64,000 bases of DNA from NCBI GenBank assembly GCA_963746315.1, contig CAVVAR010000002.1:32320-96319 (forward strand). The letters run 5' to 3'. Below, piece after piece: positions 1 to 64,000 of the stretch. The translations under genes and the position numbers were made by a program. How positions within the stretch are numbered: position 1 is the stretch's first letter; every line of letters begins with the position of its first letter. This DNA comes from an uncultured Alphaproteobacteria bacterium. Its GTDB lineage: Bacteria > Pseudomonadota > Alphaproteobacteria > Rhizobiales > Hyphomicrobiaceae. The notes beneath the pieces were generated by a model, which was not told the DNA's origin, did no database searches, and was given only the letters and a program-made list of their open reading frames with translations.

Positions 1-818
1 GCGGGTATGCGCTCTCCTTTTCGGAGTGGCTGCGTCAGCATGCGGTCGAGCCGCTGCTCGGCCGGATCGCGGATTTCTCTAACACCGATCGTCATGCCTT
101 CGTGCCCAGCCTCAGGCTGCGCACGGTAGGTTCCGAACAGGCTGATCCCACCACGGCAGGTTGAACCCGAAGTTGGAGTTGGTCTCGCGGACGACGACGG
201 AGTGGTGCACGCGATGCATATCCGGCGTCACCACGAGCCAGCGCAGGACGCGATCGACCGGAGCCGGCAGTCGCACGTTCGAGTGGTTGAACATCGCGGT
301 CGCGTTGAGCAGCACCTCGAAGACTAGCACCGCGACGGCGGGTGCTCCGAGACCACCGATGACGGTGAGCTTGATCAGCATCGACAGCAGGATTTCGATC
401 GGATGGAAACGCGCGCCCGTTGTGAGATCGAACTCGAGATCGGCGTGGTGCATGCGATGCAGCCGCCACAGCGCCGGGACGGCATGGAACAGGACGTGCT
501 GCAAGTAGATGACCAAGTCGAGGATGACTACGGAGACGACGATCGCGATCCAGTCTCGCGACCGTGCCAGGCGTTGAACAGCCCGAACCCCTTCGCCTCT
601 GCCAGAAGTGCGAGCCCAACAGCCGTCGTCGGAAACAGAATGCGCACGAGCACGGTATCTAGAACGACTACGCCCAGGTTGCTGGGCCAGCGCGTCGATC
701 CGCCCGATCGCCTGGAGTCGCCGAGGCGCCAGCACCTCCCACAGCGCCATGACCATGAACACCCTGCGAAGGCCGAAAGGCGAACGATCGGCTCGTTGTC
801 GAGCAAGAATTCGCTCAT
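1..818 (-). pseudogene. Fatty acid hydroxylase / sterol desaturase family gene with the reading frame broken several times; 3' end runs off the window
   Basis: ORF 112..870 carries the His-box motifs HRMHHADLEFD and HRVHH plus NFGFNLPWWD. The N-terminus MSEFLLDNEPIVRLSAFAG and the segment VVVLDTVLVRILFPTTAVGLALLAEAKGFGLFNAW lie in the frame of ORF 528..839. The C-terminal LFGTYRAQPEAGHEGMTIGVREIRDPAEQRLDRMLTQPL reads in a third frame down to nt 1. Frame changes lie near 770, 700, 565 and 145. Confidence 0.7.
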
Positions 819-905
819 CGACTGGTTTCCCGCATGCATCCGCCGATGCGGATTGACGCCAGCGCATCATTCAAGCAATGTCTTGATCGATAGTGGAGAC
901 CCGAG

Positions 906-1575
906 ATGGCGTCAAGCGGAAGCCCGAAGCGCCTGCTGTTCCGCCAGTTTGCCGAAGTGGCCAAGGCGGTCGCGCACGAGCATCGTCTCGAGTTGCTGGA
1001 GGCGCTCGCCCAGGGCGAGCGTAGCGTCGAGACGCTGGCCGACTGCACCGGCTTGTCGATCGCGAATGCCTCACAGCACCTGCAGCGCATGCGGCGGGCC
1101 GGTCTCGTCGAGACGCGCCGGGACGGCAAGTTCGTTTACTACTGCCTCTCCGGCGCTGGCTGTGCTCGATCTCGTTGCGGCGCTCACCCGCATCGGAGAG
1201 AGCCACGTCGCCGAGGTCGACACGATCGTGCGCACCTATTTCGACAGCCGCGACGACATGGAGCCTGTGTCGCGCGTCGAGCTCCTGGCGCGCATGCAGA
1301 AGGGCGACGTCCAGGTTCTGGACGTGCGACCGGCGGACGAGTTCGAGATGGCGCATATTCCGGGCGCCGTCAGTATCCCACTCGCCAGCTTGAAGCGAAA
1401 GCTCGCCACTGCTCGACCCGGCCAAGGAGGTCGTCGCCTACTGCCGCGGCCCGTGGTGCGTCCTGTCGTTCGAAGCCGTTTCCCTGCTCAGGGGCCAAAG
1501 GCTTTCGGGTGCGCCGGCTGGAGGACGGTCTGCCGGAATGGAAAGCCGCAGAACTTGCCCGTCGCCACAGGCTAA
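906..1575 (+). pseudogene. ArsR/SmtB-family HTH regulator fused to a rhodanese domain, frame broken repeatedly
   Basis: The HTH part (HRLELLEALAQGERSVETLADCTGLSIANASQHLQRMRRAGLVETRRDGKFVYY) is in ORF 906... The continuation AVLDLVAALTRIGE...VQVLDVRPADEFEMAHIPGAVSIPL is in the frame of ORF 403..1575. The rhodanese active-site stretch KEVVAYCRGPWCVLSFEAV is in the third frame. KGFRVRRLEDGLPEWKAAE returns to the first frame. Frame changes lie near 1152, 1408, 1493 and 1555. Confidence 0.65.
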
Positions 1576-1794
1576 TCACGTTGGATACCGCCAACGCTTG
1601 AGGTCAGGACCGGCCGGCGATTTGGGCTCAATTGCAAAATCGATGTCTGCACCTGGGGAATGGAGACATCGTAGTCGTTAGCGGTGATCTCGGCAGCTAC
1701 TGGCCCATCTCGACGGTTCTAAACTTGGCGCCGTGGGTGAATGCATCGTGTCACTGTTCATCCGAATGCATTCAACCGTCACCAGGAGAATCAC

Positions 1795-1834
1795 TTTTTC
1801 ATCAAAAGGCCCCCGGCGTTTCGCGCCGGGGGCC
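1795..1834 (-). terminator. Intrinsic terminator downstream of the AlpA-like gene
   Basis: Perfect 11-bp GC stem ggcccccggcg (1808-1818) / cgccgggggcc (1824-1834) with a 5-nt loop. On the minus strand it is followed by TTTTGATGAAAAA. Confidence 0.7.
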
Positions 1835-1840
1835 TCTCGC

Positions 1841-2061
1841 CTATTCCGCCGGAATTTGTCCACCGCGCAATGAAGCACACTGCGCGACCCAGGCCTCGAT
1901 CTCCGATAGCAGCCAGCCGACGCGGCGAGCGCCGATCTGGATGCGTTTCGGAAACTTCCCGGCCTTCTCCAGGCGAAGCACGTGTTGACGTGTAAAAGGG
2001 ATCATCTCGGACAGCTCCCGCGCCGAGATGAACTTCGTAGCGGTCGGACTGTCGTTGCCAT
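1841..2061 (-). CDS. AlpA/excisionase-like small HTH protein; start unclear and a frame change is probably needed
   Basis: My minus-strand translation gives TKFISARELSEMIPFTRQHVLRLEKAGKFPKRIQIGARRVGWLLSEIEAWVAQCASLRGGQIPAE-stop, with the stop at 1841-1843. This is the typical AlpA pattern. No ATG/GTG/TTG lies in that frame upstream. The only nearby ATG (2059-2061) is in a different frame. Confidence 0.6.
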
Positions 2062-2136
2062 GGGCGGTGAAGTTCGCTGAACCCTCCTCGTTGATCCCGA
2101 CGACAAGATAACCTGCTTCGCGCCATTCGATTGTTG

Positions 2137-3351
2137 CTAGTTCGACACGGTCGCTGCGAATTCAGTGAGATGCTGATCAACGAGTGCTTGCACGTGCTCG
2201 GCCCAAAGGGCGAGCGCAGTGCGCATCTCGGGAAGATAGCCGAAGCGATTGTAGACGCCGGCGACGCCACCGAAGGTGCCGCGTGTGTGATTGAGCAGCC
2301 GCTCGATCACGTGCGGCGCTACGCCGAGACGCGCCATGCCCGTCGCGGCAGAGCGGCGCAGGTCATGCACGCGCCAGTCCCCAACGCCTGAGCGCTCATC
2401 GAGTTCTGTCTTCCACTTGCTGAAACCAGACACAACCGCATCACGGCCGCGCGCTGGAAACAGGAAGTCGTCATGAATATTCGGCAGCTTACGGACGATG
2501 TCGGTGGCTGCCGGAGACAGCGGCACCACATGCTTTCGCGCGGACTTTGTTCGGTCGGCAGCGAGCGACCACTCCCCTGCCCTCAGATCGATCTCACTCC
2601 AGCGCATACCAGCGACCTCATTGCGCCGCTGGGCCGTCAGGATAAGGAGCCGGATCATCGGCCCGTACGGATAGTGCATCGCTTCTGCTGCAACCAAAAT
2701 GCAGCGAAGCTCGTCGTCGGCGAGCACGCGGTCGCGATCCTTCGCTTTCGGCGGCGGATTTAGATTCGCCATTGGTGAGGCATCGAGATACCCGCGGCCG
2801 ACACACCAATTGAAGAAGTGCCGAGCGTATACGAAGCGGTTATGTCCAGTCGCCGACGAGCTGCGGACAACCACGTCGTCGACGACACGCATGACGTCGT
2901 CCGCCGTGATCTTTGTGAGCGGGCGTTCGCCCCACGCCGCGACGTACTCGCGTCGCAGGATGTCGCGCGTTGTGGCCCAATCCTTATTTTTCTGGCGTGC
3001 GTACTTCTCGATGTACTCGTCCACGGTCGATGCAACTGTACGCTCGCGTGACTTTGCCTCCGCGATCCGCGGTTCGATTTTCTGGGTGGCCGGATCGGTG
3101 CCGAGCGTCACCTCCCGCAGCGCCTGGCTAGCAAGCTTGCGCGCATCGGCGAGCGACAACGCTGGATAGCGTCCGAGCGTCAGTCGGCGCGCGCGGCCGT
3201 GAAAGCGGTAGACCAGGACAAACGACCGTGTGCCGGCAGCAGAGACGCGAACGCCGAATCCCGGAATGCGCGAGTCCCACGTCTCGGCCTGGCCGCGCAG
3301 CGGGATTGTCAAATTACGAATGGCCATATCGGTAAGTGCGGTCGTCGCCAT
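2137..3351 (-). CDS. Tyrosine recombinase, P4-type phage/island integrase
   Basis: ORF 2137..3432. It has the N-terminal DUF4102-like pattern (IPGFGVRVSAAGTRSFVLVYRFHGRARRLTLGRYPALSLADARKLA) and the C-terminal catalytic region (HDLRRSAATGMARLGVAPHVIERLLNH...Y). The likely start is MATTALTDMAIRNL at 3351; the longest ORF starts at 3432. Confidence 0.9.
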   Translation of the reverse strand: MATTALTDMAIRNLTIPLRGQAETWDSRIPGFGVRVSAAGTRSFVLVYRFHGRARRLTLGRYPALSLADARKLASQALREVTLGTDPATQKIEPRIAEAKSRERTVASTVDEYIEKYARQKNKDWATTRDILRREYVAAWGERPLTKITADDVMRVVDDVVVRSSSATGHNRFVYARHFFNWCVGRGYLDASPMANLNPPPKAKDRDRVLADDELRCILVAAEAMHYPYGPMIRLLILTAQRRNEVAGMRWSEIDLRAGEWSLAADRTKSARKHVVPLSPAATDIVRKLPNIHDDFLFPARGRDAVVSGFSKWKTELDERSGVGDWRVHDLRRSAATGMARLGVAPHVIERLLNHTRGTFGGVAGVYNRFGYLPEMRTALALWAEHVQALVDQHLTEFAATVSN

Positions 3352-3568
3352 GTCGCGCCTCGCGCTGCTACCTGGGAACCGATTTGATGTGTCTAGACAA
3401 ACGAACAAATCACGAAGTCTCGTAGGTAGCATCTAGGTAGCAAAATTTGGTGCGCTTGTAGAGGCTGATATGTGCCACTATGTTCCCAATGATCGACTAA
3501 GCTACTGAAATAGAACACTTCATGGGTGCGGCAGAATTGCACTTGTGTCGTGAAATTACCATAGACCT

Positions 3569-3618
3569 TGTGAATGGCATTCACGAGGTCAGGGGTTCGA
3601 TCCCCCTCGGCTCCACCA
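3569..3618 (+). repeat. 3' half of tRNA-Ala(GGC): anticodon arm to CCA, an att-type direct-repeat copy rather than a functional tRNA
   Basis: It folds as TGTGA-ATGGCAT-TCACG (anticodon GGC), variable loop AGGTC, T-arm AGGGG-TTCGATC-CCCCT, then acceptor CGGCTCC-A-CCA. The T at position 70 fits the Ala G3:U70 identity pair. The upstream 26 nt cannot form an acceptor 5' strand or a D-arm. Confidence 0.65.
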
Positions 3619-3881
3619 ATTAAATCAAGTACTTAGACGAAACCCTGCCTCCCCGTAAATCAACGCGCTTCTAATGCACTCCTGCTGGAGGCTAAGCGGG
3701 GCGTCTTTTGTGCCTGTGCAGAGCGATAAATTCCCATAGGGGCGAGCGCCGCGACACGAGGTGCAACCTTTTCCCGCGACTTTTCGTTTGCCCGGAGGAC
3801 TGACGGCGATCGAGAGCTGTCCCTGGACTTGCGGAGACGGACCCTCTTGCATCCGCCCGCCTTAAAGCAAACGGAGGACCG

Positions 3882-4076
3882 ATGCTGCGTCCGGAACGAC
3901 GTGATCGGGTCAATGTCGGTACTGTCCTCGTCGTGTTGGTCGTCATTGGAGCCGTCCTCGGTTGGGCGATCTACGACGACCAGAACACTGTGGCTGTCCG
4001 CCAAGTCCCGACAGAAACCATCACAGCCCCCAAAGCGGCAGACACGAGCGCACCCACCGACGCCACGACCAAGTAG
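3882..4076 (+). CDS. Small hypothetical membrane protein
   Basis: The 64-aa ORF has one hydrophobic helix (VNVGTVLVVLVVIGAVLGWAIY). GGAGGA lies 4 nt before the ATG. No family was recognised. Confidence 0.35.
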   Translation: MLRPERRDRVNVGTVLVVLVVIGAVLGWAIYDDQNTVAVRQVPTETITAPKAADTSAPTDATTK

Positions 4077-4414
4077 CACGAGCGTCTTGTCGAGGATTAC
4101 GTGCGTTGCGTTGACGCTCGGACGCGCCCATGCGGTGTTCAAGGGATCACACCTGGAGCGGTTGTTCCGTGATGGGCCCCTTGGGGCTATTCACGCACCA
4201 CTGTCGGATTTCTGCCTCCGGAACATGGGCGTCCATGAACTGAACCTCGACCTTTACAGAGGTGCTGCCACCCTTGAAGCCCGACGCCGTTGTCGGCTTG
4301 CCTCACCCGCCGAGCTGGTCGTTGTCGCCTCTGGGATTGTGCGCCCGAGCGCGATGCCACATCATTGTCCTGGCCGAGTTGGGCGCCGGATCCGATGAAT
4401 ATTGGGGGCACACC

Positions 4415-6100
4415 ATGCATGATCTCGTTGTTCGCCGTGGCACAGTGATCGATGGCACGGGCGCGCCGCGACGGGTTGCCGACATTGCCATCGATGCCGG
4501 CCGGATCACGGCCTTGGGCGGCGATATTGGGCCCGGACGGCGCGAAGTGGCTGCCGAAGACATGCTGGTCACGCCAGGGTTCGTCGACATTCACACCCAC
4601 TACGACGGACAGGCTACCTGGGACTCACAGCTCGCCCCCTCCTCACTGCATGGCGTCACAACGGCGCTCTTCGGCAATTGCGGCGTCGGATTTGCGCCGG
4701 TGAAGCCCGGGACCTCCAACTTCCTGATCAACTTGATGGAAGGCATCGAGGACATTCCCGGCACCGTCCTGGCCGAGGGTGTCAAGTTCGACTGGGAGTC
4801 GTTTCCCGAGTACATGGCGGCACTGGAAGCGGTGCCTCACTCGATCGATATCGGGACCCAGGTGCCGCACACGGCCTTGCAATTCTACGTGATGGGCGAG
4901 CGCGGTGCCGTGCACGACGAGGCGCCGACCGAGACCGAGATCCGAGCCATGGGCCAGTTGCTCGAGGAGGCGCTGGCAGCCGGCGCGCTCGGCTTCACCA
5001 CCTCGCGGACAACCAAGCACCGCGCCAAGGATGGCCGCCTCGTCCCGAGCCTGTCGGCGCGCGAGCCCGAGCTGGCTGGCCTTGCCCTGGCGATGAAGCG
5101 GGCTGGCCGCGGCGTGCTCGAGGTCAATTCCGACTTCGGGCCGGGAGAGTTCGAGACCCTGCAGGAGGCCGCGGCCTTGTCCGGCCGGCCGCTCTCGTGC
5201 CTGCTCGTGCAGGTCAAGCAGCACCCTCGCCTGTGGCGTGAGACGCTCGACTGGATCCATGCGATGCGGGCCAGCGGGATGGATGCGAAAGCGCAGGTGT
5301 CCTGCCGCGGCATCGGCGTGTTGATGGGGCTGGAGACGACGCTGCATCCGTTTGCCGGGCATCCCGCGTGGCTGGAGCTGAGCGCATTGACGCCGGACCA
5401 GCGCTATGCGCGGCTCGCGGCCGATGCAACATTGCGCCGGCGTTTGATCGAAGAGCCATCGGACGACGAGACGACGCGGCGCGTCGAGGAGATGCTCCCG
5501 CGCACCTTCAGGCTCGGATCGGATCTGAACTACGAGCCCGATGTGTCGACCAACATCGTCGACCAAGCCAAGGCGCGCGGCCAGACCGTGAAGGCGTTCG
5601 CGCTGGAGATCCTGCTTTCCGATGGCGGCAAGGGGATGATGATGCATCCCTTCGAGAACTACGCTCGTGGCAACCTCGACGACGTTCGGGAGATGTTGAC
5701 GGATCCGGCAACCGTAATGGGCGTCGCCGACGCCGGCGCGCATGTCGGCATCATCTGCGATGCCAGTCAGCCGACGTTCTTGCTGTCCTACTGGGGCCGT
5801 GATCGCAAGTCCGGTCGACTGCCACTGGAGACGCTTGTGCGCAAGCATGCACACGATACGGCGGCGAGCTACGGATTAACGGACCGGGGTACACTGGCGC
5901 CCGGCAAAAAGGCTGATCTCAACGTCATCGATTTCGACCGGCTCAGCCTGTGCCCCCCGGAGGTGATCTACGATCTGCCGACAGGTGGAAAGCGCATCAT
6001 GCAGAAAGCCCGCGGCTACCGGCACACCTTCGTTTCCGGCATCGAGACCCTGCGTGACGACACGCCGACGGGCGCCCTGCCGGGGCGGCTCGTCCGGTGA
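4415..6100 (+). CDS. N-acyl-D-amino-acid deacylase (D-aminoacylase) family amidohydrolase
   Basis: MHDLVVRRGTVIDGTGAPRRVADIAIDAGRITALG...LVTPGFVDIHTHYDGQATWD is the typical D-aminoacylase N-terminus and metal site. The C-terminal ADLNVIDFDRL pattern is also present. The start is set at the internal ATG at 4415. Confidence 0.85.
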   Translation: MHDLVVRRGTVIDGTGAPRRVADIAIDAGRITALGGDIGPGRREVAAEDMLVTPGFVDIHTHYDGQATWDSQLAPSSLHGVTTALFGNCGVGFAPVKPGTSNFLINLMEGIEDIPGTVLAEGVKFDWESFPEYMAALEAVPHSIDIGTQVPHTALQFYVMGERGAVHDEAPTETEIRAMGQLLEEALAAGALGFTTSRTTKHRAKDGRLVPSLSAREPELAGLALAMKRAGRGVLEVNSDFGPGEFETLQEAAALSGRPLSCLLVQVKQHPRLWRETLDWIHAMRASGMDAKAQVSCRGIGVLMGLETTLHPFAGHPAWLELSALTPDQRYARLAADATLRRRLIEEPSDDETTRRVEEMLPRTFRLGSDLNYEPDVSTNIVDQAKARGQTVKAFALEILLSDGGKGMMMHPFENYARGNLDDVREMLTDPATVMGVADAGAHVGIICDASQPTFLLSYWGRDRKSGRLPLETLVRKHAHDTAASYGLTDRGTLAPGKKADLNVIDFDRLSLCPPEVIYDLPTGGKRIMQKARGYRHTFVSGIETLRDDTPTGALPGRLVR

Positions 6101-6364
6101 CTTGGGCGTGAGACGGCTTCCATGGAAGCTTGACCGTTACCAATTGCCGAGGTCGGCCGGACACTTGTCGAGCTTGCCAGCCGTCGGTGATCCCTTGTCC
6201 GCTTTCGAACATCCCGGAGCTTGAAACCATCCCGGGCAGGACCAGCGCCGCCGCGTTCAAACAGGCACACTCTCCAGGTTCTTCATCCGTATTGTGCACG
6301 AGCGATAATTGGACCACCTTCGCGTACTGCTTCTTGTCCCTCCTTGACCTGAGGATACGTCGTC

Positions 6365-7195
6365 ATGCGGCACAATCGCCTGCGCGCTCTGCTCGATGCG
6401 AACCAGCCCTCGATCGGCACGCATTTGCTGTCCACTTGGCCCACGCTGGTGGAGCTGGTCGGCGACGCCGGCAACTACGACTATGTCGAGTTCACTGCCG
6501 AATACTCGCCTTTCACGATGCACGACCTGGACAATCTCGGCCGTGCGCTCGAGCTGAAAAACCTCGGCGGCATGATCAAGGTCGAGCAGACGCAGTTCAC
6601 GCATCAAGCCATGCGGGCCATCGGCTCGGGCTTCCAGAGCATTCTGTTCGCCGATGTACGCACCGTCGCCGACGCGGAAGGCTGTATTGCTGCCGTGCGC
6701 GCGGAAACGCCGGGGACGGGCGGACGTCTCGGCGTCGGCATGCGGCGCGACGTCGGCACGGTGCTCGAAGGTGGCTCGCCGGCCTATGTCGAGGCGCTCA
6801 ACGAGGTGGTGATCGCCATCATGGTCGAGAAGCGAGAGTGCGTCGAGGATCTCGATGCGATCCTGTCGGTCAAAGGCATCGACATGGTGCAGTTCGGAGC
6901 TTCCGATTATTCGATGAGCCTTGGTCTTACCGGTCAGCGGAATCATCCCGATGTGAAGCGGGCAGAACGCAGGACCATCGAGACGGCGCTGAAGATGGGC
7001 CTTCACCCACGCGTGGAACTGGCCGACATCAAACAGGCAGCGCCCTATCTCGAGATGGGCGTGAAGCACTTCTGCATTGGCTGGGATGTGCGCATTCTTC
7101 ACGAGTGGTGGCGCGTCAACGGCGAGGGCATGCGCGGCATGCTGACCGGCGCCGAGGCAGGCACCGCCAAAAAGAAGGAAGCGAGCACGTACTGA
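6365..7195 (+). CDS. HpcH/HpaI family aldolase
   Basis: NRLRALLDANQPSIGTHL..., GIDMVQFGASDYSMSLGL and the overall length fit the family. Confidence 0.75.
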   Translation: MRHNRLRALLDANQPSIGTHLLSTWPTLVELVGDAGNYDYVEFTAEYSPFTMHDLDNLGRALELKNLGGMIKVEQTQFTHQAMRAIGSGFQSILFADVRTVADAEGCIAAVRAETPGTGGRLGVGMRRDVGTVLEGGSPAYVEALNEVVIAIMVEKRECVEDLDAILSVKGIDMVQFGASDYSMSLGLTGQRNHPDVKRAERRTIETALKMGLHPRVELADIKQAAPYLEMGVKHFCIGWDVRILHEWWRVNGEGMRGMLTGAEAGTAKKKEASTY

Positions 7196-7377
7196 ATCCG
7201 AATTGGACCTCGAGACACTTGGTGGCGGCGGCGATACACCGCCGCCGACCATGTCTGAAATCCGATGGACAGCGTCAGCGATCAGATGTCGACCTTCTTG
7301 GCGATCTCGATGCCGGGATGCGATGCTTTCACCTGGGAATGTCTCGCGCTTATGCTGATCGATGCGACAGCGTAAGC

Positions 7378-8535
7378 ATGGCCCGCTTGGGCGGAGCGAA
7401 ATTGTTGCAATCTCACGCCATCGAGGCAGGGAGACCCTTCTTGAGCATCGCTGACAGTTCCGCAGGCCGACGCTTTACGGCAGACGCGCTCGCACGCTTC
7501 ATCGAAGCTGCCTACTTGGCCGCCGGGGTCCCGCTTCAAGACGCCGGAACGGCCGCTAGCCTTATGGTCGAAGCAGACCTCGTCGGCGCGGACGCGCACG
7601 GCATCTTCCGATTGCCGCAGTATGTCGAGCGGATCAAGGCGGGCGGTCTCAACCCTCGCCCTGAGATCGCGGTCACACGCACAGCTCCGGCGACGGCTCG
7701 TATCGATGGCGACAATGGGCTCGGCAGCCTCGTCGTCAAACGGGCAGCGGACACGGCAATCGCGCTCGCTCGCGAAACCGGCGTCGCCTGGGTTGGAATT
7801 CGCGGCTCGAACCATGCCGGTGCCGCCTCCGTCTACGCGGCATTGCCCATGCAGGCCGGCATGATCGGTATCTACTCGGCCGTTGCCAGTGCCAACCACA
7901 TGGCCCCGTGGGGCGGCACCGAACTACTCCTCGGCACCAATCCGCTCGCGGTCGGCATACCGATTGCCACGAAGGCATCGCCCGGGGCCGATCCGGTGGT
8001 CATCGATATGGCGACGACTGTGGTCTCGTACGGCACCGTAAAAAACTACGCGCTCACCGGCCGCGCCATGCCCGAGGGATGGATGATCGACCGAGCGACC
8101 GGAGCGCCGCTGACCGACCCGGCCGACAGTGCTCGTGGCATGTTGCTACCGATCGGCGGCTACAAGGGGGCGGGGCTCGCGTTGGTGCTGGGGCTGCTTG
8201 CCGGCACACTGAACGGCGCCGCGATGGGGGCGGACGTGGTCGACTTCAACGCCGACAGCAGTACGATCACGAATACCGGACAATTCATCGTCGCACTCGA
8301 CGTGGCGCGCTTCGTCGATCCTGATCAATTCGCGGCGGAGACTTGCCGGCATCTGGAAGCTCTCCGCGCGTCAGCGCGACTGCCGGGTTTCGAGCGAATC
8401 CGCCTGCCGGGCGACGATCGGGCTTTACGCCGCCGTGACCGTGCTGCCAATGGCGTGCCGCTGTCACCGCAGGTTCTCGCGCGTTTGAATGCAATGGCCC
8501 GCTCGCTTGATATCGCGCCGCTTTCGTCGGATTAG
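7378..8535 (+). CDS. Ldh_2 family (malate/L-lactate/ureidoglycolate-type) dehydrogenase
   Basis: The C-terminal 386 aa of ORF 6130..8535 contain EADLVGADAHGIFRLPQYVERIKAGG...SNHAGAASVYA...GTNPLAVGIP...YKGAGLALV. The start is uncertain: ATG at 7378 or TTG at 7441. Confidence 0.8.
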   Translation: MARLGGAKLLQSHAIEAGRPFLSIADSSAGRRFTADALARFIEAAYLAAGVPLQDAGTAASLMVEADLVGADAHGIFRLPQYVERIKAGGLNPRPEIAVTRTAPATARIDGDNGLGSLVVKRAADTAIALARETGVAWVGIRGSNHAGAASVYAALPMQAGMIGIYSAVASANHMAPWGGTELLLGTNPLAVGIPIATKASPGADPVVIDMATTVVSYGTVKNYALTGRAMPEGWMIDRATGAPLTDPADSARGMLLPIGGYKGAGLALVLGLLAGTLNGAAMGADVVDFNADSSTITNTGQFIVALDVARFVDPDQFAAETCRHLEALRASARLPGFERIRLPGDDRALRRRDRAANGVPLSPQVLARLNAMARSLDIAPLSSD

Positions 8536-8805
8536 GCTTCGACCGGCAGCGTCTTGGTAGACTTGACGGTTGATCCCGTTTGCAGCCATCGGCGACGGGG
8601 AGTGCGCGTCGGTTTCCGTCGGGAAACTGCTGCAGGGTGACAGGCAGAGTGCCGTTCATTCTACAACCGCTTCAAGCCGTACCTGTATGAGCCGCCGGAA
8701 TCTTCCGGTCGATTGCATGGACGTGGCACGCGGGATGTGCGCTATCCTCGTTTTTCGTCGTCGCAGGCGACTACGCGCGTCCAATCTCGAACAAGGAGAC
8801 CCGCC

Positions 8806-9861
8806 ATGCCCGAGAACACCATCCGCGTCGGCTTGATCGGGGCCGGGGGCAACACGACCAAGCTGCACATTCCGGGGCTGAAGCAGCAGGCCGGCGTCGA
8901 GATCGTCGCGGTCGCGAACCGCACGCGCGAGTCGGGGCAGCGGGTGGCATCCGAGTTCGGTATCGCAAAGGTGCACGACGACTGGCAGGCGCTGCTCGAC
9001 GACGACGATATCGACGCGGTGTGCATCGGCACATGGCCCTACATGCATTCGACCTTGCTGATCGCGGCGCTGGAGGCGGGCAAGCACGTGCTCTGTGAAG
9101 CGCGCATGGCCATGGACCACGACGACGCCCGCGACATGCTCGACGCGGCGAGGCGGCATCCGGCGCTCACGGCCCAGATCGTGCCGGCGCCACATACGCT
9201 CGCCTTCGACCGCACGATCGCCGAGATGATCGCCGGCGGCGCCATCGGTGACCTCATCACCATCGATGCGCGCATTGCGGCCAACCGCGCCTATCCTGAC
9301 GGCTCGGCCAAGCGGCACTGGCGGCAGAACCGAGAGCTGTCCGGTGACAACGTCATGAACATGGGCATCTGGTACGAGGCCATGATGCGCTGGGTCGGGC
9401 CGGCGAAGTCGGTCATGGCAGTCGGCCAGAACGTCGTGCGTCACCGCCTCGATGATAGCGGCCGCCGCGTGGCGATGGAGATTCCCGATCATATCGACGT
9501 CATCGGCGCCATGGCGCAGGGCGGACAGATGCGCTTCAACGTGTCGAGCGTGCTGGGGCACGTACCGGAGCTGGCGGACGTGCTGATTGCCGGCACGGAA
9601 GGCAGCATTCGCCTGCACCAACCGGTGGGCGGCTCGCTGCAGCTGTCGGCCGGCAAGCGAGGACAGGCGGCGCTGGAGCCGGTGGCGATCGATCCGTCGA
9701 AGCGCGGCGGCTGGCGCGTCGAGGAGGAGTTCATCAACGCCATCCGCGGCAGGGAGCAGGTCACACACACGGACCTTGCGACCGGGGTCAAGTACATGGA
9801 GTGGACCACGGCTGTCAGCCGCTCGCTGGCCGACGCGCAGTTGGTGACGCTGCCGCTGTAG
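8806..9861 (+). CDS. Gfo/Idh/MocA family NAD(P)-dependent oxidoreductase
   Basis: IRVGLIGAGGNTTKLHIPGLK...VEIVAVANRT...DAVCIGTWPYMH...GKHVLCEARMA. AAGGAGA lies 7 nt before the ATG at 8806. Confidence 0.85.
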   Translation: MPENTIRVGLIGAGGNTTKLHIPGLKQQAGVEIVAVANRTRESGQRVASEFGIAKVHDDWQALLDDDDIDAVCIGTWPYMHSTLLIAALEAGKHVLCEARMAMDHDDARDMLDAARRHPALTAQIVPAPHTLAFDRTIAEMIAGGAIGDLITIDARIAANRAYPDGSAKRHWRQNRELSGDNVMNMGIWYEAMMRWVGPAKSVMAVGQNVVRHRLDDSGRRVAMEIPDHIDVIGAMAQGGQMRFNVSSVLGHVPELADVLIAGTEGSIRLHQPVGGSLQLSAGKRGQAALEPVAIDPSKRGGWRVEEEFINAIRGREQVTHTDLATGVKYMEWTTAVSRSLADAQLVTLPL

Positions 9862-9971
9862 CAGGGCTCCAGGCGCCAGCAGGCTCGCCCCGCATGGTTT
9901 AGAGTGCGTCAGCACAGCTTGCACCGGGGCGTGTCTGCATATTCCCATCGCGTCGTCGACTAATCGTCGCG

Positions 9972-11321
9972 CTAACGCTCGGCGCTCACTTTGCCGCGTG
10001 CCAGCATCTCGTCGCTCGGCTTCACGTCTGCGGAGCGGCTGTAGATCGCAACTGCGACGCTCAAGACGACTGCGAGCACTGCAAAGAGCGCGCAATAGGC
10101 AGTCTCCGTACGAGCGCCGCCGGGCAGTGGCTCGAAGGCGCCGACGATGAACCCGGACAGCGTCTGCATGCACGCGACCCCAAGCATGACGGCGGTGTTC
10201 ATGGTGGCAATACCGCGCCCGATCAGCCGGTCGGGGAAGATGCCACGGCCATGCGTCATCACCATGGTGCTGGACGCACTGAAGAAACCAATGCAGCAAA
10301 TGGCAACGACGGGCAGCCACGTGGGTGGCTGGCGCACGAGTGCCAGGACGGCAAGTAGCGTGACGATGACGAGACTGCCTGCGACCGCGATCCATTTGCG
10401 TGTGTCGAGGCGCCGGTCGAGCGGCCCGAACACGAGCATGCCGATCTGGTAGGCGACGACGGCAGCAAGCAGGACATTGCCGGCGGCGATCGAGCCGAGC
10501 CCGTGCACTTCCCGCAGGAAGGGACCGCCCCACAGTCCTTGCACGGTGAAGGTACACGCGTAGTTGCAGAAATTGAGTGCCAAGATCGGCTTAAGGCGGG
10601 GCTCGCGTAGAACCTCGACGAGGCCTTGGAGCATTTGGCGCGGCGATTCAGGAGCGCGCGTGAGAAAAGGATGCCCAGAGGGGGCGTCACGCACGATCAG
10701 CCAGACGGAGATGGTGGCAAGCGCAGTGAATACGACTGCGGCGGCGAATACCGGTCTCCATCCTATGACCTCGGACGCCCAGGCCAGTGGCGTCGTGGCG
10801 GCAAGGTTGCCGAGCAGGCCGATCGACAGAACCGTCGCCGCGAGCGTGGAGAAGCGGTCTGGCGGAAACCACCGCGAGATTACGACCATGCTGCCGATCA
10901 GCATGACGCCGAAACCGGCGCCCAACAGGACCCGGCCGGCGAGAAGCATCGGCCAATTCTGAGCCAGAGTGAAGATCATGCCGCCGACCGTGGCGAGCAC
11001 GAGCATGCCGACTACGGTCTTGCGCGGGCCAAAGTGATCGAAGAAGAGGCCACAGGGGATCTGCATGGCGGCAAATCCAAAGAAGAATGCACCCGTCAGC
11101 ACACCGAGCGCCTCCGGCCCGATTTCGAGATCGCGCATTAGATCGAGGCCGATGGTGACATTCGAGGCACGGAAAAAGTGGCTCGCGACATAGGCGATAG
11201 CCATTGTGGCGACGATGGTCAGCCCGCGGCGCCGGAAGCCCCGCTGGGATTCGATGGGGCACCGCTCTGTGGACTGCATTGAATGAGGTTTCGCACTGGG
11301 CATCGAGGGATCGTCGGCCAA
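9972..11321 (-). CDS. MFS transporter
   Basis: 449 aa with about 12 hydrophobic segments. The MFS loop motif is GLFFDHFGPRK. The exact start is uncertain. Confidence 0.8.
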   Translation of the reverse strand: MADDPSMPSAKPHSMQSTERCPIESQRGFRRRGLTIVATMAIAYVASHFFRASNVTIGLDLMRDLEIGPEALGVLTGAFFFGFAAMQIPCGLFFDHFGPRKTVVGMLVLATVGGMIFTLAQNWPMLLAGRVLLGAGFGVMLIGSMVVISRWFPPDRFSTLAATVLSIGLLGNLAATTPLAWASEVIGWRPVFAAAVVFTALATISVWLIVRDAPSGHPFLTRAPESPRQMLQGLVEVLREPRLKPILALNFCNYACTFTVQGLWGGPFLREVHGLGSIAAGNVLLAAVVAYQIGMLVFGPLDRRLDTRKWIAVAGSLVIVTLLAVLALVRQPPTWLPVVAICCIGFFSASSTMVMTHGRGIFPDRLIGRGIATMNTAVMLGVACMQTLSGFIVGAFEPLPGGARTETAYCALFAVLAVVLSVAVAIYSRSADVKPSDEMLARGKVSAER

Positions 11322-11431
11322 TTCCCACCGTATGAGCCGAGCGTTCCCAATTCAAGCTCTGGCGGCCGGATTTGCTGTCAGGGGTATGGCGTCGAAACAA
11401 GTGGGCACACGCGGACATCCGGCCAGGGCGA

Positions 11432-12340
11432 TCAGGCAAGGTCATCCCAGGCGGGCCGCTCGCCGAACCGGGCGGCCAGGAAATCGATCAGCAAACGGGT
11501 CTTGGCCGCGAGGTAGCGGTTCGGGGCGTAGAGCGCGAACACGCCGAGCTCCGTCGGCGGGTACTCCGGCAGTATGAACATCAGCCGGCCGGACTTGATG
11601 TCGGGTCCGACCAGGAAGGTCGGCAGCTTGGCGATTCCCTGCCCGGCGAGTGCGGCTGCGCGCAGTACGTCGCCGTTGTTCGAGCACATCACGGAATTGA
11701 TTGGGAGGCTGATCGACTGGCCTTCGCGAGTGAGCTGCCAGCGCTGTAGTGTCGTCGTGTGTCCGTAATTCAGGCATCGATGCTGCAGGAGATCGTCCGG
11801 CGCGCTTGGTGAGCCGCTTCCCTTCACATAATCGGGTGCTGCCACCAGCACACGACGGGCCGGCGCAAGGCGACGCGCGATCAGGCTGGAGTCTGCGAGG
11901 ATGCCAATCCGGATCGTGACATCGACGCCCTCCTCGATCGGGTCGATGAACCGGTCGTTGAGCGTCAGCTCGATCTTCAGATCGGGATATTGAGCCATGA
12001 ACGCGCCGATCAGTGGTCCGAGGTGGAGCACGCCGAACGAGACCGGCGCGTTGATCTTGAGGACGCCCTTCGGCTCGTCGTGCAGCCGGGAGACCTGCAT
12101 CTCGGTCTCCTCGACGCGCGCGAGGATGTCGACGCAACTCTCGTAATAGGCGAGGCCGGCCTCGGTCGCGCTGACGCGGCGCGTCGTACGGTCGAGCAGG
12201 CGCGCCCCGAGAAGTTGCTCCAGCTCCATCACCGCCTTGCTGACGGCGGAACGGGTAAGACCCAGTGCGCGCCCCCCCTCGGCGTAGCTGCCGAGCGCGA
12301 CGACCTTCACGAACGCATTCATGGCTTCGAGCTTATCCAT
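11432..12340 (-). CDS. LysR family transcriptional regulator
   Basis: It has an N-terminal HTH (MDKLEAMNAFVKVVALGSYAEGGRALGLTRSAVSKAVMELEQLLGARLLDRTTR) and a substrate-binding domain. It is divergent from the pirin gene. Confidence 0.9.
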   Translation of the reverse strand: MDKLEAMNAFVKVVALGSYAEGGRALGLTRSAVSKAVMELEQLLGARLLDRTTRRVSATEAGLAYYESCVDILARVEETEMQVSRLHDEPKGVLKINAPVSFGVLHLGPLIGAFMAQYPDLKIELTLNDRFIDPIEEGVDVTIRIGILADSSLIARRLAPARRVLVAAPDYVKGSGSPSAPDDLLQHRCLNYGHTTTLQRWQLTREGQSISLPINSVMCSNNGDVLRAAALAGQGIAKLPTFLVGPDIKSGRLMFILPEYPPTELGVFALYAPNRYLAAKTRLLIDFLAARFGERPAWDDLA

Positions 12341-12460
12341 AAGCCCATTGTAGCGAAATTGGATACAGATTGCTCACTATATCATGGATTGCCCTCGCCG
12401 GGGCATCGTTCTACCTCTCCGGTCAACAGGCGGCCTTCGCCGCCGGCAAGGAGATGAGCC

Positions 12461-13165
12461 ATGACACTGACGGTACGGAAATCAGAGGAGCGCGGCCGGG
12501 CCAACTTCGGCTGGCTCGACAGCAAGCACAGCTTCTCGTTCGGGCACTACCATGACCCGAAGCACATGGGCTTCGGCCCGCTGCGCGTCATCAACGACGA
12601 CCGCGTGGCGCCGGGCGGGGGCTTTCCCGCGCACCCCCACAGCGACATGGAGATCATCTCCTATGTCCTGGACGGCGCGCTGGAGCACAAGGACAGCCTC
12701 GGCACGGGTTCGGTGATCCGGCCCGGAGACGCGCAGCGCATGTCGGCCGGCTCAGGGATCCGGCACTCCGAGTTCAATGCCTCCAAGACCGACCCGGTCC
12801 ACTTCCTCCAGATCTGGATCATCCCAGATCGGAAAGGGATCGAGCCCGGCTACGAGCAGAAGGCTTTTCCGGATGCGGAGAAGCGCGGCCGGCTGAGATT
12901 GATCGGCTCGCGCGACGGACGGGACGGCTCGGTCACGATCCATCAAGACGTCGATCTCTTTGCGACCTTGCTCGGGGAGGGTGACGTCGTCGAGCACGCC
13001 ATCGCACCGGGCCGCGGCGGCTGGGTCCAAGTCGCCCGTGGTTCCGTGGAGCTTAACGGCGAGACGCTTCGCGAGGGCGATGGCGTGGCCATCTCCACCT
13101 CGGGGATACTGCGCATCGCAGGGCTCGGAGAAGCCGAGGTTCTCCTGTTCGACATGGGAGCCTGA
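12461..13165 (+). CDS. Pirin family protein (bicupin)
   Basis: GWLDSKHSFSFGHYHDPKHMGFGPLRVINDDRVAPGGGFPAHPHSDMEIISYVLDGALEHKDSLG. Confidence 0.9.
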   Translation: MTLTVRKSEERGRANFGWLDSKHSFSFGHYHDPKHMGFGPLRVINDDRVAPGGGFPAHPHSDMEIISYVLDGALEHKDSLGTGSVIRPGDAQRMSAGSGIRHSEFNASKTDPVHFLQIWIIPDRKGIEPGYEQKAFPDAEKRGRLRLIGSRDGRDGSVTIHQDVDLFATLLGEGDVVEHAIAPGRGGWVQVARGSVELNGETLREGDGVAISTSGILRIAGLGEAEVLLFDMGA

Positions 13166-13242
13166 CCGCGGACACCAAAATGCAAGACGGAGGCGGGGCT
13201 TCTCGGCGCCGCCTCCCCCGACTGCTTCAGACAAGGCAGATC

Positions 13243-13386
13243 ATGATGATCAATTACCTCGGGCTCCTCACGCCGCAGAACGGCCAGCTCATCATCATCG
13301 ACCACCAGCCGCAGATGGCCCTCGGCGTCCAGTCGGTCGACCGCCAGGCGCTGCAGGACAATGTGACCGCGCGCAGCTTGAAGTGA
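13243..13386 (+). pseudogene. 5' remnant of an isochorismatase-family (YcaC-like) hydrolase gene, truncated after about 45 codons
   Basis: MMINYLGLLTPQNGQLIIIDHQPQMALGVQSVDRQALQDNVTA matches the YcaC-type N-terminus pattern (..VLLVDHQ.GL...V......F.NNV.AL). The frame then reads RSLK-stop. No remainder of the gene follows. Confidence 0.55.
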
Positions 13387-13496
13387 CCGCCGCTCCGCTT
13401 GTTCTCGTTCGCGCGGCCGCTGACACTATAAAGCAGTAATCACAATTGGATAGCTTCGCTGTTGTGCTCCCAGAACGCCGGCGCGGTTAATGACAG

Positions 13497-16133
13497 ATGA
13501 ACACTAAGACATTTCACAGACCGTCGAACCGTTGGCCCAACGTATTGCTGGGGCCGCTCACTCTGGCATTCGGCTTCACCGCGTGGATCTGGATCCAGGT
13601 TTGTCTCCTTGCCTGGCAGCAGGCAACTGGCACTGCAGCCATGGGCTTTGGCGGCTACCTGCCCGACCTATCGGCCAATCTGCAGGCACCTTTCTCGGTC
13701 ATGATCCTCGTCGCCAGCATTACGACGATCGGCATCTTTGGGCTCGCGATGCTAACCTTGCAGCGAGAACGCCAGCTCCTTTCCAAGGAGCGCGAGGCGC
13801 GGCTTGCCAAGCAGCGGCTCATCGATGCCATCGAGGCAATTCCTGACGGGTTCGCCATGTATGATTGCGACGATCGCCTCGTTGTTTTCAATGAAGCCTA
13901 TCGCTCGATATATGCCCACAGCGCCGATGCAATTGCGCCCGGTGCAAAGTTCACAGACATCCTGCGCTACGGCGCCGTGCGTGGGCAATACCCGGCAGCC
14001 TTGGGGCGTGTCGATGCTTGGATTGACGAAAGGCTACAAGCCCATCGCAATCCGTCCGGACCCTTCGAGCAGGAATTGCCGAACGGACGCTGGCTTCACA
14101 TCGAGGAGCGCCGCACCGAAGCCGGCGACATCGTGGGCATTCGGGCGGATATCACCGAGCTCAAGCGCCGTGAGCTGAAGCTTCAGCAGCAGACGGCGCT
14201 GCTCATGACGACGTTCGAGCACATGTCGGAAGGCATCAGCGTCATCGACACCGACGGTTGTCTCGTCAGGATGAACCGCGAGCTGCAACGCCAGCTCGCC
14301 CTTCCCTCCGGTTTCCCCGGGGGCAGCATCACATTCGCCGATGGACTCGACTTCGTCTGTGCCAAGGACCGAACCTTCGATGGCCAGGAGGTCGAGGACA
14401 TCGGAGATCTCGTCCGCAAGGTCATCGGCGGATCACGCGACCGCTACACTTGGCACTCCGACAGTGGCCTCATCCTGGAGATTTCGGGCAGCCCACTTCC
14501 AGGCGGCGGCCACGTGATCACCTATGCCGACGTCACCAACCTTCATGCGACCCTCGAGCGGCTACAGGCGAGCGAGGCGCAAAAATCGGCCATCATCGGA
14601 GCCTCCACCGACGCCGTGATCACAGCCGACGAACGAGGGCGCGTCATCGAGTTCAACCGCGCGGCCGAGACCATCTTCGGTTACACCGCCGAGGAAGCGG
14701 TGGGTCAGCTCCTGCAGCACCTCATCATTCCCCCGGATCTGCGTGCGTCCCACAGCATGGCGCTCGAACGTTTCCTTAGAACGGGCGAGAAATCCATCAT
14801 CGGCAAACGCGTCGAGGTCCCCGCCATCGACAAAGGCGGACGCACGTTTCCCGTCGAGATCACGATCTCCGCGACCAGGCTGGGACGCCGCTACGTCTTC
14901 AGCGCCTTCATGAGAGACATCACCGACCGCAAGCGCGCAGAAGCGGAGCGCGAGGCCGCCCGCGAGGCCGCAGAAGCCGCCAATCGGGCCAAATCAGATT
15001 TTCTCGCCATGATCAGCCACGAGTTGCGCACGCCCATGAACGGCATCATCGGGCTGAGCACGCTCCTCCTCGATTCCCAACTCGACCACGAGCAAAAGCG
15101 CTTCGCCTGCGGTATCGACCAGTCGGCCAATCATCTGCTCAATCTGATCAACGAGATCCTCGATTTCTCGCGCATGGAGGCGGGCCGCATCGAGATCACC
15201 CAACAGAACTTCGACCTCGCCCGCCTCGTCGAGACCGTAACCGAGACCACCCGCATCCTCGTCCGTGCCAAGCCGATCGAGGTGGTAGCCATCGTCGACC
15301 CGGCGCTTCCGAAAGCCCTCATCAGCGACCCGGGCCGCATTCAACAGATTCTACAGAACCTGCTCGGGAACTGCGCCAAGTTCACCAGACGCGGCCGCAT
15401 CGAGCTCAAGATCGAGCATATCGGCGAGGACAGCGACGCCCATCGCCTCCGGCTTACCGTTGCCGACACAGGTATCGGCATCCCTCAAGACATGATGGGC
15501 CGCCTGTTCCAGCCCTTCGAGCGCGCCGAAGCCACCATGGCTCAGGCCGAGCCGGGCACGGGGCTCGGCCTCGCGATCACCAAGAAGCTCGTCGAACTGC
15601 TTGGGGGTGCCATCACCGTTGAAACGGAGGTCGGCAAGGGGACACGGTTCACGATCGATATCAGCCTTCACGTGCCGAGCATCGCGACGGCTACCGCGCT
15701 GACGCAAGCACCCACGAGCGAGCGAGAGGCATCCAAAGCCAGCCCGCCGCGCCGCATCCTCGTTGCCGAGGACACCCCCGCGAGCCAACTCGTCGTGCGC
15801 ACGATGCTCGAACGCAGCGGTCACACCGTCCACCTCGTCGACAATGGCCAGGACGCCGTGGCGGCCATCGCCAGCGAGAGCTTCGACATCGCCATCCTCG
15901 ATCTGCAGATGCCGATCATGTCCGGCTGGGATGTGCTTGCCGCGGTTCGCGCCATGCCGCAGGCAAAGGCCCGCATCCCTGTCATCGCGCTCACCGCACA
16001 GGCAACGGCCGCCGACATCGAGCGCACCCGCGCCTGTGGCTTCGACCGGCACATCTCGAAACCCGTAAGGCGTGTAGACCTGACAACCGCGATAGACGAG
16101 CTGATGGAGTTCGGCCAGCAGCTGGAGCGCTGA
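13497..16133 (+). CDS. Hybrid sensor histidine kinase (2 TM, PAS domains, HisKA, HATPase_c, C-terminal receiver)
   Basis: The H-box is FLAMISHELRTPMNGIIG and the G-box is GTGLGLAITKKLVELLGG. The receiver is RILVAEDTPASQLV...DIAILDLQMPIMSG...ALTAQA...DRHISKP. PAS-like segments include PDGFAMYDCDDRLVVFNEAYR and DAVITADERGRVIEFNRAAETIFGY. Confidence 0.9.
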   Translation: MNTKTFHRPSNRWPNVLLGPLTLAFGFTAWIWIQVCLLAWQQATGTAAMGFGGYLPDLSANLQAPFSVMILVASITTIGIFGLAMLTLQRERQLLSKEREARLAKQRLIDAIEAIPDGFAMYDCDDRLVVFNEAYRSIYAHSADAIAPGAKFTDILRYGAVRGQYPAALGRVDAWIDERLQAHRNPSGPFEQELPNGRWLHIEERRTEAGDIVGIRADITELKRRELKLQQQTALLMTTFEHMSEGISVIDTDGCLVRMNRELQRQLALPSGFPGGSITFADGLDFVCAKDRTFDGQEVEDIGDLVRKVIGGSRDRYTWHSDSGLILEISGSPLPGGGHVITYADVTNLHATLERLQASEAQKSAIIGASTDAVITADERGRVIEFNRAAETIFGYTAEEAVGQLLQHLIIPPDLRASHSMALERFLRTGEKSIIGKRVEVPAIDKGGRTFPVEITISATRLGRRYVFSAFMRDITDRKRAEAEREAAREAAEAANRAKSDFLAMISHELRTPMNGIIGLSTLLLDSQLDHEQKRFACGIDQSANHLLNLINEILDFSRMEAGRIEITQQNFDLARLVETVTETTRILVRAKPIEVVAIVDPALPKALISDPGRIQQILQNLLGNCAKFTRRGRIELKIEHIGEDSDAHRLRLTVADTGIGIPQDMMGRLFQPFERAEATMAQAEPGTGLGLAITKKLVELLGGAITVETEVGKGTRFTIDISLHVPSIATATALTQAPTSEREASKASPPRRILVAEDTPASQLVVRTMLERSGHTVHLVDNGQDAVAAIASESFDIAILDLQMPIMSGWDVLAAVRAMPQAKARIPVIALTAQATAADIERTRACGFDRHISKPVRRVDLTTAIDELMEFGQQLER

Positions 16134-16137
16134 CGGA

Positions 16138-16500
16138 GTGGGTGTCCTGGCGGCCGGCTCGGGCGGAGACAGCCCCGTCGATGCCGCCGTGCTCGCAGAG
16201 CTTCGTGAAGCCGTGGGGCACGAGACCTTCAACGAGCTGATCGAGCGGTTCTCGATCGATGCCGCCCGCATCCTGAAGGAGATGGGCGGCATGCTCGAGG
16301 CAGGCGATCATCACGGCGTCAGGCAACTTGCCCACCGGCTGTCCGGGCTCCTCGGTCAGTTCGGCTGCCACGAGGCGGCCGACATCTGCCGGGCCATCGA
16401 GGTGTCCCCGGAGCCCGCAGCCGAAGCGCAGGCCGTACGGCGCGCAATCGGCTTCGGCGAGACGGCAGTCGAAATCGTCAAACGTTCATCGGTGGCATGA
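16138..16500 (+). CDS. Hpt (histidine phosphotransfer) domain protein
   Basis: HRLSGLLGQFGCHEAADICRAIE is an Hpt phospho-His motif (H-x-L-x-G). The GTG start lies 4 nt after the kinase stop codon. Confidence 0.75.
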   Translation: MGVLAAGSGGDSPVDAAVLAELREAVGHETFNELIERFSIDAARILKEMGGMLEAGDHHGVRQLAHRLSGLLGQFGCHEAADICRAIEVSPEPAAEAQAVRRAIGFGETAVEIVKRSSVA

Positions 16501-16501
16501 C

Positions 16502-16525
16502 CAGGGGGCAATAGGTCTTGCCCTG
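16502..16525. terminator. Possible bidirectional hairpin between convergent genes
   Basis: gggcaa-taggtc-ttgccc stem-loop with a flanking cag/ctg extension. There is no strong U-tract. Confidence 0.3.
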
Positions 16526-16575
16526 TTCAAGGACGCGCACAGTCACGTTTGGCCCGGAGCGCGTCGCTCCGTCAC

Positions 16576-17997
16576 TCAGATGGCCTGTTGCGTTCGCGCC
16601 GTTCGCGCACCCAATCGCCGGTAGAGCGTCGACGGTGACACCTTGAGTGCTCCCGCTGCCCTCGGGATGGAGCCGCCGCAGCGCGCGATGGCATCGTCGA
16701 TCGTTCGGTCGATCATGGTCTCGAGGGGAACGATCTCATCGTTCTCGCCCTTGCCTTGCGCGCCCGCCGACATCTGCGCCGCCCCGACATCGCGCCTCGG
16801 CCTGGTCAAGCCTGAGGTACTTCGAAGGATTTCCGGTGGCAGACTGGCCAGCTCGATGCGCCCGCCGGAATTCAGCACGACCGTCTTGCGGATCACGTTC
16901 TTGAGCTCCCGCACATTGCCGGGCCAGCCGTAGTTGATGAGCGCTTCCTCTGCCTCCGGCGAGAAACCATCGAATACCTTGCCGTCCTCGCGGGCAAATA
17001 CGTCCAGGAAATGCCGGGCGAGCAATAGCGCGTCGGCTTCGCGGTCGCGCAACGGCGGCAGCTCCATCGGAATGACGTGAAGACGATAGAAGAGATCCTC
17101 GCGGAACCGTCCGGAAGCCACCTCGGCCCTCGGATCGCGGTTGGTGGCGCAGACGATCCGGACGTCGCTTGGAACGGGCATGTCCGCACCGACCCGGCTG
17201 ACCTGTCCGGTTTCGATGAAGCGTAGGATCTTGGCCTGGAAGGCCAGATCCATCTCCCCAATCTCGTCGAGGAAAAGCGTTCCGCCATTGGCCCGCAGCG
17301 CGGCTCCCTGACGGTCCGTCGTGGCGCCGGTGAAGGATCCCTTCACGTGGCCGAAGATCTCGCTTTCCAGAAGATCGCGCGGGACTGCAGCGCAATTGAT
17401 GGCGACGAACGGTCCATGCGCACGCTTGGACAGCCGGTGCAGGGCCGCTGCACAGACCTCCTTGCCGGAGCCACTCTCGCCCGTGATGAAAACCGTCGCC
17501 TTCGACGGCGCCACGCTCTGCAGGATCTGGTAGACGGACTGCATCGCTGCCGACTGACCGATGAAGTCGCAGAAGCGCTCACGCCCAACCTGCTCCTGTA
17601 ACTTGTCGAGAGTCGTCGCAAGCCGGCTACGGTCGATTGCATTGCGCAACGTCACCCGCAACCGGTCCGCCGCGAAAGGCTTCACGATGAAGTCGAAAGC
17701 GCCTTCGCGCATCGCCTCCACCGCGAGGCTGATGGAGCCGTTGGATGTGATGACGACAACCTCCGTCGGGCAGCCGCTCGCTCGCATCTGCCGCAGCACG
17801 TCGAGCCCACTCATGTCAGGCAGATTGACGTCGAGGATCAAAACGTCGGGAGGAGCCTTCGCCACCGCATCGAGTGCAGCTTGGCCGTTCTCCACATGCG
17901 CAACCTCGACCCTCTCTCGCGCGAGATAGGCCATGTAGGTCGCGGCGAGCGAGCCCACGTCTTCGACGAGAAGGACACGCGGAGTCTGACTGCTCAT
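16576..17997 (-). CDS. Sigma54-dependent response regulator (receiver, AAA+ enhancer-binding domain, Fis-type HTH), NtrC/LuxO-like
   Basis: The receiver is RVLLVEDVGSLAATY...DVLILDVNLPDMSG. The AAA+ domain has Walker A GESGSGKE, GAFTGA-like KGSFTGA, ESEIFGH and DVRIVCATNRD. The C-terminal HTH is GSIPRAAGALKVSPSTLYRRL. The start is set at ATG 17997 (MSSQTPRV). Confidence 0.9.
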   Translation of the reverse strand: MSSQTPRVLLVEDVGSLAATYMAYLARERVEVAHVENGQAALDAVAKAPPDVLILDVNLPDMSGLDVLRQMRASGCPTEVVVITSNGSISLAVEAMREGAFDFIVKPFAADRLRVTLRNAIDRSRLATTLDKLQEQVGRERFCDFIGQSAAMQSVYQILQSVAPSKATVFITGESGSGKEVCAAALHRLSKRAHGPFVAINCAAVPRDLLESEIFGHVKGSFTGATTDRQGAALRANGGTLFLDEIGEMDLAFQAKILRFIETGQVSRVGADMPVPSDVRIVCATNRDPRAEVASGRFREDLFYRLHVIPMELPPLRDREADALLLARHFLDVFAREDGKVFDGFSPEAEEALINYGWPGNVRELKNVIRKTVVLNSGGRIELASLPPEILRSTSGLTRPRRDVGAAQMSAGAQGKGENDEIVPLETMIDRTIDDAIARCGGSIPRAAGALKVSPSTLYRRLGARTARTQQAI

Positions 17998-18061
17998 GGT
18001 CGTAACTCCGTTGCTGCCGCGACACCGGCCGGCAGATCGAATCGCGAAGGAATTGCTTGCT

Positions 18062-19373
18062 TCATGCCGCCGCCAGCCTGCTGCGACGTACGGCAAACAC
18101 ATTGATGAAGGGCTGGGCGCTGGCGATGCCGACCATAATCAGCCCCGGCCACATCAGGTAGGCGAGTATCTCGACGTTCTCCGTGAAGGTGAAGAACGTG
18201 AACAGCAGCATGAAACCGAGTGCCACCCGGGCATGACGGCTCACCTGTGCTCGCAAGATCAGCTCGCCGAGCGTGAACACGAGCGGCACCAGTAGTGCGC
18301 AGAATCCCACGAGCCCCTTCACGAACAGCAGGCCGTACCAGGAGTGATGCGAGCCGATGGGCATGAACTCGACGAGGTGCGGTCCGGGCTCGACGATCCC
18401 GTGCCCCCATATCGGAGCCTCGGTTTCCCAGCGATGCAGCGCGATCGAGCCGAGCACGTGGCGCACGTAGGTCGAAATCCGGACGCTGGGCATCGATCCG
18501 TGCCTTCTGCTCCACGGCATAATCCACGATCATGTCGGCAGAAAGCGCCAGCACGACAAACCCGAGCGCGGCCGACAGGATGAGAGCGGGACGGTTCAGC
18601 GACGCCAGTCCGTAGCTGAGCAGAATGGCGAGCGGGATGGCGACGAACCCGAGCCGCGACTTGCACATGAAGGCAACAGCCACGATGGCAACAAGGCCCG
18701 CACAGCGCAGCCCCAGCGAGCGGTCGCGAAGCATCAGCAGGCATAGCATGCCGTAGGCGACGCCGGCGGCCGGTGCCCACGGCGTGAAAAAGCGCCAACG
18801 CAAACCCTCGCTCGGGTCGAGACCGTAGAGTTGCACTTCGAAGAACTCTGGCCCCGGTCCGCCGACGATCTGCAGCGGCGAAACGAACAGCGTCCCCGGC
18901 AATCCGACCAGCGGTGCCACGAGCATGATCGGCACGAGGATCAGGGTATGCAGGGTCACAATTGCAGCCGCGCGGTAGAGAACCTCCGCCCGTATGCGCA
19001 ACACCGCCCCGATCAGCGGAAAGATTGCCAGCAACGCCCATCCCTTCATCCAGCCGATCGACGACTTGATGAGCTTGGCGACACCGAGACCGAAGTTCAG
19101 ATGGCCCATGACGAGCGCCACCTGCATCAGCACCATTGCGCCGATCCAGATCCAGACCAGCGGCGAGACGGGACGCGGATAGTCCGGGTGATCCGGTGCC
19201 AGAGCCAGGCCTCGATAGACGGCAAGCGCCAGCAGGCTCCAGGCGATAGCCGGAGCCAGGATGTAAAGGGCGCCGATCGCGTACCAAACCCATGTCAGGC
19301 ATAGCGCATGGTAAACGATCGCCTCCTCGAGCGTGCGAAGGCGAACCACTGGTGTAGCCATGCGAAGATCCAA
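18062..19373 (-). CDS. O-antigen ligase/polymerase-like (Wzy-type) multi-pass membrane protein, one frame change
   Basis: The N-terminal roughly 295 aa are in ORF 17994..19373 and contain many TM helices. The C-terminal part (VRHVLGSIALHRWETEAPIWGHG...FFTFTENVEILAYLMWPGLIMVG) is in ORF 18062..18520. The frames join near 18480-18500. Confidence 0.65.
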
Positions 19374-20731
19374 GCGGTCGAGGCCAGGAAAGACCCACCG
19401 ACGGCACCAACCGCCGCAAACAGCAAGCGCGGTGAAGAAGGCTTCTCGGGGAGCGTCGGCTCCTGCAGGACCTGCAAGAGTGGGTAGGAGGCGAAAATGT
19501 CGGATTTCGTCGAGTCGATCCGTGCCATCGCCGAGCTGAACACCGCGTTCGCGATGGAATGATCGCGCTGCAGGTCGTCGAGGCGTGCGGCGACGATGCC
19601 AAGCTCTTGCCGGCGCGTTTCGTGCTGGACGAGCAGACGGCCGATCTCATCGACCCGCGCAACAAGACCGGCCCGCTCCGTCGAGCGGGAGATGAGATCG
19701 GTCATCAGGGCCAGGACCCGGTCGTTGTCAGAGCTCAGGATCGCGTCGTTGAGGAACTCGGAGCTCGTAATTCCGCGCGCAGCGAGATGCTCGCGCAACA
19801 CAGCCGCGATCGAATCCATCTTGCCGCGCGGGTCCATGACGCGCGGATGCGTCGGGCCGAACCGTAGCGCATTCTGCGCGAGGGTGCTCGAAGCCTCCGC
19901 ATAAGCCTGCCAAAGGCGCTTGAACTCTGGATCGGCACTCAGACCGATGAGCCGTGCCGCAGCCGTCGCGTCGAGTCCGAGCTGGCCGCCGAGCGCCGCC
20001 ACCTGGGCATGGCGCTCAGCCAGTTGAGCCTTGGCGCTCGCCTCGTCGCGTTTCAGCGCCTCGATGGATTGCACGAGCTGATTGTATTGCTCGATCGACG
20101 CCAAGCCCGAGCCGATCTGCAGCTCAAGCAAGCGTTCGCGCGCTGCCTTGAGCCCGCCCTCGATTTCACCGACCGTGTCGCGGATGGCTTGGTTGCGCCA
20201 ACGGATCTCGTCGGCACGCAGATCGTCGAGCATCTTTCGAAGGGCCGCAAGATGCGCCCGCGCCCGCGCCTGGGCGTCCTCGGGCGACGCGGCCTTGACC
20301 TCGAACCACATCAGTGACGACTGGTCGATCAGCTTGATCTTCGGGGTGCCGAACTGCTCGAGACTGATCCCCATAGTCTTGGCTGCCATCTCCAGAACCG
20401 GCCGGCTCAGGCTGATCTCCTTGTAATTGACCTTGGGGCTGAGCGCCTTATCGGAGAACGGTGACGCGGCGCTGAGTTGTGTCTGTCCTATGCGGTCGAG
20501 TGCGAATCGCGCCTCGACGCCGGCGCCCGGCAGGATGACGCCCCAATCACTGGTGTAGACGCGCGGCGCGAGCATCATGTAGGCCGCTGCGAGCGCGACG
20601 ATGCCGGCAACCGACACGAAGCCACCGAGGATGTAGCGTCGCCAGTGATGGCGCGGCTTTCCCGCTCCGGACAGCCAGTGCCAGGCATTCTTCGCAATCT
20701 TTTCTAAACTGCTGCCCATACACCCGCGCAC
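19295..20731 (-). CDS. Polysaccharide co-polymerase / chain-length determinant (Wzz/GumC-like), no kinase domain
   Basis: An N-terminal TM helix is followed by a long coiled-coil periplasmic region and a C-terminal TM helix (LLFAAVGAVGGSFLASTAWIFAWL). Confidence 0.7.
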   Translation of the reverse strand: MRGCMGSSLEKIAKNAWHWLSGAGKPRHHWRRYILGGFVSVAGIVALAAAYMMLAPRVYTSDWGVILPGAGVEARFALDRIGQTQLSAASPFSDKALSPKVNYKEISLSRPVLEMAAKTMGISLEQFGTPKIKLIDQSSLMWFEVKAASPEDAQARARAHLAALRKMLDDLRADEIRWRNQAIRDTVGEIEGGLKAARERLLELQIGSGLASIEQYNQLVQSIEALKRDEASAKAQLAERHAQVAALGGQLGLDATAAARLIGLSADPEFKRLWQAYAEASSTLAQNALRFGPTHPRVMDPRGKMDSIAAVLREHLAARGITSSEFLNDAILSSDNDRVLALMTDLISRSTERAGLVARVDEIGRLLVQHETRRQELGIVAARLDDLQRDHSIANAVFSSAMARIDSTKSDIFASYPLLQVLQEPTLPEKPSSPRLLFAAVGAVGGSFLASTAWIFAWLHQWFAFARSRRRSFTMRYA

Positions 20732-20814
20732 TCGTCATCGGCCACTCGCAAACGATTGGCCTTACCGACGCATCACTCTGACAGGGGGTGGTGAACAAGG
20801 CATTGCCGAAGGGA

Positions 20815-22047
20815 CTATTTGCCGCCCACACGCACCTGTTGCATAAGCCGGATCGGGGCCAGAACGGTGTCGATGCTCCGGGCAAGGTCGACGCCTTCGG
20901 CGATCGGGCTGTCGTAGCAGGCAACGCCGTCATCCGGCATCAGGTATGGGTTGATGTGGTCACGATCCTTGTCGCGCAGCAGGTCCTCGACGCTGCGTTG
21001 AACGACCTCGGTCTCGCGCGTGACCGGGTTGGTGCTGACGAGCACGATCTCGCGATGGCCTCGCGTCGCCCGTGCACCGCCGATGCAACTCGCCATTACA
21101 GCCGCCTGGAGCAGCCGCAGCCCGTAAGGTATTTTTTCGTCGTAGCGCGCGTCGGCACCGAAATGGATTTTCGACACGTAGATGCGTATTCCGCGCGGCG
21201 TAATGTGCGAAGGCCTAGCCAGCTCCGGCTGGAAGCAGCCCTTCAGCGGCACCACGATCTCGTCGCCATCCTCGAGCGTCGGGTCGTTGATGAAGTAGCC
21301 CCGGACGGCGCCCTTCATATCGACGCGATAGCTTTTGCCGCGCCGCCGGATCTCCACAGCCGAAATGTCTGCGTCCGGCCGCACACCGGACGCGACCCGC
21401 AACGCCGCCGTCAGTGTTCGCCGGAACGTGTAGTCGCCGAATTTCCGAACATTGTTCTTTGACGAGCTGATGTCGACTGTTTCCTTCTCCGCACTCTCGT
21501 TCATGGTGAAGCGGCCCTCCTGGAACACCGCTCCCCTGACATGCACCTCGATTGCCGAGTATCGGACGACGCGTACAGCCACCCGCGACGACGGGGGCGT
21601 GAACAAGCCCTTGCGGACCAGGGCCCGCTCGATGCTGCGCGCGACCTCCTCCTCGGTCAGACCAGTGGCCTGGACGCGATTAACGTAGGGAAGGCCCACC
21701 GTCCCGTCCGGTCCGATGGTGTAGTCGCCGTTGAACTCCTCGCCGTCGCTCAGCATGATGTTGACGGCGTCGCCGCGAGACAATCGGATGCGTGTGCGGG
21801 GCGATAGGCTTCCAGCCGCGCGCGGCTCGCGCCAAGCCTCGGGTTCAGGAGGATCGTCCAGCAAGCATGAACGCGCCATTCCCGACCAGGACGAGCGCGC
21901 CAAAGCCAAGCGGCTAGGCAAACTCGCCGAGGGTTCACGCTGCGGCATGTAGGCAACGGGCGCCGGGTTGTCGAGGCGCGCAGTGGCAGCGCAGCCGCCC
22001 GTTACGCACGCCACGACGACTGCAGTGATAGATGCGCGAACGTCCAT
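20815..22047 (-). CDS. Polysaccharide export outer-membrane lipoprotein (Wza-like, Poly_export plus SLBB)
   Basis: The lipobox is MDVRASITAVVVACVTGGC. The export domain is GDAVNIMLSDGEEFNGDYTIGPDGTVGLPYVNRVQATGLTEEEVARSIERAL. The start is set at ATG 22047. Confidence 0.8.
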   Translation of the reverse strand: MDVRASITAVVVACVTGGCAATARLDNPAPVAYMPQREPSASLPSRLALARSSWSGMARSCLLDDPPEPEAWREPRAAGSLSPRTRIRLSRGDAVNIMLSDGEEFNGDYTIGPDGTVGLPYVNRVQATGLTEEEVARSIERALVRKGLFTPPSSRVAVRVVRYSAIEVHVRGAVFQEGRFTMNESAEKETVDISSSKNNVRKFGDYTFRRTLTAALRVASGVRPDADISAVEIRRRGKSYRVDMKGAVRGYFINDPTLEDGDEIVVPLKGCFQPELARPSHITPRGIRIYVSKIHFGADARYDEKIPYGLRLLQAAVMASCIGGARATRGHREIVLVSTNPVTRETEVVQRSVEDLLRDKDRDHINPYLMPDDGVACYDSPIAEGVDLARSIDTVLAPIRLMQQVRVGGK

Positions 22048-22397
22048 TTCCGGATACGGCCCCGTTCGCTGCCAGTCGCCTCGTTCGATCGGGCCAGTCT
22101 CACCCCCGTCGTCGGCCCCCCTCTTTCCACAGAGATTCGTGGCGAGGGGCAACGCGTACGCTTGGTCCGCCCATAGATTGTTGGGGATGAGACTGAGTTT
22201 GCCTCGCAATCGCCCCGCTGCACCGCCAATGCAGGCTCCGCGGGGCGTGTCGCTCAAACGCCAACCTTCCTTCGGGACCGGAAGCGAGGTGAGGCCCTTC
22301 GCGGGGCACGCCCCGGGCTCACGCGTCGGAGAGCAACCGGAACTGAGCCACGTCGACCTCCTTCCGCACATTTGCCCTCAGGCCGAAAAGCTCGGAT

Positions 22398-23363
22398 TCA
22401 GGCCACACGCTTCAACTGGCGCGGTGCCGTACCGATCGGATACCCGTGAAGCGTAGACAACGCACGCCGGAGCGAATCGGGCCGGTACTGCAGCAACAGC
22501 GTCACGAGCTCGTCCGTGTAGTCGTCGGCGATGGCCTCGTCGGAAAGCGCCAGCGCGGCATTCGCCGTCAGGAAGCCTAACCGCGAGCCACAATCGAAGC
22601 TCTGCCCATCGAAGGCCAGCGCATAGATAGGTTGGTCACGCAGCAGCGCGCTCATGGCGTCCGTCAATTGTATCTCGCCTCCGGCACCGGGCGCCTGGTC
22701 GGCAAGGAGCGCCATGATCTCGGGCTGCAGGATATAGCGCCCGGTCACGGCCAGGTTCGACGGAGCATCCTTCGGTGCCGGTTTCTCCACCAGACCACGA
22801 ATTCGGCTGACGGCTCCGACACTCGCAGGCTCGACGTCGACGATGCCATACTTGCTCGTCTCGCTCGGCGGCACAGCCTCGACTGCTATGTGATTGCCGC
22901 CGAACCGGCGGTAGGCATCGACGAGTTGCGCAAGCCCGCCACGACCCGGCGAATGCACGATCACATCGGGAAGCAGCACGGCGAACGGCTCGTCGCCAAT
23001 GAACTCACGCGCGCACCAGATGGCGTGGCCGAGGCCGCGCGGCTCCTGCTGGCGTGTGAAAACCGCTTCGCCCGGATTGAGCCCCTGTCTGTCCAGAAGC
23101 TCGAGCAGCTCGTGCTTGCCCCGCAGGGCGAGCATCGCTTCCAGCTCGTACTGCCGGTCGAAGTGGTCCTCGATCATGCCCTTTCCGCGGCCGGTCACGA
23201 AGACGAAGCGCTCGATGCCGGCCGACCGGGCTTCGCGAACGACATGATCGATGATCGGTCGATCGACAATCGTGAGCATCTCCTTGGGGAGGGCCTTGGT
23301 CGCAGGAAGGAGGCGGGTTCCAAGTCCGGCAACAGGCAACACGGCGGTACGTACGGGTTTCAT
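22398..23363 (-). CDS. galU: UTP--glucose-1-phosphate uridylyltransferase
   Basis: MKPVRTAVLPVAGLGTRLLPATKALPKEMLTIVDRPIIDHVVREA...VLLPDV...VEKP...GRYIL...GEIQLTDA. Confidence 0.9.
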   Translation of the reverse strand: MKPVRTAVLPVAGLGTRLLPATKALPKEMLTIVDRPIIDHVVREARSAGIERFVFVTGRGKGMIEDHFDRQYELEAMLALRGKHELLELLDRQGLNPGEAVFTRQQEPRGLGHAIWCAREFIGDEPFAVLLPDVIVHSPGRGGLAQLVDAYRRFGGNHIAVEAVPPSETSKYGIVDVEPASVGAVSRIRGLVEKPAPKDAPSNLAVTGRYILQPEIMALLADQAPGAGGEIQLTDAMSALLRDQPIYALAFDGQSFDCGSRLGFLTANAALALSDEAIADDYTDELVTLLLQYRPDSLRRALSTLHGYPIGTAPRQLKRVA

Positions 23364-23467
23364 GGCAAGCCCTCGAGACTGGCTGAATGGTGACAGCGCG
23401 CCGATCCACATGGGGAGAGCAATGCGCAGGGGGCGTGTGGATCAGGCGCTGCCTTGCCCCGACACGA

Positions 23468-23482
23468 TCAAATGCCATGCCA
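23468..23482 (-). promoter_or_regulatory. Candidate sigma54 -24/-12 promoter facing galU
   Basis: The minus strand reads TGGCAT-GGCAT-TTGA. Spacing of GG to the -12 G is correct, but the -12 element is GA rather than GC. It lies about 105 nt upstream of the galU ATG. Confidence 0.4.
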
Positions 23483-23569
23483 GATCCGGATAGAGAGAGA
23501 TTTCAAGGCCACAACAGATGCTTAAAGGATTTATCGGGTGATCCGATGCCGCCAAGTTCGCATTTCGCA

Positions 23570-23650
23570 ATTGCACTGCGCGAAATCGACCATTGCATAC
23601 TGCGAAATCGGATCTCGACGTGTTTCATTCCCGCGAATTGCAGTTTGCAA
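23570..23650. promoter_or_regulatory. Candidate enhancer (UAS) region: TTGCA-containing repeats
   Basis: Direct repeats ATTGCACTGCGCGAAATCG (23570-23588) and ATTGCATACTGCGAAATCG (23592-23610). Palindromic TTGCAGTTTGCAA at 23638-23650. Confidence 0.4.
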
Positions 23651-23716
23651 AGGCGCATAGCCCGAGGTTTTGCACTCTGGCAAAGAAAGACATTTTATTA
23701 GAATTGAATATTTATG

Positions 23717-23729
23717 TAACGTTTTGATA
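23717..23729 (-). promoter_or_regulatory. IHF-like site
   Basis: The minus strand reads TATCAAAACGTTA, which fits WATCAANNNNTTR. It sits in an AT-rich tract between the TTGCA repeats and the plus-strand -24/-12 candidate. Confidence 0.35.
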
Positions 23730-23757
23730 TGGAATGATTTTTTCATATTGGTCGTGC

Positions 23758-23772
23758 TGGCATACGACTTGA
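23758..23772 (+). promoter_or_regulatory. Candidate sigma54 -24/-12 promoter facing the glycosyltransferase operon
   Basis: TGGCAT-ACGAC-TTGA, the same variant as the minus-strand candidate. It lies 47 nt upstream of the ATG at 23819. Confidence 0.45.
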
Positions 23773-23818
23773 GTGTGAGGGCAGCAGAAAACACTAGCCC
23801 GCGCTCAGGAGCTTTACG

Positions 23819-24695
23819 ATGTCCGCCACCGCCCTTGCCCACGCCCCCGACGCCACCCGCCACACCGCCGAGTTCTTCTATCTCCCGACAGCCGCGGCTG
23901 CCCAGGCCACGCCTCGAACCGACTCCGGCGCCCTAATCGATCTCTTCGGCCTCTCGATTGCCGACGCAACCCTCGAAGAGGCTGCGCGGTGGCTCGTTCA
24001 CCAAGCTACGATCGGCCGTCGAACTCAACACCGCCTTCATCAACGCGCACTGCGTAAACGTCTCCTACCACAACGCGGCCTACCGCACGGTTCTCGCTGC
24101 GATGGACGTGCTCTTTGCCGATGGTGCCGGCCTCCGAATTGCTGCGAAAATCACCGGCCAGCGGTTCAGCGACAACGTCAACGGGACAGACCTGTTTCCA
24201 CTGCTGTGCGCGGAGGCGGCCGCCGCTGGGGTCTCCGTCTACATGCTCGGCGGTGGCCAAGGCGTTGCGGGCCAGGCAGCCAAGGCCATGTGCGGAGGCA
24301 CCCCGGGACTTGGCATCGCGGGAACCCAATCGGGCTTCTTCAAGGACCCCGCGGAGGAGGCCGACGCCATCGATGCCATCAATCGCAGCGGCGCCCGCAT
24401 CCTTCTCGTCGGCATGGGCGTACCGCTCCAGGAGCAGTGGATCGCGCGCAATCGTCATCGCATCAAAACCCCGGTGATCATCGGGGTCGGCGGCCTGTTC
24501 GACTACTACTCGGGCCGCATCCCCCGAGCCCCGCTGCCGCTGCGTCGTCTGGGCCTCGAGTGGACCTGGCGCCTCGCCATGGAGCCGAAGCGCCTCGCGC
24601 GCCGCTACCTGCTCGGCAACATCGAGTTTCTCGCCCGCCTGGCTGCTTTCCGCACGCTCGCCCCGACCGCACTCAGCGCCGCCAGCGCACGCTGA
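23819..24695 (+). CDS. WecB/TagA/CpsF family glycosyltransferase, one frame change
   Basis: The N-terminus LIDLFGLSIADATLEEAARWLVHQA is in ORF 23819... The remainder (NTAFINAHCVNV...DVLFADGAGLRIAAK...NGTDLFP...ILLVGMGVPLQEQWI...GVGGLFDYYSG...RAP...GLEWTWRL..EP.RL.RRY) is in ORF 23958..24695. The join is near 24013-24020. Confidence 0.8.
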
Positions 24696-24726
24696 TCCGA
24701 AATAACGAGCCAGGAGAAGTCCGACC

Positions 24727-26224
24727 ATGACCAGCCTCGCTGCCGTCCTGGAACAACCCGCCGATTCCGCTGCTGCACTGTCGGCGGTGACGGGACCCGC
24801 AATCGCTGCCCGCCGCAACCCCGGAGCCGCGATCAACCCTGAGATGGCCCGTGACCTGACACTCGCGGCAACCCTCCTTCTATCGATGGCCTTCGTGACC
24901 GGCGCATATGCCATCGCCGTTGCCGCGTTGCCCAGCATCGCAGCCGCTTCAGGGCAGGTTGCAACCCCCATTGCAACGGCTGCCATGGCTCTCGCCGTAC
25001 TCACGGCCCTTACCCGTCCGAGCTTCTCTGTCTTCGCGTCCGAAAGCGATGCCAAACGCCTCGCCGTCATCGCCTCCATGGCCGCCTGTCCCGGCGCTGC
25101 CGGCCTCGCTGCCACGGGAGCGGCATCGATTACCTGGGCCCTCTATCTGATCGCCGCGACTACCGCGATTTGCGCAGTCGCCGGCAATCGCCTCGCTCTT
25201 CAACGCCTGGCCCGGAGATTTGGGGCGGACAAGCTCGCGCAGCGCCGCGTGGCTGTCTTCGGCGCTGGTCCCATCGCCGACGAAATCGCCGCACAGGCCT
25301 CCGAACCCGCCAGCCCGATCCGTCTCGCCGGTGTGTTCGACGACCGCAGGGACCCCTCCCGCCGCAACGGAATGCAGGCGCTCATCTCGGGCACCGGAGA
25401 TGATCTCGCGAACTCTCGTTCAGGACGGCTACATCGATGACGTGGTCGTCGCGCTCCCCGAATGGGCAAAGAGCCGCGTCGACACTGTCGTCGAACGACT
25501 GAGCCACAGCGCCGTCAACGTCTACTCGCCCGTGACCCTCGTCGAGGCGGCCGGCCTGCCAGTCGAGGACGGCAGCGTCACCCGCATGGGCCGTCTGGTG
25601 CTGATTTGCCTCTATCGCCGGCCGATCGACGGCTGGGGGGCCTGCGGCAAGGCGCTTTTCGATCGGGCGGTCGCTGGCTTGGCTCTGATCCTGCTCCTTC
25701 CACTGTTCGCCGCTGTCGGTCTCGCCATCAAGCTCGAAACCCGTGGGCCCGTCTTCTTCCGTCAAACCCGCCACGGCATCTCAGGGCGGCCGATCAAGGT
25801 CTGGAAGTTCCGCTCCATGCGCACGCAGGACGACGGTCCCGTCGTCAAGCAGGCGGTGAAAGGTGATCCCCGCATTACACACGTCGGCGCGTTCCTGCGC
25901 AAAACCAGCCTCGACGAGTTGCCGCAACTCATCAACGTGGTCCTCGGCGAGATGTCGCTGGTCGGGCCCCGTCCACACGCCGTCGCACACAACCAGCACT
26001 ACGAAAAAATCGTCGAAGGCTACAATCGTCGCCAGCGCGTAAAGCCGGGGATAACGGGTCTGGCCCAGATTAGCGGCTTCCGAGGCGAGACCCAGGATCC
26101 GGCGCTTATGCAGGCACGTATCGACCACGACCTGCGCTACATCCGCGGGTGGTCCCCCGCGCTCGACCTCAAGATCCTGTTCCTCACGCCCACGCTAGGG
26201 CTCGTTCACCCCAACGCTTATTGA
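24727..26224 (+). CDS. Undecaprenyl-phosphate sugar phosphotransferase (priming glycosyltransferase, WbaP/ExoY-type), one frame change
   Basis: The TM-rich N-terminus and the Rossmann-like RVAVFGAGPIADEIA are in ORF 24727..25440. The bacterial sugar transferase domain (PVFFRQTRHG..GRPIKVWKFRSM...DELPQLINVVLGEMSLVGPRPH) is in ORF 25220..26224. The join is near 25410. Confidence 0.85.
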
Positions 26225-26231
26225 GCGCGCC

Positions 26232-27354
26232 ATGCACCCCATAGCCGACACAACGCCGCGTGGGATCATGCCCTCACGCACAGCCAGCACCGTGTCCACG
26301 GCACCCCTGGGTCTGATCAACGCCTACTCGAGCCGCAACCTCGGCGATGCCGCCATCATGACGGCGATCGCCAACATGGCGCCCTCCGGACACGCCGTTG
26401 TCGCCCTCGCAGAGAAGCGCCCCTTGCCGCTCAAGCGGGTCGGCTTTCGTGGTGCGCTCGAGGACTGCGAGCACTTTGTCAGCGTCGGTGGAGACATCTT
26501 CAACAATGCCCGACCTCGCCTGGTGACCCGCAGTTTCCTGGCCAACGTCGGCGAGTTGGCCCGTCATCGGCGGAACGCCATCGTTTTCGGCCAGACCCTG
26601 CCCGCGTCGTGCCGGGGACCGTCGCTGGCTCTGTTGGCTTCGGTCCTCAGGCGAACCCGCGCCGTGGTGGTCCGCGACCGCGAAAGCCATCGCATCCTCC
26701 GTTCCAGGGGCGTCGAGGCTGAGCTGTCGTTCGACGCCGCCTTCGCGCTGGCGCCACAGGTCGAGGACATCCGCGCCGCGGCAGCATGGCTCGAGGCCCA
26801 AGGCCTGATGCCGACCAAGCTGGCACTCCTGTCGGTTCGCCCCTTCGACGCGCTCTATCCGCAGGACAGCGAGCGCTTCGTGGCGCGCATGGCGCGCCTC
26901 GCCGGCATGCTTGCGGACCGTGGCCTCCAGGTCGGCGTGCTCATCCAGGCCGCGGTCGGGCAGAGCGACGGCGACCATGAGGTAGCCGGGCGGATTGTTG
27001 CGGCCGAGCCTCGCACCCGCGTCGTGGACTGCTTGTCAGACGAAGGCACCGCGTACGATCCCGTCGGCCGCCTGATGGGCGTCATGGCCCTCGCGGAGAT
27101 CGTGGTTGCCGTTCGCTACCACGCCGCCGTCCTTCGAACTCGCAGCGGGACGCATGCCTTACCACATGCCCTATTCGCGCAAGGGCGCCGACCTGACGAC
27201 CCGGCTTGATCTCCCAGGCGCCTCGGTCAAGGCCTTCGACCCCGTGGCGCAGATCGACGACATCGTCGGCACGGCCGCGAAGGCCTTCGATCCGCGGCCG
27301 CTCGAGGCGGACGTGCGAGCCAGGTTCCACTCTGCGCTCTCGAGGCTGTCATGA
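26232..27354 (+). CDS. Polysaccharide pyruvyl transferase family protein, one frame change
   Basis: LINAYSSRNLGDAAIMTAI...VVRDRESHRIL...VAVRYHAAV is in ORF 26232... The C-terminus LAAGRMPYHMPYSRKGADL... is in ORF 27106..27354. The join is near 27130-27140. Confidence 0.7.
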
Positions 27355-28649
27355 CGATGCTCGGCGGCGTTGGACGCGCTTGGGCGGGGCGCTCGTCGGC
27401 AGGTGTGAGCAGGCTCGCGAGAAGCGGCGGCCTGCTCACAACCGCGGAGGGCGTCAATCGCGTCACCCGCATCATCACGGCGATCGCGCTCGCGCGTTGC
27501 CTTCCCGTCGCCGAGTTCGGACTTGCCGCAGCCGCGCTCACCGCGCACGAGCTCACCCGCATGTTCGTCCAGAACGGGCTCGGCACGCGCATCGTGACTG
27601 CCCGCCCCGGCGACATGGAAGCGACCGCGACAGCAGTCCATCGCATGAACTGGGCGCTCGGACTCCTCCTGGCCTTCCTGCAACTCGCCGCCGCCTATTC
27701 CGTCGGCCAGTACTTCGGGTCTCCTTCGCTCGCGCTCGCCGTCGCCGCGCTGGCCGTCGTGCATCTCGTCTATCCGGCAGCCATGGTCCGGGTCTACCTC
27801 GCCCAGCGTAACGGCAACTGGAACACCGTCGCCATTGCGATCGCCGGCACCGCAGTGATCGACAATCTCCTTACCGCTGTCCTGGCCTTCGCGGGCTTCG
27901 GGCTCTGGTCGGTCGTAATTCCCAAGCTGGCCGGCGCGCTCGCGTGGATCGTGTGGCACCGACGCCGCACTCCGTGGTCGCCGGGTGCGCTGCCCTCTCG
28001 AGAGGACTACCGCAGCCTTGCCGCCTTTGCCGCAAAAGTGCTGGGCGTCGAGATCCTGGCCAGCCTGCGCAACCACGCCGACAAGGCCTTTGTCGGCCTG
28101 ATGATGGGACCGGCGACGCTGGGCCTTTATGCCTTTGCGACCAACATCGGTCGCGGCATCGCGCTGAGCATCTCGTCATCGCTGGCAAGCGTTCTACTGC
28201 CCCACATCGCAAAGAGCCGCGAAGCAGGTAACGTCGCCGCGGCCTATCGCCAAGGGCTCGTCATGGCAGCGTTGGCCACGGCGCCATTTGCGCTGCTGCA
28301 AGCAGCTCTCGCACCCTGGCTGGTGCCGCTCGTGTTCGGCGCCCAATGGGCGCCTGCGACAGGCCTCGTCGTCGCACTCGCCATCGCTTCCATTGCGCAT
28401 CCGGTCCTGCTCGCTACGAGCCAGCTGCTACGTGCGCTCGAGCGCCCCACGATGGACCTCGCGATTAGCGCCGCCGCAACAGCCGCAAGCTTCGCCGGTC
28501 TCGCCCTTGGTCTCCCGTATGGGCTCATGGCTGCCGTTTGCCTGTCCTCGGCGGGCCTCGCCTTGGTCACGGTCGCTGCGGTGCTCGTCGGTCTCGCGCT
28601 CGCCGAGCAGGAGGCGCCCGCAGCCGTAGCCGAGGTCAAGCTCGCATGA
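27351..28649 (+). CDS. Wzx-type oligosaccharide flippase (polysaccharide biosynthesis protein family)
   Basis: 432 aa with about 12 or more TM segments, typical of the MOP/Wzx family. The start overlaps the upstream stop codon. Confidence 0.7.
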   Translation: MTMLGGVGRAWAGRSSAGVSRLARSGGLLTTAEGVNRVTRIITAIALARCLPVAEFGLAAAALTAHELTRMFVQNGLGTRIVTARPGDMEATATAVHRMNWALGLLLAFLQLAAAYSVGQYFGSPSLALAVAALAVVHLVYPAAMVRVYLAQRNGNWNTVAIAIAGTAVIDNLLTAVLAFAGFGLWSVVIPKLAGALAWIVWHRRRTPWSPGALPSREDYRSLAAFAAKVLGVEILASLRNHADKAFVGLMMGPATLGLYAFATNIGRGIALSISSSLASVLLPHIAKSREAGNVAAAYRQGLVMAALATAPFALLQAALAPWLVPLVFGAQWAPATGLVVALAIASIAHPVLLATSQLLRALERPTMDLAISAAATAASFAGLALGLPYGLMAAVCLSSAGLALVTVAAVLVGLALAEQEAPAAVAEVKLA

Positions 28650-29656
28650 ACGCCACAACCTCGAACCGAGCTACCGTCCGAGTTGCGGTGGTGATGGCCT
28701 GCTACAACGGCGAAGCGACGCTCGCCGAAGCCATCGACAGTGTGCGACGGCAGTCGATGGAGGACTGGGAGCTAGTCATTGTCGACGACGGATCGACGGA
28801 TGAGAGCCCGGAGATCGTCGAGCAATATGCGGGTCTCGACGCCCGCGTCCGCCTCGAGCGGCAGCCCAACCAGGGCCCTTCGCGTGCCCGCAACCGCGGC
28901 GTCGAGCTCACATGTGCGCCTTATGTGGCCTTTCTCGATGCCGACGACGTCTGGGACGAGAGCCATCTGGCCCTGACCACCGCCGAGCTCGACTGCGATT
29001 CCCGCCTCGGCATCGCATTCGCACCGAGCCGCATCGTGAGTTCCGACGGTACCTCCACCGGAGAGACAACGCGGGCTTTCACCGGCAACGTCACGCGCGA
29101 GGTTCTACTCTCGTGCAATCCCACCGCCACCTGCTCGGCCGTGGTCGTCCGCCGCGAGGCAATTGAGCGCGCAGGCCCAATGCGCGAGGACATGATCCAC
29201 GCCGAGGACCAGGAGTGGCTGTTCCGCATCCACCACAGCGGCTGGGCGATCCGTGGCATCCCGCAAGCGACGGTCGGCTACCGCACCAGCCCGAGCGGCC
29301 TCTCCGCAAACGTCCCGAAGATGATGTCCGGCTGGCAAACCTTCATCGGCCATGCCCGCGCCCTCGCCCCCGACATCCGTCCCGACGAGCTGCTACGGGC
29401 AACGGCGCGGATGCAGCTCTACTACGCTCAGCGCAGCATGCGCGCCAACGACGCGCCCAGTGTTGCCCGCCACATGCTCGCAGCCGTCAGGGCGTTTCCC
29501 GGAATTCTGGCCGAACGCCCGCGCACCGTACTCGCCGTCACACTCACGACCGCCATGCCTAACCTTGTCGGCGGCCTCATCGACCTGCTCAGGAGCTTCA
29601 CCCATGCGCGAGATCCCGCACGCACCAGCATTCAGCGTCGTCGTACCGCTCTATAA
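28646..29656 (+). CDS. Family 2 glycosyltransferase
   Basis: VAVVMACYNGEATLAEAIDSVRRQSMEDWELVIVDDGSTDES...FLDADD. The ATGA start overlaps the flippase stop codon. Confidence 0.85.
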   Translation: MNATTSNRATVRVAVVMACYNGEATLAEAIDSVRRQSMEDWELVIVDDGSTDESPEIVEQYAGLDARVRLERQPNQGPSRARNRGVELTCAPYVAFLDADDVWDESHLALTTAELDCDSRLGIAFAPSRIVSSDGTSTGETTRAFTGNVTREVLLSCNPTATCSAVVVRREAIERAGPMREDMIHAEDQEWLFRIHHSGWAIRGIPQATVGYRTSPSGLSANVPKMMSGWQTFIGHARALAPDIRPDELLRATARMQLYYAQRSMRANDAPSVARHMLAAVRAFPGILAERPRTVLAVTLTTAMPNLVGGLIDLLRSFTHARDPARTSIQRRRTAL

Positions 29657-30665
29657 TAGCGATCGCTATATCGCCGACACCCTCGACAGCATCCTGGGTC
29701 AGACCTTCGTCGATTTCGAGATCGTCGTCGTCAACGACGCCTCTACCGACAGCGGCCCAGCGATCGCCGAGGACTATGCCAGCCGGGATCCCCGCGTGCG
29801 CATGATCACGCAGGAGAATCGCGGGCTCGCCGGAGCGCGCAACACGGGCATCCGCAATGCCCGGGGGCGCTACATCGCGCTGCTCGATGCCGATGATTTG
29901 TGGCTGCCGCGAAAGCTCGAGCTGCATTTCGCTCACCTCGAGGCCGCACCCGAGGTCGGGCTCAGCTATGCGCCATCCCTGTTCGTCGATGACGACGGCA
30001 ACCGCATGGGCCTTGGCCAGTTCCCACGCCTGACCGACATCGACGCCGCCCACGTGCTCTGCCGAAATCCCGTCGGCAACGGATCCGCCGCCGTCCTGCG
30101 ACGGTCTGCACTCGATGCCATCGAGTTCGAGATCATGGCCCCCGAAGGCCGTCGCAACTGCTGGTTCGACGAGACGTTCCGGCAATCGGAGGATATCGAG
30201 CTGTGGAGCCGCATCGCCGCCACGACAGACTGGAAGCTCGAAGGTATTCCCGAGCCATTGACGCTTTATCGCGTCAACAGCGGTGGGCTCTCGGCTGACA
30301 CATCGAAGCAGCTCGCCACCTGGCGCCGGTTCCGCACCAAACTATCCGGCCTGGCGCCTGATCTCGTTGCGCGCCATGGCAACCGCGCCGAGGCTTACCA
30401 GCATCGCTATCTTGCGCGGCGCTGTGCCATTGGCGGGCGCGGTTGGGCTTCGATCAACCATCTCGCCCAGGCGCTGAGTGTCTGGCCTCGGCTCGTCCTC
30501 GAGGCTCCCCGACCTTTCGTCGAGACCGCGACTCTGGCTCTCATGGCCGGCATTCTGCCACCCGGCATTTTTACCCGTGTGCAGTCGATGATTTTCAGCC
30601 GATTGCAGCGGAGCCGCAAGCATATCCAGCACGCCGCCAGCCAACCACAGCGGCTCGCGGCCTGA
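29604..30665 (+). CDS. Family 2 glycosyltransferase
   Basis: FSVVVPLYNSDRYIADTLDSILGQTFVDFEIVVVNDASTDSG...LLDADD. It overlaps the upstream GT2 gene by 53 nt. Confidence 0.85.
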   Translation: MREIPHAPAFSVVVPLYNSDRYIADTLDSILGQTFVDFEIVVVNDASTDSGPAIAEDYASRDPRVRMITQENRGLAGARNTGIRNARGRYIALLDADDLWLPRKLELHFAHLEAAPEVGLSYAPSLFVDDDGNRMGLGQFPRLTDIDAAHVLCRNPVGNGSAAVLRRSALDAIEFEIMAPEGRRNCWFDETFRQSEDIELWSRIAATTDWKLEGIPEPLTLYRVNSGGLSADTSKQLATWRRFRTKLSGLAPDLVARHGNRAEAYQHRYLARRCAIGGRGWASINHLAQALSVWPRLVLEAPRPFVETATLALMAGILPPGIFTRVQSMIFSRLQRSRKHIQHAASQPQRLAA

Positions 30666-30821
30666 GTGGTGGGCACCCACCCTGCTATGGAGCCGCCGAA
30701 ATTCGTTCTCCCGACTCCCTTGCGATGGGTCAGCTCAAGGTTGGCGGGTATGTCTGCGGCCCGGTCGAGATGACCGAGCCGCTTAGGTCGTGAGGCATCT
30801 CGTGAGGCCGGGCGTGCTCAG

Positions 30822-31961
30822 CTAGGCCGCGCGGGACGGCAACTCGACGGTGCCGGTGCCGAGGACGGAGAGCTCGTCGTCCTGGTTGACCGCCTGCTGC
30901 TCGATGTCGACGAGGTGGCGGCCGTTCTCGACGCGCTTGCCTGTCACCTTGCCGTCGATGAAGAGGAGATCGCCTTCCGGGTTGTGGCGGCGGATCTTGC
31001 AGGTGGCGCGGCGCAGGAAGCCGGCGTCGCCCATCCAGTTGGTCATGTGGTGGGTGAGCCAGGAGCAGCGCTCGGGGCCGTAGTCGTAGGCGCCGGGTGC
31101 GCCGACCATGTGCGCGAACTCGGGCTCCCAATGCACGCGCTCGGGGCAATCCGGGATGCCGAAGCGGTTCGGGATGCCGAGGCCCTTGTGGCGGTGGATC
31201 ATCTTCCAGGCAATCTTGTTGGCGCGGATGTAGAGGCCGCCCCAGCCTTGCGCGAAAGCGATGAAACCGGTCACGGTCATCGGCCCCTTGGCCATGCGGG
31301 GCAGGGCCTCGCCGACGGCGACATCCTCGAAATAGCGCGGTGTGGCGCCGCGGATCTCTTCCTTGGCGTAGAGGCTATAGACCTTCTCCAGCTCGTCAGG
31401 CGTATAGACGCGCGGCGGCTTAGCCTTGAGCTCCTTGTATTTGGTGCCTTCCTCGCGGGCGTGATCGCGATCGGTGCGGAAGCACCAGCTGTCGGCCTCG
31501 GCGACGAGCTCGTTCCGCTGATTGTAGAATTTGACATGATAGATTTGTTGTACGGCGCGGCCGGCGAAGCGCGTCTGGTGCTCGACCAGCTCCTTAAGGT
31601 GGGCCTCGGTGCGCAGCTCGTCGTTGCGCAGCAATGGCAAATGCCAAGTCCAATCGGCACCGGCCCACATGGCGTGGACGCCGGGGAGGCCGCCGACGTA
31701 GCCCGAGATGATGCGGTCGCAGGCGAAGAGGAACGAGGGCGGGGCGACGATGGTGCCGAAGCGGGTTTTGGCGGCGTAGTCGGGATCGCACCAGAGCGGG
31801 TTGTCGTCGCCGATTCCATGGGCGTAGTGGCGGATATTGTCGCGCGTCGCCTCGTGGCACCAGGGCTCGAGCGTGTCGGTGATCGGCACGCCGATGCGGC
31901 GCCGGAGCTCGCCGAGGGTCTCGTCGGTGATCTTGGGGAAAAGCCGTCCGGCTTCGGTCAT
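30822..31961 (-). CDS. Double hot-dog MaoC-like acyl dehydratase / enoyl-CoA hydratase
   Basis: The C-terminal 380 aa of ORF 30822..32252 start at MTEAGRLFPKITDETL. The N-terminal MaoC_dehydrat_N-like part is HYAHGIGDDNPLWCDPDYA...VAPPSF. A C-terminal hot-dog part follows. Confidence 0.7.
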   Translation of the reverse strand: MTEAGRLFPKITDETLGELRRRIGVPITDTLEPWCHEATRDNIRHYAHGIGDDNPLWCDPDYAAKTRFGTIVAPPSFLFACDRIISGYVGGLPGVHAMWAGADWTWHLPLLRNDELRTEAHLKELVEHQTRFAGRAVQQIYHVKFYNQRNELVAEADSWCFRTDRDHAREEGTKYKELKAKPPRVYTPDELEKVYSLYAKEEIRGATPRYFEDVAVGEALPRMAKGPMTVTGFIAFAQGWGGLYIRANKIAWKMIHRHKGLGIPNRFGIPDCPERVHWEPEFAHMVGAPGAYDYGPERCSWLTHHMTNWMGDAGFLRRATCKIRRHNPEGDLLFIDGKVTGKRVENGRHLVDIEQQAVNQDDELSVLGTGTVELPSRAA

Positions 31962-31971
31962 GTGGATGTCC

Positions 31972-33603
31972 TCATGGCTGCTGGTTGGCGCTCGGCGCGG
32001 TCTCGCGCTCGCGCAGGATCTTGCGGTTGACCTTGCCGGCCGGCGTCTTCGGCAGCTCGGCGACGAAAGCGATCTGGCGGGGGTACTCGTGGGCGCTGAG
32101 GCGACTGCGCACGTTCTCCTGGATCTCGCGGACGAAGGCGTCGTCGCCCAGGCGCGGGGAAACCACGAAGGCCTTGACGATTTGTCCACGGGTCGGGTCC
32201 GGGACGCCGATGGCGGCGGCCTCGCGCACGTCGGGGTGCTTGAGCATGGCATCCTCGATCTCGACGGCGCTCATGGTCCAACCGGCCGAGATGATGACGT
32301 CGTCGGCGCGGCCGCCGTGATAGAAATACCCGTCCTCGTCGGTCCATCCGAGATCCTTGCTGGGGATCCATTTATCGCGACGCCAGATCTTGATCTCGCC
32401 GATGGCTTTCGGCGGCAGTGGCTGGCCGTCCGGCCCTTGCACCTCGACGCGACCGCCGGGCAGAGGCTTGCCAAGCGCACCCGCGCGCACAGGGAGATCC
32501 GCAGCGCCCGGATAGCTGGCAAGGACGACACCGACCTCGGTGGTGCCGTAGAAGCTGGCGGGCAGGCTGCCGAATGTCCGCTCGGCGAAAGCGGCGGTCT
32601 CGCTGTCCATCGGCTCGCCGGTGAAGGTGAGCTTCTTCAGGTTAAAGGTGTAGCGCGCGGCGGTGCCGGCGTTGCGCATCATGCGGTAGTGGGTGGCGGC
32701 GGCCGAGAGATTGGTGACGCGGAAGTCCTGGAGGGCGCGCATCAGGCGATCGGCGTCGAAGCGGCCGGAATAGGCGCCGATGGTGAGGCCGAGGGCGAGC
32801 GGGGCCAGCGTGCCGTGCCAGAGGCCATGGCCCCAGGCGGGCGACGAGGGACAGAAGAACTCCTCGCCGGGCCTGACGCCGGTGCCGTAGAGCGCCGCGA
32901 TCATGACGACGACGATGGCGCGGTGGGTGTGTCGGACGGCCTCGGGCAATTCACGGGTGGTGCCGGAGGTATATTGGAAGCAGGCGAGGTCGTCGGATAT
33001 CGAGTCCCAGGCGAACTCCGCCGGAAAGCGCTCCAGGTCAGCGAGGAATGCATCGTCGGCGATGACGACGTCGAGGCCCGTCATGCCCTCGGCGATGGGG
33101 GCCTTCTCGGGGTTGGTCAGCAGCACCTTCGGCGTGCAGTCGTCGATGCGGAGGCGCAGGCCGTCGGGTCCGAACAGCGTGAAGAGCGGGACGGCGATGG
33201 CGCCCGCCTTGATCGCGCCGAACAGCCCCGCGTAGAAGGCGAGGGACGGCTCCAGCATGATGGCGACGCGGTCGCCCGGCTGAACGCCACGAGATCTCAA
33301 GAAATGGGCGACGCGCGAAGAGAGCACCTTCAGGCGCTCGAACGTGATGTGCTCGTCGTGGCCGTCGGCGAAGGCGATGCGGACGGCGACGCGATCCGGC
33401 GACATGGCGTGGCGGTCGATGCACTCGTGGGCCAGATTCAATCGCTCGCGCGAACCGTCGAACAGCTCCCATAGCTTCGGGATCGAGAAATGACGCTGGG
33501 CGTCCGCGTAGGTCGAATACTCGGTCAGCTTCACCGGCCCGGTCCGTGATTGCGCGTCTCGGCTCGCCGATCCGACATCGACAGCCTTGTTGTCCAGGTA
33601 CAA
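31972..33603 (-). CDS. AMP-dependent acyl-CoA synthetase/ligase
   Basis: The AMP-binding motif is FQYTSGTTRELPEAV. Also present are YGTTE, WIPSKDLGWTDEDGYFYHGGRADDVI and PKTPAGKVNRKILR. The start is probably internal (for example GTG at 33534), because the longest ORF abuts the divergent IclR ORF. Confidence 0.85.
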   Translation of the reverse strand: MYLDNKAVDVGSASRDAQSRTGPVKLTEYSTYADAQRHFSIPKLWELFDGSRERLNLAHECIDRHAMSPDRVAVRIAFADGHDEHITFERLKVLSSRVAHFLRSRGVQPGDRVAIMLEPSLAFYAGLFGAIKAGAIAVPLFTLFGPDGLRLRIDDCTPKVLLTNPEKAPIAEGMTGLDVVIADDAFLADLERFPAEFAWDSISDDLACFQYTSGTTRELPEAVRHTHRAIVVVMIAALYGTGVRPGEEFFCPSSPAWGHGLWHGTLAPLALGLTIGAYSGRFDADRLMRALQDFRVTNLSAAATHYRMMRNAGTAARYTFNLKKLTFTGEPMDSETAAFAERTFGSLPASFYGTTEVGVVLASYPGAADLPVRAGALGKPLPGGRVEVQGPDGQPLPPKAIGEIKIWRRDKWIPSKDLGWTDEDGYFYHGGRADDVIISAGWTMSAVEIEDAMLKHPDVREAAAIGVPDPTRGQIVKAFVVSPRLGDDAFVREIQENVRSRLSAHEYPRQIAFVAELPKTPAGKVNRKILRERETAPSANQQP

Positions 33604-33609
33604 TAATTA

Positions 33610-34515
33610 TTGTATCCGTGCAACATGGCGAAGCGAGCGACAGTTCTCGATCGAGGCGACAGCGTGGACGGGCATGCTAGCGCCCCGGTCATGGCGGATG
33701 CCTCGGCGCGCGCCGTGCCGGCAGTGACGCGTGGCATCGCGATCCTGCGGTTGCTGGCCCGCAGCAGCGAGCCCCTGGGTGTGAACGCGATAGCGCGCGA
33801 GCTCGAGATCGTACCGAGCACGTGCCTCCATATCCTGCGTGCGCTGGTGGCCGAGGAGATGGTCGCGGTCGACCCGGCGACCAAGCGGTATGTGCTGGAC
33901 GCGGGCGTGCTGACGCTGGCGAGAAGCGCGTTGCGCCAGGACAGTTTCGCGCAGATCGCACAGCCGGAGCTGGACAGCTTGTCGGCGTTGCTTGGCGTGA
34001 CGGCGATTGGAGTCCGGGTGATCGGGCTGCAGCATATGATCGTGGTCGCAATCTCCCGGTCAGAGGTTGCATTCCGGCTGCATGTCGACGTGGGCAGCCG
34101 GTTCCCCGCCTTGATCAGCGCGACGGGACGCTGCCTGGCAGCTTTCGGCCAGCATTCCGCAGGCGATATCGAGCGCGCGTTCCGGGCTCTAAGGTGGGAT
34201 GCTGCGCCGAGCTACGAGGACTGGCGGGCCGAGGTCGCCTCGACCCGGCGCGCGGGGTTCGGCGTCGACAAGGGCAACTACATCCGCGGCGTGACGATCG
34301 TTGCGGCGCCGGTCATCGGCATCGAGGGCTGGATGACGCACGCGCTGGTGACGGTGGGTCTCAGCGATCAGATGCGCCGACCTGGGCCAAGCGAGGTTGG
34401 TGCCGGGTTGCGTGCGGCGGCAGCGCGGGTTTCCGCGCAGCTCGGCGGCTTCGACGGGCTGACAGGTGCGGCTGTTGCGCCAGCGGGTCCGAATGGCAAC
34501 AATGAGCGCAAGTAG
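33610..34515 (+). CDS. IclR family transcriptional regulator
   Basis: The HTH is VTRGIAILRLLARSSEPLGVNAIARELEIVPSTCLHILRALVAEEMV. A C-terminal effector domain follows. The start is uncertain (33610, 33625 or 33691). Confidence 0.8.
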   Translation: MYPCNMAKRATVLDRGDSVDGHASAPVMADASARAVPAVTRGIAILRLLARSSEPLGVNAIARELEIVPSTCLHILRALVAEEMVAVDPATKRYVLDAGVLTLARSALRQDSFAQIAQPELDSLSALLGVTAIGVRVIGLQHMIVVAISRSEVAFRLHVDVGSRFPALISATGRCLAAFGQHSAGDIERAFRALRWDAAPSYEDWRAEVASTRRAGFGVDKGNYIRGVTIVAAPVIGIEGWMTHALVTVGLSDQMRRPGPSEVGAGLRAAAARVSAQLGGFDGLTGAAVAPAGPNGNNERK

Positions 34516-34537
34516 CATTCACACAGGGAGCAGCCGC

Positions 34538-35695
34538 ATGCCGGGAGCACTCGAGGGTCTCGTCGTTCTCGATCTGACGAGCCTGTTGTCTGGGCCCTAC
34601 GCGGCGATGATGCTCGCCGATCACGGTGCCGACGTCATCAAGGTCGAGCGTAAGGGCAAGGGCGACGATGCGCGCCGGATGCCGCCGTTCGTCGAGGGCG
34701 AGAGCGCGCCATTCATGATCTGGAACCGCAACAAGCGGTCGGTGGAGCTGGATTTCAAGGACGAGGGGGACCGCGCGCGGCTGCTCGACATGGCCGACGG
34801 CGCGGACATCGTCATCGAGAACTTCCGGCCCGGAACGATGGACCGGCTGGGACTCGGCTACGAGGTGTTGAAGGCGCGCAATCCGCGGCTGATCTATGCG
34901 GCGATCTCCGGCTTCGGGCAGACGGGGCCCTATGCGAGCCGGGGCGGCTTCGATCTGATGACGCAGGGCATGTCGGGCTTGATGAGCACATGCGGGCCGG
35001 AGGAAGGGCCCCCGCACCGGCTGCCGATCGCAATCTCGGACGTGGCCGCGGGCATGTTTCTCGCGTTCGGCATTCTGGCCGCCGTCGAGGCGCGGCATCG
35101 GACTGGGCGCGGGCAGATCGTCGAGACCTCGCTGTTGGAGGCGGCAACCTCGTTCGGCGTCTATGAGGCGGCGCACTATTCGGCGCTCGGCACACGGCCG
35201 GAGCGGATCGGGCAGGCGCATCGGGGCAGCGCGCCGTATCAGTGCATCGCGGCGTCGGACGGCTACATGACGATCGGTGCGGCGCAGCAGAATTTCTGGG
35301 AGCGGTTCGCGGACATCATCGGGCGGCCAGAGCTCAAGGACGATCCGCGCTTCCGCACAAACGCCGACCGCGTCGCCAACAACACCGCGCTGATCGAGAT
35401 GATCGAGGCCGTGATGCGCACGAAGCCCAAGGCGCACTGGCTTGCAGCGATGGAGGCGGCAGGAATTCCGTGCGGCCCGGTGCTCAACTACGACGAGGTT
35501 TTCACCGATCCGCACATTCTGGCGCGCGACATGTACGTGCCGACCGAGCATGCCCGCGCTGGCACGTTCAATACGCTGGGCGTGACGGTGAAGCTCTCGG
35601 AGACGCCGGGTGCCGTCAGGTCGGCGGCGCCGACGCTCGGCCAGCACAACGACGAGATCCTGCCCGGCGGATTTACTGCCGCGCGCAAAGCCTGA
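34538..35695 (+). CDS. CaiB/BaiF family (class III) CoA-transferase
   Basis: LEGLVVLDLTSLLSGPYAAMMLADHGADVIKVE...RNKRSVELDFK...ADIVIENFRPGTMDRLGLGYE. AGGGAG lies 7 nt before the ATG at 34538. Confidence 0.9.
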   Translation: MPGALEGLVVLDLTSLLSGPYAAMMLADHGADVIKVERKGKGDDARRMPPFVEGESAPFMIWNRNKRSVELDFKDEGDRARLLDMADGADIVIENFRPGTMDRLGLGYEVLKARNPRLIYAAISGFGQTGPYASRGGFDLMTQGMSGLMSTCGPEEGPPHRLPIAISDVAAGMFLAFGILAAVEARHRTGRGQIVETSLLEAATSFGVYEAAHYSALGTRPERIGQAHRGSAPYQCIAASDGYMTIGAAQQNFWERFADIIGRPELKDDPRFRTNADRVANNTALIEMIEAVMRTKPKAHWLAAMEAAGIPCGPVLNYDEVFTDPHILARDMYVPTEHARAGTFNTLGVTVKLSETPGAVRSAAPTLGQHNDEILPGGFTAARKA

Positions 35696-35746
35696 CGGGC
35701 GCCTTCTGCCCGAGATTCGATCCAGACCAACCGACGGAGCAACGAG

Positions 35747-36055
35747 ATGTCCGCAACCTATGCCGTGGTATGGCCGCGCAGCGCGCGGTCGGTCGAGGTC
35801 AAGGCGCTCGCGCCGCGGCTTGCCTCGCTCGAGGGGAAGACGGTCGCGTTCCTCTGGGACTACCTGTTCCGGGGCGACGAGATCTGGCCGACGCTCTCGG
35901 AGGAGCTCGGGCGGCGTTATCCGGGCATGCGGTTCATCGGATGGGAGGAGTTCGGCTCGACCCACGGTGACGAGGAGCACAAGGTGCTGGCGGAGTTGCC
36001 GGCTAAGCTCAAGTCCTTGAAGGTGGACGCTGTCGTCTCCGGCATGGGCTGTTGA
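35747..36055 (+). CDS. N-terminal part of a candidate selenoprotein; the TGA at 36053 lies inside a C-U-G-S-C motif (UGSC / GrdB-like)
   Basis: The ORF ends ...LKVDAVVSGMGC-TGA. The same frame continues GSCTPAVLRVSAIAEAAGVP with protein-like composition. The rest of the domain continues in ORF 36093.. after a frame change near 36113. Confidence 0.6.
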   Translation: MSATYAVVWPRSARSVEVKALAPRLASLEGKTVAFLWDYLFRGDEIWPTLSEELGRRYPGMRFIGWEEFGSTHGDEEHKVLAELPAKLKSLKVDAVVSGMGC

Positions 36056-36091
36056 GGCTCATGCACCCCCGCCGTGTTGCGGGTCAGCGCA
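36053..36091 (+). promoter_or_regulatory. Candidate bacterial SECIS hairpin following the in-frame UGA
   Basis: The upper stem CCCGC (36068-36072) / GCGGG (36079-36083) carries the loop CGUGUU and starts 12 nt after the UGA. A possible lower stem is UGC (36062-36064) / GCA (36089-36091). Confidence 0.4.
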
Positions 36092-36092
36092 A

Positions 36093-37478
36093 TTGCCGAA
36101 GCTGCCGGAGTTCCCGACCTCGTCGCTCTGCTGCGAGGGGTTCCTCGGACAAGCCAAAACGACATCGGTCGGGCTCGGATACCCGAACCTGCCACTCGCC
36201 ACCGTGCCCGGTCACGTCGACGTGCAGACGGAAGCCGATCTCAGGAAGAACGTGCTCGAGGTGACCGCCGATCTGGTCGTCGGAAACCTCACGGGCGAGG
36301 CCCCGGCAGTGGCCGTGACACGCGATCCCGATCCGAAGGAGATCGTGCTCGAAGGATCATTCGAGGACGTCAATCGTCTGTTCCTCGAGAACGGCTGGTC
36401 GGACGGGCTGCCGATCGTGCCGCCGACGAAGGAGAAGATCGCGGAGTTCCTGGCGTTCACCGATCGCGATCCCGACGCGGTGATCGGGACTTTGCTGCCG
36501 GATAATCGCAAGGCGACGGTGTGGAACGTGGCGGTCAATGGCGTGATGGCCGGGTGCCGGCCGGAGTACATGCCGATCCTCGTCGCGGCCGTCGAGGCGA
36601 TGGCCGATCCGGGCTATGGCGTCGAGCATTCGGGCAACACGCCGGGGGCCGACACGCTGCTCATTCTCAATGGTCCGCTGATCAAGCAGCTGGGCTTCAA
36701 CACCGAGCAGGGCGCGTTACGCGACGGGTTCCAGCCGAATACGTCGATCGGGCGGTTCTGGCGGCTCTATCAGCGCAACGTCGCCGGATTCATGCTGCAC
36801 CAGAACGACAAGGGCACGTTCGGCAACACGTGGCGGGTGGTGCTGGCCGAGAACGAGGACAGCCTTGCGAAAATGGGCTGGCCGAGCATCGCCGCCGACA
36901 TGGGGCATGCCGGCGCGAAGGACGGCGCCATCACCATCTCGCGCTTTACCGGGAGCAATGCGGTCGTCTCGGTGTTCGGCAATTCAGCCGAGAAGCTGGT
37001 GCCGTATCTGGGACAGGCCATCGTTACGCACACGACGTGGGAGGTGATCTTCACGGTGGGGCTTGCGACGGGGACGTACCGGCCGCTGCTGCTGCTCTCG
37101 CCGCTGATCGCCGAGGCAATCGCGCGGTCGGGCTGGAGCAAGGCCGATCTCCAACGGGCTCTGTTCGAGCAGGCGCGCATGCCGGCGCACCAGTTCGAGA
37201 AGTACCTCTGGGGCTGGACCAACCTCGTTCCAGGCAAGCGGACGCTCAACGACTGGGTGCGGCTCGGCAAGGCACCGAAGGTGTTTGCAGGAAAGGATCC
37301 CGATCGGATGGTTCCAGTGGTCACGGAGCCCGAGCACATCATGATCGCAGTGGCGGGCGATCCGATGCGCTCGAACTGCCACCTGCTGGTGCACAACGGC
37401 ATGCTCGGTTTCCCGACCACGAAACCGATCATATTGCCGGAGGGCTGGCGGCAGAAGCTCCGGAAGGCGCAGGCCTAG
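36093..37478 (+). CDS. Uncharacterised protein: first ~65 codons continue the UGSC/GrdB-like domain, the remainder is paralog 1 of an unnamed family
   Basis: The N-terminus SSLCCEGFLGQAKTTSVGLGYPNLPLATVPGHVDVQ continues the selenoprotein module. From about 36290 the family signature is GWSDGLPIVPPTKEKIAEFLAFTDRDP...NGVMAGCRPEYMPILVAAVEAMADP...LNGPL. No stop codon separates the two parts. Confidence 0.6.
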   Translation: MPKLPEFPTSSLCCEGFLGQAKTTSVGLGYPNLPLATVPGHVDVQTEADLRKNVLEVTADLVVGNLTGEAPAVAVTRDPDPKEIVLEGSFEDVNRLFLENGWSDGLPIVPPTKEKIAEFLAFTDRDPDAVIGTLLPDNRKATVWNVAVNGVMAGCRPEYMPILVAAVEAMADPGYGVEHSGNTPGADTLLILNGPLIKQLGFNTEQGALRDGFQPNTSIGRFWRLYQRNVAGFMLHQNDKGTFGNTWRVVLAENEDSLAKMGWPSIAADMGHAGAKDGAITISRFTGSNAVVSVFGNSAEKLVPYLGQAIVTHTTWEVIFTVGLATGTYRPLLLLSPLIAEAIARSGWSKADLQRALFEQARMPAHQFEKYLWGWTNLVPGKRTLNDWVRLGKAPKVFAGKDPDRMVPVVTEPEHIMIAVAGDPMRSNCHLLVHNGMLGFPTTKPIILPEGWRQKLRKAQA

Positions 37479-37482
37479 GCGC

Positions 37483-38718
37483 ATGGCGGTTGGCAGCGAC
37501 AGCCTCTGGCTCGTGATCCCGGCTGGGGAGACAGCGGCCGGAGGCTGGATCGACGACACGCTCCGGGAGCGTGCGGCGGAAAGCGGCCTCCTTTCGCGGA
37601 CGCCGCTCGCGGGGCAGTTTCCGCGACAGCGGGTGGAGGTGGTGGCGGGGCCGGACAGTGGGGCAGTCGCGCAACGGCTCTATCGCGCGCGCGGGTGGAC
37701 GGACGGGCTGCCGATCGTGCCGCCGACGACGGCGCGTGTGCGCGACATGCTGGCGTTCACGGACAGGAAGCCGAGCGACGCCCTGGGCGAGGTCGAGCCG
37801 CTGAAGGGGATAGCCACGATCGAGAAGGTCGCGAGCAATGCCGTGATGGCTGGTTGCCGGGCTGACTATTTTCCGGTCGTGCTGGCAGCGGTCGAAGCCG
37901 TGCTCGATCCGGCCTTCAATCTGCGCGGCCTCCAGACGACGGACGAGAACGCGGCGCCGCTGATCGTCGTCAACGGGCCGCTGACGCGGGCGCTCGACAT
38001 CAACGGCTCGTTCGGGGCGCTTGGACCGGGCTGGCGGGCCAATGCCGCGATCGGTCGTGCGGTGCGGCTGGTGCTCAACAATCTCGGCGGCGGGTGGCCC
38101 GGGTCGGTGTCGTTTGCGGGCCTAGGGCATGCCGGGCGCTACACGATGTGCATCGCCGAGAACGAGGTGCAGAGCCCGTGGGAGCTGCTGCACGTCGAGC
38201 AGGGCCTCGCGAAAGAGACCAGCGCGGTGACGTTGTTCCGGGCCGAGACGGCGATCAACGTGACGGGAGGGCTGGCGGAGATCGCGAGCGTGATGGGCTC
38301 GGCGGCGTCGGCCTTCCAGATCCTCTGGAACGGCATCGCCACCGTGCTGCTGTCGCCCGCCACGGCCAATGCACTCGCACGTGATGGGATGTCGAAGAAC
38401 GACGTGGCAGCCTGGCTGTGGAGAGAGGGGCGCTGGCCGGCGGATCAGTGGCGCGCGTCGTGGCTCTATCGCACGGTCGAATCGCCCGAGCGGTGGGCGC
38501 CCTGGGTGCATGCGTCGGCCGCGGACGGCGCAGTGGCACCGACGGCGCGACCGGAGGACATCACCGTCGTCGTGGCCGGCGGCGATATCCCGATCGCGCA
38601 ACATGTCTATTGCCCGTCGTGGGGTTTCCCGCCGGCACGCGTGGCGCGGGCGATCGCGTTGCCACTAGACTGGGAGAGGCTCCATGCCGAAGCACGCGAG
38701 GGAGAGAACGCAGCATGA
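37483..38718 (+). CDS. Uncharacterised protein, paralog 2 of the same unnamed family
   Basis: GWTDGLPIVPPTTARVRDMLAFTDRKP...NAVMAGCRADYFPVVLAAVEAVLDP...VNGPL is collinear with the upstream protein. It starts 5 nt after the upstream stop codon. Confidence 0.7.
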   Translation: MAVGSDSLWLVIPAGETAAGGWIDDTLRERAAESGLLSRTPLAGQFPRQRVEVVAGPDSGAVAQRLYRARGWTDGLPIVPPTTARVRDMLAFTDRKPSDALGEVEPLKGIATIEKVASNAVMAGCRADYFPVVLAAVEAVLDPAFNLRGLQTTDENAAPLIVVNGPLTRALDINGSFGALGPGWRANAAIGRAVRLVLNNLGGGWPGSVSFAGLGHAGRYTMCIAENEVQSPWELLHVEQGLAKETSAVTLFRAETAINVTGGLAEIASVMGSAASAFQILWNGIATVLLSPATANALARDGMSKNDVAAWLWREGRWPADQWRASWLYRTVESPERWAPWVHASAADGAVAPTARPEDITVVVAGGDIPIAQHVYCPSWGFPPARVARAIALPLDWERLHAEAREGENAA

Positions 38719-39632
38719 GCGGTAAGTGCGACGTGGCGGTGGTCGGCGGTGGGATCACCGGGCTCACGGCCGCGCATCATGCGGCACTGGAGGGCGCCTC
38801 GGTGGTGCATTACGTCGGGTCCGGTGTTCCGGGCGGCCTCGTCGCCAACGTCGGTGAGCTCGAGGGATTTCCGGCGGCGGGTAGCGTGGCCGCGCTCGAC
38901 GTGGCGCTGCGGCTCACGGAGGAGAACGAGCGGCTCGGTGTCGAGGTGGTGCCCGAGGATGTGGCGCGGCTCGAGGCGACCGGATCGCTGTGGCGGCTCG
39001 CGACGGAGGCGGGTACGCGCGAGGCGCGAAGCGTGGTGGCGGCCACCGGCGCGCGGCTTCGGATGATCGACGTGCCGGGAGCGGCGCGGCTCACCGACAA
39101 GGGCCTGTCGCAATGCGCATGGTGCAACGGCAGCCTTTATCGCGGGGCCGAGGTCGTGGTGATCGGCGGCGGCGATAGCGCCCTTCAGGAGGCGCTCCAT
39201 CTCGCGAAATATGCATCGCTGGTGACGATCGTGACACGAGGGGAGACGCTGAAGGCGCGGCGCTCGCTGGTCGACCGGGCTGCCGACAACGAGCGCATCG
39301 CGTTCCGGTGGGAGACGGATGTCGTCGAGGTGCTGGGCGGCGACAGCGTGACGGGGATCAACGTACGCGAGCGGACCGCGGGAGAGGTGGAGCACATCGG
39401 CTGCGCCGGTGTCTTCGTCTATATCGGGCTCGCGGCCAACGCCGACTGGCTCGCGGGGCAGATCGATCGCGACAGTGACGGGTGTGTGCTGACGGATGCG
39501 AGCCTTGCGGCGTCGGCAGCGGGAGTGTTCGCGGCCGGTGCCGTGCGCCGGGGCTATGGCGGGCGCCTGACACATGCCGTCGGTGAGGCAACGACGGCCG
39601 CGCTCGCTGCGGCGCGCCATGCGGCGGCTTGA
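38715..39632 (+). CDS. Thioredoxin-reductase-like FAD/NAD(P)H pyridine nucleotide-disulfide oxidoreductase
   Basis: The FAD motif is DVAVVGGGITGLTAA. The redox dithiol is CAWC (LSQCAWCNGSLY; compare CATC in TrxB). The NADPH motif is VVVIGGGDSALQEA, and GVFAAGAV is also present. The ATGA start overlaps the upstream stop codon. Confidence 0.8.
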   Translation: MSGKCDVAVVGGGITGLTAAHHAALEGASVVHYVGSGVPGGLVANVGELEGFPAAGSVAALDVALRLTEENERLGVEVVPEDVARLEATGSLWRLATEAGTREARSVVAATGARLRMIDVPGAARLTDKGLSQCAWCNGSLYRGAEVVVIGGGDSALQEALHLAKYASLVTIVTRGETLKARRSLVDRAADNERIAFRWETDVVEVLGGDSVTGINVRERTAGEVEHIGCAGVFVYIGLAANADWLAGQIDRDSDGCVLTDASLAASAAGVFAAGAVRRGYGGRLTHAVGEATTAALAAARHAAA

Positions 39633-39838
39633 TAACGGCTGCGAAATCGTGAATGGCCGTCTACGGCTCTTCACTAAAAATCAACCAATCTCATTCAGGC
39701 TCGACGGTCGCGAGAGGGCTGCCCGGGGATCACTTGCCCCGCTCCAGCCCAAATCGCGTCGCAATCCGGCCGTCGCCCACCCGTATCCACAGAAGTCGGG
39801 GAGCGACCGGATGCGATCGGACCGGGGTAGAGCGTGTC

Positions 39839-40873
39839 ATGCGGCACAAGACAATGATCGGAGCGCTGCTCGTCGTGGGCGCAGGAGTCCAGGGGGCAAC
39901 TGCGGCACCACTCGGCGACGAGGAGCTGAAGTCCCTGGTCGGCGGCAAGACCGTCACGATCGAGACGCCTCTCGGATTGCCCATCACTGTCAATTACGGT
40001 GCAAACGGCATGATGACCGGCACCACAGGTACGGCGCTCGGCGTCTATCTCGGGGCCGTGAAGGACCGTGGACGCTGGCAGATCAAAGGCGGAAAGCTTT
40101 GCCAGAAGTGGTTCAAGTGGCTGTCGGGTGAGCCGACGTGCCTGACGCTACGCCAGGAGGGCGCCAAAATCGCCTGGAGAAGTGACGAAGGCCAGACCGG
40201 AATGGCGATGATCGAGTCGGGGCCGCCGGCTTTCGACGGCGTGACCGCGTCCGGTCTCGGGCTTCCGCCACCAGCTCCCCCGCCGAAAAAATCCTCTGAC
40301 GTGGACCGTGTCGATGGGACCGGCTCGAAGCCTGTCACATCCGTTCCGCGGGCCAGCGTCGTGCCGGCGAGGCCGGCAGCAGCGAGCCGTGAGTCTGACG
40401 AGAAAAGCGTGCGTCCAGTGGCTCGGCCGGCACTGGTCGAAGCGCCGCGTGAGGTGCCGCGCCCGATGCGCGCGGTCGCGGACGGGGCCCGGCCACAATT
40501 CGCGCTGGCGAGCCTGGCGCCGGTCGGACCGGCTCGGCCAACTCAGCCTGTGCCGGAGGCGCCGTCATCGCAGGTCAGCTCTCCACCCAGCGACGAGCCG
40601 CCGGCCGATCCGCTGTCCATGCGCAGTGCCGGGGATGCCGCGGCGATCGCGGCGCTCGAGTATCGCTGGTGCCTCTCCAACGCATTCGCAAAAGGCCCCG
40701 CGCTGCCGACCTACGCGACGATCGCTGCTCCCGAGCTGGTGAGCGGGCCCAGTCTGCTGGCGGTGGCGCAGGAGCAGGCCTACGACGGCGAGCTGCCGTT
40801 GCACGAGGCCTCATGTCTCACGGAAGAGCCAGCGATCGCACTGTTCGGCAACCTCGGTCCGGCCGAGCACTGA
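39839..40873 (+). CDS. Secreted hypothetical protein with a Pro/Ala-rich C-terminal half
   Basis: The signal peptide is MRHKTMIGALLVVGAGVQGATAAP. A globular N-domain (GRWQIKGGKLCQKWFKW) is followed by a low-complexity P/A/S-rich region. Confidence 0.55.
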   Translation: MRHKTMIGALLVVGAGVQGATAAPLGDEELKSLVGGKTVTIETPLGLPITVNYGANGMMTGTTGTALGVYLGAVKDRGRWQIKGGKLCQKWFKWLSGEPTCLTLRQEGAKIAWRSDEGQTGMAMIESGPPAFDGVTASGLGLPPPAPPPKKSSDVDRVDGTGSKPVTSVPRASVVPARPAAASRESDEKSVRPVARPALVEAPREVPRPMRAVADGARPQFALASLAPVGPARPTQPVPEAPSSQVSSPPSDEPPADPLSMRSAGDAAAIAALEYRWCLSNAFAKGPALPTYATIAAPELVSGPSLLAVAQEQAYDGELPLHEASCLTEEPAIALFGNLGPAEH

Positions 40874-41021
40874 GCCAGGCCTGACGGTGGTTTGCGATCC
40901 GGCTGGGCCGGACACGCCGGCCGCCACGGGCCGCCATACTTGGCGTCGGCGCGTCTTCCTCGTTACCATCCGCGCCTGTAGCACCGACGGAGAGCGGTGA
41001 CGTGGGAGGCAGGAGAGGCAC

Positions 41022-42182
41022 ATGGATCGCGCGTTGGGCGTTCCCGTCATTCGGCGGATACTTAGCTACATCGACGCCAACAGCACGGCCATGGCCGAGC
41101 GGCCGTGGAAGAACGATGTCACCGCCTATTACTCGCCGGATCATCTGAAGGCGGAGACAGACGTCCTCTTCCGGCGTCATCCGCTGCTGATGGGTTTGTC
41201 GTGCGACTGGCCGAAGCCCGGCGACTGGCGCACCGACGATCTGGCCGGTGTGCCGATCCTGATCGCACGAGGCGGCGACGGTGTGTTGCGGGCATTTCTC
41301 AACGTCTGCCGACATCGCGGGGCCAAGGTTGCACAAGGTTGCGGCCACGCCAGCGTGTTCTCATGCCCCTATCACGCTTGGACATATGGCCTGGACGGCC
41401 GACTGCGCGGCATTCCCGACGAGCAAGCGTTCGAAGGCGTGAGGGCGGAGCGACCGGGCTTGACCGCGCTGCCGCTGGCCGAGTGGAACGGCCTCGTGTG
41501 GGTGATGCCGACGCCGGCGGCGGACGGCGTGACGAGCCTCGACATCGAGCCCTGGCTCGGCGGTCTCGGACGGGAGCTCGCGTCCTACGGGGCGCAGACC
41601 TATCACCTCTACGAGAAGCGTCTCGTTCCCGAGACGATGAACTGGAAGGTGCTCGTCGACACGTTCCTCGAAAGCTACCATATCGGCTTCCTGCACAAGG
41701 ACAGCCTGACGTCGATCCTGATCGGCAACGTGGCGGACTTCGAGGCCTTCGGAGCCAATGGACGCATCGTTTTCCCGCGCCGAAAGATCGAGCGGTTGCG
41801 AGGGATGCCCGAGAGCGAATGGGACCTGATGTGGAACTCGGCCACGGTCTACTGCCTGTTCCCGAATACGCTGTTCGTGACGCAGGGTGATCATCTCGAG
41901 ATTCATCGCGTTTTTCCGGCAGAGGGCCGGCCCGACCGGGCGGTCATGGAGACGTCGTTCTATATTCCAAAGCCGGTCGCCAATGACGACGAGGAGCGGC
42001 ACTGGAAGGCCAACCTCGACCTCCTGATGCAAGTGGTGCTCGGCGAGGACTTCCCCACCGGACGCACGATGCAGATCGGCTTTACGTCGGGAGCGCAGGA
42101 TCACACGATCCTCGGCCGCAACGAGCCGGCGATGATCCACTATCACCAGTCGCTGAGGCGGGCGCTCGGATTGCAGGTGTGA
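41022..42182 (+). CDS. Rieske [2Fe-2S] aromatic ring-hydroxylating oxygenase, alpha subunit-like
   Basis: The Rieske motif is CRHRGAKV...CPYHAWTY. The mononuclear iron motif is ESYHIGFLH. Confidence 0.85.
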   Translation: MDRALGVPVIRRILSYIDANSTAMAERPWKNDVTAYYSPDHLKAETDVLFRRHPLLMGLSCDWPKPGDWRTDDLAGVPILIARGGDGVLRAFLNVCRHRGAKVAQGCGHASVFSCPYHAWTYGLDGRLRGIPDEQAFEGVRAERPGLTALPLAEWNGLVWVMPTPAADGVTSLDIEPWLGGLGRELASYGAQTYHLYEKRLVPETMNWKVLVDTFLESYHIGFLHKDSLTSILIGNVADFEAFGANGRIVFPRRKIERLRGMPESEWDLMWNSATVYCLFPNTLFVTQGDHLEIHRVFPAEGRPDRAVMETSFYIPKPVANDDEERHWKANLDLLMQVVLGEDFPTGRTMQIGFTSGAQDHTILGRNEPAMIHYHQSLRRALGLQV

Positions 42183-42529
42183 TCTCGAGCGGGCGGCTTG
42201 ACAATAAATGTCGGCCACTGCGAAACTACCCAGAGAAAAGTTCCAGGCCGTCGGTCATCTGGTCGCTTGCCGTAAGGCAAATCCGGAAGCCGATTTGGGG
42301 TGATGTGATCGTGACCGGGGCGGTCGCGCTCGAAGCATTCGCCGCATGAGCCGACAACAAAAACGATGAAACCCGGGTCAACCGGTCCGTTTCGGGAGGA
42401 AGGCACCTTGAGGCTCGTCAACAGCCTGCGCGAGGCTTCGCGCGCGGCCGGTTCATCACGCCAAATCTCTGCTGCTCGGCTCTCTTCTGCACGGTGCCGG
42501 CCCGCGGGCCTGACAGGCGGCGCCCGTTC

Positions 42530-43339
42530 ATGAGCGAGGCGACGGCGGGAGCCAATACCTCGTCCCACATCGACCTCGCGGTCGACGGTGTGGCCAAGCG
42601 CTTCGGCGGCGTGGTCGCCTCGGCGGGCGTGTCGATGGACGTGCCGAAAGGCAAGATCGTCTCGGTGATCGGCCCGAACGGTGCGGGCAAGACCTCTCTG
42701 ATCAACATGATCTCGGGGTTCTACAAGCCCGATACCGGCCGAGTGGTGTTCCAAGGGCGCGATATCACCGCGCTCAAGCCGTACGAGATCGCAGCGCTGG
42801 GCGTGGCGCGCACGTTCCAGAACATCGCGCTGTTCTCGGGCCTGACGGTGCTCGACAATCTCATGCTCGGACGGCACGTCCGCATGCGCTCGAGCGTGCT
42901 GGCGAGCCTCGTCTACTGGGGGCCGGCGCAGCGCGAGGAGATCAAGAACCGCGAGGTCTGCGAGGAGCTGATCGAGTTTCTCAAGCTCGAGGACCTGCGC
43001 AAGCAACAGACCGCTGCACTCGCTTATGGCTTGCGCAAGCGCGTCGAGCTCGGCCGGGCGCTGGCGCTCGAGCCGAAGCTGCTGCTGCTCGACGAGCCGA
43101 TGGGCGGCATGAACCAGGAAGAAAAGGAGGACATGGCCCGCTACATCCTCGACGTGAACGGGGAACGCGGCGTCACCGTCGTCCTGATCGAGCATGACAT
43201 GGGCGTCGTGATGGATATCTCCGATCATGTCGTGGTGCTCGACCGTGGCCGCAAGATCGCCGAGGGCACGCCGGCCGAGGTGCAACGCGACCCGGCCGTG
43301 ATCGCGGCCTATCTCGGCACCAAGCGGGAGAGCGAATGA
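42530..43339 (+). CDS. Branched-chain amino acid-type ABC transporter ATP-binding protein (LivG-like)
   Basis: Walker A is GPNGAGKTS. The signature and Walker B region is LLLLDEP.GGM. The LivG-type C-terminus is PAEVQRDPAVIAAYLG. Confidence 0.9.
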   Translation: MSEATAGANTSSHIDLAVDGVAKRFGGVVASAGVSMDVPKGKIVSVIGPNGAGKTSLINMISGFYKPDTGRVVFQGRDITALKPYEIAALGVARTFQNIALFSGLTVLDNLMLGRHVRMRSSVLASLVYWGPAQREEIKNREVCEELIEFLKLEDLRKQQTAALAYGLRKRVELGRALALEPKLLLLDEPMGGMNQEEKEDMARYILDVNGERGVTVVLIEHDMGVVMDISDHVVVLDRGRKIAEGTPAEVQRDPAVIAAYLGTKRESE

Positions 43340-45276
43340 TGAGCCTCTTGGAAACGGCGGAGACCTCGACGCTCCCCAAGCTCGTCGTGCGCAATGCCCG
43401 CCACTTCGGCTCCGAGCCCGCGATGCGCGAGAAAGACCGCGGCATCTGGCAGACCATGTCGTGGAGTGATGCGGCGGCATTCCTTCGGGACTTGTCGCTC
43501 GGCCTCGGCACGCTGGGGTTCGGGCGTGACGACAAGCTGTCGGTGGTCGGCGACAACAGACCGGCGCTCTATCTGGCTCAGCTTGCCGCGCAGGCGGCGG
43601 GCGGCGTGGCGATACCCGTCTACCAGGACGCGATCGCGACCGAGCTCGTCTACGTGCTGAACCACGCCGAGGTCTCGGTGATCGTCGCCGAGGACCAAGA
43701 GCAGGTCGACAAGATCCTGTCGCTGCGGGACGAACTGCCCAACCTGAAGTGGATCGTCTACGAGGACCCGCGCGGGCTTGCCGGATCGGACGAGCCGCTC
43801 CTGATGTCGCTCGAGGACGTGCTCGCGGCAGGGCGGAAGGTCGAAGGCGGAGCCGCCAAGTTCGAGCGCGAGCTGGCCCTCGGTGGCGCCGACGACGTAG
43901 CGATGATTGCCTACACGTCGGGCACGACGGGGCGGCCGAAGGGTGCGCTGCTGACGCACCGCAATATGGTCGGCACAGCTGAGAACTACATCAAGGGCGA
44001 GCGGGTGGATCGTGGCGACAACTGGCTCGCCTTCCTGCCGATGGCCTGGGTAGGCGATGCGATGTACTCGCTGGCCGTCGCGCTGGTGGCCGGTGCCACT
44101 GTCAACTGTCCGGAAAGCCCGGAGACGGTGCAGCGGGACCTACGCGAGCTGGGGCCGACCATCGTGCTGGCGCCGCCGCGGATCTGGGAGACGCTGCTGA
44201 CGCAAGTGCAGGTGCGTGCGGGGGATTCGTCGTTCCTCAAGCGGCGCACGTTCGAGTATTTCATGAAGCTCGCGGAGAAGCGCGAGCTGCTGCTGCAGGA
44301 CGGCAAGCCGGTGCCACTCGGGACGCGGCTCGGCTATGCGCTCGGCGAGTGGCTGGTCTATGGGCCGGTTCGCGATCTGCTCGGGTTCCGGCTGACGCGC
44401 TGGGCGGTCACGGGTGGGGCACCACTCGGTCCGGACACATTCCGCTTCTTCCGCTCGATCGGCATCAACCTGAAACAAGTTTACGGGCAGACCGAAGCGT
44501 CGGCGCTCGTCGCCTTTCAGCGCGACGGCAACGTCGATCCAAACACGGTCGGCGAGCCGGTGCCGGGGCTCGAGTTCCGGATCGCGGAGAATGGCGAGCT
44601 GCAGGTGAAGGGGCCGGGCGTGTTCATCGGCTACTACAAGCAGGATGACGTCACGGCCGAGACCAAGACCGCAGATGGCTGGCTCAGGACGGGCGACGCG
44701 GCGGTGATCTCGCCGCAAGGGCAGCTGGCGATCATCGACCGTGCGAAGGACGTCGGCCGGCTTGCCGACGGGACGCCGTTTGCGCCGCAGTTCATCGAGA
44801 ACAAGCTCAAGTTCTCGCCATTCATCCGCGAGGCGGTGGCATTCGGTGATGGCATGGACTTCGTCGCCGCGATGATCGCCATCGACATGGAGACGGTGGG
44901 TAACTGGGCCGAGCGCAAAGGGCTCGCCTATACGAGCTTCATGGATCTGGCGCGCAAGCCCGAGGTGGCCGGCCTGATCGTGCAGGAGGCGGCGAAAATC
45001 AACGCGACGCTCCCGGAAGAGACGCGCGTGCGGCGCGTGCTGCTGCTGAACAAGGAGCTCGACGCCGACGATAACGAGGTGACGCGGACCCGGAAGGTGC
45101 GTCGCAGCTACGTGGCGGAGAAATACAAGCCCGTGATCGACGCCTTCTACGGCGGCAAGGACAGCGCCGCAGTGTCGATCGAAATCACCTTCGAGGATGG
45201 GCGCAAGTCGACGCTCGACGCCACGATCGCCATACACGACGTGCCGCCAGCCGGCTCGGCGAAACAGGCGGCTTGA
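43336..45276 (+). CDS. AMP-binding long-chain acyl-CoA ligase embedded in the ABC operon
   Basis: IAYTSGTTGRPKGALLTHRN, YGQTE, GWLRTGDA...IIDRAKD. The ATGA start overlaps the LivG-like stop codon. Confidence 0.85.
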   Translation: MMSLLETAETSTLPKLVVRNARHFGSEPAMREKDRGIWQTMSWSDAAAFLRDLSLGLGTLGFGRDDKLSVVGDNRPALYLAQLAAQAAGGVAIPVYQDAIATELVYVLNHAEVSVIVAEDQEQVDKILSLRDELPNLKWIVYEDPRGLAGSDEPLLMSLEDVLAAGRKVEGGAAKFERELALGGADDVAMIAYTSGTTGRPKGALLTHRNMVGTAENYIKGERVDRGDNWLAFLPMAWVGDAMYSLAVALVAGATVNCPESPETVQRDLRELGPTIVLAPPRIWETLLTQVQVRAGDSSFLKRRTFEYFMKLAEKRELLLQDGKPVPLGTRLGYALGEWLVYGPVRDLLGFRLTRWAVTGGAPLGPDTFRFFRSIGINLKQVYGQTEASALVAFQRDGNVDPNTVGEPVPGLEFRIAENGELQVKGPGVFIGYYKQDDVTAETKTADGWLRTGDAAVISPQGQLAIIDRAKDVGRLADGTPFAPQFIENKLKFSPFIREAVAFGDGMDFVAAMIAIDMETVGNWAERKGLAYTSFMDLARKPEVAGLIVQEAAKINATLPEETRVRRVLLLNKELDADDNEVTRTRKVRRSYVAEKYKPVIDAFYGGKDSAAVSIEITFEDGRKSTLDATIAIHDVPPAGSAKQAA

Positions 45277-45286
45277 GGAGACGGGA

Positions 45287-46180
45287 ATGCAAGAAGAGCT
45301 TGAGTTCCTGTTCGCCCTGTTGATGAGCGGCTTATCGATCGGCATGATGTACTCGCTGATCGCGCTCGGCTTCGTGCTCGTCTACAAGGCGACCGACGCC
45401 ATCAATTTCGCGCAGGGCGAGTTCGTCATGCTGGCGGGCTTCATGTGCGCGACGGTGCTGACCTACAATTTTCCCCTCTGGCTCGCGATCCTGATCGCGA
45501 TCGGGCTCATGGTGGGATTCAGCTTTGCCCTGGAGAGGGTGGTGCTGCGCCCCCTTCTCGGGCGACCGGTGGTGGCCGTGATCATGGCGACGATCGGCCT
45601 GGCGGCCATTCTGCGCGGATTGCCGCCGATCACGATCGGCGCGCAAACCAAGACCATTCCGCTGCCGATCGGCGACGAGCCGGTGCAATTCTTCTGGGCG
45701 TCGCTGCCGCCGATCCAGGTGCTCGGCATCGCGGTGTCGGCGCTGTGCCTCGCCGGGTTCACGTGGTTCTTCATGAAGAGCCGGATGGGTGTCGCGATGC
45801 GCGCCGTCGCCGACAACCAGCAGGTCGCCATGGCCATGGGTATCAACGTCGAGCGCTACTTCGCGATCGCGTGGGCCATGGCGGGAATCGTCGCAGCGCT
45901 CGGCGGCATCATCTGGGGATCGATGCTCGGCGTCGACACGCAGCTGGCGCTGGTCGGCCTCAAGGTGTTTCCCGTGGTCATCCTCGGCGGGCTGGATTCG
46001 ATCATCGGCGCGGTGGTCGGCGGTCTCATCATCGGCGTCGTCGAGAGTATCGCGGCTGGGTATCTCGACCCGGTCGTCGGCGGCGGCACCAAGGATTTCG
46101 CGCCTTACGTGATCATGATCATCGCGTTGATGTTCAAGCCGTACGGCTTATTCGGCAAGCGCAAGATCGAGCGCATCTGA
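45287..46180 (+). CDS. Branched-chain amino acid-type ABC permease (LivH-like)
   Basis: LLMSGLSIGMMYSLIALGFVLVYKATDAINFAQGEF. GAGGAG lies upstream of the ATG at 45287. Confidence 0.9.
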   Translation: MQEELEFLFALLMSGLSIGMMYSLIALGFVLVYKATDAINFAQGEFVMLAGFMCATVLTYNFPLWLAILIAIGLMVGFSFALERVVLRPLLGRPVVAVIMATIGLAAILRGLPPITIGAQTKTIPLPIGDEPVQFFWASLPPIQVLGIAVSALCLAGFTWFFMKSRMGVAMRAVADNQQVAMAMGINVERYFAIAWAMAGIVAALGGIIWGSMLGVDTQLALVGLKVFPVVILGGLDSIIGAVVGGLIIGVVESIAAGYLDPVVGGGTKDFAPYVIMIIALMFKPYGLFGKRKIERI

Positions 46181-46210
46181 GGTCCATCCGACCAGAGGGA
46201 AGAGCAGCCC

Positions 46211-47278
46211 GTGTTCTATCGCGAAGCCGGAAACTTCAAGACCTCGTACGCCGACGACATGGCGCTGTTCCCGCTGCCGTTGACGCGGTGGAGCGCCTGG
46301 GCCCTGCTGGTGCTGTTCGCGCTGATCGTGCCGCTCGTCCTGCACGAGTACTATCTGTCGATCTTCAACCTGATCTTCATCGCCACCGTCGGCGCGCTAG
46401 GGCTCAACATCCTGGTCGGATGGACGGGCCAGATATCGATCGGGCACGCGGCCTTCATGTCGGTCGGGGCCTATACGGCGGCCAATCTCGCGACGAAACT
46501 CGGGCTGCCGTTCTGGGTGACGCTACCCGCGGGCGGACTGATGGCGGCCCTTATAGGTGCGATCGTCGGCATTCCATCGCTGCGCATCAAGGGTACCTAT
46601 CTCGCGATCGCCACGCTGGCGAGCCAGCTGATCATCGAGTGGATCATCAATCATACGCCGGCGATCTCGGGCGGCGCCTCGGCCTCGATCGAGGTCGCGC
46701 GGCCGTCGTTGTTCGGCTACGATCTCAAATCGCAGCGCGACCTCTATTTCTTCACGCTGTTCTTTGCGGTCGTGGCGATCGTCGCGACCATGAACCTGGT
46801 GAGGAGCCGGATCGGGCGGGCGTTCATCGCCATCCGCGACCAGGACATCGCGGCCGAGATCATTGGCATAAATATCTTTCGCTACAAGCTGATCGCGTTC
46901 GCCATCTCGTCGTTCTACGCGGGCGTGTGCGGGGTGCTCTACACCTACTATTTCGGGATCGCGAACTACGAGGCGTTCCAGATCGTGGTGTCGATCGACT
47001 ATCTCGCGATGGTGATCATCGGGGGGCTCGGTTCGGTGCTGGGATCGGTGCTCGGGGCGGTTTTCGTCACGGCGCTGCCGGTGGTGATCCGGCTCGTGGT
47101 CGAAGCATTCGGCGGCTACATCTGGGATACGGCCGCGCTGTCGGCGGTGGCGGCCAGCATGCGGCTGGTCATCTTTGGCGCGCTGATCATCTTCTTCCTG
47201 GTGGTCGAGCCGGAGGGACTCGCGCGGCTCTGGCGCAACATTCGCAATTATTTTCGGACCTGGCCTTTCTCGTACTGA
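46211..47278 (+). CDS. Branched-chain amino acid-type ABC permease (LivM-like)
   Basis: GLNILVGWTGQISIGHAAFMSVGAYTAA...IPSLRIKGTYLAIATLA. Confidence 0.9.
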   Translation: MFYREAGNFKTSYADDMALFPLPLTRWSAWALLVLFALIVPLVLHEYYLSIFNLIFIATVGALGLNILVGWTGQISIGHAAFMSVGAYTAANLATKLGLPFWVTLPAGGLMAALIGAIVGIPSLRIKGTYLAIATLASQLIIEWIINHTPAISGGASASIEVARPSLFGYDLKSQRDLYFFTLFFAVVAIVATMNLVRSRIGRAFIAIRDQDIAAEIIGINIFRYKLIAFAISSFYAGVCGVLYTYYFGIANYEAFQIVVSIDYLAMVIIGGLGSVLGSVLGAVFVTALPVVIRLVVEAFGGYIWDTAALSAVAASMRLVIFGALIIFFLVVEPEGLARLWRNIRNYFRTWPFSY

Positions 47279-47344
47279 GGGGGCCGGCAAGGCGTAACGA
47301 CAATAACAAGGCGTAACGACAACAAAGTGTGGAGGAGGTAACGC

Positions 47345-48598
47345 ATGAAGATCGCCAGGACGCAGTGGCTGGGCGCGGCGGCGGTAGCCGGATCGCTCGG
47401 GTTGGGAGGGGCAGCACTCGCCCAGGACAAGGAGATCGTGATCGGCGCCCAGTGCGACCGGACGGGTCCGACGCAGATCGTAGGGACGGTTCTGTGCCCG
47501 GCGTATCATCACTACATGGGGCTGGTGAACAGCCGCGGGGGCGTCGAGGGCTATAAGATCAAGGTCGTCGAGATCGACCACGAGTACAAAGTGCCGCCGG
47601 CCATCGAGGCGCATGAGCGCTTCAAGAAGGAAGGCGCAATCATGGTCAGCGCGTTCGGCACGCCGCAGCTGATCGCCCTTCTGAAGAAATACGAGGAAGA
47701 CAAGATTCCGGTGACGTCGCCCGGCATCGGCTCCTCGGCAGCGGCGGACGGCAAGGCGTATCCCTACGTCTTCCCGATCGCGGCCACGTACTGGTCGCAG
47801 GCCGGCGGCGCGCTGAAATTCGCCAAGGACCGTCTCGGCGGGAACCTCAAGGGCAAGAAGATCGCCTACATCTTCTTCGACAACCCGGCGGGCCGGGAGC
47901 CGATCCCCTTGCTCGAGGAGCTGGCGAAGCAGGAAGGCTTCCAGATGCGCACGTTCGGCGTGCCGTCACCGGGAATCGAGATGGCGGCGCAGGTGCTCGA
48001 CATCACGTCGCGCTTCAAGCCGGACTTCATCGTCGCGCATCTGTTCGGCCGGGCGCCGTCAGTTGCGATCAAGGAGTTCAAGAGCAAGGGCTATCCGCTG
48101 TCCAAGGTGGTCGGACTGGTGTGGGCCGGCGCCGAGGCGGACATCATCGCCGCCGGCGGGTTCGGTATCGCCGAGGGCTACAACACGATCCAGTACGCCG
48201 GCGTCGGTGCCGACTTCAAGGTGATCAAGGACATCCACGCCCTGCTCAAGGCCGAGGGCAAGACGCCGGGCAAGGAGTTCGAGAGCACGGTGACGTTCAA
48301 CCGCGGCGTTTACCAGGGGGCCGTGCATGTGGCTGCGCTCGCCAACGCGATCAAGGCGAAGGGTGGTGCAAAGCCGACCAGTGACGAATTGCGCAAGGGC
48401 TTCGAGAACGTGACCGCACTCGATCCCACGCTCGACGGATTGGCGCCGCCGCTCAAGCTGACGGCCGAGGATCACGAGGGTGGCGGCTGGGTGCAGATCT
48501 GGTCGGTGAAGGGTGGCAAGTTCGTCAAAACGACCGATTGGTTCCAGGGATACCGCCCCGAGGTTCAGAAGCACGTCGCGGCCGAGAACAAGAAGTAG
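47345..48598 (+). CDS. Periplasmic substrate-binding protein (LivK/type I PBP family)
   Basis: The signal peptide is MKIARTQWLGAAAVAGSLGLGGAALAQ, followed by IVIGAQCDRTGP. GGAGGAGG lies upstream of the ATG. Confidence 0.85.
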   Translation: MKIARTQWLGAAAVAGSLGLGGAALAQDKEIVIGAQCDRTGPTQIVGTVLCPAYHHYMGLVNSRGGVEGYKIKVVEIDHEYKVPPAIEAHERFKKEGAIMVSAFGTPQLIALLKKYEEDKIPVTSPGIGSSAAADGKAYPYVFPIAATYWSQAGGALKFAKDRLGGNLKGKKIAYIFFDNPAGREPIPLLEELAKQEGFQMRTFGVPSPGIEMAAQVLDITSRFKPDFIVAHLFGRAPSVAIKEFKSKGYPLSKVVGLVWAGAEADIIAAGGFGIAEGYNTIQYAGVGADFKVIKDIHALLKAEGKTPGKEFESTVTFNRGVYQGAVHVAALANAIKAKGGAKPTSDELRKGFENVTALDPTLDGLAPPLKLTAEDHEGGGWVQIWSVKGGKFVKTTDWFQGYRPEVQKHVAAENKK

Positions 48599-48732
48599 GC
48601 CGGAAGGCTGGCGGTGGTCGGGTGGTGCCTTTGGCTCGACCCGACCACCGGAGCTGGGGGCGCAAGGGCGCAACGACGAAGGTCGGGCACGACCGCGAAC
48701 GATAGCAGCAGATCATCGCCAGGAAGAGACCG

Positions 48733-49575
48733 ATGCAGGATGCCGCGCAGCACTCGACGAAGATGCAGGGCTCGGCTCCCATGCTGGCCATCAACAACAT
48801 CGAGGTCGTCTACGATAACGTGGTGCTCGTGCTGAAGGGCGTCTCGCTCGACGTCAAGGCGGGCCAGATCACGACGCTGCTCGGCGCCAACGGTGCGGGC
48901 AAGTCGACAACGCTCAAGGCCATCTCGGGCATCCTGTTCACGGAGCGTGGCAGCATCACCAAGGGGTCGATCGCGCTGGAGGGACAGCCAATCCATGGCC
49001 GGCGGCCATTCGAGGTGACCAAGCTCGGCATCGCACAGGTGTTCGAGGGGCGGCGTGTTTTCGAGAGCTTGAGCTGCGAGGAAAACCTGATTGCCGGCGC
49101 GCACATCGTGTCCGACATGGGGAAGATCCGCGACGGCATCGAGCGGGTTTTCACGTATTTTCCGCGGATCAAGGAGCGCCGCAACCAGCTCGCCGGCTAT
49201 CTGTCAGGTGGTGAGCAGCAGATGCTCGTCATCGGCCGCGCGCTGATGTCGAGCCCCAAGGTCGTGCTGCTCGACGAGCCGTCGCTCGGCTTGGCGCCGA
49301 TGCTGGTCGAGGAGATTTTCGGGATCGTGAAGCGGCTGGTCGCCGAGCAGAGCCTCTCGGTGCTGCTGGTCGAGCAGAACGCGAACATGGCGCTGACGGT
49401 CGCCGACCACGGCTATGTCATGGAGAACGGGCGGATCGTCCTCGAGGGCTCGGCCGAGCAATTGCGCTCGAACTCGGACATCCGGGAGTTCTATCTCGGC
49501 ATCAACGAGGGTGGCGCCAAGAAATCGTACCGGGACGTCAAGCACTACAAGCGGCGCAAGCGCTGGCTGAGCTGA
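48733..49575 (+). CDS. Branched-chain amino acid-type ABC transporter ATP-binding protein (LivF-like)
   Basis: GANGAGKSTTLK, LSGGEQQML, VVLLDEPSLGLAP. The start may be the internal ATG at 48781. Confidence 0.9.
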   Translation: MQDAAQHSTKMQGSAPMLAINNIEVVYDNVVLVLKGVSLDVKAGQITTLLGANGAGKSTTLKAISGILFTERGSITKGSIALEGQPIHGRRPFEVTKLGIAQVFEGRRVFESLSCEENLIAGAHIVSDMGKIRDGIERVFTYFPRIKERRNQLAGYLSGGEQQMLVIGRALMSSPKVVLLDEPSLGLAPMLVEEIFGIVKRLVAEQSLSVLLVEQNANMALTVADHGYVMENGRIVLEGSAEQLRSNSDIREFYLGINEGGAKKSYRDVKHYKRRKRWLS

Positions 49576-49608
49576 CCGACCACGATCCCGGACTTGCTGT
49601 GCTGCAAG

Positions 49609-50667
49609 CTACTCGGCAAGCCGAAGCTCGACGCGGCGGTCGGCCTGGTAGACCTTGTCGATCGCTGCGGCATTGCGGTCGATACCGACGTAGGGCTCGG
49701 ACTTGCCCTTGGCGAGCAGGGACAGGCGCCCCGAGTAGGCGTGCTTGCGCAGGTAGGCCTCGATGGCAGCGAGGCGCTGGCGCGACAAATCGAGATTGTA
49801 CTCATCGCTACCGCGCTCGTCGGCGTGCCCCGACAGCGTGATCGAGCCCGGTCGCATGATGCGCACATACTCGACAAGCAGGCCGGCGGCGCGCAGGCCA
49901 TCGGTGGTCATCTCAGCAGAGCCGGTGACGAACGTGATCGGTAATGGCAGAGCCGGTGCGTCAGGGCCGGCGTTGCTTTCGCTGCGTCCGCCAGAGGCGC
50001 GTGCGCGCTCGACGACGGCAGCGAACTCTTTCACCGCGCGGCTCTCAACGGATGGGGTGCGTGGAGGCAGGATGGGGCGCGCACTCGGGGTGGCGGCGGC
50101 GAGCTCGACGCGACCCGTGCCTTTGGGTACGTCAAGCGTGATCGTGGGGCTCTGAGCGCCGGCAGAGCGGGGTGAATCCGACGTGATCGACAGGCCGAGA
50201 GGACCGGGTGCGAAAGCCCGCGTCACGATTGCCGACCACTGGCCGTCCTCGGATGCCGTTACGACCGCGACGACCTCGCCATTGGCCATGATCGAGACGC
50301 GGCTGCCCGCTGGCGCCCGACCGCCCAGAACGGATGCGCCTTCGGCGTCGATGCGCGCGAACTCGATCCGCAGCGCATCTGCACCACGCGCATTGGGTGC
50401 GGATCCGTCGCCTGACGGAGAAGCTCGCCCGACAGGTGTTGCGCTCGGCGCCGGGGGAGTGGACGTGGCCGCGGGTACCATCGCCCGAGGTGTGGCCGGC
50501 GTGCCTTTGTGCCCAGCCGTGACTTCCGGCGCGTTTGTCCGGCCGAGACTCGCAAGATCGAGTTGGGGTAGCGTCAGCGATCCTTGGAACGCCAAGGCGA
50601 CGAGGCCGAAGAACAAGAGCAAGGCGACGGGAATGATGACGCGCATGGCTCGGCGCATGGTTTGCAC
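49609..50667 (-). CDS. OmpA/MotB-domain peptidoglycan-binding protein
   Basis: An N-terminal signal/anchor is followed by the C-terminal ITLSGHADERGSDEYNLDLSRQRLAAIEAYL...NRRVELRL. Confidence 0.8.
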   Translation of the reverse strand: MQTMRRAMRVIIPVALLLFFGLVALAFQGSLTLPQLDLASLGRTNAPEVTAGHKGTPATPRAMVPAATSTPPAPSATPVGRASPSGDGSAPNARGADALRIEFARIDAEGASVLGGRAPAGSRVSIMANGEVVAVVTASEDGQWSAIVTRAFAPGPLGLSITSDSPRSAGAQSPTITLDVPKGTGRVELAAATPSARPILPPRTPSVESRAVKEFAAVVERARASGGRSESNAGPDAPALPLPITFVTGSAEMTTDGLRAAGLLVEYVRIMRPGSITLSGHADERGSDEYNLDLSRQRLAAIEAYLRKHAYSGRLSLLAKGKSEPYVGIDRNAAAIDKVYQADRRVELRLAE

Positions 50668-50934
50668 CTCGCTAACAGGTGAATTCTACTTGTAGCTATA
50701 TCCTCTCTAGACCTGTTGAGACGGCTCCGCAAGGCGGGTCACATCCTTGATGCGTTAAGCATTTTTAGTTTTGAACTGCGTTTTTTCGGTTCGTGGGGCG
50801 GTGCATCGACGTTAAGGGTGACCGTTTCAGCGGGGAACTAGAGGTCTCTCGGCCGCGATATCGGCCGAACGTGAGCAAAAGGTGAAACGAGTTTGCGGTG
50901 CGCGCGACACGGTTTGGATCCGATCCGTCGTCTT

Positions 50935-51441
50935 ATGATGCTCTTTATCGTGTCGGTTGCTCTGGTGGGACAGTTGGCGCCTCTCGCTCGCGCCGATGCG
51001 GTATCAGATTGCAACGAATCCCTCGATGCAGGGGCGAGGATCGCGGGCTGCGATGCGATTATTGCCTCAATGCCGGCTGCGGACGTGCTCGCGGTCGCAT
51101 TGATGAACCGGGGCATCGGACATGCGCAGAGAGGCGAGCTGGACCTCGCCCTCGAAGACCTAGACAGTGCGCTGCAGACGATGCCCGGGATGCTGGCGGC
51201 GCATTACAATCGTGGCAACGTCAATCTGGATCTCGGGCGGGTGGATGCCGCCATCGCCGATTTCACGGTGGTCATCGAAGGTGCCCCGGATTTCGCGCTG
51301 GCGTGGCTCAATCGCGGCTTGGCGCATGAGCGGGCAGGCTCGATCGAGGCCGCAAGAAGCGACGTCAAGCGGGCCCTGGCACTGGAGCCAAACCTGGAAG
51401 CTGCGCGCAGGGCTCTCGCACGGTTACGGCGGGCGCGTTGA
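50935..51441 (+). CDS. Secreted TPR-repeat protein
   Basis: The signal peptide is MMLFIVSVALVGQLAPLARA. Three TPR-like units are present (NRGIGHAQRGELDLALEDLDSAL, NRGNVNLDLGRVDAAIADF, NRGLAHERAGSIEAARSDVKRAL). Confidence 0.75.
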   Translation: MMLFIVSVALVGQLAPLARADAVSDCNESLDAGARIAGCDAIIASMPAADVLAVALMNRGIGHAQRGELDLALEDLDSALQTMPGMLAAHYNRGNVNLDLGRVDAAIADFTVVIEGAPDFALAWLNRGLAHERAGSIEAARSDVKRALALEPNLEAARRALARLRRAR

Positions 51442-51753
51442 TCAGCCGCCGCGGCGGGCACGATCGCCTTTGACATAGCCGGCGTTGCTCAGTGCCTGCC
51501 GGCAGTGTGAGGAAAGCGACTTCCCTTTGGCCTCCATGCAGCGGCGCAGCTCGTCAGAGCCTAGAGCATAGGGCGAGCAGTAGCGGAAATAGTCGTCCTT
51601 GCATTGATTTTCGACCTCGGCCGGGTATGTCGACTGGGTCCGAGCAGCCTGGGCTGCGGCCCGATCCACAATGAGCGGCAGGCTTGCAATCAAGAGACCG
51701 AACACAAGTGCTGCCGCAGGCTTCGCCTGCGTCCAACGACTGTCCCGCTTCAT
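51442..51753 (-). CDS. Small secreted Cys-rich hypothetical protein
   Basis: MKRDSRWTQAKPAAALVFGLLIASLPLIVDRAAAQ signal peptide. Four Cys residues are present (CKDDYFRYC...CMEAKGKSLSSHC). Confidence 0.5.
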   Translation of the reverse strand: MKRDSRWTQAKPAAALVFGLLIASLPLIVDRAAAQAARTQSTYPAEVENQCKDDYFRYCSPYALGSDELRRCMEAKGKSLSSHCRQALSNAGYVKGDRARRGG

Positions 51754-51943
51754 TTCCGCGCCCCCTCGAGGAAAGATGGACTTCCGGGGCGGCTCGAGCC
51801 GGCAGCTAGTCTGCGCCGCACGCATCGAATCTCGCCCACGCGGAGACACTATGTGAGGTTACGTGGGGGGCTCCAGTGCAACCGAGCGTATCCGGAGATG
51901 ACAAGGCGATCGTGTTGTGCTCGGGACACGCTTTTCCGGCAGC

Positions 51944-53399
51944 TCAGTCCTTGGCGTAGGGATTTGCACCCTTCCGCAGCCCGAAGCGGATCGGCGTGCC
52001 GGGCAGATCGAATGCGTCGCGGAGGCTGTTGACGAGGTAGCGGATATACGACGCCGGCAAATCGCCGGGCTTCGAGCAGAAGGCGACAAATGTCGGCGGG
52101 CGGCTCGAGGGCTGCGTGACGTAGCGGATGCGGATGCGGCGACCGCTCGAGGCGGGCGGGGTGTGCCTGTCGAGTGCCTCCTGAAGCCAGCGATTGAGGG
52201 CTGCCGTGGAGACACGCTTGTTCCAGACGTCATAGGCGGCGAGGACGGCATCCATCAGCTTGTCGACGCCGCGTCCCGAGAGCGCGGAAACCGGCACGAC
52301 CGTGACCCCGGCCGCGTCGGCGAATTTCTCGTCGACGGTCTCGCGGAGATCCTTGAGGGCTTTCTGCTTGTCCTCGACGGCATCCCATTTGTTGACGGCG
52401 ATGACCAGGGCGCGTCCTTCCTCGACGACGCGGTTGCCGATGACGAGATCCTGCTGCTCGAAGGGATGGCCGGCGTCGACCAGGAGGACGACAACCTCGG
52501 CGAAGCGGATGGCGCGCATTGCGTCGGAGGCAGAGAGCTTCTCGGCGTGCTCGGAGATACGGGCCTTGCGCCGTAACCCTGCGGTATCGAACAGGCGGAC
52601 GCTGCGGCCCTTCCAGACGAGGTCGCTCGAGATCGAGTCGCGCGTCAGGCCGGGCTCGGGCCCTGTGATCATGCGCTCCTCGCCGAGGATCGTGTTGACC
52701 AGGGTCGATTTGCCGGCGTTTGGACGACCGACGACGGCAATGCGGATGGGCCGGGCCGGCTGCCCGAACGTGTCGGCACCATCGCCGGACTCACCCGAGT
52801 CTCCGGACAGCGTGCCCGTGTCGTCGTCTGGATCGCTTTCTGCCGGGAGGTCATCGTCGGCTTCGCGCCGGCGCCGACGGCGGCGGCTGACGACCTTGGC
52901 CTCGAGGCCGAGGCCCTCCAGCATCTCGCTTTCGAGGTCGGAGAGACCTTCCCCGTGCTCGGCGGAGATTGCGACCGGCTCGCCGAGGCCCAGCTCGAAG
53001 GCTTCATAGTAGCCACCGGAGCCGGCCTTGCCCTCGCACTTGTTGGCCACGAGGATGACCTTCGTGGAGGCGCGACGGGCCAGGGCGGCAAAGGCTTTGT
53101 CGGCCGGCGTCAGCCCGCTGCGGGCATCGATCACGAACAGCACCAGGTCGGCGGCGGCGATGGCCTGCTCGCTCTGGGCTCGCATGCGGGCGGGAATGGT
53201 ATCGGGGGCCGCTTCCTCGAGGCCGGCCGTGTCGATGAGACGGACGGGATTGCCGCCGACGAGCGCCTCGCCTTCACGACGGTCACGAGTTCAGGCCAGG
53301 GAGATCCGATACGAGGGCTGTCCGCTTTCCGGTCAAACGATTGAAAAGCGTTGATTTTCCGACGTTCGGTCGTCCGACGATGGCGACAGTCGGGGGCAT
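51944..53399 (-). CDS. der: Ribosome-associated GTPase Der (EngA), one frame change near 53290
   Basis: My minus-strand translation from ATG 53399 gives [36 protein letters not shown], then a stop. Shifting one base gives [26 protein letters not shown]..., which joins ORF 51944..53185. That ORF holds the second G domain [16 protein letters not shown]...DTAGLRR...NKWD and the KH-like C-terminus. Confidence 0.85.
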
Positions 53400-53631
53400 A
53401 GTGGGAAGGTCTCCGGGAGGCCGATCTGGCTCTGTTTCTCGTCACTCCTAGCAGAGTTGGAGCAAGGTGGCAGCCGAAGGGAGCAGGCGGGCGCGGTCCA
53501 ACGCGGCACAATGCCTAACGAAATGGCAACCCGGCCTCGTGAAACTCAGCGATATCAGTGCATTGACGTAGGCTTAAAAGTTTCCTGCGATAAGCGAACG
53601 GTGCGCGAATGGTCGGGTTCCGGGGGACGCC

Positions 53632-55968
53632 GTGCGAGTGAAGTTCTGGCGAAAAAAGAACGAAAGACTGGTCGCCCGCGTCAATTCCGTCATCGAGACG
53701 TCGGAGCGCGTGCGGAAGTCGCTGCCTCCCGCTCCCTCGCGGGTGACGATCGACACTTCCTATGTGGAAATGGCCGATTATGACGAGGCCTACGACGACC
53801 AGTGGTCGGACGACGATCAATTCGACGATGCCATCGTAGAGACCGAGGCCGGGGCGGACGAGGTCGCCGGCTTGCAGGCTTGGGACGATGTCGAGCCGGC
53901 GTCAGATGCGATGTCCGGCGAGGATTCCCCGCAGATTGCCGAGGCACTGAGAAACGAAGCTGCGCAACGTGCGGCGCAAGCCGAGCTCCAATTGCTGGCG
54001 CTGCGCGAGGCGGAAATGGCTCGCGAGCGCGACGAGCGCATCGAGGAAGCTCGGGCCGAGGCGCGAGCGCGGGAGGAAGCGGCACGACAGGCGGCGGAAG
54101 CCGAGCGCGAGGAGATGGTTCGCAAGGCGGCCGAGGCCGAGCGCGAGCTGGTGGAGATGCGCGCGGCGGCGGCGGAGCGCGAGCGGATCGCACAGGCCGA
54201 AGCGGAGGCACGGGCTCGGGAGGAAGCGGCACGGCTGGCGGCTGAAGCCGAGCGCGAGGAGATGGTTCGCAAGGCGGCCGAGGCGGAGCGCGAGCTGGCG
54301 GAGATGCGGGCGGCAGCGGCGGAGCGCGAGCGGATCGCGCAGGCCGAAGCGGAGGCACGGGCTCGGGAGGAAGCGGCACGGCTAGCGGCTGAAGCCGAGC
54401 GCGAGGAGATGGTTCGCAAGGCGGCCGAGGCGGAGCGCGAGCTGGCGGAGATGCGGGCGGCAGCGGCGGAGCGCGAGCGGATCGCGCAGGTCGAAGCGGA
54501 GGCGCGGGCGCGGGAGGAAGCGGCATGGCTGGCGGCTGAAGCCGAGCGCGAGGAGATGGTTCGCAAGGCGGCCGAGGCGGAGCGCGAGCTGGCGGAGATG
54601 CGCGCGGCAGCGGCGGAGCGCGAGCGGATCGCGCAGGTCGAAGCGGAGGCGCGGGCGCGGGAGGAAGCGGCACGACAGGCGGCCGAAGCCGAGCGCGAGG
54701 AGATGGTTCGCAAGGCCGCTGAGGCCGAGCGCGAGCTGGCGGAGATGCGCGCGGCAGCCGAGGAGCGTGAGCGGATCGCGCAGGCCGAAGCCGAGGCGCG
54801 AGCGCGGGAGGAAGCGGCGCGGCAGGCGGTCGAAGCCGAGCGCCAGGAGATGGTTCGCAAGGCCGCTGAGGCGGAGCGCGAGCTGGCCGAGATGCGGGCC
54901 GTGGCGGCGGAGCGCGAGCGGATCGCACAGGCCGAGGCGGAAGCACGGGCGCGGGAGGAAGCGGCGCGACAGGCGGCCGAAGCCGGGCGCGAGGAGATGG
55001 TTCGCAAGGCGGCCGAGGCCGAGCGCGAGCTGGCCGAGATGCGCGCGGCAGCGGCGGAGCGGGAGCAGATCGCGCGAGCCGAGGCCGAGGCGCGGGCGCA
55101 GGAGGAAGCGGCGCGACAGGCGGCCGAGGCCGAGCGCGAGGAAATGGTTCGGGAAGCTGAGGCGGCCGAACGTCGTGTGGCAGAGATGCGGGCGGCAGCC
55201 GAGGAGCGTGAGCGGATCGCGCTTGCCGAGACCGAGGCAGTCGCGCGTCACGCTGCGGAGCTCGAGCAACACTTGGCGGAGGTCAAGCCGGCGGGGATTG
55301 ATGAGTCGGCCGAGAGCGAGCCGAGAGAAACTGCCGCGGATCCGTCTGAGCCCGTTACGGGAACTGGGAAATTGGAGCCCTCGGCTGCAGTCGCGCTGAA
55401 GTCGCGTCTGGCACAATCGAGAGCCGCCACAACCGGAAACGCGCAGAAAACGCCTGGAAGCGCCGCACGAAGCACAGGACAAGCAAGCAGCGCGTTGGGC
55501 AGCGTGGGAGAGAAGTCAGCCCGGTCAGCGGAATCGGTGGCGGCGCACGCCGACCGTCAAACACAGGCTGATGCCGCGGCCGCTCCCGCGGGGGCTGCCA
55601 CTGCGAACAAGCGTCGCGACCGCCGGGTTTCGTCGCAGATGCCCGCGACGCTCTGGCGAGAGGGTGTCGGGCATCTCGCGTGCACGCTGCGCGACCGGTC
55701 GTCGAGTGGCGCGCGTCTGGAATTCCGCCGCGACCAGCTGATCGATGGCCTGTCGGAGCTGGTGGTTGGCGACACGCTGACACTTCACCTGAGCTCGGCC
55801 CAGGAGAAAACCAGTGTCGCCTGCGTCGTCGTCTGGGTGGCAGGAAACCGATGCGGAGTTCGCTTCTCCGGGCAGTTCAGGACCGAAGCGCCTGCTCCGC
55901 GCCGCTCGTTGCGGGGTAGCGCGGACAAGGCGCAGCCAAAGCCGGCGTCACGCTGGTCGCTGCGTTGA
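53632..55968 (+). CDS. Repeat-rich coiled-coil protein with a C-terminal PilZ (c-di-GMP-binding) domain
   Basis: It has an acidic N-terminus and 8 copies of a 49-aa E/A/R-rich unit. The C-terminal PilZ motifs are RRDRR (RxxxR) and DRSSSG (DxSxxG), about 26 residues apart. Confidence 0.75.
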   Translation: MRVKFWRKKNERLVARVNSVIETSERVRKSLPPAPSRVTIDTSYVEMADYDEAYDDQWSDDDQFDDAIVETEAGADEVAGLQAWDDVEPASDAMSGEDSPQIAEALRNEAAQRAAQAELQLLALREAEMARERDERIEEARAEARAREEAARQAAEAEREEMVRKAAEAERELVEMRAAAAERERIAQAEAEARAREEAARLAAEAEREEMVRKAAEAERELAEMRAAAAERERIAQAEAEARAREEAARLAAEAEREEMVRKAAEAERELAEMRAAAAERERIAQVEAEARAREEAAWLAAEAEREEMVRKAAEAERELAEMRAAAAERERIAQVEAEARAREEAARQAAEAEREEMVRKAAEAERELAEMRAAAEERERIAQAEAEARAREEAARQAVEAERQEMVRKAAEAERELAEMRAVAAERERIAQAEAEARAREEAARQAAEAGREEMVRKAAEAERELAEMRAAAAEREQIARAEAEARAQEEAARQAAEAEREEMVREAEAAERRVAEMRAAAEERERIALAETEAVARHAAELEQHLAEVKPAGIDESAESEPRETAADPSEPVTGTGKLEPSAAVALKSRLAQSRAATTGNAQKTPGSAARSTGQASSALGSVGEKSARSAESVAAHADRQTQADAAAAPAGAATANKRRDRRVSSQMPATLWREGVGHLACTLRDRSSSGARLEFRRDQLIDGLSELVVGDTLTLHLSSAQEKTSVACVVVWVAGNRCGVRFSGQFRTEAPAPRRSLRGSADKAQPKPASRWSLR
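54055..55255 (+). repeat. In-frame tandem repeat, 147-bp unit, about 8 copies
   Basis: The anchor GAAGCCGAGCGCGAGGAGATGGTT recurs at 54097, 54244, 54391, 54538, 54685, 54832, 54979 and 55126, an exact 147-nt period. Copies differ by only a few substitutions. The last unit is more diverged. Confidence 0.9.
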
Positions 55969-56034
55969 CCGTGGTCGAAGGCCGATCCCGAGGAGCGACT
56001 GCCGAGTGGCGGGCGCTCCCCGAGCGGGTCGATG

Positions 56035-56595
56035 CTACGGCAAAGGAGTAAGCTCGGGCTCGACGCCGCCGCTCGTGTGAGTGACATTGAGGATCATCGC
56101 GAGCAGGCTGTAATAGCCGTGAATGCCGATGAGATCGATGACGCCCTTCTCGCCGAACATGGCGACCGTGCGCTGGTAGGTAGCCTCAGAGACGGTGCGC
56201 GTGCGGCAGAGCTCGTCGAGAAAATCGTAAATCGTGGCCTCGTCCATGCCCATCGCCTCGGGCCGCCGGCCGTCGGCGATCGCGGCGATGATGTCCGTTC
56301 GCAGGCCTGCTTTCTCGGCGATCGGGCGGTGGTGATGCCATTCGAAATTCTGCGACCAGGCGCGCGCCGTGATGAGGATGGCAAGCTCGGACAGGCGGGT
56401 TTCGAAAGCCGAGTTGAAGCGCAGGTACTCGCCGGTCTTCTGCAGCCGGTTCATGAAGTCTGGGCTGCGCAGCAGCGGGATGAAGGGGCCGACCAGCGAG
56501 CCGCGCGGCCCCGCCACGATATCGGCAATGGCCTTGCTCTGCTCGGGCGAGAGCTGGCTTTCGGGTAAGGGGGGCATGCGGGACGGCTTCGACAT
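56035..56595 (-). CDS. Carboxymuconolactone decarboxylase (AhpD-like) family protein
   Basis: LSELAILITARAWSQNFEWHHHRPIAEKAGL is a typical CMD-family helix pattern. The length is 186 aa. Confidence 0.7.
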   Translation of the reverse strand: MSKPSRMPPLPESQLSPEQSKAIADIVAGPRGSLVGPFIPLLRSPDFMNRLQKTGEYLRFNSAFETRLSELAILITARAWSQNFEWHHHRPIAEKAGLRTDIIAAIADGRRPEAMGMDEATIYDFLDELCRTRTVSEATYQRTVAMFGEKGVIDLIGIHGYYSLLAMILNVTHTSGGVEPELTPLP

Positions 56596-56641
56596 GAGGC
56601 GGTGGGCTCCTGACGGCGGATCAATTGCGAACAGGACGCAG

Positions 56642-56781
56642 TCTAGAGCAATATCCGATCTGACGGAATCGCCTGCGGCGACTCACAGATCGGATGGAAT
56701 TGCTCTAGATTCATGCGTGTAGAGCATCTTTATCCGATCGCTCGGTCGCGAAAAGCGACCGCATGCGATCGGATGATGCTC
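56642..56781. repeat. Two adjacent related imperfect palindromes (REP/RIME-like element or structured RNA)
   Basis: Hairpin A has arms 56642-56662 (tctagagcaatatccgatctg) and 56686-56709 (cagatcggatggaattgctctaga). Hairpin B has arms 56722-56741 (gagcatctttatccgatcgc) and 56765-56781 (gcgatcggatgatgctc). B encloses a perfect inner hairpin cggtcgc-gaaaa-gcgaccg (56743-56761). Confidence 0.6.
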
Positions 56782-56899
56782 TCGTTGGGCGACCGGCCGG
56801 CGACCACCGCATTCGGCAGCTCGTGGCGAGCACGAGCGGCTATGCCGGGAGCGCGGCCGTTTGGGAGCCGCAGGCGCCTGAGACGGGAGGCTTTCGGAC

Positions 56900-58834
56900 T
56901 CAAGGCGCGCGTTTGACGGTCGAAGCGACGACGGCGGAGACGGCGCCCTTGTCCTCGGACGTCGGGGGAGATTCGGAAGGCGCCTCGACCGTGCCGGGTG
57001 TGCCCTCGATCTCGGCGAGCCATTGCGCCGTGCTTCGATAATCGGGGTGAGCCTTGAACTGTGGGCTCGGCTCGAAAGCCTCGGCGCGCGAGATACTCTG
57101 GGCGACGAGCCGGCGGAACTGGGGCACGTCGAAATAGGAGCCGTGGACGAGCTCCTTCCAGGTGAAATAGGTGGTGATGGCGCTTTCCGCGGTGTGCTTC
57201 GGCTCAGCGGATGCCAGCTGGCCGATGGCGCGGCGGAACTTGGCGAGGGACTGGTTCGCGATGCCGTTCGAGTAGTCTGTGACGAGATCGGCGATGCCGG
57301 ACGGGAGGCGCGGCGGCGAGCGCTCGATCCAGGTGGGGCGATCGACGGCGCCGACGGCAATCTCACCTTCCGTGTCGTTGCCGAACGCCGCGCGCTTCAC
57401 CTCGGCGTTGGTGATGTTGTTCAGCAAGGTGCTGGTGCCGTGGCTCACGACACGCGCAAGAGTGCGGATGATGAGCATCATGAGGAGCGAGAACACGCCG
57501 AAGATGATCGGGACCAGCACGGCCGGTACCAGGAGCCGGACGATGCCACGCTGGGTGGGGCTCGCCGCGTCCTCTCCGCCGATGATCGAGGTCAGCTCGT
57601 CGGTCACGAGGTGAAGCAGCAAGCCGCTGTTGATGCGCAGGTCGCGCCCCTCGCCGCAGAGCTTGCCGTCCTGACATGGCTTGCCGGCCGCCTCGAAGAA
57701 GCGCTGCTTGAAGCGCAGCGTGCGCTCCGCCTGGCGCAAGTCGGGATATTTCTCCTCGAGCTGGTCGCGAGCCGCGCGATAGCTCGTCCATAGCTCGCTG
57801 CGGCCGGCGCTCGATGGCGCGGTGCTGCCTTGCTGCTGCGCCTGTTGCTGGCGTTGTGCCCGGCGCATCTCGGCGAACTTCTCGCGAAGCGCGCGGATCT
57901 CGCGCTCCGCATCGGGGTTCATGCGGCTTTCGTAGACGTTGGTTTTCAGCCAGTCGCCGATGCCGACCATCAAGGATGGTGACGTCAGCAAGAGCAGGTA
58001 CATCAGCGGTAGTGCGAAGATCGAGAGTGTCGTGATCGCGGAGACGGCAAACGATTTGTCGAAGAAGTAGAGCTGGGCGCCGGGCAGGAAGGAAAGGCCT
58101 TGCACAGCCTCATCGTCGGTGTGGGTGAGCGAGACCCATTTCGGACCGAAATTCTCGGCTGCACGCCGACGGACGGCACGCCGGTAATGAAGGAGCGACC
58201 TGCCGTCCAGATAGCGAAGAACGAGGTAGAACACGATGATCGGCAGGCTCATCATGACCGCCGTGATGACAAGCACCGCGGGGAACGTCGCGCCGAAGAG
58301 CATGCGGCCGCCCGATGCGGTCTCGGCGGCGATGTAGACGAGGAACATCAACAGCAGGATCAGCGAGGCAACGAAGATCACCTTGCGCATGAGATCGAGG
58401 CGCTGGAACAGCAAGCGCTCCTTTTTCATGCTGACGAACGGCGTGCCGACTGTGATCCAGCGCCTGAGGCCCGGCAACGCCTGCCTGCGGGCGGCAGCCT
58501 CCAGGAGCGCCCAGCTCACGACCGAGCCGCCGTGGCTGTGCCCGACGACGCAGTAGGGCTCGTCTCGCGCCTCGAGTGCCTGGAGCACGCGGAACAGGCG
58601 TACGCCGGCTTTGCGGCGCGAAAGCTCGCTGTTCAAGCCGTCCCACTCGAACCGCGAAACCTCGATCTTGCCAGAGCCCTCGGCGGGTGAGGCGTCGAGC
58701 AGGTCGCGCATCTCGTTGTCGAACGTGGAGCCGGCCTGCCACCAGGACAGGCTATCGGGCGATGCCGGGGCATCTCCGGCGGATGCTCCCTCGGCGTGGG
58801 CGAACGTTCCGTGCACCGTGACGATCGTCGCCAT
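56900..58834 (-). CDS. Membrane-anchored alpha/beta-hydrolase-like protein of unknown function
   Basis: The N-terminal domain carries the nucleophile elbow GHSHGG (CVVGHSHGGSV). Several TM helices are present, plus a central charged/Gln-rich coiled segment (RRAQRQQQAQQQG). No named family was recognised. Confidence 0.55.
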   Translation of the reverse strand: MATIVTVHGTFAHAEGASAGDAPASPDSLSWWQAGSTFDNEMRDLLDASPAEGSGKIEVSRFEWDGLNSELSRRKAGVRLFRVLQALEARDEPYCVVGHSHGGSVVSWALLEAAARRQALPGLRRWITVGTPFVSMKKERLLFQRLDLMRKVIFVASLILLLMFLVYIAAETASGGRMLFGATFPAVLVITAVMMSLPIIVFYLVLRYLDGRSLLHYRRAVRRRAAENFGPKWVSLTHTDDEAVQGLSFLPGAQLYFFDKSFAVSAITTLSIFALPLMYLLLLTSPSLMVGIGDWLKTNVYESRMNPDAEREIRALREKFAEMRRAQRQQQAQQQGSTAPSSAGRSELWTSYRAARDQLEEKYPDLRQAERTLRFKQRFFEAAGKPCQDGKLCGEGRDLRINSGLLLHLVTDELTSIIGGEDAASPTQRGIVRLLVPAVLVPIIFGVFSLLMMLIIRTLARVVSHGTSTLLNNITNAEVKRAAFGNDTEGEIAVGAVDRPTWIERSPPRLPSGIADLVTDYSNGIANQSLAKFRRAIGQLASAEPKHTAESAITTYFTWKELVHGSYFDVPQFRRLVAQSISRAEAFEPSPQFKAHPDYRSTAQWLAEIEGTPGTVEAPSESPPTSEDKGAVSAVVASTVKRAP

Positions 58835-58957
58835 GATCCCCTCTCCTCCAAGGCGATCGGTCGATCGCCCCCCAGCTTCGAGAGATCTGCTCTACAACGA
58901 AGCTGTGATGGCTTTTGGGCGGCTGTGGACAAAGCCGGGCGAGCGGAGCGGGACGGT

Positions 58958-59626
58958 CTAATCCTTCTCGCGCTTGGCTTCGAGGATCTCGACCATGCGT
59001 TTGTCGACGTAGTCGCCGACGAGACCCTTCAACTCGTCGAGCTCATTGGCAAAGAAGTGGTTGGCGCCCGCGATCACGGCATGCTCGATCTTGATGCCCT
59101 TCTGGGTCTTGGTCTTGGCGGCGAGCTCGCCCACGGATGCCCAGGGGACGACCTTGTCCTTCTCGCCACTGATGACGAGGCCCGAGGAGGGGCAGGGGGC
59201 GAGGAAATTGAAGTCGTAGATGTTGGCGGGCGGTGCCACGCAGATGAAGCCGTCAACCTCAGGCCGCCGCATGAGCAACTGCATCGCGATCCAGGTGCCG
59301 AACGAGACACCGGCGATCCAGCAGGAGCGCGAATCCGGGTTCTGGAGCTGGAGCCAGTCGAGCGCGGAGGCGGCATCCGCCAACTCGCCCGGGCCATTGT
59401 CGAAGAAGCCCTGGCTGCGGCCGACGCCGCGGAAATTGAAGCGCAATACGGAAAAGCCGCGCTCCAGAAAGGCGTAGTAGAGATTGTAGACGATCTGGTT
59501 GTTCATCGTGCCGCCGAATTGCGGATGCGGATGAAGCATCAGCGCAATCGGGCTGTCGATACGGCCAGCGTGGTGGTAGCGGGCCTCGATACGGCCTGCC
59601 GGGCCATTGATGATGATCTCGGGCAT
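58958..59626 (-). CDS. Alpha/beta hydrolase (small single-domain esterase-like)
   Basis: LMLHPHPQFGGTMNN...RFNFRGVGRSQG...WIAGVSFG (GxSxG-like)...GANHFF. Confidence 0.7.
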   Translation of the reverse strand: MPEIIINGPAGRIEARYHHAGRIDSPIALMLHPHPQFGGTMNNQIVYNLYYAFLERGFSVLRFNFRGVGRSQGFFDNGPGELADAASALDWLQLQNPDSRSCWIAGVSFGTWIAMQLLMRRPEVDGFICVAPPANIYDFNFLAPCPSSGLVISGEKDKVVPWASVGELAAKTKTQKGIKIEHAVIAGANHFFANELDELKGLVGDYVDKRMVEILEAKREKD

Positions 59627-60045
59627 CGGTCGACTTCGCCTCGTCTTCGAGCTGTGGTTCCAGCCACGGACACTCCCGCGGCCCAGATGGTGCCGGCGCC
59701 AGCGCGCCAGACCTCAGGATTGCTGCCGCCCAGGTCCCTCGCGTCCATTCAGTCGGACGTCCGCGACAACGGTCGCGAAAATACTTGACTGCCTCGCTCG
59801 GAATTTCCATATACGGGGCAACTTGGAATGGTTCCAAGCACGAGGCAGCTTGCTTCGGATGCGGGACCGTCCAATCCCCCGGCGGTCGGGCTTCATAGCA
59901 TGGTGGCCGCTTTGCTGGGCAAGCACTTTCGGCAGACTGTCGCCCTTGCCGGGCGATCGCATGCCGGGGAATTGGCCGGATTGGCGCTGAGCCTCAGAGC
60001 AGCGTCGCGCGGGCCTGCACGTGGCGTTGGTCTTGGAGTGGCGAC

Positions 60046-60516
60046 TTGGAACTGAATACGCGTGGTCGATATGCCGTGATGGCCATGGCCGATCTCGCCC
60101 GTCAGGGCAGCGATTCCGCCGTGCCGCTGTCTCAGATCTCCGAGCGCCAGAAGATTACGGTCGCATATCTCGAGCAGCTGTTTCAGCAACTTCGCCGGGC
60201 CGGACTGGTGGAGAGCGCGCGCGGCCGCAGCGGCGGCTACCGGCTCGGCCGGCCCGCACGCGATATCAGCGTGGCCGAGGTGATGGCGGCCGTCGAGGAA
60301 GGCGTCCGGATGACGCGCTGCATGGGGCACGCCGGCGAGACGTGCATGGCGGGCGAACGGTGTCTCACGCACAACCTATGGGAAGCACTCGGCACTGAGA
60401 TCGCGGCGTTTCTGGGCCGGATCAGTCTCGAGGACGTGGTCAATGGCATTCCCGGACAACAGCCGGCCGCGGGCGAGTCTGCATGGTCGAGCGCTGGTTT
60501 CGAGGGTCGCACGTGA
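60046..60516 (+). CDS. Rrf2 family transcriptional regulator (IscR-like, three-Cys cluster ligand region)
   Basis: TTG start. ELNTRGRYAVMAMADLAR...ISERQKITVAYLEQLFQQLRRAGLVESARGRSGGYRL. The Cys motif is CMGHAGETCMAGERC. Confidence 0.85.
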   Translation: MELNTRGRYAVMAMADLARQGSDSAVPLSQISERQKITVAYLEQLFQQLRRAGLVESARGRSGGYRLGRPARDISVAEVMAAVEEGVRMTRCMGHAGETCMAGERCLTHNLWEALGTEIAAFLGRISLEDVVNGIPGQQPAAGESAWSSAGFEGRT

Positions 60517-61703
60517 CGAGCGGGCGGACATATCTCGATTGGAACGCGACGGCGCCGCTCAGGTCCGAGGCGCGGAGCGCGATGCTGGCCGCTATGGACG
60601 CGATCGGCAATCCGTCTTCGGTGCACGCGGAAGGCCGGCGGGCACGGGCCATCGTGGAGGCCGCCCGTCGCGACGTGGCGGATCTCGTCGGAGCGTTGCC
60701 GTTGGAAGTTGTGTTCACGAGCGGTGGCACTGAGGCGAACAATACAGCGCTACGGGCCGGCTGGGACACCATCCTGCTCACTGCGACGGAGCACGAGTCG
60801 GTGCTGGCGCCGGCCCGGGCGAGCGGCGCCCGCGTGGTGCTCATCCCGGTCGACCGTGATGGCGTGATCTCACTCGAGGTGCTCGAGGAGCGACTGGCGG
60901 AATTGGACGGGAGCGGATCTGCGCTGCTGTCGCTGCAGATGGCAAACAACGAGACGGGCGTGCTGCAACCGGTGGCCGTCGCTGCAGGCTTGGCGTGCGG
61001 TGCGGGTGTCAGGGTGCATTGCGACGCGGTGCAAGGTACGGGACGCGTCGAGATCGATCTCGGCAAGCTTGGTGTCGATTTCCTGTCGATCAGCGGGCAC
61101 AAGCTCGGCGGACCGAAGGGCGTGGGCGCGCTGGTGATACGCGACGGCGCCGATCTGCCGACGCTGATGGCGGGCGGCGGGCAGGAGATGCGTCGCAGGG
61201 CGGGGACCGAGAACGTGGTCGGGATCGCCGGTTTCGGCGCCGCTGCGAAGGCGGCGACGGCCGAGGTCTGCGACATGGGCCGGGTCGCGACGCTCAGGCT
61301 GGACGTGGAAGAGGCCATCATGGCGACCGTCCCTGGCAGCGTCATCATCAGTCAGGCGGCGGCGCGACTTGCGAACACGGTCTGCTTCACCTGGCCGGGC
61401 AAGACTGCCGAGATGCTGCTGATCAAAATGGACCTTGTCGGCGTCGCGATCAGCTCGGGCGCTGCGTGCTCGTCGGGCAAGGTAGGGCCGAGCCATGTTC
61501 TGGCGGCGATGGGGTTATCGGACGAGGCTGCCCGATCGGCGCTGCGCGTGAGCATCGGTGCGACGACGAGTGGGGCCGACATCGAGCGGTTCCGTAATGC
61601 GATCGCTGCGGTTGCCGGGCAGGCAACCGGTGAGGCGGGCGCAATCAGACACATGCCGAGCGGCCAACGGCCCAGGCTCGAAACGATCATGGGAGAGGCC
61701 TGA
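60513..61703 (+). CDS. Class V aminotransferase-fold cysteine desulfurase (NifS/IscS-like)
   Basis: YLDWNATAP...[10 protein letters not shown]...[10 protein letters not shown]...[14 protein letters not shown]...RAGTENV...SSGAACSSG. The GTG at 60513 overlaps the Rrf2 stop codon (GTGA). The longest ORF starts at 60483. Confidence 0.85.
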
Positions 61704-61704
61704 C

Positions 61705-63225
61705 ATGGTGGCAGTCCGGGAAACGGTCGAGCAGGTTCGTGCGCTCGACGTCGACAAGTACAAGTACGGCTTCGAGACGACCATCGAGAGCATCAAGGCG
61801 CCGAAGGGCCTCAACGAAGGCATCGTGCGCTTCATCTCGGAGAAGAAGGGCGAGCCGGACTGGATGCTGGCTTGGCGGCTCGAGGCGTTCGAGCGCTGGC
61901 AGGCGATGACCGAGCCGACGTGGGCCAAGGTTCACTATCCGAAGATCGACTTCCAGGATCTGCATTACTACTCGGCGCCGAAGTCGACGGCGGGGCCGAG
62001 CTCGCTCGACGAGGTCGATCCCGAGTTGCTGGCGACGTACGCGAAGCTCGGCATTCCGCTGAAAGAGCAGGAGATCCTGGCCGGCGTCCGCAAGCAGGGC
62101 GAGCCTTCGTCGCTGGATGCCGCCGATGGCTATCAGAGCATGGCGGGGCGGGTTGCGGTTGACGCGGTGTTCGACAGCGTCTCGGTGGTGACGACGTTCC
62201 GGAAGGAATTGGCGAAGGCCGGTGTGATCTTCTGCTCGATCTCCGAGGCGCTGAAGGAGCATCCGGATCTGGTGCGGAAGTACCTGGGCTCGGTGGTGCC
62301 GCAGTCCGACAACTACTACGCTGCGTTGAACTCGGCGGTCTTCTCGGACGGGTCGTTCGTCTACATCCCAGAGGGCGTGCGGTGCCCGATGGAGCTGTCG
62401 ACCTATTTCCGGATCAACGAGCGCAACACCGGGCAGTTCGAGCGAACACTGATCATCGCCGAAAAGGGAAGCTACGTCTCGTATCTCGAGGGGTGCACGG
62501 CACCGATGCGGGACGAGAACCAGTTGCACGCGGCGGTTGTGGAGCTAGTGGCGCTCGACGACGCCGAGATCAAATACTCGACCGTTCAGAACTGGTATCC
62601 GGGCGACAAGAACGGAAAAGGCGGCGTCTACAACTTCGTGACCAAGCGGGGCGATGCCAGGGGCCGTAACGCCAAGATTTCCTGGACACAGGTCGAGACC
62701 GGGTCGGCGATCACGTGGAAATACCCGAGCTGCATCCTGCGTGGCGACGGCTCGAGAGGCGAGTTCTACTCGATCGCGATCTCGAACGGCCGTCAGCAGG
62801 TGGACAGCGGCACGAAGATGATCCACCTTGGGCGCAATACCTCAAGCCGCATCATCTCCAAGGGGATCGCGGCCGGATATTCGCAGAATACCTACCGCGG
62901 CCTCGTTACAGCGCACCGGAAGGCCAGCAATGCGCGCAATTTCACCAATTGCGACAGCCTCCTCATCGGCAACCGATGCGGCGCGCATACCGTGCCCTAC
63001 ATCGAGGCCAAGAATGCCTCGGCGCATTTCGAGCACGAGGCGACGACGTCCAAGATCTCCGACGACAAGCTCTTCTACTGTCGCCAGCGCGGGCTTTCCG
63101 ACGAGGAGGCCGTGGCGCTCATCGTCAACGGCTTCGTGCGCGACGTGCTGCAGCAGTTGCCGATGGAGTTCATGGCGGAGACGCAAAAGCTCATCGGGAT
63201 CAGCCTGGAAGGGAGCGTCGGGTAA
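61705..63225 (+). CDS. sufB: Fe-S cluster assembly scaffold protein SufB
   Basis: [31 protein letters not shown]...YYSAPK...[12 protein letters not shown]...[25 protein letters not shown]...[20 protein letters not shown]...[30 protein letters not shown]. Confidence 0.95.
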
Positions 63226-63491
63226 GCCCGCAGCGGGCAAGGGAACCAGGCCACGCAGGACGTGTGCCTATGCAAGCTCGGCGGTCGATCCTCGGATATA
63301 GGATCTGCCGCAGTTTGTCGGGGATGCCAGCCGGGTGGGGTTTAGCCGGCGTGCGACGGGCATCCCAGGCCAAGGGGCGCGAGCCGTCGGCTTCGCAGCT
63401 CTCGGGACCAAGGTGAACCTTGGCCCAATTTTCGGGAGTGAAATCAAGGGGCCAGCCAAGAGGGCGGGGCTCCCGGTGATGGAGATTTAGT

Positions 63492-63758
63492 ATGAGCGAC
63501 GCGGCTGGTTTCGGAGCCATGATGAAGACGGCGAAGCTTCTGCGGGAGATCGATATCGACGAGTGTCAGCGCCGCAACGCTCTCTCCAACAAGCGCGGTG
63601 ATCTGCGCTTGCGGCAGGGTTCTGTCGTGACGGTGCTCGAGAGCCTCGACGAAGGCCGGGCGTTCCTGGTCGAGTTCGGAGAGCGTTCGCCGGAGACCTG
63701 CGACTGGCTCGGCGTTCTCTATCCTTCTGAGATCGAGTTTCAGGCGGGTCGCACCTGA
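63492..63758 (+). CDS. Small DUF4926-like protein encoded in the sufB-sufC spacer
   Basis: The C-terminal LRLRQGSVVTVLESLDEGRAFLVEFGE...CDWLGVLYPSEIEF fits the DUF4926 pattern as I recall it (G..GTVV.....g.a..VEF.d..G). The assignment is from memory only. Confidence 0.5.
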   Translation: MSDAAGFGAMMKTAKLLREIDIDECQRRNALSNKRGDLRLRQGSVVTVLESLDEGRAFLVEFGERSPETCDWLGVLYPSEIEFQAGRT

Positions 63759-63968
63759 TCGTGTGAGGCCCGGCGTCTCGCGATCCGCGGTCGCACGCGG
63801 AGCGTAGATGCCAAGTGGACGAGCCCTGAGCGGGGCTGTTGGAAAAGGGGGAGCGCGATACCTCGGTTCGCGCAACCCACTGTGCTGCCGGGCCCATACG
63901 GGACGGCAAAGAATGTCACGCGTCCCGCGTTCCGCCCCGTTGGGCTCCGTCGGGACCTCGAGGAGAGA

Positions 63969-64000
63969 ATGATGCTGGAGATCAAGCACCTTACCGTTCG
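63969..64000 (+). CDS. sufC: Start of the Fe-S assembly ATPase SufC (partial, runs off the window)
   Basis: MMLEIKHLTV... follows AGGAGAG and lies in the expected position after sufB. Only 10 codons are visible. Confidence 0.55.
   Translation, partial: MMLEIKHLTV

Follow-up and report, generated by a model that had tools for sequence, protein, structure and literature searches.

A UGSC selenoprotein, an Unk1 paralog and a thioredoxin reductase-like flavoprotein form a conserved gene cassette with a facultative link to CoA genes

Introduction

The fusion of a UGSC domain to a second domain, Unknown_1, was listed in 2008 in the GOS study of Zhang and Gladyshev (PMC2398784), and reviews of 2022 and 2026 still class the UGSC selenoproteins as being of unknown function (PMC9312934, PMC13188914). 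The literature that we searched contains no biochemical characterisation of any UGSC family member, reductase activity and substrate included, and mentions neither operon partners nor a CoA link. Here we analyse a 64,000-nt stretch of alphaproteobacterial DNA (the window), for part of which an uncharacterised selenium-dependent reductase pathway acting on a CoA-activated substrate had been proposed. This original prediction is partly supported overall. The selenocysteine (Sec) protein, a candidate in that prediction, is a member of the UGSC family (PF24696, NF041046), which had been catalogued before, and its fusion to Unknown_1, which we equate by description with the domain called Unk1 below, is probably the one published in 2008. 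In common with the family, it has a U-G-S-C motif with a TGA-coded Sec, a hairpin past the TGA, Sec forms that outnumber the Cys forms, and fusion to a conserved domain in which one Cys is conserved. It differs in that the NF041046 model was built on proteins of ~147 aa, whereas the fusion in the window would be ~577 aa long once repaired, and in that AF2 predicts for its UGSC domain a flavodoxin-like, doubly wound alpha/beta fold instead of the Trx-like fold suggested earlier (PMC2398784).

By analogy, the locus may also resemble glycine and D-proline reductase in outline, namely in the pairing of Sec with Cys, an electron supply of the TrxR type, small carboxylates and reductive chemistry. 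However, the proteins and domains that define those enzymes are absent. The selenoprotein B-type subunit (GrdB/PrdB, PF07355) has no match in the locus proteins, even at E values up to 10 for the Sec protein, and no pyruvoyl proenzyme (GrdE/PrdA), GrdA or GrdC/D is found in the seven scanned proteins of 30822-39632. The catalytic partner here would be an unrelated domain (Unk1 and its paralog, Unk1'), activation, if any, would involve not an imine but a CoA thioester, and the hosts are largely aerobes. Thus, a divergent glycine/sarcosine/betaine or D-proline reductase, which the Sec in U-x-x-C beside a TrxR-type enzyme recalls by analogy, is effectively refuted by domain content, in line with the original prediction, which had already set the system apart from canonical Grd/Prd ones.

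The redox centre of mammalian thioredoxin reductase is a C-terminal Gly-Cys-Sec-Gly. The same tetrapeptide, G-C-U-G, is present in the window protein, but there it is internal, accompanied by an extra invariant Cys at +3, and the predicted fold is unrelated.

Results

All the genes that had been assigned to the two divergent units are present (Table 1). What had been described as the "candidate Sec protein" and one of two paralogs, on the other hand, is one gene in all relatives, since the Cys homologs are uninterrupted proteins of 578-607 aa, and the Sec forms keep their frame across the TGA. Therefore, the tail of the plus-strand unit consists of three genes and not of four. The near-coupling proposed for this tail does hold at the junctions: 4 nt separate the stop codon of the fusion from the ATG of the paralog, whose own stop codon is overlapped by the start of the TrxR-like gene (ATGA). 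Further upstream, the CoA-transferase gene stops 51 nt before the start of the UGSC gene and either overlaps the IclR gene or follows it after ~22 nt, depending on the start chosen. The palindrome TACAATAATTATTGTA is unique within the window (0 expected from shuffles), is kept at the equivalent site in the related loci L001 and L005, and is overlapped by the only sigma-70-like match; it is a candidate for an operator shared by both units of an IclR-controlled divergent regulon.

Table 1. Features of the locus (positions in the window)
Feature	Position	Strand or location	Evidence or assignment
MaoC/FAS1_DH-type double hot-dog (de)hydratase, 379 aa	30822-31961	minus	PF13452 E 1.3e-17, PF01575 E 8.7e-6
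AMP-forming acyl-CoA synthetase (ACS), ~520 aa	31972-~33534	minus	PF00501 and PF13193
16-bp perfect palindrome TACAATAATTATTGTA	33599-33614	divergent intergenic region	candidate IclR operator
IclR-family regulator	~33625-34515	plus	PF09339 and PF01614
Family III CoA-transferase	34493 or 34538 to 35695	plus	PF02515 E 4.2e-134
UGSC-Unknown_1 fusion selenoprotein gene, frameshifted	35747-37478	plus	PF24696 92.5-102.9 bits, repaired translation
In-frame TGA, Sec codon of the motif G-C-U-G-S-C (36047-36064)	36053-36055	plus	TGA in 84/84 loci
SECIS-like hairpin, stem CCCGC/GCGGG, loop CGUGUU	36067-36084	plus	RNAalifold consensus
1-nt insertion in CCC-G run inside UGSC domain	36113-36116	plus	alignment with L001 and L002
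Stand-alone Unknown_1 paralog (Unk1'), 411 aa	37483-38718	plus	34% identity to fused Unk1, E 1e-46
Low-Mr thioredoxin-reductase-like flavoprotein with CAWC	38715-39632	plus	match to PDB TrxRs, E 5e-54

The frame-repaired translation combines the UGSC domain, which exceeds the PF24696 gathering score of 25, with the unannotated Unk1 domain, and relatives at 93% identity have the same architecture. Its score against the NF041046 UGSC equivalog is 39.7 bits, below the cut-off of 125, and the fused subfamily thus diverges from the stand-alone model. The TGA is invariant across many phyla, the protein sequence is conserved on both of its sides, the 578-607-aa homologs carry Cys at this position, and another Cys directly precedes U in 79 of 82 distinct sequences. 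The hairpin begins 12-13 nt past the UGA and has no Rfam family at threshold. Codons +5, +6, +7 and +9, over which it lies, rank first to fourth in codon freeze among 107 conserved degenerate columns, and in other subfamilies different stems, likewise compensating, take its place at an equal distance from the UGA. As judged from these comparisons, namely the constancy of the TGA, the freeze of synonymous sites over the hairpin and the alternative stems, the Sec assignment made in the original prediction is solid.

The reading frame is not intact in the window, a point missed by the original prediction. A 1-nt insertion 60 nt past the TGA yields GTTCCCGACC in place of the GTCCCC-ACC and ACCCCG-ACC of two relatives (~84% DNA identity), and is the sole uncompensated indel across the ~17 kb of synteny (30.8-47.5 kb) shared with them. 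Either the window copy became a pseudogene very recently or the assembly is in error here. If the insertion is real, the system would be dead in this genome and no selenium-dependent pathway would operate; we regard this as a serious possibility, yet a somewhat doubtful one. The insertion does stand in the deposited record, where only the downstream 461-aa ORF is called, and it cuts the UGSC domain in mid-fold without compensation. However, the 461 codons downstream of it are intact and 93% identical to those of relatives, no second such indel occurs in the ~17 kb of synteny, and a C-run is a type of site prone to assembly error. More speculatively, a +1 slip of tRNA-Pro on CCC-G could give back the conserved V-P-T-S-S.

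The Unk1 domain has neither a Pfam family nor a PDB relative, and its superfamily, which comprises 6911 clusters at 50% identity, is without a database entry. Likewise, Unk1' has no Pfam, NCBIfam or PDB match; its AF2 model reaches a pLDDT of 87.6. Both window copies contain the conserved core W-x-D-G-L-P-x-x-P-P-T ... N-x-V-M-A-G-C ... N-G-P ... I-G-R, with one nearly invariant Cys per copy in N-x-V-M-A-G-C. Among 58 long Unk1 representatives, 43 carry UGSC, two are fused to the catalytic chain of ferredoxin-thioredoxin reductase (FTR), and no other enzymatic domain is found. Both fusion orders, UGSC-Unk1 and Unk1-UGSC, are seen, and tandem Unk1-Unk1 proteins of ~710-740 aa exist.

Foldseek searches with both independent Unk1 models return class I fumarate hydratases as best, non-significant neighbours (E ~1e-3, TM ~0.2), followed by PrpD-like and Toblerone-fold enzymes. 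Unk1 might be a non-redox enzyme (e.g. a hydratase, an isomerase or a lyase) whose substrate is a small di- or tricarboxylate or the corresponding CoA ester; Sec would then serve as nucleophile or in acid-base catalysis, and the TrxR-like protein would do no more than keep it reduced. Frequent neighbours that act on carboxylates (TctC, PrpD, MR_MLE, MaoC) fit this possibility, as do the MaoC-linked loci L122 and L129 and the Unk1-UGSC type, which have no TrxR-like gene. We nevertheless find it quite improbable: the structural matches are below significance and of high rmsd, a TrxR-like gene lies within 3 kb in 28 of 53 well-flanked loci, the FTR fusion argues for stoichiometric electron input, and both U-x-x-C and the adjacent C-U typify selenenylsulfide redox centres.

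The TrxR-like flavoprotein resembles low-Mr TrxB and AhpF in its FAD and NAD(P)H Rossmann motifs (GGGxxG and GGGDSA) and in a CxxC at the TrxB position, where CAWC aligns with the redox CAVC of the PDB TrxRs; this CxxC is kept in at least 30 of 36 TrxR-like neighbours. Furthermore, the gene stands beside its presumed client, as ahpF stands beside ahpC. Unlike TrxB, it falls below the TIGR01292 equivalog cut-off (225.2 against 343.45 bits), has TRG in place of the NADPH-phosphate motif HRR, and has a presumed client that is not of the thioredoxin fold. In some family members the FTR catalytic subunit (PF02943) is located at the C-terminus of Unk1, where it would replace the TrxR-like protein in its role; this arrangement is rare and absent from the window, and in one such fusion Ala replaces the Cys. 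The rare Unk1-FTR fusions point independently to a disulfide/selenenylsulfide electron relay, and so lend support to the thiol/selenol relay put forward in the original prediction.

The UGSC-Unk1 gene, the Unk1 paralog and the TrxR-like gene are a conserved three-gene cassette found in many phyla, which agrees with the proposal that the CAWC flavoprotein is a dedicated partner. Within 3 kb, the 53 well-flanked loci hold the paralog in 29 cases, the TrxR-like gene in 28 and at least one of the two in 38; in the subfamily with at least 60% identity the paralog is found in 26 of 30 loci and the TrxR-like gene in 19. Conservation of the neighbourhood thus extends to the cassette but, seen from the UGSC side, not to the CoA genes. 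The unfused or reversed UGSC/Unk1 arrangements have no TrxR-like gene nearby. The hosts belong for the most part to aerobic Proteobacteria, Acidimicrobiia and comparable groups, and the flanking genes are otherwise highly variable (TctC, Rieske, TauD, luciferase-like, hydantoinase, peptide-type ABC).

These flanks, which differ widely between taxa, would suit an autonomous redox or detoxification module, for instance one that reduces a peroxide, an electrophile, a disulfide or an oxidised cofactor, for which the CoA genes are mere neighbours in this lineage. The cassette moves as a compact unit, 77 of 82 fusion-type loci lack MaoC, and SelA or SelD genes adjoin the selenoprotein gene in ~9 loci, a position that would befit the chief client for Sec; UGSC has also been viewed as a generic thiol-oxidoreductase-like protein (PMC2398784). 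Against such a module, which we hold to be unlikely, stand the joint location of CoA-transferase and cassette in one IclR-headed operon in the window and the reciprocal test: of 34 MaoC-anchored loci with an upstream flank of 5 kb or more, 12 contain the UGSC/Unk1 selenoprotein, with no fewer than four arrangements represented, same-strand operons among them, and with the fusion in either order. As ~ten of the MaoC-side loci are from a single lineage, the independent events are ~six. One arrangement is ACS>MaoC>UGSC-Unk1 on the same strand with a 66-nt gap; the Betaproteobacteria L045 and L077 have a CoAT>MaoC>UGSC-Unk1 operon, an Acidobacteria MAG (L055) has a MaoC/ACS/IclR block near the UGSC gene, and an anaerobe-type locus (L085) holds two CoA-transferases. 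Conversely, L091 has a MaoC ortholog at 86% identity and no UGSC gene within 10 kb. In the UGSC-anchored set MaoC is found in 5 of 82 loci, and any CoA gene in 9 of the 37 well-flanked ones, a rate which might be close to chance expectation for large proteobacterial genomes. The CoA link is thus real and recurrent but facultative, not universal, and the acyl-CoA substrate of the original prediction draws support from the MaoC side and not from the UGSC side.

As for the CoA genes themselves, the MaoC/FAS1_DH protein has no PDB relative at 1e-5; its orthologs (74-93% identity) are found on >577 metagenome contigs, where they nearly always follow the ACS gene immediately. The best NCBIfam matches of the ACS are all below cut-off, and its nearest PDB entries are short/medium-chain ligases. 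The CoA-transferase matches PF02515 over its full length (profile positions 1-366 of 366) and is nearest to succinate-glutarate, succinate-mesaconate and SUGCT-type enzymes, below every equivalog cut-off. The pairing of a family III CoA-transferase with a double hot-dog hydratase recalls the itaconate, mesaconate and glutarate CoA modules. In contrast to these, the equivalog cut-offs are missed widely, a gene of the citramalyl-CoA-lyase type is lacking, the partner that is always there is the AMP-forming ligase, and the hydratase has no PDB relative.

Discussion

We lean, with moderate confidence, towards a three-gene selenol/thiol redox cassette that performs a reductive step on a small carboxylic acid handled as a CoA derivative. 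The TrxR-like flavoprotein would draw on NAD(P)H for electrons and pass them via FAD to its CAWC dithiol, which would in turn reduce the selenenylsulfide centre C-U-G-S-C of the UGSC domain. This domain would then supply a catalytic site, which the fused Unk1 domain and Unk1' may form together, probably as a heterodimer, with reducing equivalents or directly with the selenolate as nucleophile. In this lineage, the cassette, the CoA-transferase (dicarboxylate-type), the CoA ligase and the (de)hydratase would form one IclR-controlled divergent regulon, and it is because the cassette shares this putative regulon with three CoA-related genes that the enzyme would most likely help to degrade, by a reductive step, a small carboxylic acid in the form of its CoA thioester. 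The variable flanks, the scarcity of CoA genes on the UGSC side, L091 with its missing UGSC gene, the unfused or reversed forms lacking a TrxR-like gene, the Ala-for-Cys Unk1-FTR fusion and the frameshifted window copy all weigh against this explanation.

A bolder version, to which we give little credence, is that UGSC/Unk1 constitutes an unrecognised class of Sec-dependent reductases with a new catalytic fold, acting on CoA-thioester-activated carboxylates via a Se-C adduct. Here, the selenolate would attack the thioester-activated carbon (of a Michael acceptor or an alpha-substituted acyl-CoA), the neighbouring Cys would resolve the adduct to a selenenylsulfide, and the dedicated TrxR-like or FTR-like module would recycle it. 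If true, the logic of glycine/proline reductase would have an aerobic counterpart that is based on CoA.

There is also a systematic annotation problem, as most database entries are truncated N-terminally at the TGA and are 465-468 aa long instead of ~577. With the cassette defined, UGSC acquires a partner domain that is obligate, a protein that is likely its partner in a heterodimer, likely electron donors of two alternative types, and a metabolic context that recurs (ACS, MaoC hydratase, family III CoA-transferase and IclR). An orphan selenoprotein thereby becomes a testable enzyme system, with Vineibacter terrae CC-CFT640 and Xanthobacter aminoxidans ATCC BAA-299 as cultured carriers of the cassette.

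Gene organization of the locus

Both divergent units that had been read from the sequence are present (see table). They include an acyl-CoA synthetase (ACS), a double hot-dog protein (MaoC), a fusion of the selenoprotein domain UGSC to an "Unknown_1" domain (Unk1), a stand-alone Unk1 paralog (Unk1') and a thioredoxin reductase-like (TrxR-like) gene; the last three are here termed the cassette.

Genes of the two divergent units and the approaches by which they were located
Feature	Position	Strand	Approach
Double hot-dog MaoC/FAS1_DH protein	30822-31961	-	ORF listing, profile searches
AMP-forming acyl-CoA synthetase	31972-~33534	-	ORF listing, profile searches
IclR regulator	~33625-34515	+	ORF listing, profile searches
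Family III CoA-transferase	ends 35695	+	ORF listing, profile searches
UGSC-Unk1 gene with in-frame TGA (36053-36055)	starts 35747	+	ORF listing, profile searches
411-aa Unk1' gene	37483-38718	+	ORF listing
TrxR-like gene	38715-39632	+	ORF listing, profile searches

In the window, 4 nt separate the stop codon of the fusion gene from the ATG of Unk1', whose own stop overlaps the TrxR-like start (ATGA). Between the divergently oriented ACS and IclR genes, a 91-bp intergenic stretch holds a perfect 16-bp AT-rich palindrome, TACAATAATTATTGTA (33599-33614), which occurs once in the 65%-GC window, overlaps the sole sigma-70-like match and recurs at the corresponding position in L001 and L005, the homologous loci of the two closest relatives. 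Judged by sequence, this palindrome is a plausible candidate for the IclR operator. The closest genome locus is L005 (94% identical). Given its Der GTPase, SufB and two-component genes, the window looks chromosomal; neither a tRNA (tRNA-Sec included) nor selA or selD was found in it.

The TrxR-like gene is directly followed by a 406-aa ORF (39653-40873) that matches nothing in Pfam and is rich in proline in its C-terminal half; it is conserved in L001 (343 aa) but does not belong to the cassette in other loci. Synteny with L001 and L005 continues downstream (41022-47600), where the genes encode the alpha subunit of a Rieske ring-hydroxylating enzyme (41022-42182), an ABC ATPase, an AMP-binding protein of 646 aa and ABC permeases of the branched-chain type. 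Rieske genes are also found directly upstream of the cassette in several marine Alphaproteobacteria (L021, L022, L030, L037). Elsewhere in the window, an 801-aa ORF (6130-8535) has a Malate/L-lactate dehydrogenase (Ldh_2) domain limited to its C-terminal 340 residues and no Pfam match in its N-terminal 450 residues; the ORF may have been called too long, or it may be a fusion.

The selenocysteine codon

The selenocysteine (Sec) motif of the fusion protein is G-C-U-G-S-C. TGA occupies the U position in all 84 loci examined, which span Alpha-, Beta- and Gammaproteobacteria, Acidimicrobiia, Methylomirabilota, Nitrospinota, Verrucomicrobiota and Acidobacteriota, and the protein sequence is conserved on both sides. 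Codons +5 to +9 (CCC GCC GTG TTG CGG) form a hairpin, CCCGC-CGUGUU-GCGGG; across the gene, 107 degenerate codon columns are conserved, and the four most frozen of these are +5, +6, +7 and +9, with top-codon frequencies of 0.975-1.0 vs a median of 0.62. Divergent subfamilies have other perfect stems at the same offset (UCGAGCA-GUG-UGCUCGA, CGUGCA-GUU-UGCACG). Rfam at gathering thresholds returned no SECIS and no other RNA family in the window, and the folding energy of the hairpin is no better than that of shuffles of this GC-rich sequence (z -0.07); therefore, the hairpin argument rests on comparative codon data. The invariant TGA and the codon freeze over the hairpin bear out the Sec reading of the original prediction, and we regard the assignment, made from sequence, as sound.

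Fusion and frameshift of the Sec gene

The Sec gene is a fusion and FRAMESHIFTED in the window copy. The frame from 35747 is protein-like only to ~36115, and protein-like sequence resumes in another frame, within an ORF at 36093-37478; joined, the two frames encode a protein of 577 aa, the first ~180 of which match the Pfam "UGSC family" (PF24696, E 4e-26 to 3e-29). The protein matches NCBIfam NF041046 only weakly (39.7 bits vs a cut-off of 125). What had been taken for a separate gene, the first of two paralogs, is actually the remainder of the fused protein after the UGSC part.

More than 3700 database proteins match the fusion, the majority being 465-468 aa long, as gene prediction starts anew downstream of the TGA. 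Homologs with Cys are unbroken (578-607 aa), and in L001, a 93% identical relative (gene 9674-11404), both halves are read in a single frame through the TGA. Public gene calls (P0001-P0120) are nearly all cut at this codon, giving an N-terminal fragment of 102 aa and a second one of 465-468 aa, which amounts to a systematic mis-annotation of a ~577-aa selenoprotein. For the window gene, the public record holds a 461-aa remnant only.

Alignment with relatives reveals one extra base in the window copy, within 36113-36116, the sole uncompensated indel across ~17 kb of synteny. It is due either to misassembly of a C-run or to recent pseudogene formation, and one rival explanation is that the locus is dead in this genome. 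The extra base makes a quadruplet, CCC-G, where a +1 slip of tRNA-Pro would restore the conserved V-P-T-S-S exactly. Since no relative has the insertion, a programmed +1 frameshift at this quadruplet is unlikely; low-level rescue by such a slip is conceivable.

The Unk1 domain and predicted folds

A profile search of 1.84 billion representatives places Unk1 in a superfamily of 6911 clusters (2004 at E<=1e-30), occurring as stand-alone proteins of ~350 aa, UGSC fusions and tandem Unk1-Unk1 forms. Among 58 long representatives, 43 contain UGSC, two contain the catalytic chain of ferredoxin-thioredoxin reductase (FTR), and none has another enzymatic domain. Pfam and NCBIfam hold no Unk1 model, and PDB searches with the fusion and the paralog gave chance hits only, so that Unk1 is without a PDB relative by sequence. 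The two Unk1 copies of the window are 34% identical, and both have the near-invariant Cys of N-x-V-M-A-G-C.

AF2 models of the fusion, represented by P0045 (a Cys homolog 58% identical to the window protein), and of the window paralog are both confident (pLDDT 88.7 and 87.6, respectively; pTM 0.90 each). Foldseek found nothing at E<1e-3 with either model; class I fumarate hydratases head both lists (E about 1e-3, TM about 0.2), a predicted likeness that is a lead only. Alternatively to a redox role, Unk1 could be a non-redox enzyme, with Sec as a nucleophile.

In the P0045 model, the UGSC domain consists of beta-alpha repeats of flavodoxin type, and the motif sits between strand and helix. Its top Foldseek neighbours are NQO1, azoreductase, flavodoxin and SIS domains, and thioredoxin-fold proteins are absent from the best 50 matches of the model. 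The domain is thus predicted to be flavodoxin-like alpha/beta, which contradicts the "likely Trx-like fold" proposed earlier (Zhang and Gladyshev, 2008; PMC2398784).

An anaerobe-type locus (L085, 5452-9619, the context of protein P0333) encodes UGSC(Sec)-Unk1 fused to an FTR catalytic domain, with Ala in place of the conserved Unk1 Cys. A fumarate-reductase-like flavoprotein and a 2Fe-2S protein follow, and UbiD, an old-yellow-enzyme homolog and two family III CoA-transferases are nearby.

Conservation of the cassette

In a scan of one genome per species, at least 595 genomes carry the UGSC-Unk1 fusion. Within 3 kb of it, a second Unk1 gene is found in 29 and a TrxR-like gene in 28 of the 53 loci with enough flank, and 38 of the 53 have at least one of them. 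In the subfamily closest to the window, the counts are 26/30 and 19/30, respectively. The cassette is therefore conserved.

Distant loci have the order TrxR-like > UGSC-Unk1, often adjoining selD or selA. Nine of this order (L038, L055, L057, L058, L059, L064, L069, L074, L083) are without the paralog, and most have selD and/or selA directly alongside, as if the enzyme were the main selenoprotein client of its genome.

The TrxR-like protein matches solved low-Mr thioredoxin reductases (E 5e-54), its CAWC aligning on the redox CxxC, which is retained in at least 30 of 36 TrxR-like neighbours. It falls below the TrxB equivalog cut-off, and TRG replaces the HRR motif.

The CoA link

Seen from the UGSC side, the CoA link looks weak: among 82 loci, family III CoA-transferase is found in 13, AMP-binding proteins in 12 and MaoC in only 5, and of the 37 loci flanked by 8 kb or more in both directions, 9 have any of the three. 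The neighbourhood is otherwise variable, with TctC in 26 loci and also SDR, luciferase-like, TauD, Rieske, hydantoinase and peptide-type ABC genes.

The reciprocal test, on 80 metagenome contigs with MaoC orthologs (74-93% identity), changes the picture. MaoC nearly always follows ACS, 22 loci have IclR and 21 a CoA-transferase, and a UGSC/Unk1 selenoprotein occurs in 13-14 loci, including 12 of the 34 whose upstream flank reaches 5 kb or more. The predicted CoA-activated substrate is thus partly supported, from the MaoC side, and is poorly reflected among UGSC loci.

MaoC-anchored loci show several arrangements besides the window type. In L122 and L129, ACS>MaoC>UGSC-Unk1>Unk1' share a strand, with a gap of 66 nt; about ten loci, all from a single lineage, have a fusion in the opposite order, Unk1-UGSC(Sec), that is divergent from ACS>MaoC; and L089 has a convergent form. 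Betaproteobacteria L045 and L077 have the order CoAT>MaoC>UGSC-Unk1 (CoAT, CoA-transferase), and an Acidobacteria MAG (L055) has a MaoC/ACS/IclR block near its UGSC-Unk1 gene. From these arrangements and L085, ACS-MaoC/CoA and UGSC/Unk1 became associated independently roughly six times. A MaoC ortholog 86% identical to that of the window (L091) is without any UGSC gene within 10 kb; therefore, the link is recurrent but facultative. A rival explanation is that the cassette is an autonomous redox module.

The circularly permuted, Unk1-first fusion (L092, L094-L096, L098, L099, L103, L104, L110) lies on the opposite strand, ~2.4-6.5 kb upstream of MaoC and always divergent, with an IlvD/Edd-type dehydratase and a SIS-domain gene nearby. 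Its motif is G-I-G-D-U-G-S-C-S-S-S-S, and a 7-bp hairpin of its own follows the TGA.

Relation to known systems and proposed mechanism

The UGSC selenoprotein family dates from 2005-2008, and a UGSC/Unknown_1 fusion, whose second domain is presumably the Unk1 of this locus, was published in 2008 (PMC2398784). Reviews up to 2026 (PMC9312934, PMC13188914) list the family without a function. The literature searched yielded neither the cassette with paralog and dedicated TrxR-like gene nor Unk1-FTR fusions, both fusion orders (UGSC-Unk1, Unk1-UGSC) or an ACS-MaoC association with UGSC/Unk1.

Identity with glycine or D-proline reductase (Grd/Prd) is excluded by the domain content of the locus, in agreement with the original prediction. 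A possible relationship of UGSC to GrdB/PrdB, suggested by motif context, was also considered; the Pfam scan was negative.

The best-supported model is a relay through the TrxR-like protein, UGSC and Unk1/Unk1', for which we infer electron direction, heterodimer, chemistry and substrate. Electrons would pass from NAD(P)H to FAD and the CxxC, then to C-U-x-x-C and finally to the Unk1/Unk1' site. In the window lineage, this relay may have become part of an IclR-controlled regulon that serves a small carboxylate processed as its CoA ester; the CoA-transferase of the window is closest to succinate-glutarate, mesaconate and SUGCT types.

What the first reader, a model, noticed from the sequence alone, without database searches (positions are those of the whole stretch)
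35747..36120. In-frame TGA inside a Cys-TGA-Gly-Ser-Cys motif: candidate selenocysteine codon of a UGSC/GrdB-like selenoprotein
ORF 35747..36055 ends ...LKSLKVDAVVSGMGC-TGA. The same frame then reads GSCTPAVLRVSAIAEAAGVP, which has normal protein composition rather than intergenic character. The next gene-like signal follows with no gap.

Reading TGA as Sec gives the motif C-U-G-S-C-T. As I recall it, selenoprotein B of glycine/sarcosine/betaine reductase (GrdB) has a U-x-x-C redox motif sitting after a beta-strand-like DAV..S/T stretch and before an A-G-I/V-P segment (UxxCxxC in GrdB). I also recall an NCBI family name, UGSC family (seleno)protein.

Standard gene callers would truncate this gene to a 102-aa hypothetical protein. 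A GrdB-like selenoprotein in an apparently aerobic alphaproteobacterial context, outside the Stickland-type Grd/Prd operons, is poorly understood biology.
Basis: partly seen in the sequence, partly recalled or inferred. Interest (0 to 1): 0.85.

Follow-up and report, generated by a model that had tools for sequence, protein, structure and literature searches.

The report
UGSC selenoprotein gene with frameshift
The in-frame TGA is very probably a genuine selenocysteine codon in a member of the already-described, widespread but functionally uncharacterised "UGSC" selenoprotein family (not GrdB), and in this assembly the gene is also broken by one extra G 61 bases after the TGA.

Summary
ORF 35747..36055 ends GMGC-TGA and the frame continues GSCTPAVLRVSAIAEAAGVP.

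TGA 36053-36055 is best read as selenocysteine:
- With the frame corrected, Pfam UGSC (PF24696) spans the TGA (99 bits).
- All 82 related loci keep TGA there, with open frame on both sides.
- More distant full-length homologs carry Cys at that column.
- A hairpin 11 nt after the UGA (36067-36084) is invariant even at synonymous sites and has one covarying pair.

- The gene is about 576 codons long: a UGSC domain fused to a roughly 400-aa domain with no Pfam, NCBIfam or PDB relative. This is probably the "UGSC/Unknown_1 fusion" published in 2008.
- The window has a unique extra G at 36116 that shifts the frame. Removing it restores a 1731-nt CDS, the same length as in the five nearest relatives. 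Window-specific changes downstream are 44 synonymous to 9 nonsynonymous. So the shift is a sequencing error or a very recent mutation.

GrdB/PrdB membership is not supported. A paralog of the C-terminal domain and a CxxC thioredoxin-reductase-like flavoprotein usually follow, suggesting an NAD(P)H-driven selenol/thiol relay (inferred). The selABCD genes and tRNA-Sec could not be checked. This is an already known kind; interest is modest.

The parts
35747..36052 (+). First 102 codons of the selenoprotein gene (N-terminal half of the UGSC domain), ending ...DAVVSGMGC
   Evidence: PF24696 match to profile positions 2-92 (36 bits). Window-specific changes are 9 synonymous and 0 nonsynonymous. Conserved in 81 of 82 loci.
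36053..36055 (+). TGA read as selenocysteine (U of the C-U-G-S-C-T redox motif)
   Evidence: TGA in 82 of 82 related loci. Cys at this column in full-length homologs P0045, P0068, P0077, P0094 and P0102. The Pfam domain spans it.
36056..36115 (+). Continuation of the CDS in the original frame (GSCTPAVLRVSAIAEAAGVP)
   Evidence: Identical peptide in relatives P0002, P0003 and P0006.
36067..36084 (+). SECIS-like upper stem-loop. The stem is CCCGC/GCGGG (36068-36072 paired with 36079-36083), the loop is CGUGUU (36073-36078), and the closing pair is 36067/36084 (a C-U mismatch in the window). It starts 11 nt after the UGA.
   Evidence: Five pairs are invariant in 80 of 80 sequences. The closing pair is 39 G-C, 27 A-U, 5 G-U and 9 unpaired, and 0 of 500 shuffles reach the observed covariation score. 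Codons +5, +6, +7 and +9 have zero synonymous variation in 81 of 81 sequences, while nearly all other invariant four- or six-fold sites have 0.9-2.0 bits.
36116..36116 (+). Extra G (GTT CCC G ACC against GTT CCC ACC) causing a +1 frame change. Unique to this window.
   Evidence: DNA alignment with L001 and L002. It is the only locus of 83 without a long downstream in-frame ORF. It is the only uncompensated 1-nt indel inside the genes of this cluster (window ~33.6-39.6 kb) in the alignment with L001. The insertion was not found in metagenome contigs.
36117..37478 (+). Rest of the same gene in the +1 frame: the second half of the UGSC domain (to about 36290), then a roughly 400-aa C-terminal domain (motifs GWSDGLPIVPPT, AVNGVMAGCRPEY, HSGNTPG), with stop TAG at 37476-37478
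   Evidence: With the G removed, PF24696 covers profile positions 2-167 of 172 at 99 bits. 94% identity to P0001-P0005 and 93% to P0006. 44 synonymous to 9 nonsynonymous window-specific changes. The C-terminal domain has no Pfam, NCBIfam or PDB relative.
37483..38718 (+). Stand-alone paralog of the C-terminal domain (411 aa). It keeps GWTDGLPIVPPT and AGCR but lacks HSGNTPG.
   Evidence: 34% identity over 367 aa, E = 2e-46. It lies directly downstream on the same strand in 57 of the 75 loci with enough DNA.
38715..39632 (+). Thioredoxin-reductase-like FAD/NAD(P)H flavoprotein with a CAWC redox motif. Its start overlaps the paralog's stop (ATGA).
   Evidence: TIGR01292 at 225 bits, below the 343 cut-off, and PF07992. 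Present in 45 of 82 loci, 35 of them directly after the paralog, and CxxC is kept in 45 of 45.
34466..35695 (+). Family III CoA-transferase immediately upstream (the true start is probably later than 34466). Lineage-specific neighbour.
   Evidence: PF02515 at 448 bits. Homologs occur in 12 of 82 loci and in the Cys-form locus L083.
33610..34515 (+). IclR-type regulator at the head of the cluster, with the only promoter-like site of the region at 33578-33607
   Evidence: Synteny with L001 and L002 genes carrying PF09339 and PF01614. Promoter and terminator scan.

Best explanation
Window 35747..37478 is one gene for a UGSC-family selenoprotein.

Shown:
- It has an N-terminal redox domain of about 180 aa. 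In the AlphaFold model of a 59%-identical Cys homolog, the motif C-U-G-S-C-T sits between a beta-strand and the following helix.
- This domain is fused to a roughly 400-aa domain with no detectable relative in Pfam, NCBIfam or the PDB. It is probably the 'UGSC/Unknown_1 fusion' of Zhang & Gladyshev 2008.
- TGA 36053-36055 sits where distant homologs have Cys.
- A conserved hairpin lies 11 nt downstream of the TGA (36067-36084).
- In this assembly one extra G at 36116 shifts the frame.

Inferred:
- The TGA is decoded as selenocysteine, with SelB and Sec-tRNA recruited by the hairpin.
- Everything else about the gene is intact and still looks selected. So the shift is either a sequencing or assembly error, or a very recent inactivating mutation. 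I put these at roughly 60:35.
- Mechanism: NAD(P)H reduces FAD and the CxxC of the downstream thioredoxin-reductase-like protein. That in turn reduces the U-x-x-C selenenylsulfide of the UGSC domain. The UGSC domain then delivers reducing equivalents to the fused C-terminal domain (invariant Cys in AGCRPEY), which probably works as a heteromer with its paralog.
- The substrate is probably a small carboxylate or acyl-CoA.
For: Family:
- PF24696 at 99 bits across the TGA once the frame is corrected; 36 bits for the 102-aa ORF alone.
- NCBI names 85-89%-identical orthologs 'UGSC family (seleno)protein'.

Sec codon:
- TGA in 82 of 82 loci from many phyla, with open frames on both sides.
- Cys at that column in 578-607-aa homologs.
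- 9:0 and 3:0 synonymous to nonsynonymous window-specific changes on the two sides of the TGA.

SECIS:
- Five invariant pairs plus one covarying pair; 0 of 500 shuffles reach the observed covariation score, and slid registers collapse.
- Zero synonymous variation only at the four hairpin codons.
- The 11-nt spacer and the loop G fit what I recall of the E. coli fdhF and bSECISearch models (my own knowledge).

Frameshift:
- Single extra G, unique among 83 loci.
- The corrected CDS is 1731 nt, as in the five nearest relatives, with 44:9 synonymous to nonsynonymous changes downstream.
- No other uncompensated indel inside the genes of this cluster (window ~33.6-39.6 kb).

Module:
- Paralog directly downstream in 57 of 75 loci.
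- TrxR-like protein in 45 of 82 loci, with CxxC in 45 of 45.
- TrxR-like protein adjacent in the Cys-form locus too, and a thioredoxin adjacent in L085.
- Carboxylate transporters and CoA enzymes recur in the neighbourhoods.

Literature:
- The family, its UxxC motif and the fusion are described, with function unknown.
Against: - No tRNA-Sec in the 64-kb window, and no selA, selB or selD among the 25 window ORFs scanned.
- The hairpin is not more stable than shuffled sequence (z = 0.15), and its closing pair is a C-U mismatch in the window.
- Only one pair covaries. The rest of the RNA evidence is conservation, not covariation.
- NCBIfam NF041046 scores only 46 bits against a cut-off of 125.
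- As it stands, the window's gene cannot make the full-length protein.
- The redox-relay mechanism rests only on gene neighbourhood and motifs. About 45% of loci show no TrxR-like gene within 6 kb, and some lack the paralog.
- The model has no convincing structural neighbour (best Foldseek E = 2e-3).
- I did not test whether the C-terminal domain here is the published Unknown_1. The supplementary alignment is held only as an image.
Confidence: 0.9

Rival explanations
1. The TGA is an ordinary stop. A 102-aa protein and a separately initiated protein of about 467 aa are two genes, as the gene callers report.
For: Gene callers split the relatives this way. A GTG lies 18 nt after the TGA. Sec machinery is not demonstrable in the window.
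Against: - One Pfam domain spans the stop.
- Cys-containing homologs are single ORFs.
- The stop is TGA in 82 of 82 loci, never TAA or TAG.
- The 18 nt between the TGA and the GTG encode an invariant GSCTPA peptide, and RNA-level conservation overlaps this region.
- The split would cut a compact alpha/beta domain right at its redox motif.
Confidence: 0.04
2. The extra G at 36116 is real, so the gene is a recent pseudogene in this organism. Alternatively it is split into a truncated Sec peptide plus a 461-aa product starting at TTG 36093.
For: The insertion is not in a homopolymer run (CCC-G-ACC), which makes a classic homopolymer-length error less likely. The cluster shows no other frame errors, so the assembly looks accurate.
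Against: There is no second lesion. Window-specific changes downstream are 44 synonymous to 9 nonsynonymous, so any inactivation is extremely recent. The variant was not found in any other public contig. The insertion is unique among 83 loci.
Confidence: 0.35
3. The extra G is bypassed by +1 ribosomal slippage of tRNA-Pro on CCC-G (CCC to CCG), which would regenerate exactly the ancestral ...GVP-TSSL... protein. The frameshift would then be tolerated or programmed.
For: The shift site is a CCC-N motif, which I recall as prone to +1 slippage of tRNA-Pro (my own knowledge). A +1 slip there gives the consensus protein sequence.
Against: None of the 82 relatives has this arrangement, so there is no conservation to suggest programming. 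There is no stimulatory stop or rare codon in the A site (GAC), and no obvious downstream stimulator was examined. Spontaneous slippage is normally around 1% or less.
Confidence: 0.03
4. The protein is a GrdB/PrdB-type selenoprotein B of a glycine, sarcosine, betaine or proline reductase.
For: Both use a U-x-x-C motif, and a thioredoxin-reductase-like gene lies in the cluster, as in grd operons. The logic of a Sec-based reductase fed by a TrxR-type flavoprotein is similar.
Against: PF07355 gives no hit at E <= 1. The motif is UGSCTPA, not UxxCxxC. No grdA, grdC, grdD, grdE or prdA lies within 10 kb in the syntenic relatives. The literature lists UGSC and PrdB/GrdB as distinct families.
Confidence: 0.02

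Closest known systems
UGSC-containing selenoprotein family (Pfam PF24696; NCBIfam NF041046 'UGSC family (seleno)protein'; Zhang & Gladyshev, PMC1976440 and PMC2398784)
   Same: Same U-G-S-C (UxxC) motif at the same profile column. The Pfam model is matched end to end. The Sec form is far commoner than the Cys form (255 to 21 in GOS; all of the 82 best loci here are Sec forms). It occurs in aerobic aquatic and soil Proteobacteria. Function is unknown.
   Different: The score against the NCBIfam equivalog model is below its cut-off (46 bits against 125), which suggests a divergent, fused subfamily rather than the stand-alone form that the 147-position model appears to represent. This copy carries a frameshift.
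'UGSC/Unknown_1 fusion' (Fig. S1A of PMC2398784)
   Same: A UGSC domain followed in the same chain by a conserved domain of unknown function containing a conserved Cys. This is the architecture found here.
   Different: I could not confirm residue by residue that Unknown_1 is this C-terminal domain, because the supplementary alignment is held only as an image. The conserved downstream paralog and TrxR-like gene are not mentioned in the passages I read.
Thioredoxin reductase / thioredoxin system
   Same: A low-molecular-weight TrxR-like flavoprotein with a CxxC motif lies next to a small alpha/beta domain with a UxxC motif at a strand-to-helix junction. This fits a dithiol/selenolthiol electron relay.
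   Different: The UGSC domain model gives flavodoxin-like rather than thioredoxin-fold matches, all weak. The TrxR-like protein is below the TIGR01292 cut-off and has CAWC or CAFC rather than CATC. The acceptor domain is covalently fused.
Glycine/D-proline reductase selenoproteins GrdB/PrdB (PF07355)
   Same: A Sec in a UxxC context, and a reductive enzyme logic with a TrxR-type electron supply. It may 'work like' these in outline.
   Different: No sequence similarity was detected, there is no UxxCxxC motif, no Grd or Prd partner subunits, and the host lineages differ (relatives are mostly Proteobacteria and other non-Firmicute MAGs; a Rieske oxygenase nearby hints at aerobic metabolism). It is not a member.
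Bacterial SECIS elements (E. coli fdhF type)
   Same: A stem-loop within the coding sequence, an 11-nt spacer after the UGA, a G in the small apical loop, and the loop starting 17 nt after the UGA. The comparison values are from my own knowledge of the fdhF and bSECISearch models.
   Different: The sequence is unrelated to fdhF. The upper stem is a very G+C-rich 5-6 bp helix with loop CGUGYU. No bulged U is evident. Rfam has no model that matches it.

Membership tests
UGSC family (Pfam PF24696) | Significant full-length match to the family HMM | tested here: met
   99 bits, E = 4.4e-28, profile positions 2-167 of 172, gathering score 25, for the frame-corrected product. The 102-aa ORF alone gives 36 bits over positions 2-92.
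UGSC family (NCBIfam NF041046, equivalog) | Score above the curated cut-off (125 bits) | tested here: not met
   46.4 bits, E = 4e-12, profile positions 2-141 of 147. Even so, NCBI names 85-89%-identical orthologs 'UGSC family (seleno)protein'.
UGSC family | U/C-G-S-C redox motif at the conserved column, with Cys-containing homologs aligned to the TGA | tested here: met
   C-TGA-G-S-C-T in the window and in 82 of 82 loci. CCGACT and ACGSCT in full-length homologs.
Bacterial selenoprotein gene (general) | SECIS stem-loop immediately downstream of the UGA, under RNA-level selection | tested here: met
   Hairpin at 36067-36084. Five invariant pairs and one covarying pair. Zero synonymous variation at its four codons only. 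The single-sequence folding energy is not distinctive.
Bacterial selenoprotein gene (general) | Genome encodes selA, selB, selC (tRNA-Sec) and selD | not testable with these tools
   No tRNA in the window. No Sel protein among the 25 window ORFs scanned. ORFs outside that set were not scanned. The rest of the genome is unavailable and the window's own record was not found.
Bacterial selenoprotein gene (general) | Intact reading frame through and beyond the UGA | tested here: not met
   The frame is open for only 20 sense codons of conserved sequence after the TGA. The extra G at 36116 then shifts it. The frame is intact in all 82 relatives.
GrdB/PrdB (Pfam PF07355 GRDB) | Match to the GRDB HMM | tested here: not met
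   No PF07355 hit at E <= 1 for either the 102-aa ORF or the corrected 576-aa product.
   The sequence is U-G-S-C-T-P-A, with no third Cys.
GrdB/PrdB | Operon with grdA, grdC, grdD, grdE or prdA partners | tested here: not met
   Neighbours within 10 kb in the syntenic L001 and L002 are an IclR regulator, a CoA-transferase, the paralog, a TrxR-like protein, a Rieske oxygenase and ABC transporter genes.
Thioredoxin-disulfide reductase (TIGR01292), for the neighbour at 38715..39632 | Score above the cut-off, and a CxxC redox motif | tested here: inconclusive
   225 bits against a cut-off of 343. The CxxC is present (CAWC) and conserved in 45 of 45 orthologous neighbours. It is TrxR-like, not an equivalog.

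The most novel reading that the evidence does not exclude
The conserved three-gene module is a previously unrecognised enzyme system. The module is the Sec-containing UGSC-domain fusion, its paralog and a dedicated CxxC TrxR-like flavoprotein. On this reading it is an NAD(P)H-driven selenol/thiol reductase, or a redox-dependent isomerase, of small carboxylates or acyl-CoAs. It would be a functional counterpart, in the largely proteobacterial and other non-Firmicute lineages found here, of the clostridial glycine and proline reductases. It would also give a function to one of the most abundant orphan selenoprotein families in aquatic metagenomes.
Probability: 0.3. Interest if true: 0.6.

Novelty: already known. 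Interest (0 to 1): 0.3.

Why it matters
For annotation: this locus should be one selenoprotein gene of about 576 codons (35747..37478) with a Sec codon and a flagged frameshift. It should not be a 102-aa hypothetical protein plus a 461-aa ORF. The same split is present in public gene calls of its relatives.

For biology: the UGSC family is among the most abundant prokaryotic selenoprotein families in aquatic metagenomes, and it still has no known function. The neighbourhood pattern gives a concrete hypothesis to test, but it is inference only. The pattern is the fusion, its paralog and a CxxC TrxR-like flavoprotein, often beside carboxylate transporters and CoA-transferases.

The finding itself does not reveal a new kind of system. 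The GrdB framing that made it look unusual does not hold.

Tried and rejected
- Rfam scan of 35600-36400 at E <= 10: only two chance-level hits and no SECIS model.
- Single-sequence folding of the post-UGA region: not more stable than shuffles (z = 0.15). I therefore used comparative evidence.
- My first hand-written structure string was shifted by two columns and gave meaningless counts. A second had the wrong length. The corrected count is.
- Looking up the window's own 411-aa protein to identify the source record: not on record.
I modelled the 59%-identical Cys homolog P0045 instead.
- Foldseek against the PDB and a profile search against PDB sequences gave no credible relative for the C-terminal domain. 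I did not check which query residues the weak flavodoxin-like Foldseek hits cover.
- Searching the 2008 paper's supplements for the domain's motifs failed because the figure is held as an image.
- NCBIfam scans of 20 further window ORFs found no selA, selB or selD.
- The metagenome scan for the insertion-bearing variant found only the L001 contig, which lacks the insertion.
- The paralog count (79 of 82) was inflated by hits to the fusion's own C-terminal domain. The conservative count is 57 of 75.
- A crude scan for other same-frame ORF pairs separated by TGA found only 45137-46180 / 46181-47278. These correspond to two separate permease genes in L001.
Full report
**1. The observation**

The sequence is as described.
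- ATG 35747, with GGAG 9 nt upstream, opens a 102-codon ORF ending ...LKVDAVVSGMGC.
- TGA follows at 36053-36055.
- The same frame then reads GSCTPAVLRVSAIAEAAGVP, up to 36115.

Beyond that point the frame degenerates into Arg-rich sequence typical of an off-frame in a 65% G+C genome, and it stops at 36505. The +1 frame reads TSSLCCEGFLGQAKTTSVGLGYPNLPLATVPGHV... and stays open to 37478.

**2. Family**

I spliced ...GVP to TSSLCC... and wrote Cys for the TGA.
- The resulting 576-aa product matches Pfam UGSC (PF24696) at 99 bits (E = 4.4e-28) over profile positions 2-167 of 172.
- The 102-aa ORF alone covers only positions 2-92, at 36 bits. The domain therefore spans both the TGA and the frame change.
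- NCBIfam NF041046 (UGSC_fam) is hit at 46 bits, below its 125-bit cut-off.
- GRDB (PF07355) is not hit at all at E <= 1.

**3. Homologs**

A search of 5.8 billion proteins gave more than 5,000 significant hits.
- Most are 465-468 aa and cover 81% of the query. The closest (93-94% identity) begin M/VLRVSAIAEAAGVPTSSLCCEGF.... These are genes called from the GTG 18 nt after the TGA, and they read straight through the place where the window changes frame.
- Several 85-89%-identical ones are named 'UGSC family (seleno)protein' by NCBI.
- A minority of 578-607 aa (53-59% identity) cover the whole query and carry Cys at the TGA column: GMGCCGACT in P0045 and GVGACGSCT in P0068, P0077, P0094 and P0102.

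**4. The TGA across genomes**

- Two syntenic relatives (L001, L002) show the same caller artefact: a 102-aa PF24696 ORF followed 18 nt later by a 467-aa ORF.
- A scan of species-representative genomes returned 80 more loci. They come from Alpha-, Beta- and Gammaproteobacteria, Acidimicrobiia, Dehalococcoidia, Methylomirabilota, Nitrospinota, Myxococcota and others.
- All 82 loci have TGA at this column. At least 100 codons are open upstream in all but two contig-truncated loci, and 461-477 codons are open downstream in the same frame. The window alone breaks off, after 149 codons.

**5. SECIS**

I aligned 80 distinct 69-nt segments around the TGA.
- The consensus structure is a hairpin with five invariant pairs, CCCGC/GCGGG, and loop CGUGYU.
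- Its closing pair is G-C in 39 sequences, A-U in 27, G-U in 5 and unpaired in 9. The window has C-U.
- On an extended version of the helix, 0 of 500 shuffles reach the observed covariation score, and slid registers collapse from 92% paired to 23-61%.
- The most telling evidence is at synonymous sites. Over codons -40 to +45, the only multi-codon positions with zero codon entropy are +5, +6, +7 and +9 (CCC, GCC, GTG, CGG in 81 of 81). These are exactly the hairpin codons. Nearly all other invariant Gly, Ala, Ser, Thr, Pro and Leu positions show 0.9-2.0 bits.
- The stem starts 11 nt after the UGA, and the loop has a G at its second position. This agrees with what I recall of the E. coli fdhF minimal SECIS and the bSECISearch model (my own knowledge, not verified here).
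- The folding energy of the single sequence is unremarkable (z = 0.15), and Rfam has no matching family.

**6. The frameshift**

- Alignment with L001 and L002 shows one extra G at 36116: GTT CCC G ACC against GTT CCC ACC.
- In a 9.4-kb alignment to L001 at 84% identity, it is the only uncompensated single-base indel within the genes of this cluster (window ~33.6-39.6 kb). The other 1-nt gaps inside genes come in compensating pairs a few bases apart.
- Deleting the G gives a 1731-nt CDS, the same length as in the five closest relatives.
- Substitutions private to the window, where L001 = L002 = L003 but the window differs, are 9 synonymous to 0 nonsynonymous before the TGA. They are 3 to 0 between the TGA and the shift, and 44 to 9 after the shift in the corrected frame. 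The lineage was under purifying selection on the full-length frame until essentially the present.
- A metagenome-wide pattern scan allowing 0 or 1 base at the site found only the L001 contig, without the insertion.
- The window's own record is not in the gene-position index.
- I cannot distinguish a sequencing or assembly error from a very recent mutation. A +1 slip of tRNA-Pro on CCC-G would regenerate the ancestral protein, but nothing suggests it is programmed.

**7. Architecture and neighbourhood**

- The AlphaFold model of the Cys homolog P0045 (mean pLDDT 84.8, pTM 0.88) shows an N-terminal alternating beta/alpha domain. The redox motif lies between strand 97-103 and helix 108-121. A large second domain follows.
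- Foldseek against the PDB gives nothing below E = 1e-3. The high-probability weak hits are flavodoxin-like domains such as azoreductase, NQO1, MccF and flavodiiron protein. I did not check which part of the query they align to.
- A family profile finds no PDB sequence relative.
- The C-terminal domain has invariant motifs GWSDGLPIVPPT, AVNGVMAGCRPEY and HSGNTPG.
- The next ORF (37483..38718) is its paralog: 34% identity, E = 2e-46. It keeps the first two motifs but not HSGNTPG.
- The following ORF (38715..39632) is thioredoxin-reductase-like (TIGR01292 at 225 bits, below cut-off, and PF07992) with a CAWC motif.
- Across the 82 loci, the paralog lies directly downstream in 57 of the 75 loci with enough sequence. 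A TrxR-like gene is present in 45 loci, 35 of them immediately after the paralog, and always with CxxC.
- A Cys-form locus has the TrxR-like gene immediately upstream.
- One locus has a triple fusion followed by a thioredoxin.
- CoA-transferase III, ECH, acyl-CoA ligases, TRAP and Tct carboxylate transporters, FAA-hydrolase and Amdase genes recur nearby but are not constant.
- No terminator-like site separates the genes from 33.4 to 40.2 kb. The one promoter-like site precedes the IclR gene.

**8. Mechanism**

The shown and inferred steps are set out under Best explanation. In brief, the Sec reading rests on the comparative evidence in sections 2-5. The NAD(P)H to TrxR-like to UGSC-domain relay, and a small carboxylate or acyl-CoA substrate, rest only on gene neighbourhood and motifs.

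**9. What is known**

- The UGSC-containing protein was reported as a selenoprotein of unknown function in Hyphomonas neptunium and in metagenomes (PMC1976440).
- It was one of the most abundant selenoprotein families in the GOS data: 255 Sec forms to 21 Cys forms, with a UxxC motif. That paper noted a fusion to a conserved 'Unknown_1' domain (PMC2398784).
- Recent reviews still list it (as NF041046) with no assigned function.
- PrdB/GrdB is listed there as a separate family.
- The finding is therefore a correct recognition of a known selenoprotein family, with an unsupported GrdB analogy.

**10. Limits**

- Sec machinery could not be assessed. There is no tRNA in the window, and no SelA, SelB or SelD among the 25 ORFs scanned. 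The remaining window ORFs were not scanned.
- I could not verify from the text held that the published Unknown_1 domain is the C-terminal domain here.

Noticed in passing
window 53632-55968 (+), repeats 54058-55229: This region explains the compositional spike (GC 0.72, AT skew 0.33). It encodes a 778-aa protein with eight tandem 49-aa (147-nt, 91% matching) Glu/Ala/Arg-rich repeats that look like coiled coil. The C-terminal region carries RRDRR...DRSSSG, which resembles the PilZ c-di-GMP-binding motifs (my reading; not tested with an HMM).
   Followed up: partly
window ~19300-27200: An exopolysaccharide biosynthesis cluster: a chain-length-determinant-like protein, an export protein (weak PEP-CTERM/XrtA-type hits), GalU, a WecB/TagA/CpsF glycosyltransferase, an undecaprenyl-phosphate glucose phosphotransferase and a CsaB-like pyruvyl transferase.
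   Followed up: no
window 13494-16133 (+) and 16576-18138 (-): A hybrid sensor histidine kinase/response regulator (TorS/ArcB/LuxQ-like) lies next to a LuxO-like sigma-54-dependent response regulator (558 bits against NF041946, cut-off 800).
   Followed up: no
window 37483-38718 compared with 36300-37478: The stand-alone paralog keeps GWTDGLPIVPPT and the AGCR cysteine. It replaces the fusion's invariant HSGNTPG with LQTTDENA. This suggests one catalytic and one non-catalytic subunit if the two form a heteromer.
   Followed up: partly
L085 9001-11586 (P0066, 861 aa); P0047 (888 aa): In some genomes the fusion and its paralog are joined into one longer ORF (UGSC-domain fusion plus paralog), followed in L085 by a thioredoxin gene. 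In P0047, an Arg-rich off-frame-like stretch links the two recognisable domains, and the paralog portion also breaks down into similar sequence towards the C-terminus. It looks like a frameshifted or misassembled read-through rather than a true fusion.
   Followed up: partly
L001-L082, TrxR-like neighbours: The redox motif of the TrxR-like neighbour varies: CAWC (18), CAFC (14), CDWC (5), CAYC (3), CASC (3), CAAC (1) and CATC (1). An aromatic residue usually replaces the Thr of canonical TrxR CATC.
   Followed up: no
window 45137-46180 and 46181-47278 (+): Two high-GC3 stop-to-stop segments lie in the same frame, separated by a single TGA. This superficially resembles a read-through candidate. 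They correspond to two separately called BPD_transp_2 permease genes in L001, so this is chance frame coincidence and not a Sec candidate.
   Followed up: partly
window 60399-61703 (+) and 61552-63225 (+): A NifS/IscS-like cysteine desulfurase (TIGR03402 at 322 bits, below cut-off, with a weak selenocysteine-lyase SclA hit at 45 bits) is followed by a 558-codon ORF that I did not identify. It is relevant only in that cysteine desulfurases can also act on selenocysteine.
   Followed up: no
window 36067/36084: The covarying closing pair of the SECIS hairpin is a C-U mismatch in the window (Thr codon ACC with Val GTC). The same state occurs in only 3 of 80 sequences, and another 5 have C-C. It is within natural variation but is the weaker state of the helix.
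   Followed up: yes

What the first reader, a model, noticed from the sequence alone, without database searches (positions are those of the whole stretch)
36290..38718. Two tandem paralogs of an unnamed ~400-aa protein family flank the selenoprotein module
ORF 36093..37478 (from about residue 65) and ORF 37483..38718 are collinear paralogs. They share these blocks:
- G-W-(S/T)-D-G-L-P-I-V-P-P-T
- (F/M)LAFTDR.P
- N.VMAGCR..Y.P...AAVEA..DP
- NGPL

I cannot assign them to any named family. The genes sit only 5 nt apart, and the second overlaps the start of the flavoprotein gene (ATGA). This suggests a stoichiometric hetero-oligomer.

The invariant Cys in VMAGCR is a candidate catalytic or redox residue. 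In Grd/Prd reductases the selenoprotein works with large substrate-activating subunits. These two paralogs could play that role for an unknown substrate.
Basis: partly seen in the sequence, partly recalled or inferred. Interest (0 to 1): 0.7.

Follow-up and report, generated by a model that had tools for sequence, protein, structure and literature searches.

The report
Partner subunits of UGSC selenoprotein
The two paralogs are real members of a very large, unnamed protein family that almost always sits next to, or is fused to, the function-unknown "UGSC" selenoprotein, which probably makes them the substrate-handling subunits of an uncharacterised selenium-dependent reductase.

Summary
The paralogy is real: 34% identity over 367 aa, E 6e-46. 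The gene model is not. "Paralog 1" is the C-terminal domain of a ~576-aa UGSC selenoprotein (Sec TGA at 36053-36055, conserved SECIS hairpin). In this window one inserted base near 36116 breaks that gene; all 16 related loci compared lack the insertion.

The shared ~350-400-aa domain matches no Pfam, NCBIfam or PDB sequence. A confident AlphaFold model (pLDDT 85.7) has no significant Foldseek match in the PDB. The family is large: 6,979 clusters at 50% identity.

In 74 of 78 testable loci from many phyla the domain is adjacent or fused to a UGSC gene, nearly always with TGA. One Cys (VMAGC) is invariant in 110 of 110 sequences. A thioredoxin-reductase-like gene follows in 12 of 16 fusion-type loci.

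UGSC domains weakly but consistently match GrdB/PrdB models (17 of 28).

Best reading: a Grd/Prd-like, Sec-dependent reductase in which this new domain replaces the pyruvoyl subunit. The substrate is unknown and nothing here was tested biochemically.

The parts
33610..34515 (+). IclR-family regulator, first gene of the syntenic block shared with the closest relative L004
   Evidence: Pfam HTH_IclR plus IclR_C. Syntenic with L004. A promoter-like site lies at 33578-33607.
34466..35695 (+). Family III CoA-transferase. It is a local neighbour, not a conserved part of the system.
   Evidence: PF02515 positions 1-366 of 366, E 4.6e-134. Found next to the module in only 3 of 13 fusion-type loci and 2 single-copy loci.
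35747..36052 (+). N-terminal part of the UGSC domain (102 codons), ending ...VVSGMGC just before the Sec codon
   Evidence: PF24696 positions 2-92, E 9.7e-9. Own UGSC HMM positions 3-103, 205.8 bits.
36053..36055 (+). In-frame TGA read as selenocysteine (the U of UGSC)
   Evidence: The Pfam model and the conserved coding sequence continue across it in 16 loci. About 80 of 84 UGSC domains carry TGA here, and Cys variants occur at the same position (L079 and one CGTST variant).
36063..36088 (+). SECIS-like hairpin. The core is CCCGC-CGUGUU-GCGGG at 36068-36083, starting 11-12 nt after the UGA.
   Evidence: The core is identical at nucleotide level in 16 of 16 fusion-type loci, including third-codon positions, while flanking codons vary synonymously. 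Folding energy alone is no better than shuffled sequence (z = 0.15). No Rfam match.
36111..36116 (+). Site of a single inserted base (in TTCCCG) that shifts the reading frame by +1 between the two halves of the UGSC domain
   Evidence: Alignment with L001 and L003. Deleting any one base in 36111-36116 restores ...AAGVPTSSLCCEGF... and a 576-aa product. It is the only non-multiple-of-3 indel inside a gene across the 6-kb operon when compared with L004.
36117..36305 (+). C-terminal part of the UGSC domain plus linker, in the frame of ORF 36093
   Evidence: PF24696 positions 113-167 fall on residues 8-62 of ORF 36093. Own HMM positions 122-190.
36306..37478 (+). Paralog 1 ('a' copy) of the unnamed domain, fused to UGSC. 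The invariant Cys (GVMAGC) is at about 36555-36557.
   Evidence: Relatives are 465-468-aa ORFs carrying the PF24696 C-part, which NCBI names 'UGSC family (seleno)protein'. This is the more divergent copy: it departs from the single-copy family consensus at 12 of 48 near-invariant positions.
37483..38718 (+). Paralog 2 ('b' copy), a standalone 411-aa protein. The invariant Cys125 is at 37855-37857.
   Evidence: AlphaFold model pLDDT 85.7, pTM 0.89. It keeps 46 of 48 family-invariant positions and is closer to the single-copy family than paralog 1 is (38% against 30% identity).
38715..39632 (+). Thioredoxin-reductase-like flavoprotein (305 aa) with CAWC at residues 134-137, translationally coupled through the ATGA overlap
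   Evidence: Pyr_redox_2 positions 2-291 of 291. TIGR01292 scores 225 bits, below its 343 cutoff. Best PDB relatives are all thioredoxin reductases, E 4.7e-54. Present after the module in 12 of 16 testable fusion-type loci.

Best explanation
The region encodes a three-protein module.
1. A ~576-aa selenoprotein. Its N-terminal ~180 residues are a UGSC domain (redox motif Sec-Gly-Ser-Cys). Its C-terminal ~390 residues are copy 'a' of an unnamed domain.
2. A standalone copy 'b' of the same domain.
3. A thioredoxin-reductase-like flavoprotein with a CxxC.

Proposed mechanism, which is inferred and not shown: the two copies form a pseudo-symmetric heterodimer. Where there is only one copy, it would form a homodimer. 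The dimer binds the substrate in a pocket built from the family-invariant residues (Asp74, Asn119, Cys125, Asn187, Arg192, Glu226, Trp233).

The selenolate of the UGSC domain is a miniature relative of the Sec-bearing part of glycine and proline reductase 'selenoprotein B'. It attacks the bound substrate, or a Cys125 adduct, and the neighbouring Cys of UxxC resolves this to a selenenyl-sulfide. NAD(P)H re-reduces the selenenyl-sulfide through the flavoprotein's CAWC dithiol.

The unnamed domain would thus occupy the role that the pyruvoyl subunits GrdE and PrdA play in Grd/Prd reductases, without being homologous to them. The neighbours are varied catabolic genes, so the substrate is probably a small organic acid or acyl-CoA that differs between lineages.

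In this particular window the selenoprotein gene carries a 1-nt insertion. As sequenced it is either mis-assembled or a very recent pseudogene.
For: Shown by tools:
- Paralogy.
- Fusion architecture and Sec codon in 16 loci.
- SECIS core conserved at synonymous sites.
- Linkage of the domain with UGSC in 74 of 78 testable loci across Proteobacteria, Methylomirabilota/Rokubacteria, Binatia, Dehalococcoidia, Acidimicrobiales and Thermodesulfobacteriota, in either gene order, at a median gap of 96 nt.
- Cys125 conserved in 110 of 110 sequences. In all, 48 positions are at least 90% conserved in the single-copy form, and 36 of these are kept in both window paralogs.
- TrxR-like gene translationally coupled here and present in 12 of 16 fusion-type loci. 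It keeps CxxC, and its best solved relatives are thioredoxin reductases.
- UGSC domains hit GrdB (17 of 28, best E 1.1e-5), GrdH (15), TIGR01918 (14), GrdF (11) and PrdB (7), always over the Sec region. No unrelated family is hit by more than one member.
- Single-chain double-domain proteins exist (P0250), consistent with a dimer of two copies.
- Neighbours are heterogeneous catabolic and uptake genes, so the conserved unit is the module itself.

From the literature:
- In Prd, PrdB's Sec attacks the substrate bound on PrdA, and a separate protein regenerates the enzyme (PMC11229817).
Against: - No biochemical evidence exists for any member. UGSC is still listed as function-unknown (PMC1976440, PMC13188914).
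- The GrdB/PrdB similarity is far below those families' cutoffs. It is seen mainly in standalone UGSC proteins and not for the window's own reconstructed fusion.
- The unnamed domain shows no similarity to GrdE/PrdA or to anything else. Its 'substrate-binding' role is therefore an argument from position only.
- Four fusion-type loci and nearly all single-copy loci lack a nearby TrxR-like gene.
- Predicted secreted, Sec-free versions (P0273, P0317) and a version lacking both UGSC redox residues (P0246) exist. These fit poorly with an obligatory NADPH-driven selenium redox cycle.
- No structure of the complex could be computed, so proximity of Sec and Cys125 is untested.
Confidence: 0.5

Rival explanations
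1. Thiol/selenol repair or detoxification relay. The domain's Cys125 is a catalytic cysteine that becomes oxidised while reducing an oxidised small molecule or protein, as in sulfoxide, peroxide or arsenate-type reductases. UGSC acts only as a dedicated seleno-thioredoxin, recycled by the TrxR-like protein.
For: - UxxC motif, and an earlier suggestion of a Trx-like fold (PMC2398784).
- The TrxR-like gene sits in the operon with no thioredoxin gene.
- The single invariant Cys is predicted at the start of a helix.
- One UGSC-less locus has a DsbA-like neighbour instead (L018).
Against: - The only recurrent outside matches of UGSC are to GrdB/PrdB, not to thioredoxin-fold families.
- Neighbours are catabolic and transport genes rather than stress genes.
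- Many genomes carry several paralogous modules (for example the four loci L028, L042, L059 and L060 from one Chloroflexi MAG). This suggests substrate diversification rather than a housekeeping repair role.
Confidence: 0.2
2. Strict Grd/Prd analogue. The invariant Gly124-Cys125 bond is a cysteinolysis site, so the domain is a pro-enzyme that self-cleaves to give an N-terminal pyruvoyl group which binds an amine substrate.
For: - Pyruvoyl-dependent reductases use a Cys at the cleavage site (T420|C421 in PrdA) and need the selenoprotein partner for processing (PMC11229817).
- G124-C125 is invariant in 110 of 110 sequences.
- UGSC resembles PrdB/GrdB.
Against: - No sequence similarity to GrdE/PrdA.
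- The model places Cys125 in a short turn between two confident helices (113-122 and 127-141, pLDDT about 95-98), not in a strand-turn typical of known self-processing sites.
- No small PrdH-like conserved neighbour emerged from the neighbourhood counts.
Confidence: 0.1
3. The domain is a non-redox enzyme (a hydrolase, lyase or isomerase with a Cys nucleophile) or a scaffold. UGSC would only regulate or protect it.
For: - Predicted extracellular, Sec-free multi-domain versions exist, as does a version whose UGSC motif has lost both redox residues while the domain Cys is kept (P0273, P0317, P0246).
- Weak Foldseek top hits are to hydro-lyases and cyclic amide hydrolases.
Against: - Those Foldseek hits are not significant (E >= 0.012, TM <= 0.34).
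- Sec is retained in about 80 of 84 UGSC partners. This is costly and typical of catalytic redox sites.
- 95% linkage and repeated independent fusions indicate a joint active unit.
Confidence: 0.12
4. In this genome the module is dead. The 1-nt insertion is real, the UGSC domain is truncated after ~123 residues, and the locus is a recent pseudogene.
For: - The insertion is in the sequence.
- About 17 neighbouring genes cover their Pfam models end to end, so the assembly is not generally indel-ridden.
- It is the only frame-breaking indel in 6 kb when compared with L004.
Against: - No other decay is visible. Paralog 1 is 94% identical to intact relatives and downstream genes are intact.
- The lesion lies in a C-run (TTCCCG), a typical context for a consensus error.
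- A single error in 64 kb cannot be distinguished from a single mutation.
Confidence: 0.3
5. Programmed +1 ribosomal frameshift at CCC-G joins the two frames.
For: A CCC-N proline codon is a known slippery context (own knowledge). The shift needed is +1.
Against: None of the 16 related loci has the extra base. No stop or rare codon sits in the A site, and there is no conservation.
Confidence: 0.02

Closest known systems
UGSC family (seleno)protein (Pfam PF24696, NCBIfam NF041046)
   Same: The N-terminal ~180 residues of the reconstructed gene match this family, with the U-G-S-C motif, TGA and SECIS. NCBI already names the TGA-truncated ORFs that contain paralog 1 'UGSC family (seleno)protein'.
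   Different: The family models cover only the ~150-170-aa UGSC domain. The ~390-aa domain that makes up paralogs 1 and 2 is outside any model. Standalone copies are annotated 'hypothetical protein'. The function of UGSC is itself unknown (PMC1976440, PMC13188914).
'UGSC/Unknown_1 fusion' noted in the GOS selenoproteome (Zhang & Gladyshev 2008, PMC2398784, Fig. S1A)
   Same: A UGSC protein fused to a conserved domain of unknown function that contains a conserved Cys. This is very probably the same fusion as the one here.
   Different: Identity could not be verified because the figure is held only as an image. [quoted passage not shown]
Glycine/sarcosine/betaine reductase protein B (GrdB with GrdE) and D-proline reductase (PrdB with PrdA)
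   Same: - A UxxC selenoprotein subunit paired with a larger partner subunit encoded next to it.
- UGSC domains weakly but consistently match GrdB, GrdH, GrdF and PrdB models over the Sec region.
- A dithiol-reductase gene lies in the cluster (own knowledge: grd operons include trxB and trxA).
- The partner has one essential Cys (PrdA C421, PMC11229817).
   Different: - Scores are far below the family cutoffs (about 20 bits against 65-600).
- UGSC is about 175 aa, against 240-436 aa.
- The partner domain has no detectable similarity to GrdE/PrdA.
- There is no GrdA, GrdC/D, PrdC or PrdH equivalent.
- The hosts are largely aerobic soil and water bacteria rather than fermenting anaerobes.
Low-molecular-weight thioredoxin reductase / AhpF C-terminal module
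   Same: The downstream gene has the full FAD/NAD(P)H two-domain architecture and a CxxC at the canonical position. Its best PDB matches are TrxRs, E 4.7e-54.
   Different: It scores below the TrxB equivalog cutoff (225 against 343 bits). The motif is CAWC rather than the usual CATC (the latter from own knowledge). It is dedicated to this operon, and no thioredoxin gene lies beside it.
Class I (Fe-S) fumarate hydratase, the top Foldseek hits
   Same: The twelve best structural hits are all class I fumarases. There is a size parallel between their two-subunit alpha (~280 aa) plus beta (~190 aa) form and the domain plus UGSC.
   Different: The hits are not significant (E 0.012-0.4, TM 0.16-0.34, rmsd 12-22 Å). 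The domain has one invariant Cys, not the three cluster ligands (own knowledge). I treat this as a chance or very remote resemblance.

Membership tests
UGSC family (PF24696 / NF041046), for the gene containing paralog 1 | Match to the family model across the domain | tested here: met
   PF24696 positions 2-92 (E 9.7e-9) and 113-167 (E 4.7e-4) fall on the two pieces. The reconstructed protein hits NF041046 at E 4e-12, 46 bits, below the 125-bit cutoff. Close relatives carry a precomputed PF24696 hit.
UGSC family (PF24696 / NF041046), for the gene containing paralog 1 | U-G-S-C motif with an in-frame TGA and a downstream SECIS | tested here: met
   ...SGMGC-TGA-GSCTPAV.... The hairpin is conserved at synonymous sites in 16 of 16 loci.
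UGSC family (PF24696 / NF041046), for the gene containing paralog 1 | Intact reading frame in this window | tested here: not met
   A 1-nt insertion at 36111-36116 splits the domain between two frames.
Grd/Prd selenoprotein-B reductases | Selenoprotein subunit homologous to GrdB/PrdB (TIGR01917, TIGR01918, TIGR04483) | tested here: inconclusive
   17 of 28 UGSC domains hit TIGR01917 (best E 1.1e-5) and 7 of 28 hit PrdB, all far below the cutoffs. The window's own fusion does not hit. Pfam GRDB is not hit.
Grd/Prd selenoprotein-B reductases | Partner subunit homologous to the pyruvoyl pro-proteins GrdE/PrdA | tested here: not met
   No Pfam or NCBIfam hit for either paralog or for single-copy members, even at E <= 5 or E <= 0.1.
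Grd/Prd selenoprotein-B reductases | Self-cleavage at a Cys to form a pyruvoyl group | not testable with these tools
   Only the invariance of Gly124-Cys125 and its predicted helix-turn-helix context are known.
Grd/Prd selenoprotein-B reductases | Dedicated reductant supply encoded in the cluster | tested here: met
   A TrxR-like gene is coupled by ATGA here and present in 12 of 16 fusion-type loci. It is absent from nearly all single-copy loci.
Thioredoxin-disulfide reductase (TIGR01292), for the downstream gene | Equivalog-level score and a redox-active CxxC | tested here: inconclusive
   CxxC is present (CAWC, residues 134-137). The score is 225 bits against a cutoff of 343. Best PDB relatives are TrxRs.
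Any solved fold (PDB) | Significant structural match of a confident model | tested here: not met
   Model pLDDT 85.7, pTM 0.89. There are 0 Foldseek hits at E <= 1e-3, and the best is E 0.012 with TM <= 0.34. Profile search against PDB sequences gives a best E of 1.5.

The most novel reading that the evidence does not exclude
The unnamed domain and UGSC together form a previously unrecognised class of selenocysteine-dependent reductases. It is widespread in aerobic and facultative soil, freshwater and marine bacteria. In it, a new-fold subunit with one catalytic Cys takes the place of the pyruvoyl subunit of the clostridial glycine and proline reductases. Many paralogous modules per genome would be tuned to different organic-acid substrates. 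This would give a function to one of the most abundant function-unknown selenoprotein families in aquatic metagenomes.
Probability: 0.35. Interest if true: 0.85.

Novelty: new variant of a known kind. Interest (0 to 1): 0.66.

Why it matters
UGSC has been listed since 2007-2008 as one of the most abundant prokaryotic selenoprotein families in ocean and freshwater metagenomes, and reviews up to 2026 still give it no function.

This analysis shows three things:
- UGSC has a near-obligate partner domain. That domain has about 7,000 clusters at 50% identity, no Pfam model and no structural match.
- The pair often comes with its own thioredoxin-reductase-like gene.
- UGSC resembles the Sec-bearing part of GrdB/PrdB.

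Together these turn an open question into a concrete three-protein system that can be expressed, reconstituted and screened against substrates.

The analysis also flags an annotation problem. The fused gene is routinely split at the TGA into a ~100-aa and a ~466-aa ORF, and the second paralog is always labelled hypothetical.

Tried and rejected
- **A third paralog downstream.** ORF 39653-40873 shows no similarity to the paralogs and matches no family. Rejected.
- **Paralog 2's N-terminal ~55 residues as a remnant of a UGSC domain.** With all HMMER filters off, the iterated UGSC HMM gives E > 0.5 for all 35 N-termini. Rejected.
- **Sequence searches for a named relative of the domain.** I tried Pfam on 66 members at E <= 5, NCBIfam, and PDB sequences with a single sequence and with a profile. 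Nothing was found beyond the fused UGSC part.
- **Foldseek against the PDB.** No significant hit.
- **Pfam link between UGSC and GRDB (PF07355).** Not detected. The link appeared only with the NCBIfam/TIGRFAM models.
- **Structure prediction of the UGSC domain.** The UGSC fold and a Sec-to-Cys125 geometry therefore remain untested.
- **Looking up the window's own contig through P0001.** Not on record, so the assembly type and read support for the frameshift are unknown.
- **Rfam and tRNA scans of the window.** No matches.
- **A conserved accessory gene (thioredoxin, PrdH-like or CoA enzyme).** Neighbourhood counts show no family in more than 3 of 13 fusion-type loci, or in more than 6 of the 76 neighbour ORFs scanned around single-copy loci.
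- **Verifying that 'Unknown_1' of PMC2398784 is this domain.** The figure is held only as an image.
- **Programmed frameshifting.** Rejected because no relative has the extra base.


Full report
**1. The observation**

The window is about 65% G+C. Its closest protein relatives come from Hyphomicrobiaceae MAGs.

The products of ORF 36093..37478 and ORF 37483..38718 align collinearly over 367 residues at 34% identity, E = 6e-46.

The junctions are as described:
- TAG at 37476-37478, then the 4-nt spacer GCGC, then ATG at 37483.
- ATGA at 38715-38718 overlaps the start of the next gene.
- No terminator-like site lies inside 33.4-40.2 kb.

The paralogy and the tight coupling are therefore real.

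**2. The gene structure needs correcting**

Upstream, ORF 35747..36055 ends with ...VVSGMGC-TGA. Translation in the same frame continues GSCTPAVLRVSAIAEAAGVP.

Pfam's UGSC model (PF24696, 172 positions) matches this locus in two pieces:
- Positions 2-92 fall on ORF 35747.
- Positions 113-167 fall on residues 8-62 of ORF 36093, which is in a different frame.

In related loci the same elements form one uninterrupted frame of about 576-582 codons with a single in-frame TGA:
- L001, a Hyphomicrobiaceae-like MAG
- L002, Vineibacter terrae
- L003, a Burkholderiales MAG

This is shown. In Vineibacter the gene is on record as a single 582-residue product spanning the in-frame TGA.

DNA alignment shows that the window has one extra base in GTTCCCGACC, against GTCCCC-ACT in the relatives. 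Deleting any single base in 36111-36116 restores ...AAGVPTSSLCCEGF... and a 576-aa product.

I compared the whole 6-kb syntenic operon with its closest genomic relative, L004 (82.5% nucleotide identity). This insertion is the only indel that lies inside a gene and is not a multiple of three.

About 17 other genes in the window cover their Pfam models end to end. The assembly is therefore not generally indel-prone. I cannot tell whether the extra base is a rare consensus error or a very recent inactivating mutation. A programmed frameshift is very unlikely, because no relative has the extra base.

**3. The TGA is a selenocysteine codon**

Four lines of evidence:
- The Pfam model and the conserved coding sequence run across the TGA in 16 fusion-type loci.
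- About 80 of 84 UGSC domains in the fetched loci have TGA at this position. Cys variants occur at the same position (a Sphingomonas MAG, L079, reads DCGSC, and one further domain reads CGTST).
- The hairpin CCCGC-CGUG(U/C)U-GCGGG begins 11-12 nt after the UGA. Its core is identical in 16 of 16 loci, including third-codon positions, while flanking codons vary synonymously.
- NCBI names the truncated relatives 'UGSC family (seleno)protein'.

Folding energy alone does not stand out (z = 0.15), and Rfam has no match. The SECIS call therefore rests on conservation.

**4. The domain shared by the paralogs**

*No named relative.*
- Neither paralog matches a Pfam or NCBIfam model, apart from the fused UGSC piece.
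- Scanning all 66 members of a joint alignment at E <= 5 gives only that same UGSC piece plus scattered noise.
- Single-copy members have no NCBIfam hit either.
- Sequence and profile searches of the PDB find nothing.

*No known fold.* An AlphaFold2 model of paralog 2 built on the 66-sequence alignment is confident (mean pLDDT 85.7, pTM 0.89). Foldseek nevertheless finds no PDB hit at E <= 1e-3. The best hits are class I fumarate hydratases at E 0.012-0.4 with TM 0.16-0.34. I regard these as not meaningful.

*A large family.*
- More than 7,400 (paralog 2) and more than 6,100 (paralog 1) clusters at 90% identity among the candidates scored.
- 6,979 clusters at 50% identity at E <= 1e-3, of which 1,987 are at E <= 1e-30, in an exhaustive HMMER search of 1.84 billion representatives.
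- Every named standalone member is labelled 'hypothetical protein'.

**5. Conserved residues**

Across both paralog groups, 34 columns are invariant. They include W72, D74, G75, P77, P81, N119, A123, G124, C125, T153, N174, R192, R195, E226, W233 and R253, in paralog-2 numbering.

I added 77 distant single-copy members and re-examined conservation:
- Cys125 remains conserved in 110 of 110 sequences.
- The signature A-x-N-A-V-M-A-G-C-x-P is retained.
- D-G-L-P-x-x-P-P, N187/G191/R192, E226 and W233 are also retained.

In the model, Cys125 lies in a short turn between two confident helices, 113-122 and 127-141. By general knowledge, such a position is typical of reactive thiolates.

The two window copies are not equivalent:
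- Copy b (standalone) is closer to the single-copy family (38% against 30% identity). It keeps 46 of the 48 positions that are at least 90% conserved there.
- Copy a (fused to UGSC) departs at 12 of those 48 positions.
- Both copies keep the Cys and the core polar residues.

This points to sub-functionalisation after duplication: copy b is the canonical one and copy a has diverged.

**6. Genomic linkage**

I fetched 80 loci from species-representative genomes plus three from the protein look-ups. I built HMMs for the domain, for UGSC (iterated with TGA read-through) and for the flavoprotein. Two architectures appear.

*Type A (the window, L001-L017 and L023).*
- Found in Alpha- and Betaproteobacteria, Methylomirabilota, a Deferrimicrobiaceae MAG and Acidimicrobiales.
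- The order is UGSC(U)::copy a, then copy b.
- The Sec motif reads SGMGC-U-GSCTPAV.
- A TrxR-like gene follows in 12 of 16 testable loci.

*Type B (L019-L083).*
- Found in Dehalococcoidia and other Chloroflexota, Binatia, Rokubacteria/Methylomirabilota, Beta- and Deltaproteobacteria, Entotheonella and others.
- A standalone ~175-aa UGSC gene (D-U-GSCTSWS or AD-U-GSCTACS) sits next to one shorter copy of the domain, on the same strand and in either order.
- The median gap is 96 nt.
- There is essentially no TrxR-like gene nearby.

Overall, 74 of 82 non-redundant loci have a UGSC gene. Four of the eight exceptions are cut by a contig end at the domain, which gives 74 of 78 testable loci.

Other architectures also occur:
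- L019 has two complete fusion modules in tandem.
- Several genomes carry multiple loci.
- Database representatives include single-chain domain-domain fusions and single-chain UGSC(Cys)::domain fusions.
- One representative is a fusion that has lost both UGSC redox residues.
- Two ~1,250-aa proteins have signal peptides and a Cys version of the motif.

**7. Neighbours**

I had Pfam count families among 78 neighbour ORFs of type A loci and 76 of type B loci.
- Type A: the most frequent families are CoA-transferase III, DctP and Rieske oxygenase, each in 3 loci.
- Type B: the most frequent are TctC (6), luciferase-like monooxygenase (4) and Amidohydro_2 (4).

The conserved unit is therefore the module itself, embedded in varied catabolic and organic-acid-uptake contexts.

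In the window, the upstream genes are:
- an IclR regulator and a family III CoA-transferase on the same strand;
- an acyl-CoA synthetase and a MaoC-type dehydratase, transcribed divergently.

**8. What UGSC resembles**

The literature gives UGSC no function:
- It is called a 'selenoprotein of unknown function' (PMC1976440).
- It is still uncharacterised in a 2026 review (PMC13188914).

The 2008 paper notes a 'UGSC/Unknown_1 fusion' with a conserved Cys. This is very probably the fusion described here, but the figure is held only as an image.

A standalone UGSC protein hits four GrdB-family NCBIfam models over the Sec region: TIGR01917 (E 1.6e-4), GrdF, TIGR01918 and GrdH.

The result across 28 diverse UGSC domains:

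| Model | Members that hit |
|---|---|
| TIGR01917 (GrdB), best E 1.1e-5 | 17 |
| GrdH | 15 |
| TIGR01918 | 14 |
| GrdF | 11 |
| PrdB | 7 |
| Any single unrelated family | at most 1 |

These scores are far below the family cutoffs, and Pfam's GRDB model is not hit. I therefore read UGSC as a remote, miniature relative of the Sec-bearing part of selenoprotein B, not as a member of that family.

**9. The flavoprotein**

- It has the full Pyr_redox_2 architecture.
- Its CxxC reads CAWC, at residues 134-137.
- Its best solved relatives are all thioredoxin reductases (E 4.7e-54).
- It scores below the TrxB equivalog cutoff (225 against 343 bits).
- No thioredoxin gene accompanies it.

**10. Mechanism**

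The parts list, the fusion, the linkage and the invariant residues are shown by the tool results above.

Everything that follows is inferred. Electrons would flow from NAD(P)H to the flavoprotein's FAD and CAWC, then to the UxxC of UGSC, and finally to a substrate held by a dimer of the unnamed domain around Cys125.

This parallels D-proline reductase. There, PrdB's Sec attacks the substrate bound on PrdA, and a separate protein regenerates the enzyme (PMC11229817).

The domain would be a functional replacement for GrdE/PrdA, not a homologue of them. I cannot decide whether Cys125 acts as a thiol or is processed to a pyruvoyl group. The helix-turn-helix context mildly favours a thiol.

Three observations argue against one uniform mechanism for the whole family:
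- secreted, Sec-free variants exist;
- one variant has lost both UGSC redox residues;
- type B loci lack a dedicated reductase.

**11. Verdict**

The system is a new variant of a known kind of enzyme, the two-component Sec-dependent reductase. Its partner domain is un-named and structurally unmatched.

It is interesting chiefly because it makes the function of an abundant orphan selenoprotein family experimentally approachable.

Noticed in passing
window 36111-36116: A single inserted base breaks the UGSC::paralog-1 selenoprotein gene. It is the only frame-breaking indel in the 6-kb operon when compared with the closest relative, L004. It is either a rare assembly error or a very recent pseudogene.
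   Followed up: yes
window 53632-55968 (+), repeat at 54058-55229: A 778-aa ORF lies in a 72% GC, strongly skewed stretch. It holds a 147-bp x 8 tandem repeat (91% matches) that encodes a Glu/Ala/Arg-rich, coiled-coil-like 49-aa unit. The C-terminal segment looks PilZ-like by eye, but I did not test this.
   Followed up: partly
window 39653-40873 (+): A 406-aa ORF sits immediately after the TrxR-like gene and has no Pfam or NCBIfam hit. It has a hydrophobic N-terminal segment followed by a Pro/Ala-rich region. It is unrelated to the paralogs.
   Followed up: partly
window 30822-33603 (-) and 41022-42182 (+): A divergently transcribed MaoC/hot-dog dehydratase and an AMP-binding acyl-CoA synthetase lie upstream of the operon. 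A Rieske ring-hydroxylating oxygenase alpha subunit lies downstream. Rieske oxygenases also neighbour the module in 3 of 13 other fusion-type loci.
   Followed up: partly
L019:373-8412: A Thermodesulfobacteriota MAG carries two complete UGSC(U)::domain plus domain modules in tandem. A further UGSC-like gene lies between them, and there is no TrxR-like gene.
   Followed up: no
P0273 (1254 aa) and P0317 (1226 aa): These are predicted secreted proteins (signal peptide; LPKTG sortase motif in P0273). They carry a Cys version of the UGSC motif (SGNCGCGLCT) and two copies of the domain. An extracellular, selenium-free form of the system would be hard to reconcile with an NADPH/TrxR-driven cycle.
   Followed up: no
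P0246 (567 aa): A fusion-type protein whose UGSC motif reads GVGGGASG, so both the Sec and the resolving Cys are lost. The domain's VMSGC cysteine is kept.
   Followed up: no
L018:7290-9164: This is one of the four loci where the domain has no UGSC gene within 8 kb. A DsbA-like thioredoxin-fold gene sits next to it instead.
   Followed up: no
Type A neighbour set: One fusion-type locus has SelA (L-seryl-tRNA(Sec) selenium transferase) among its close neighbours.
   Followed up: no
L001, L003 and most database entries: There is a systematic annotation artefact. Gene callers split the fusion selenoprotein at the TGA into a ~102-aa ORF and a ~466-aa ORF that starts 18 nt downstream. Only the NCBI Vineibacter record (L002) holds the full 582-aa product.
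   Followed up: yes
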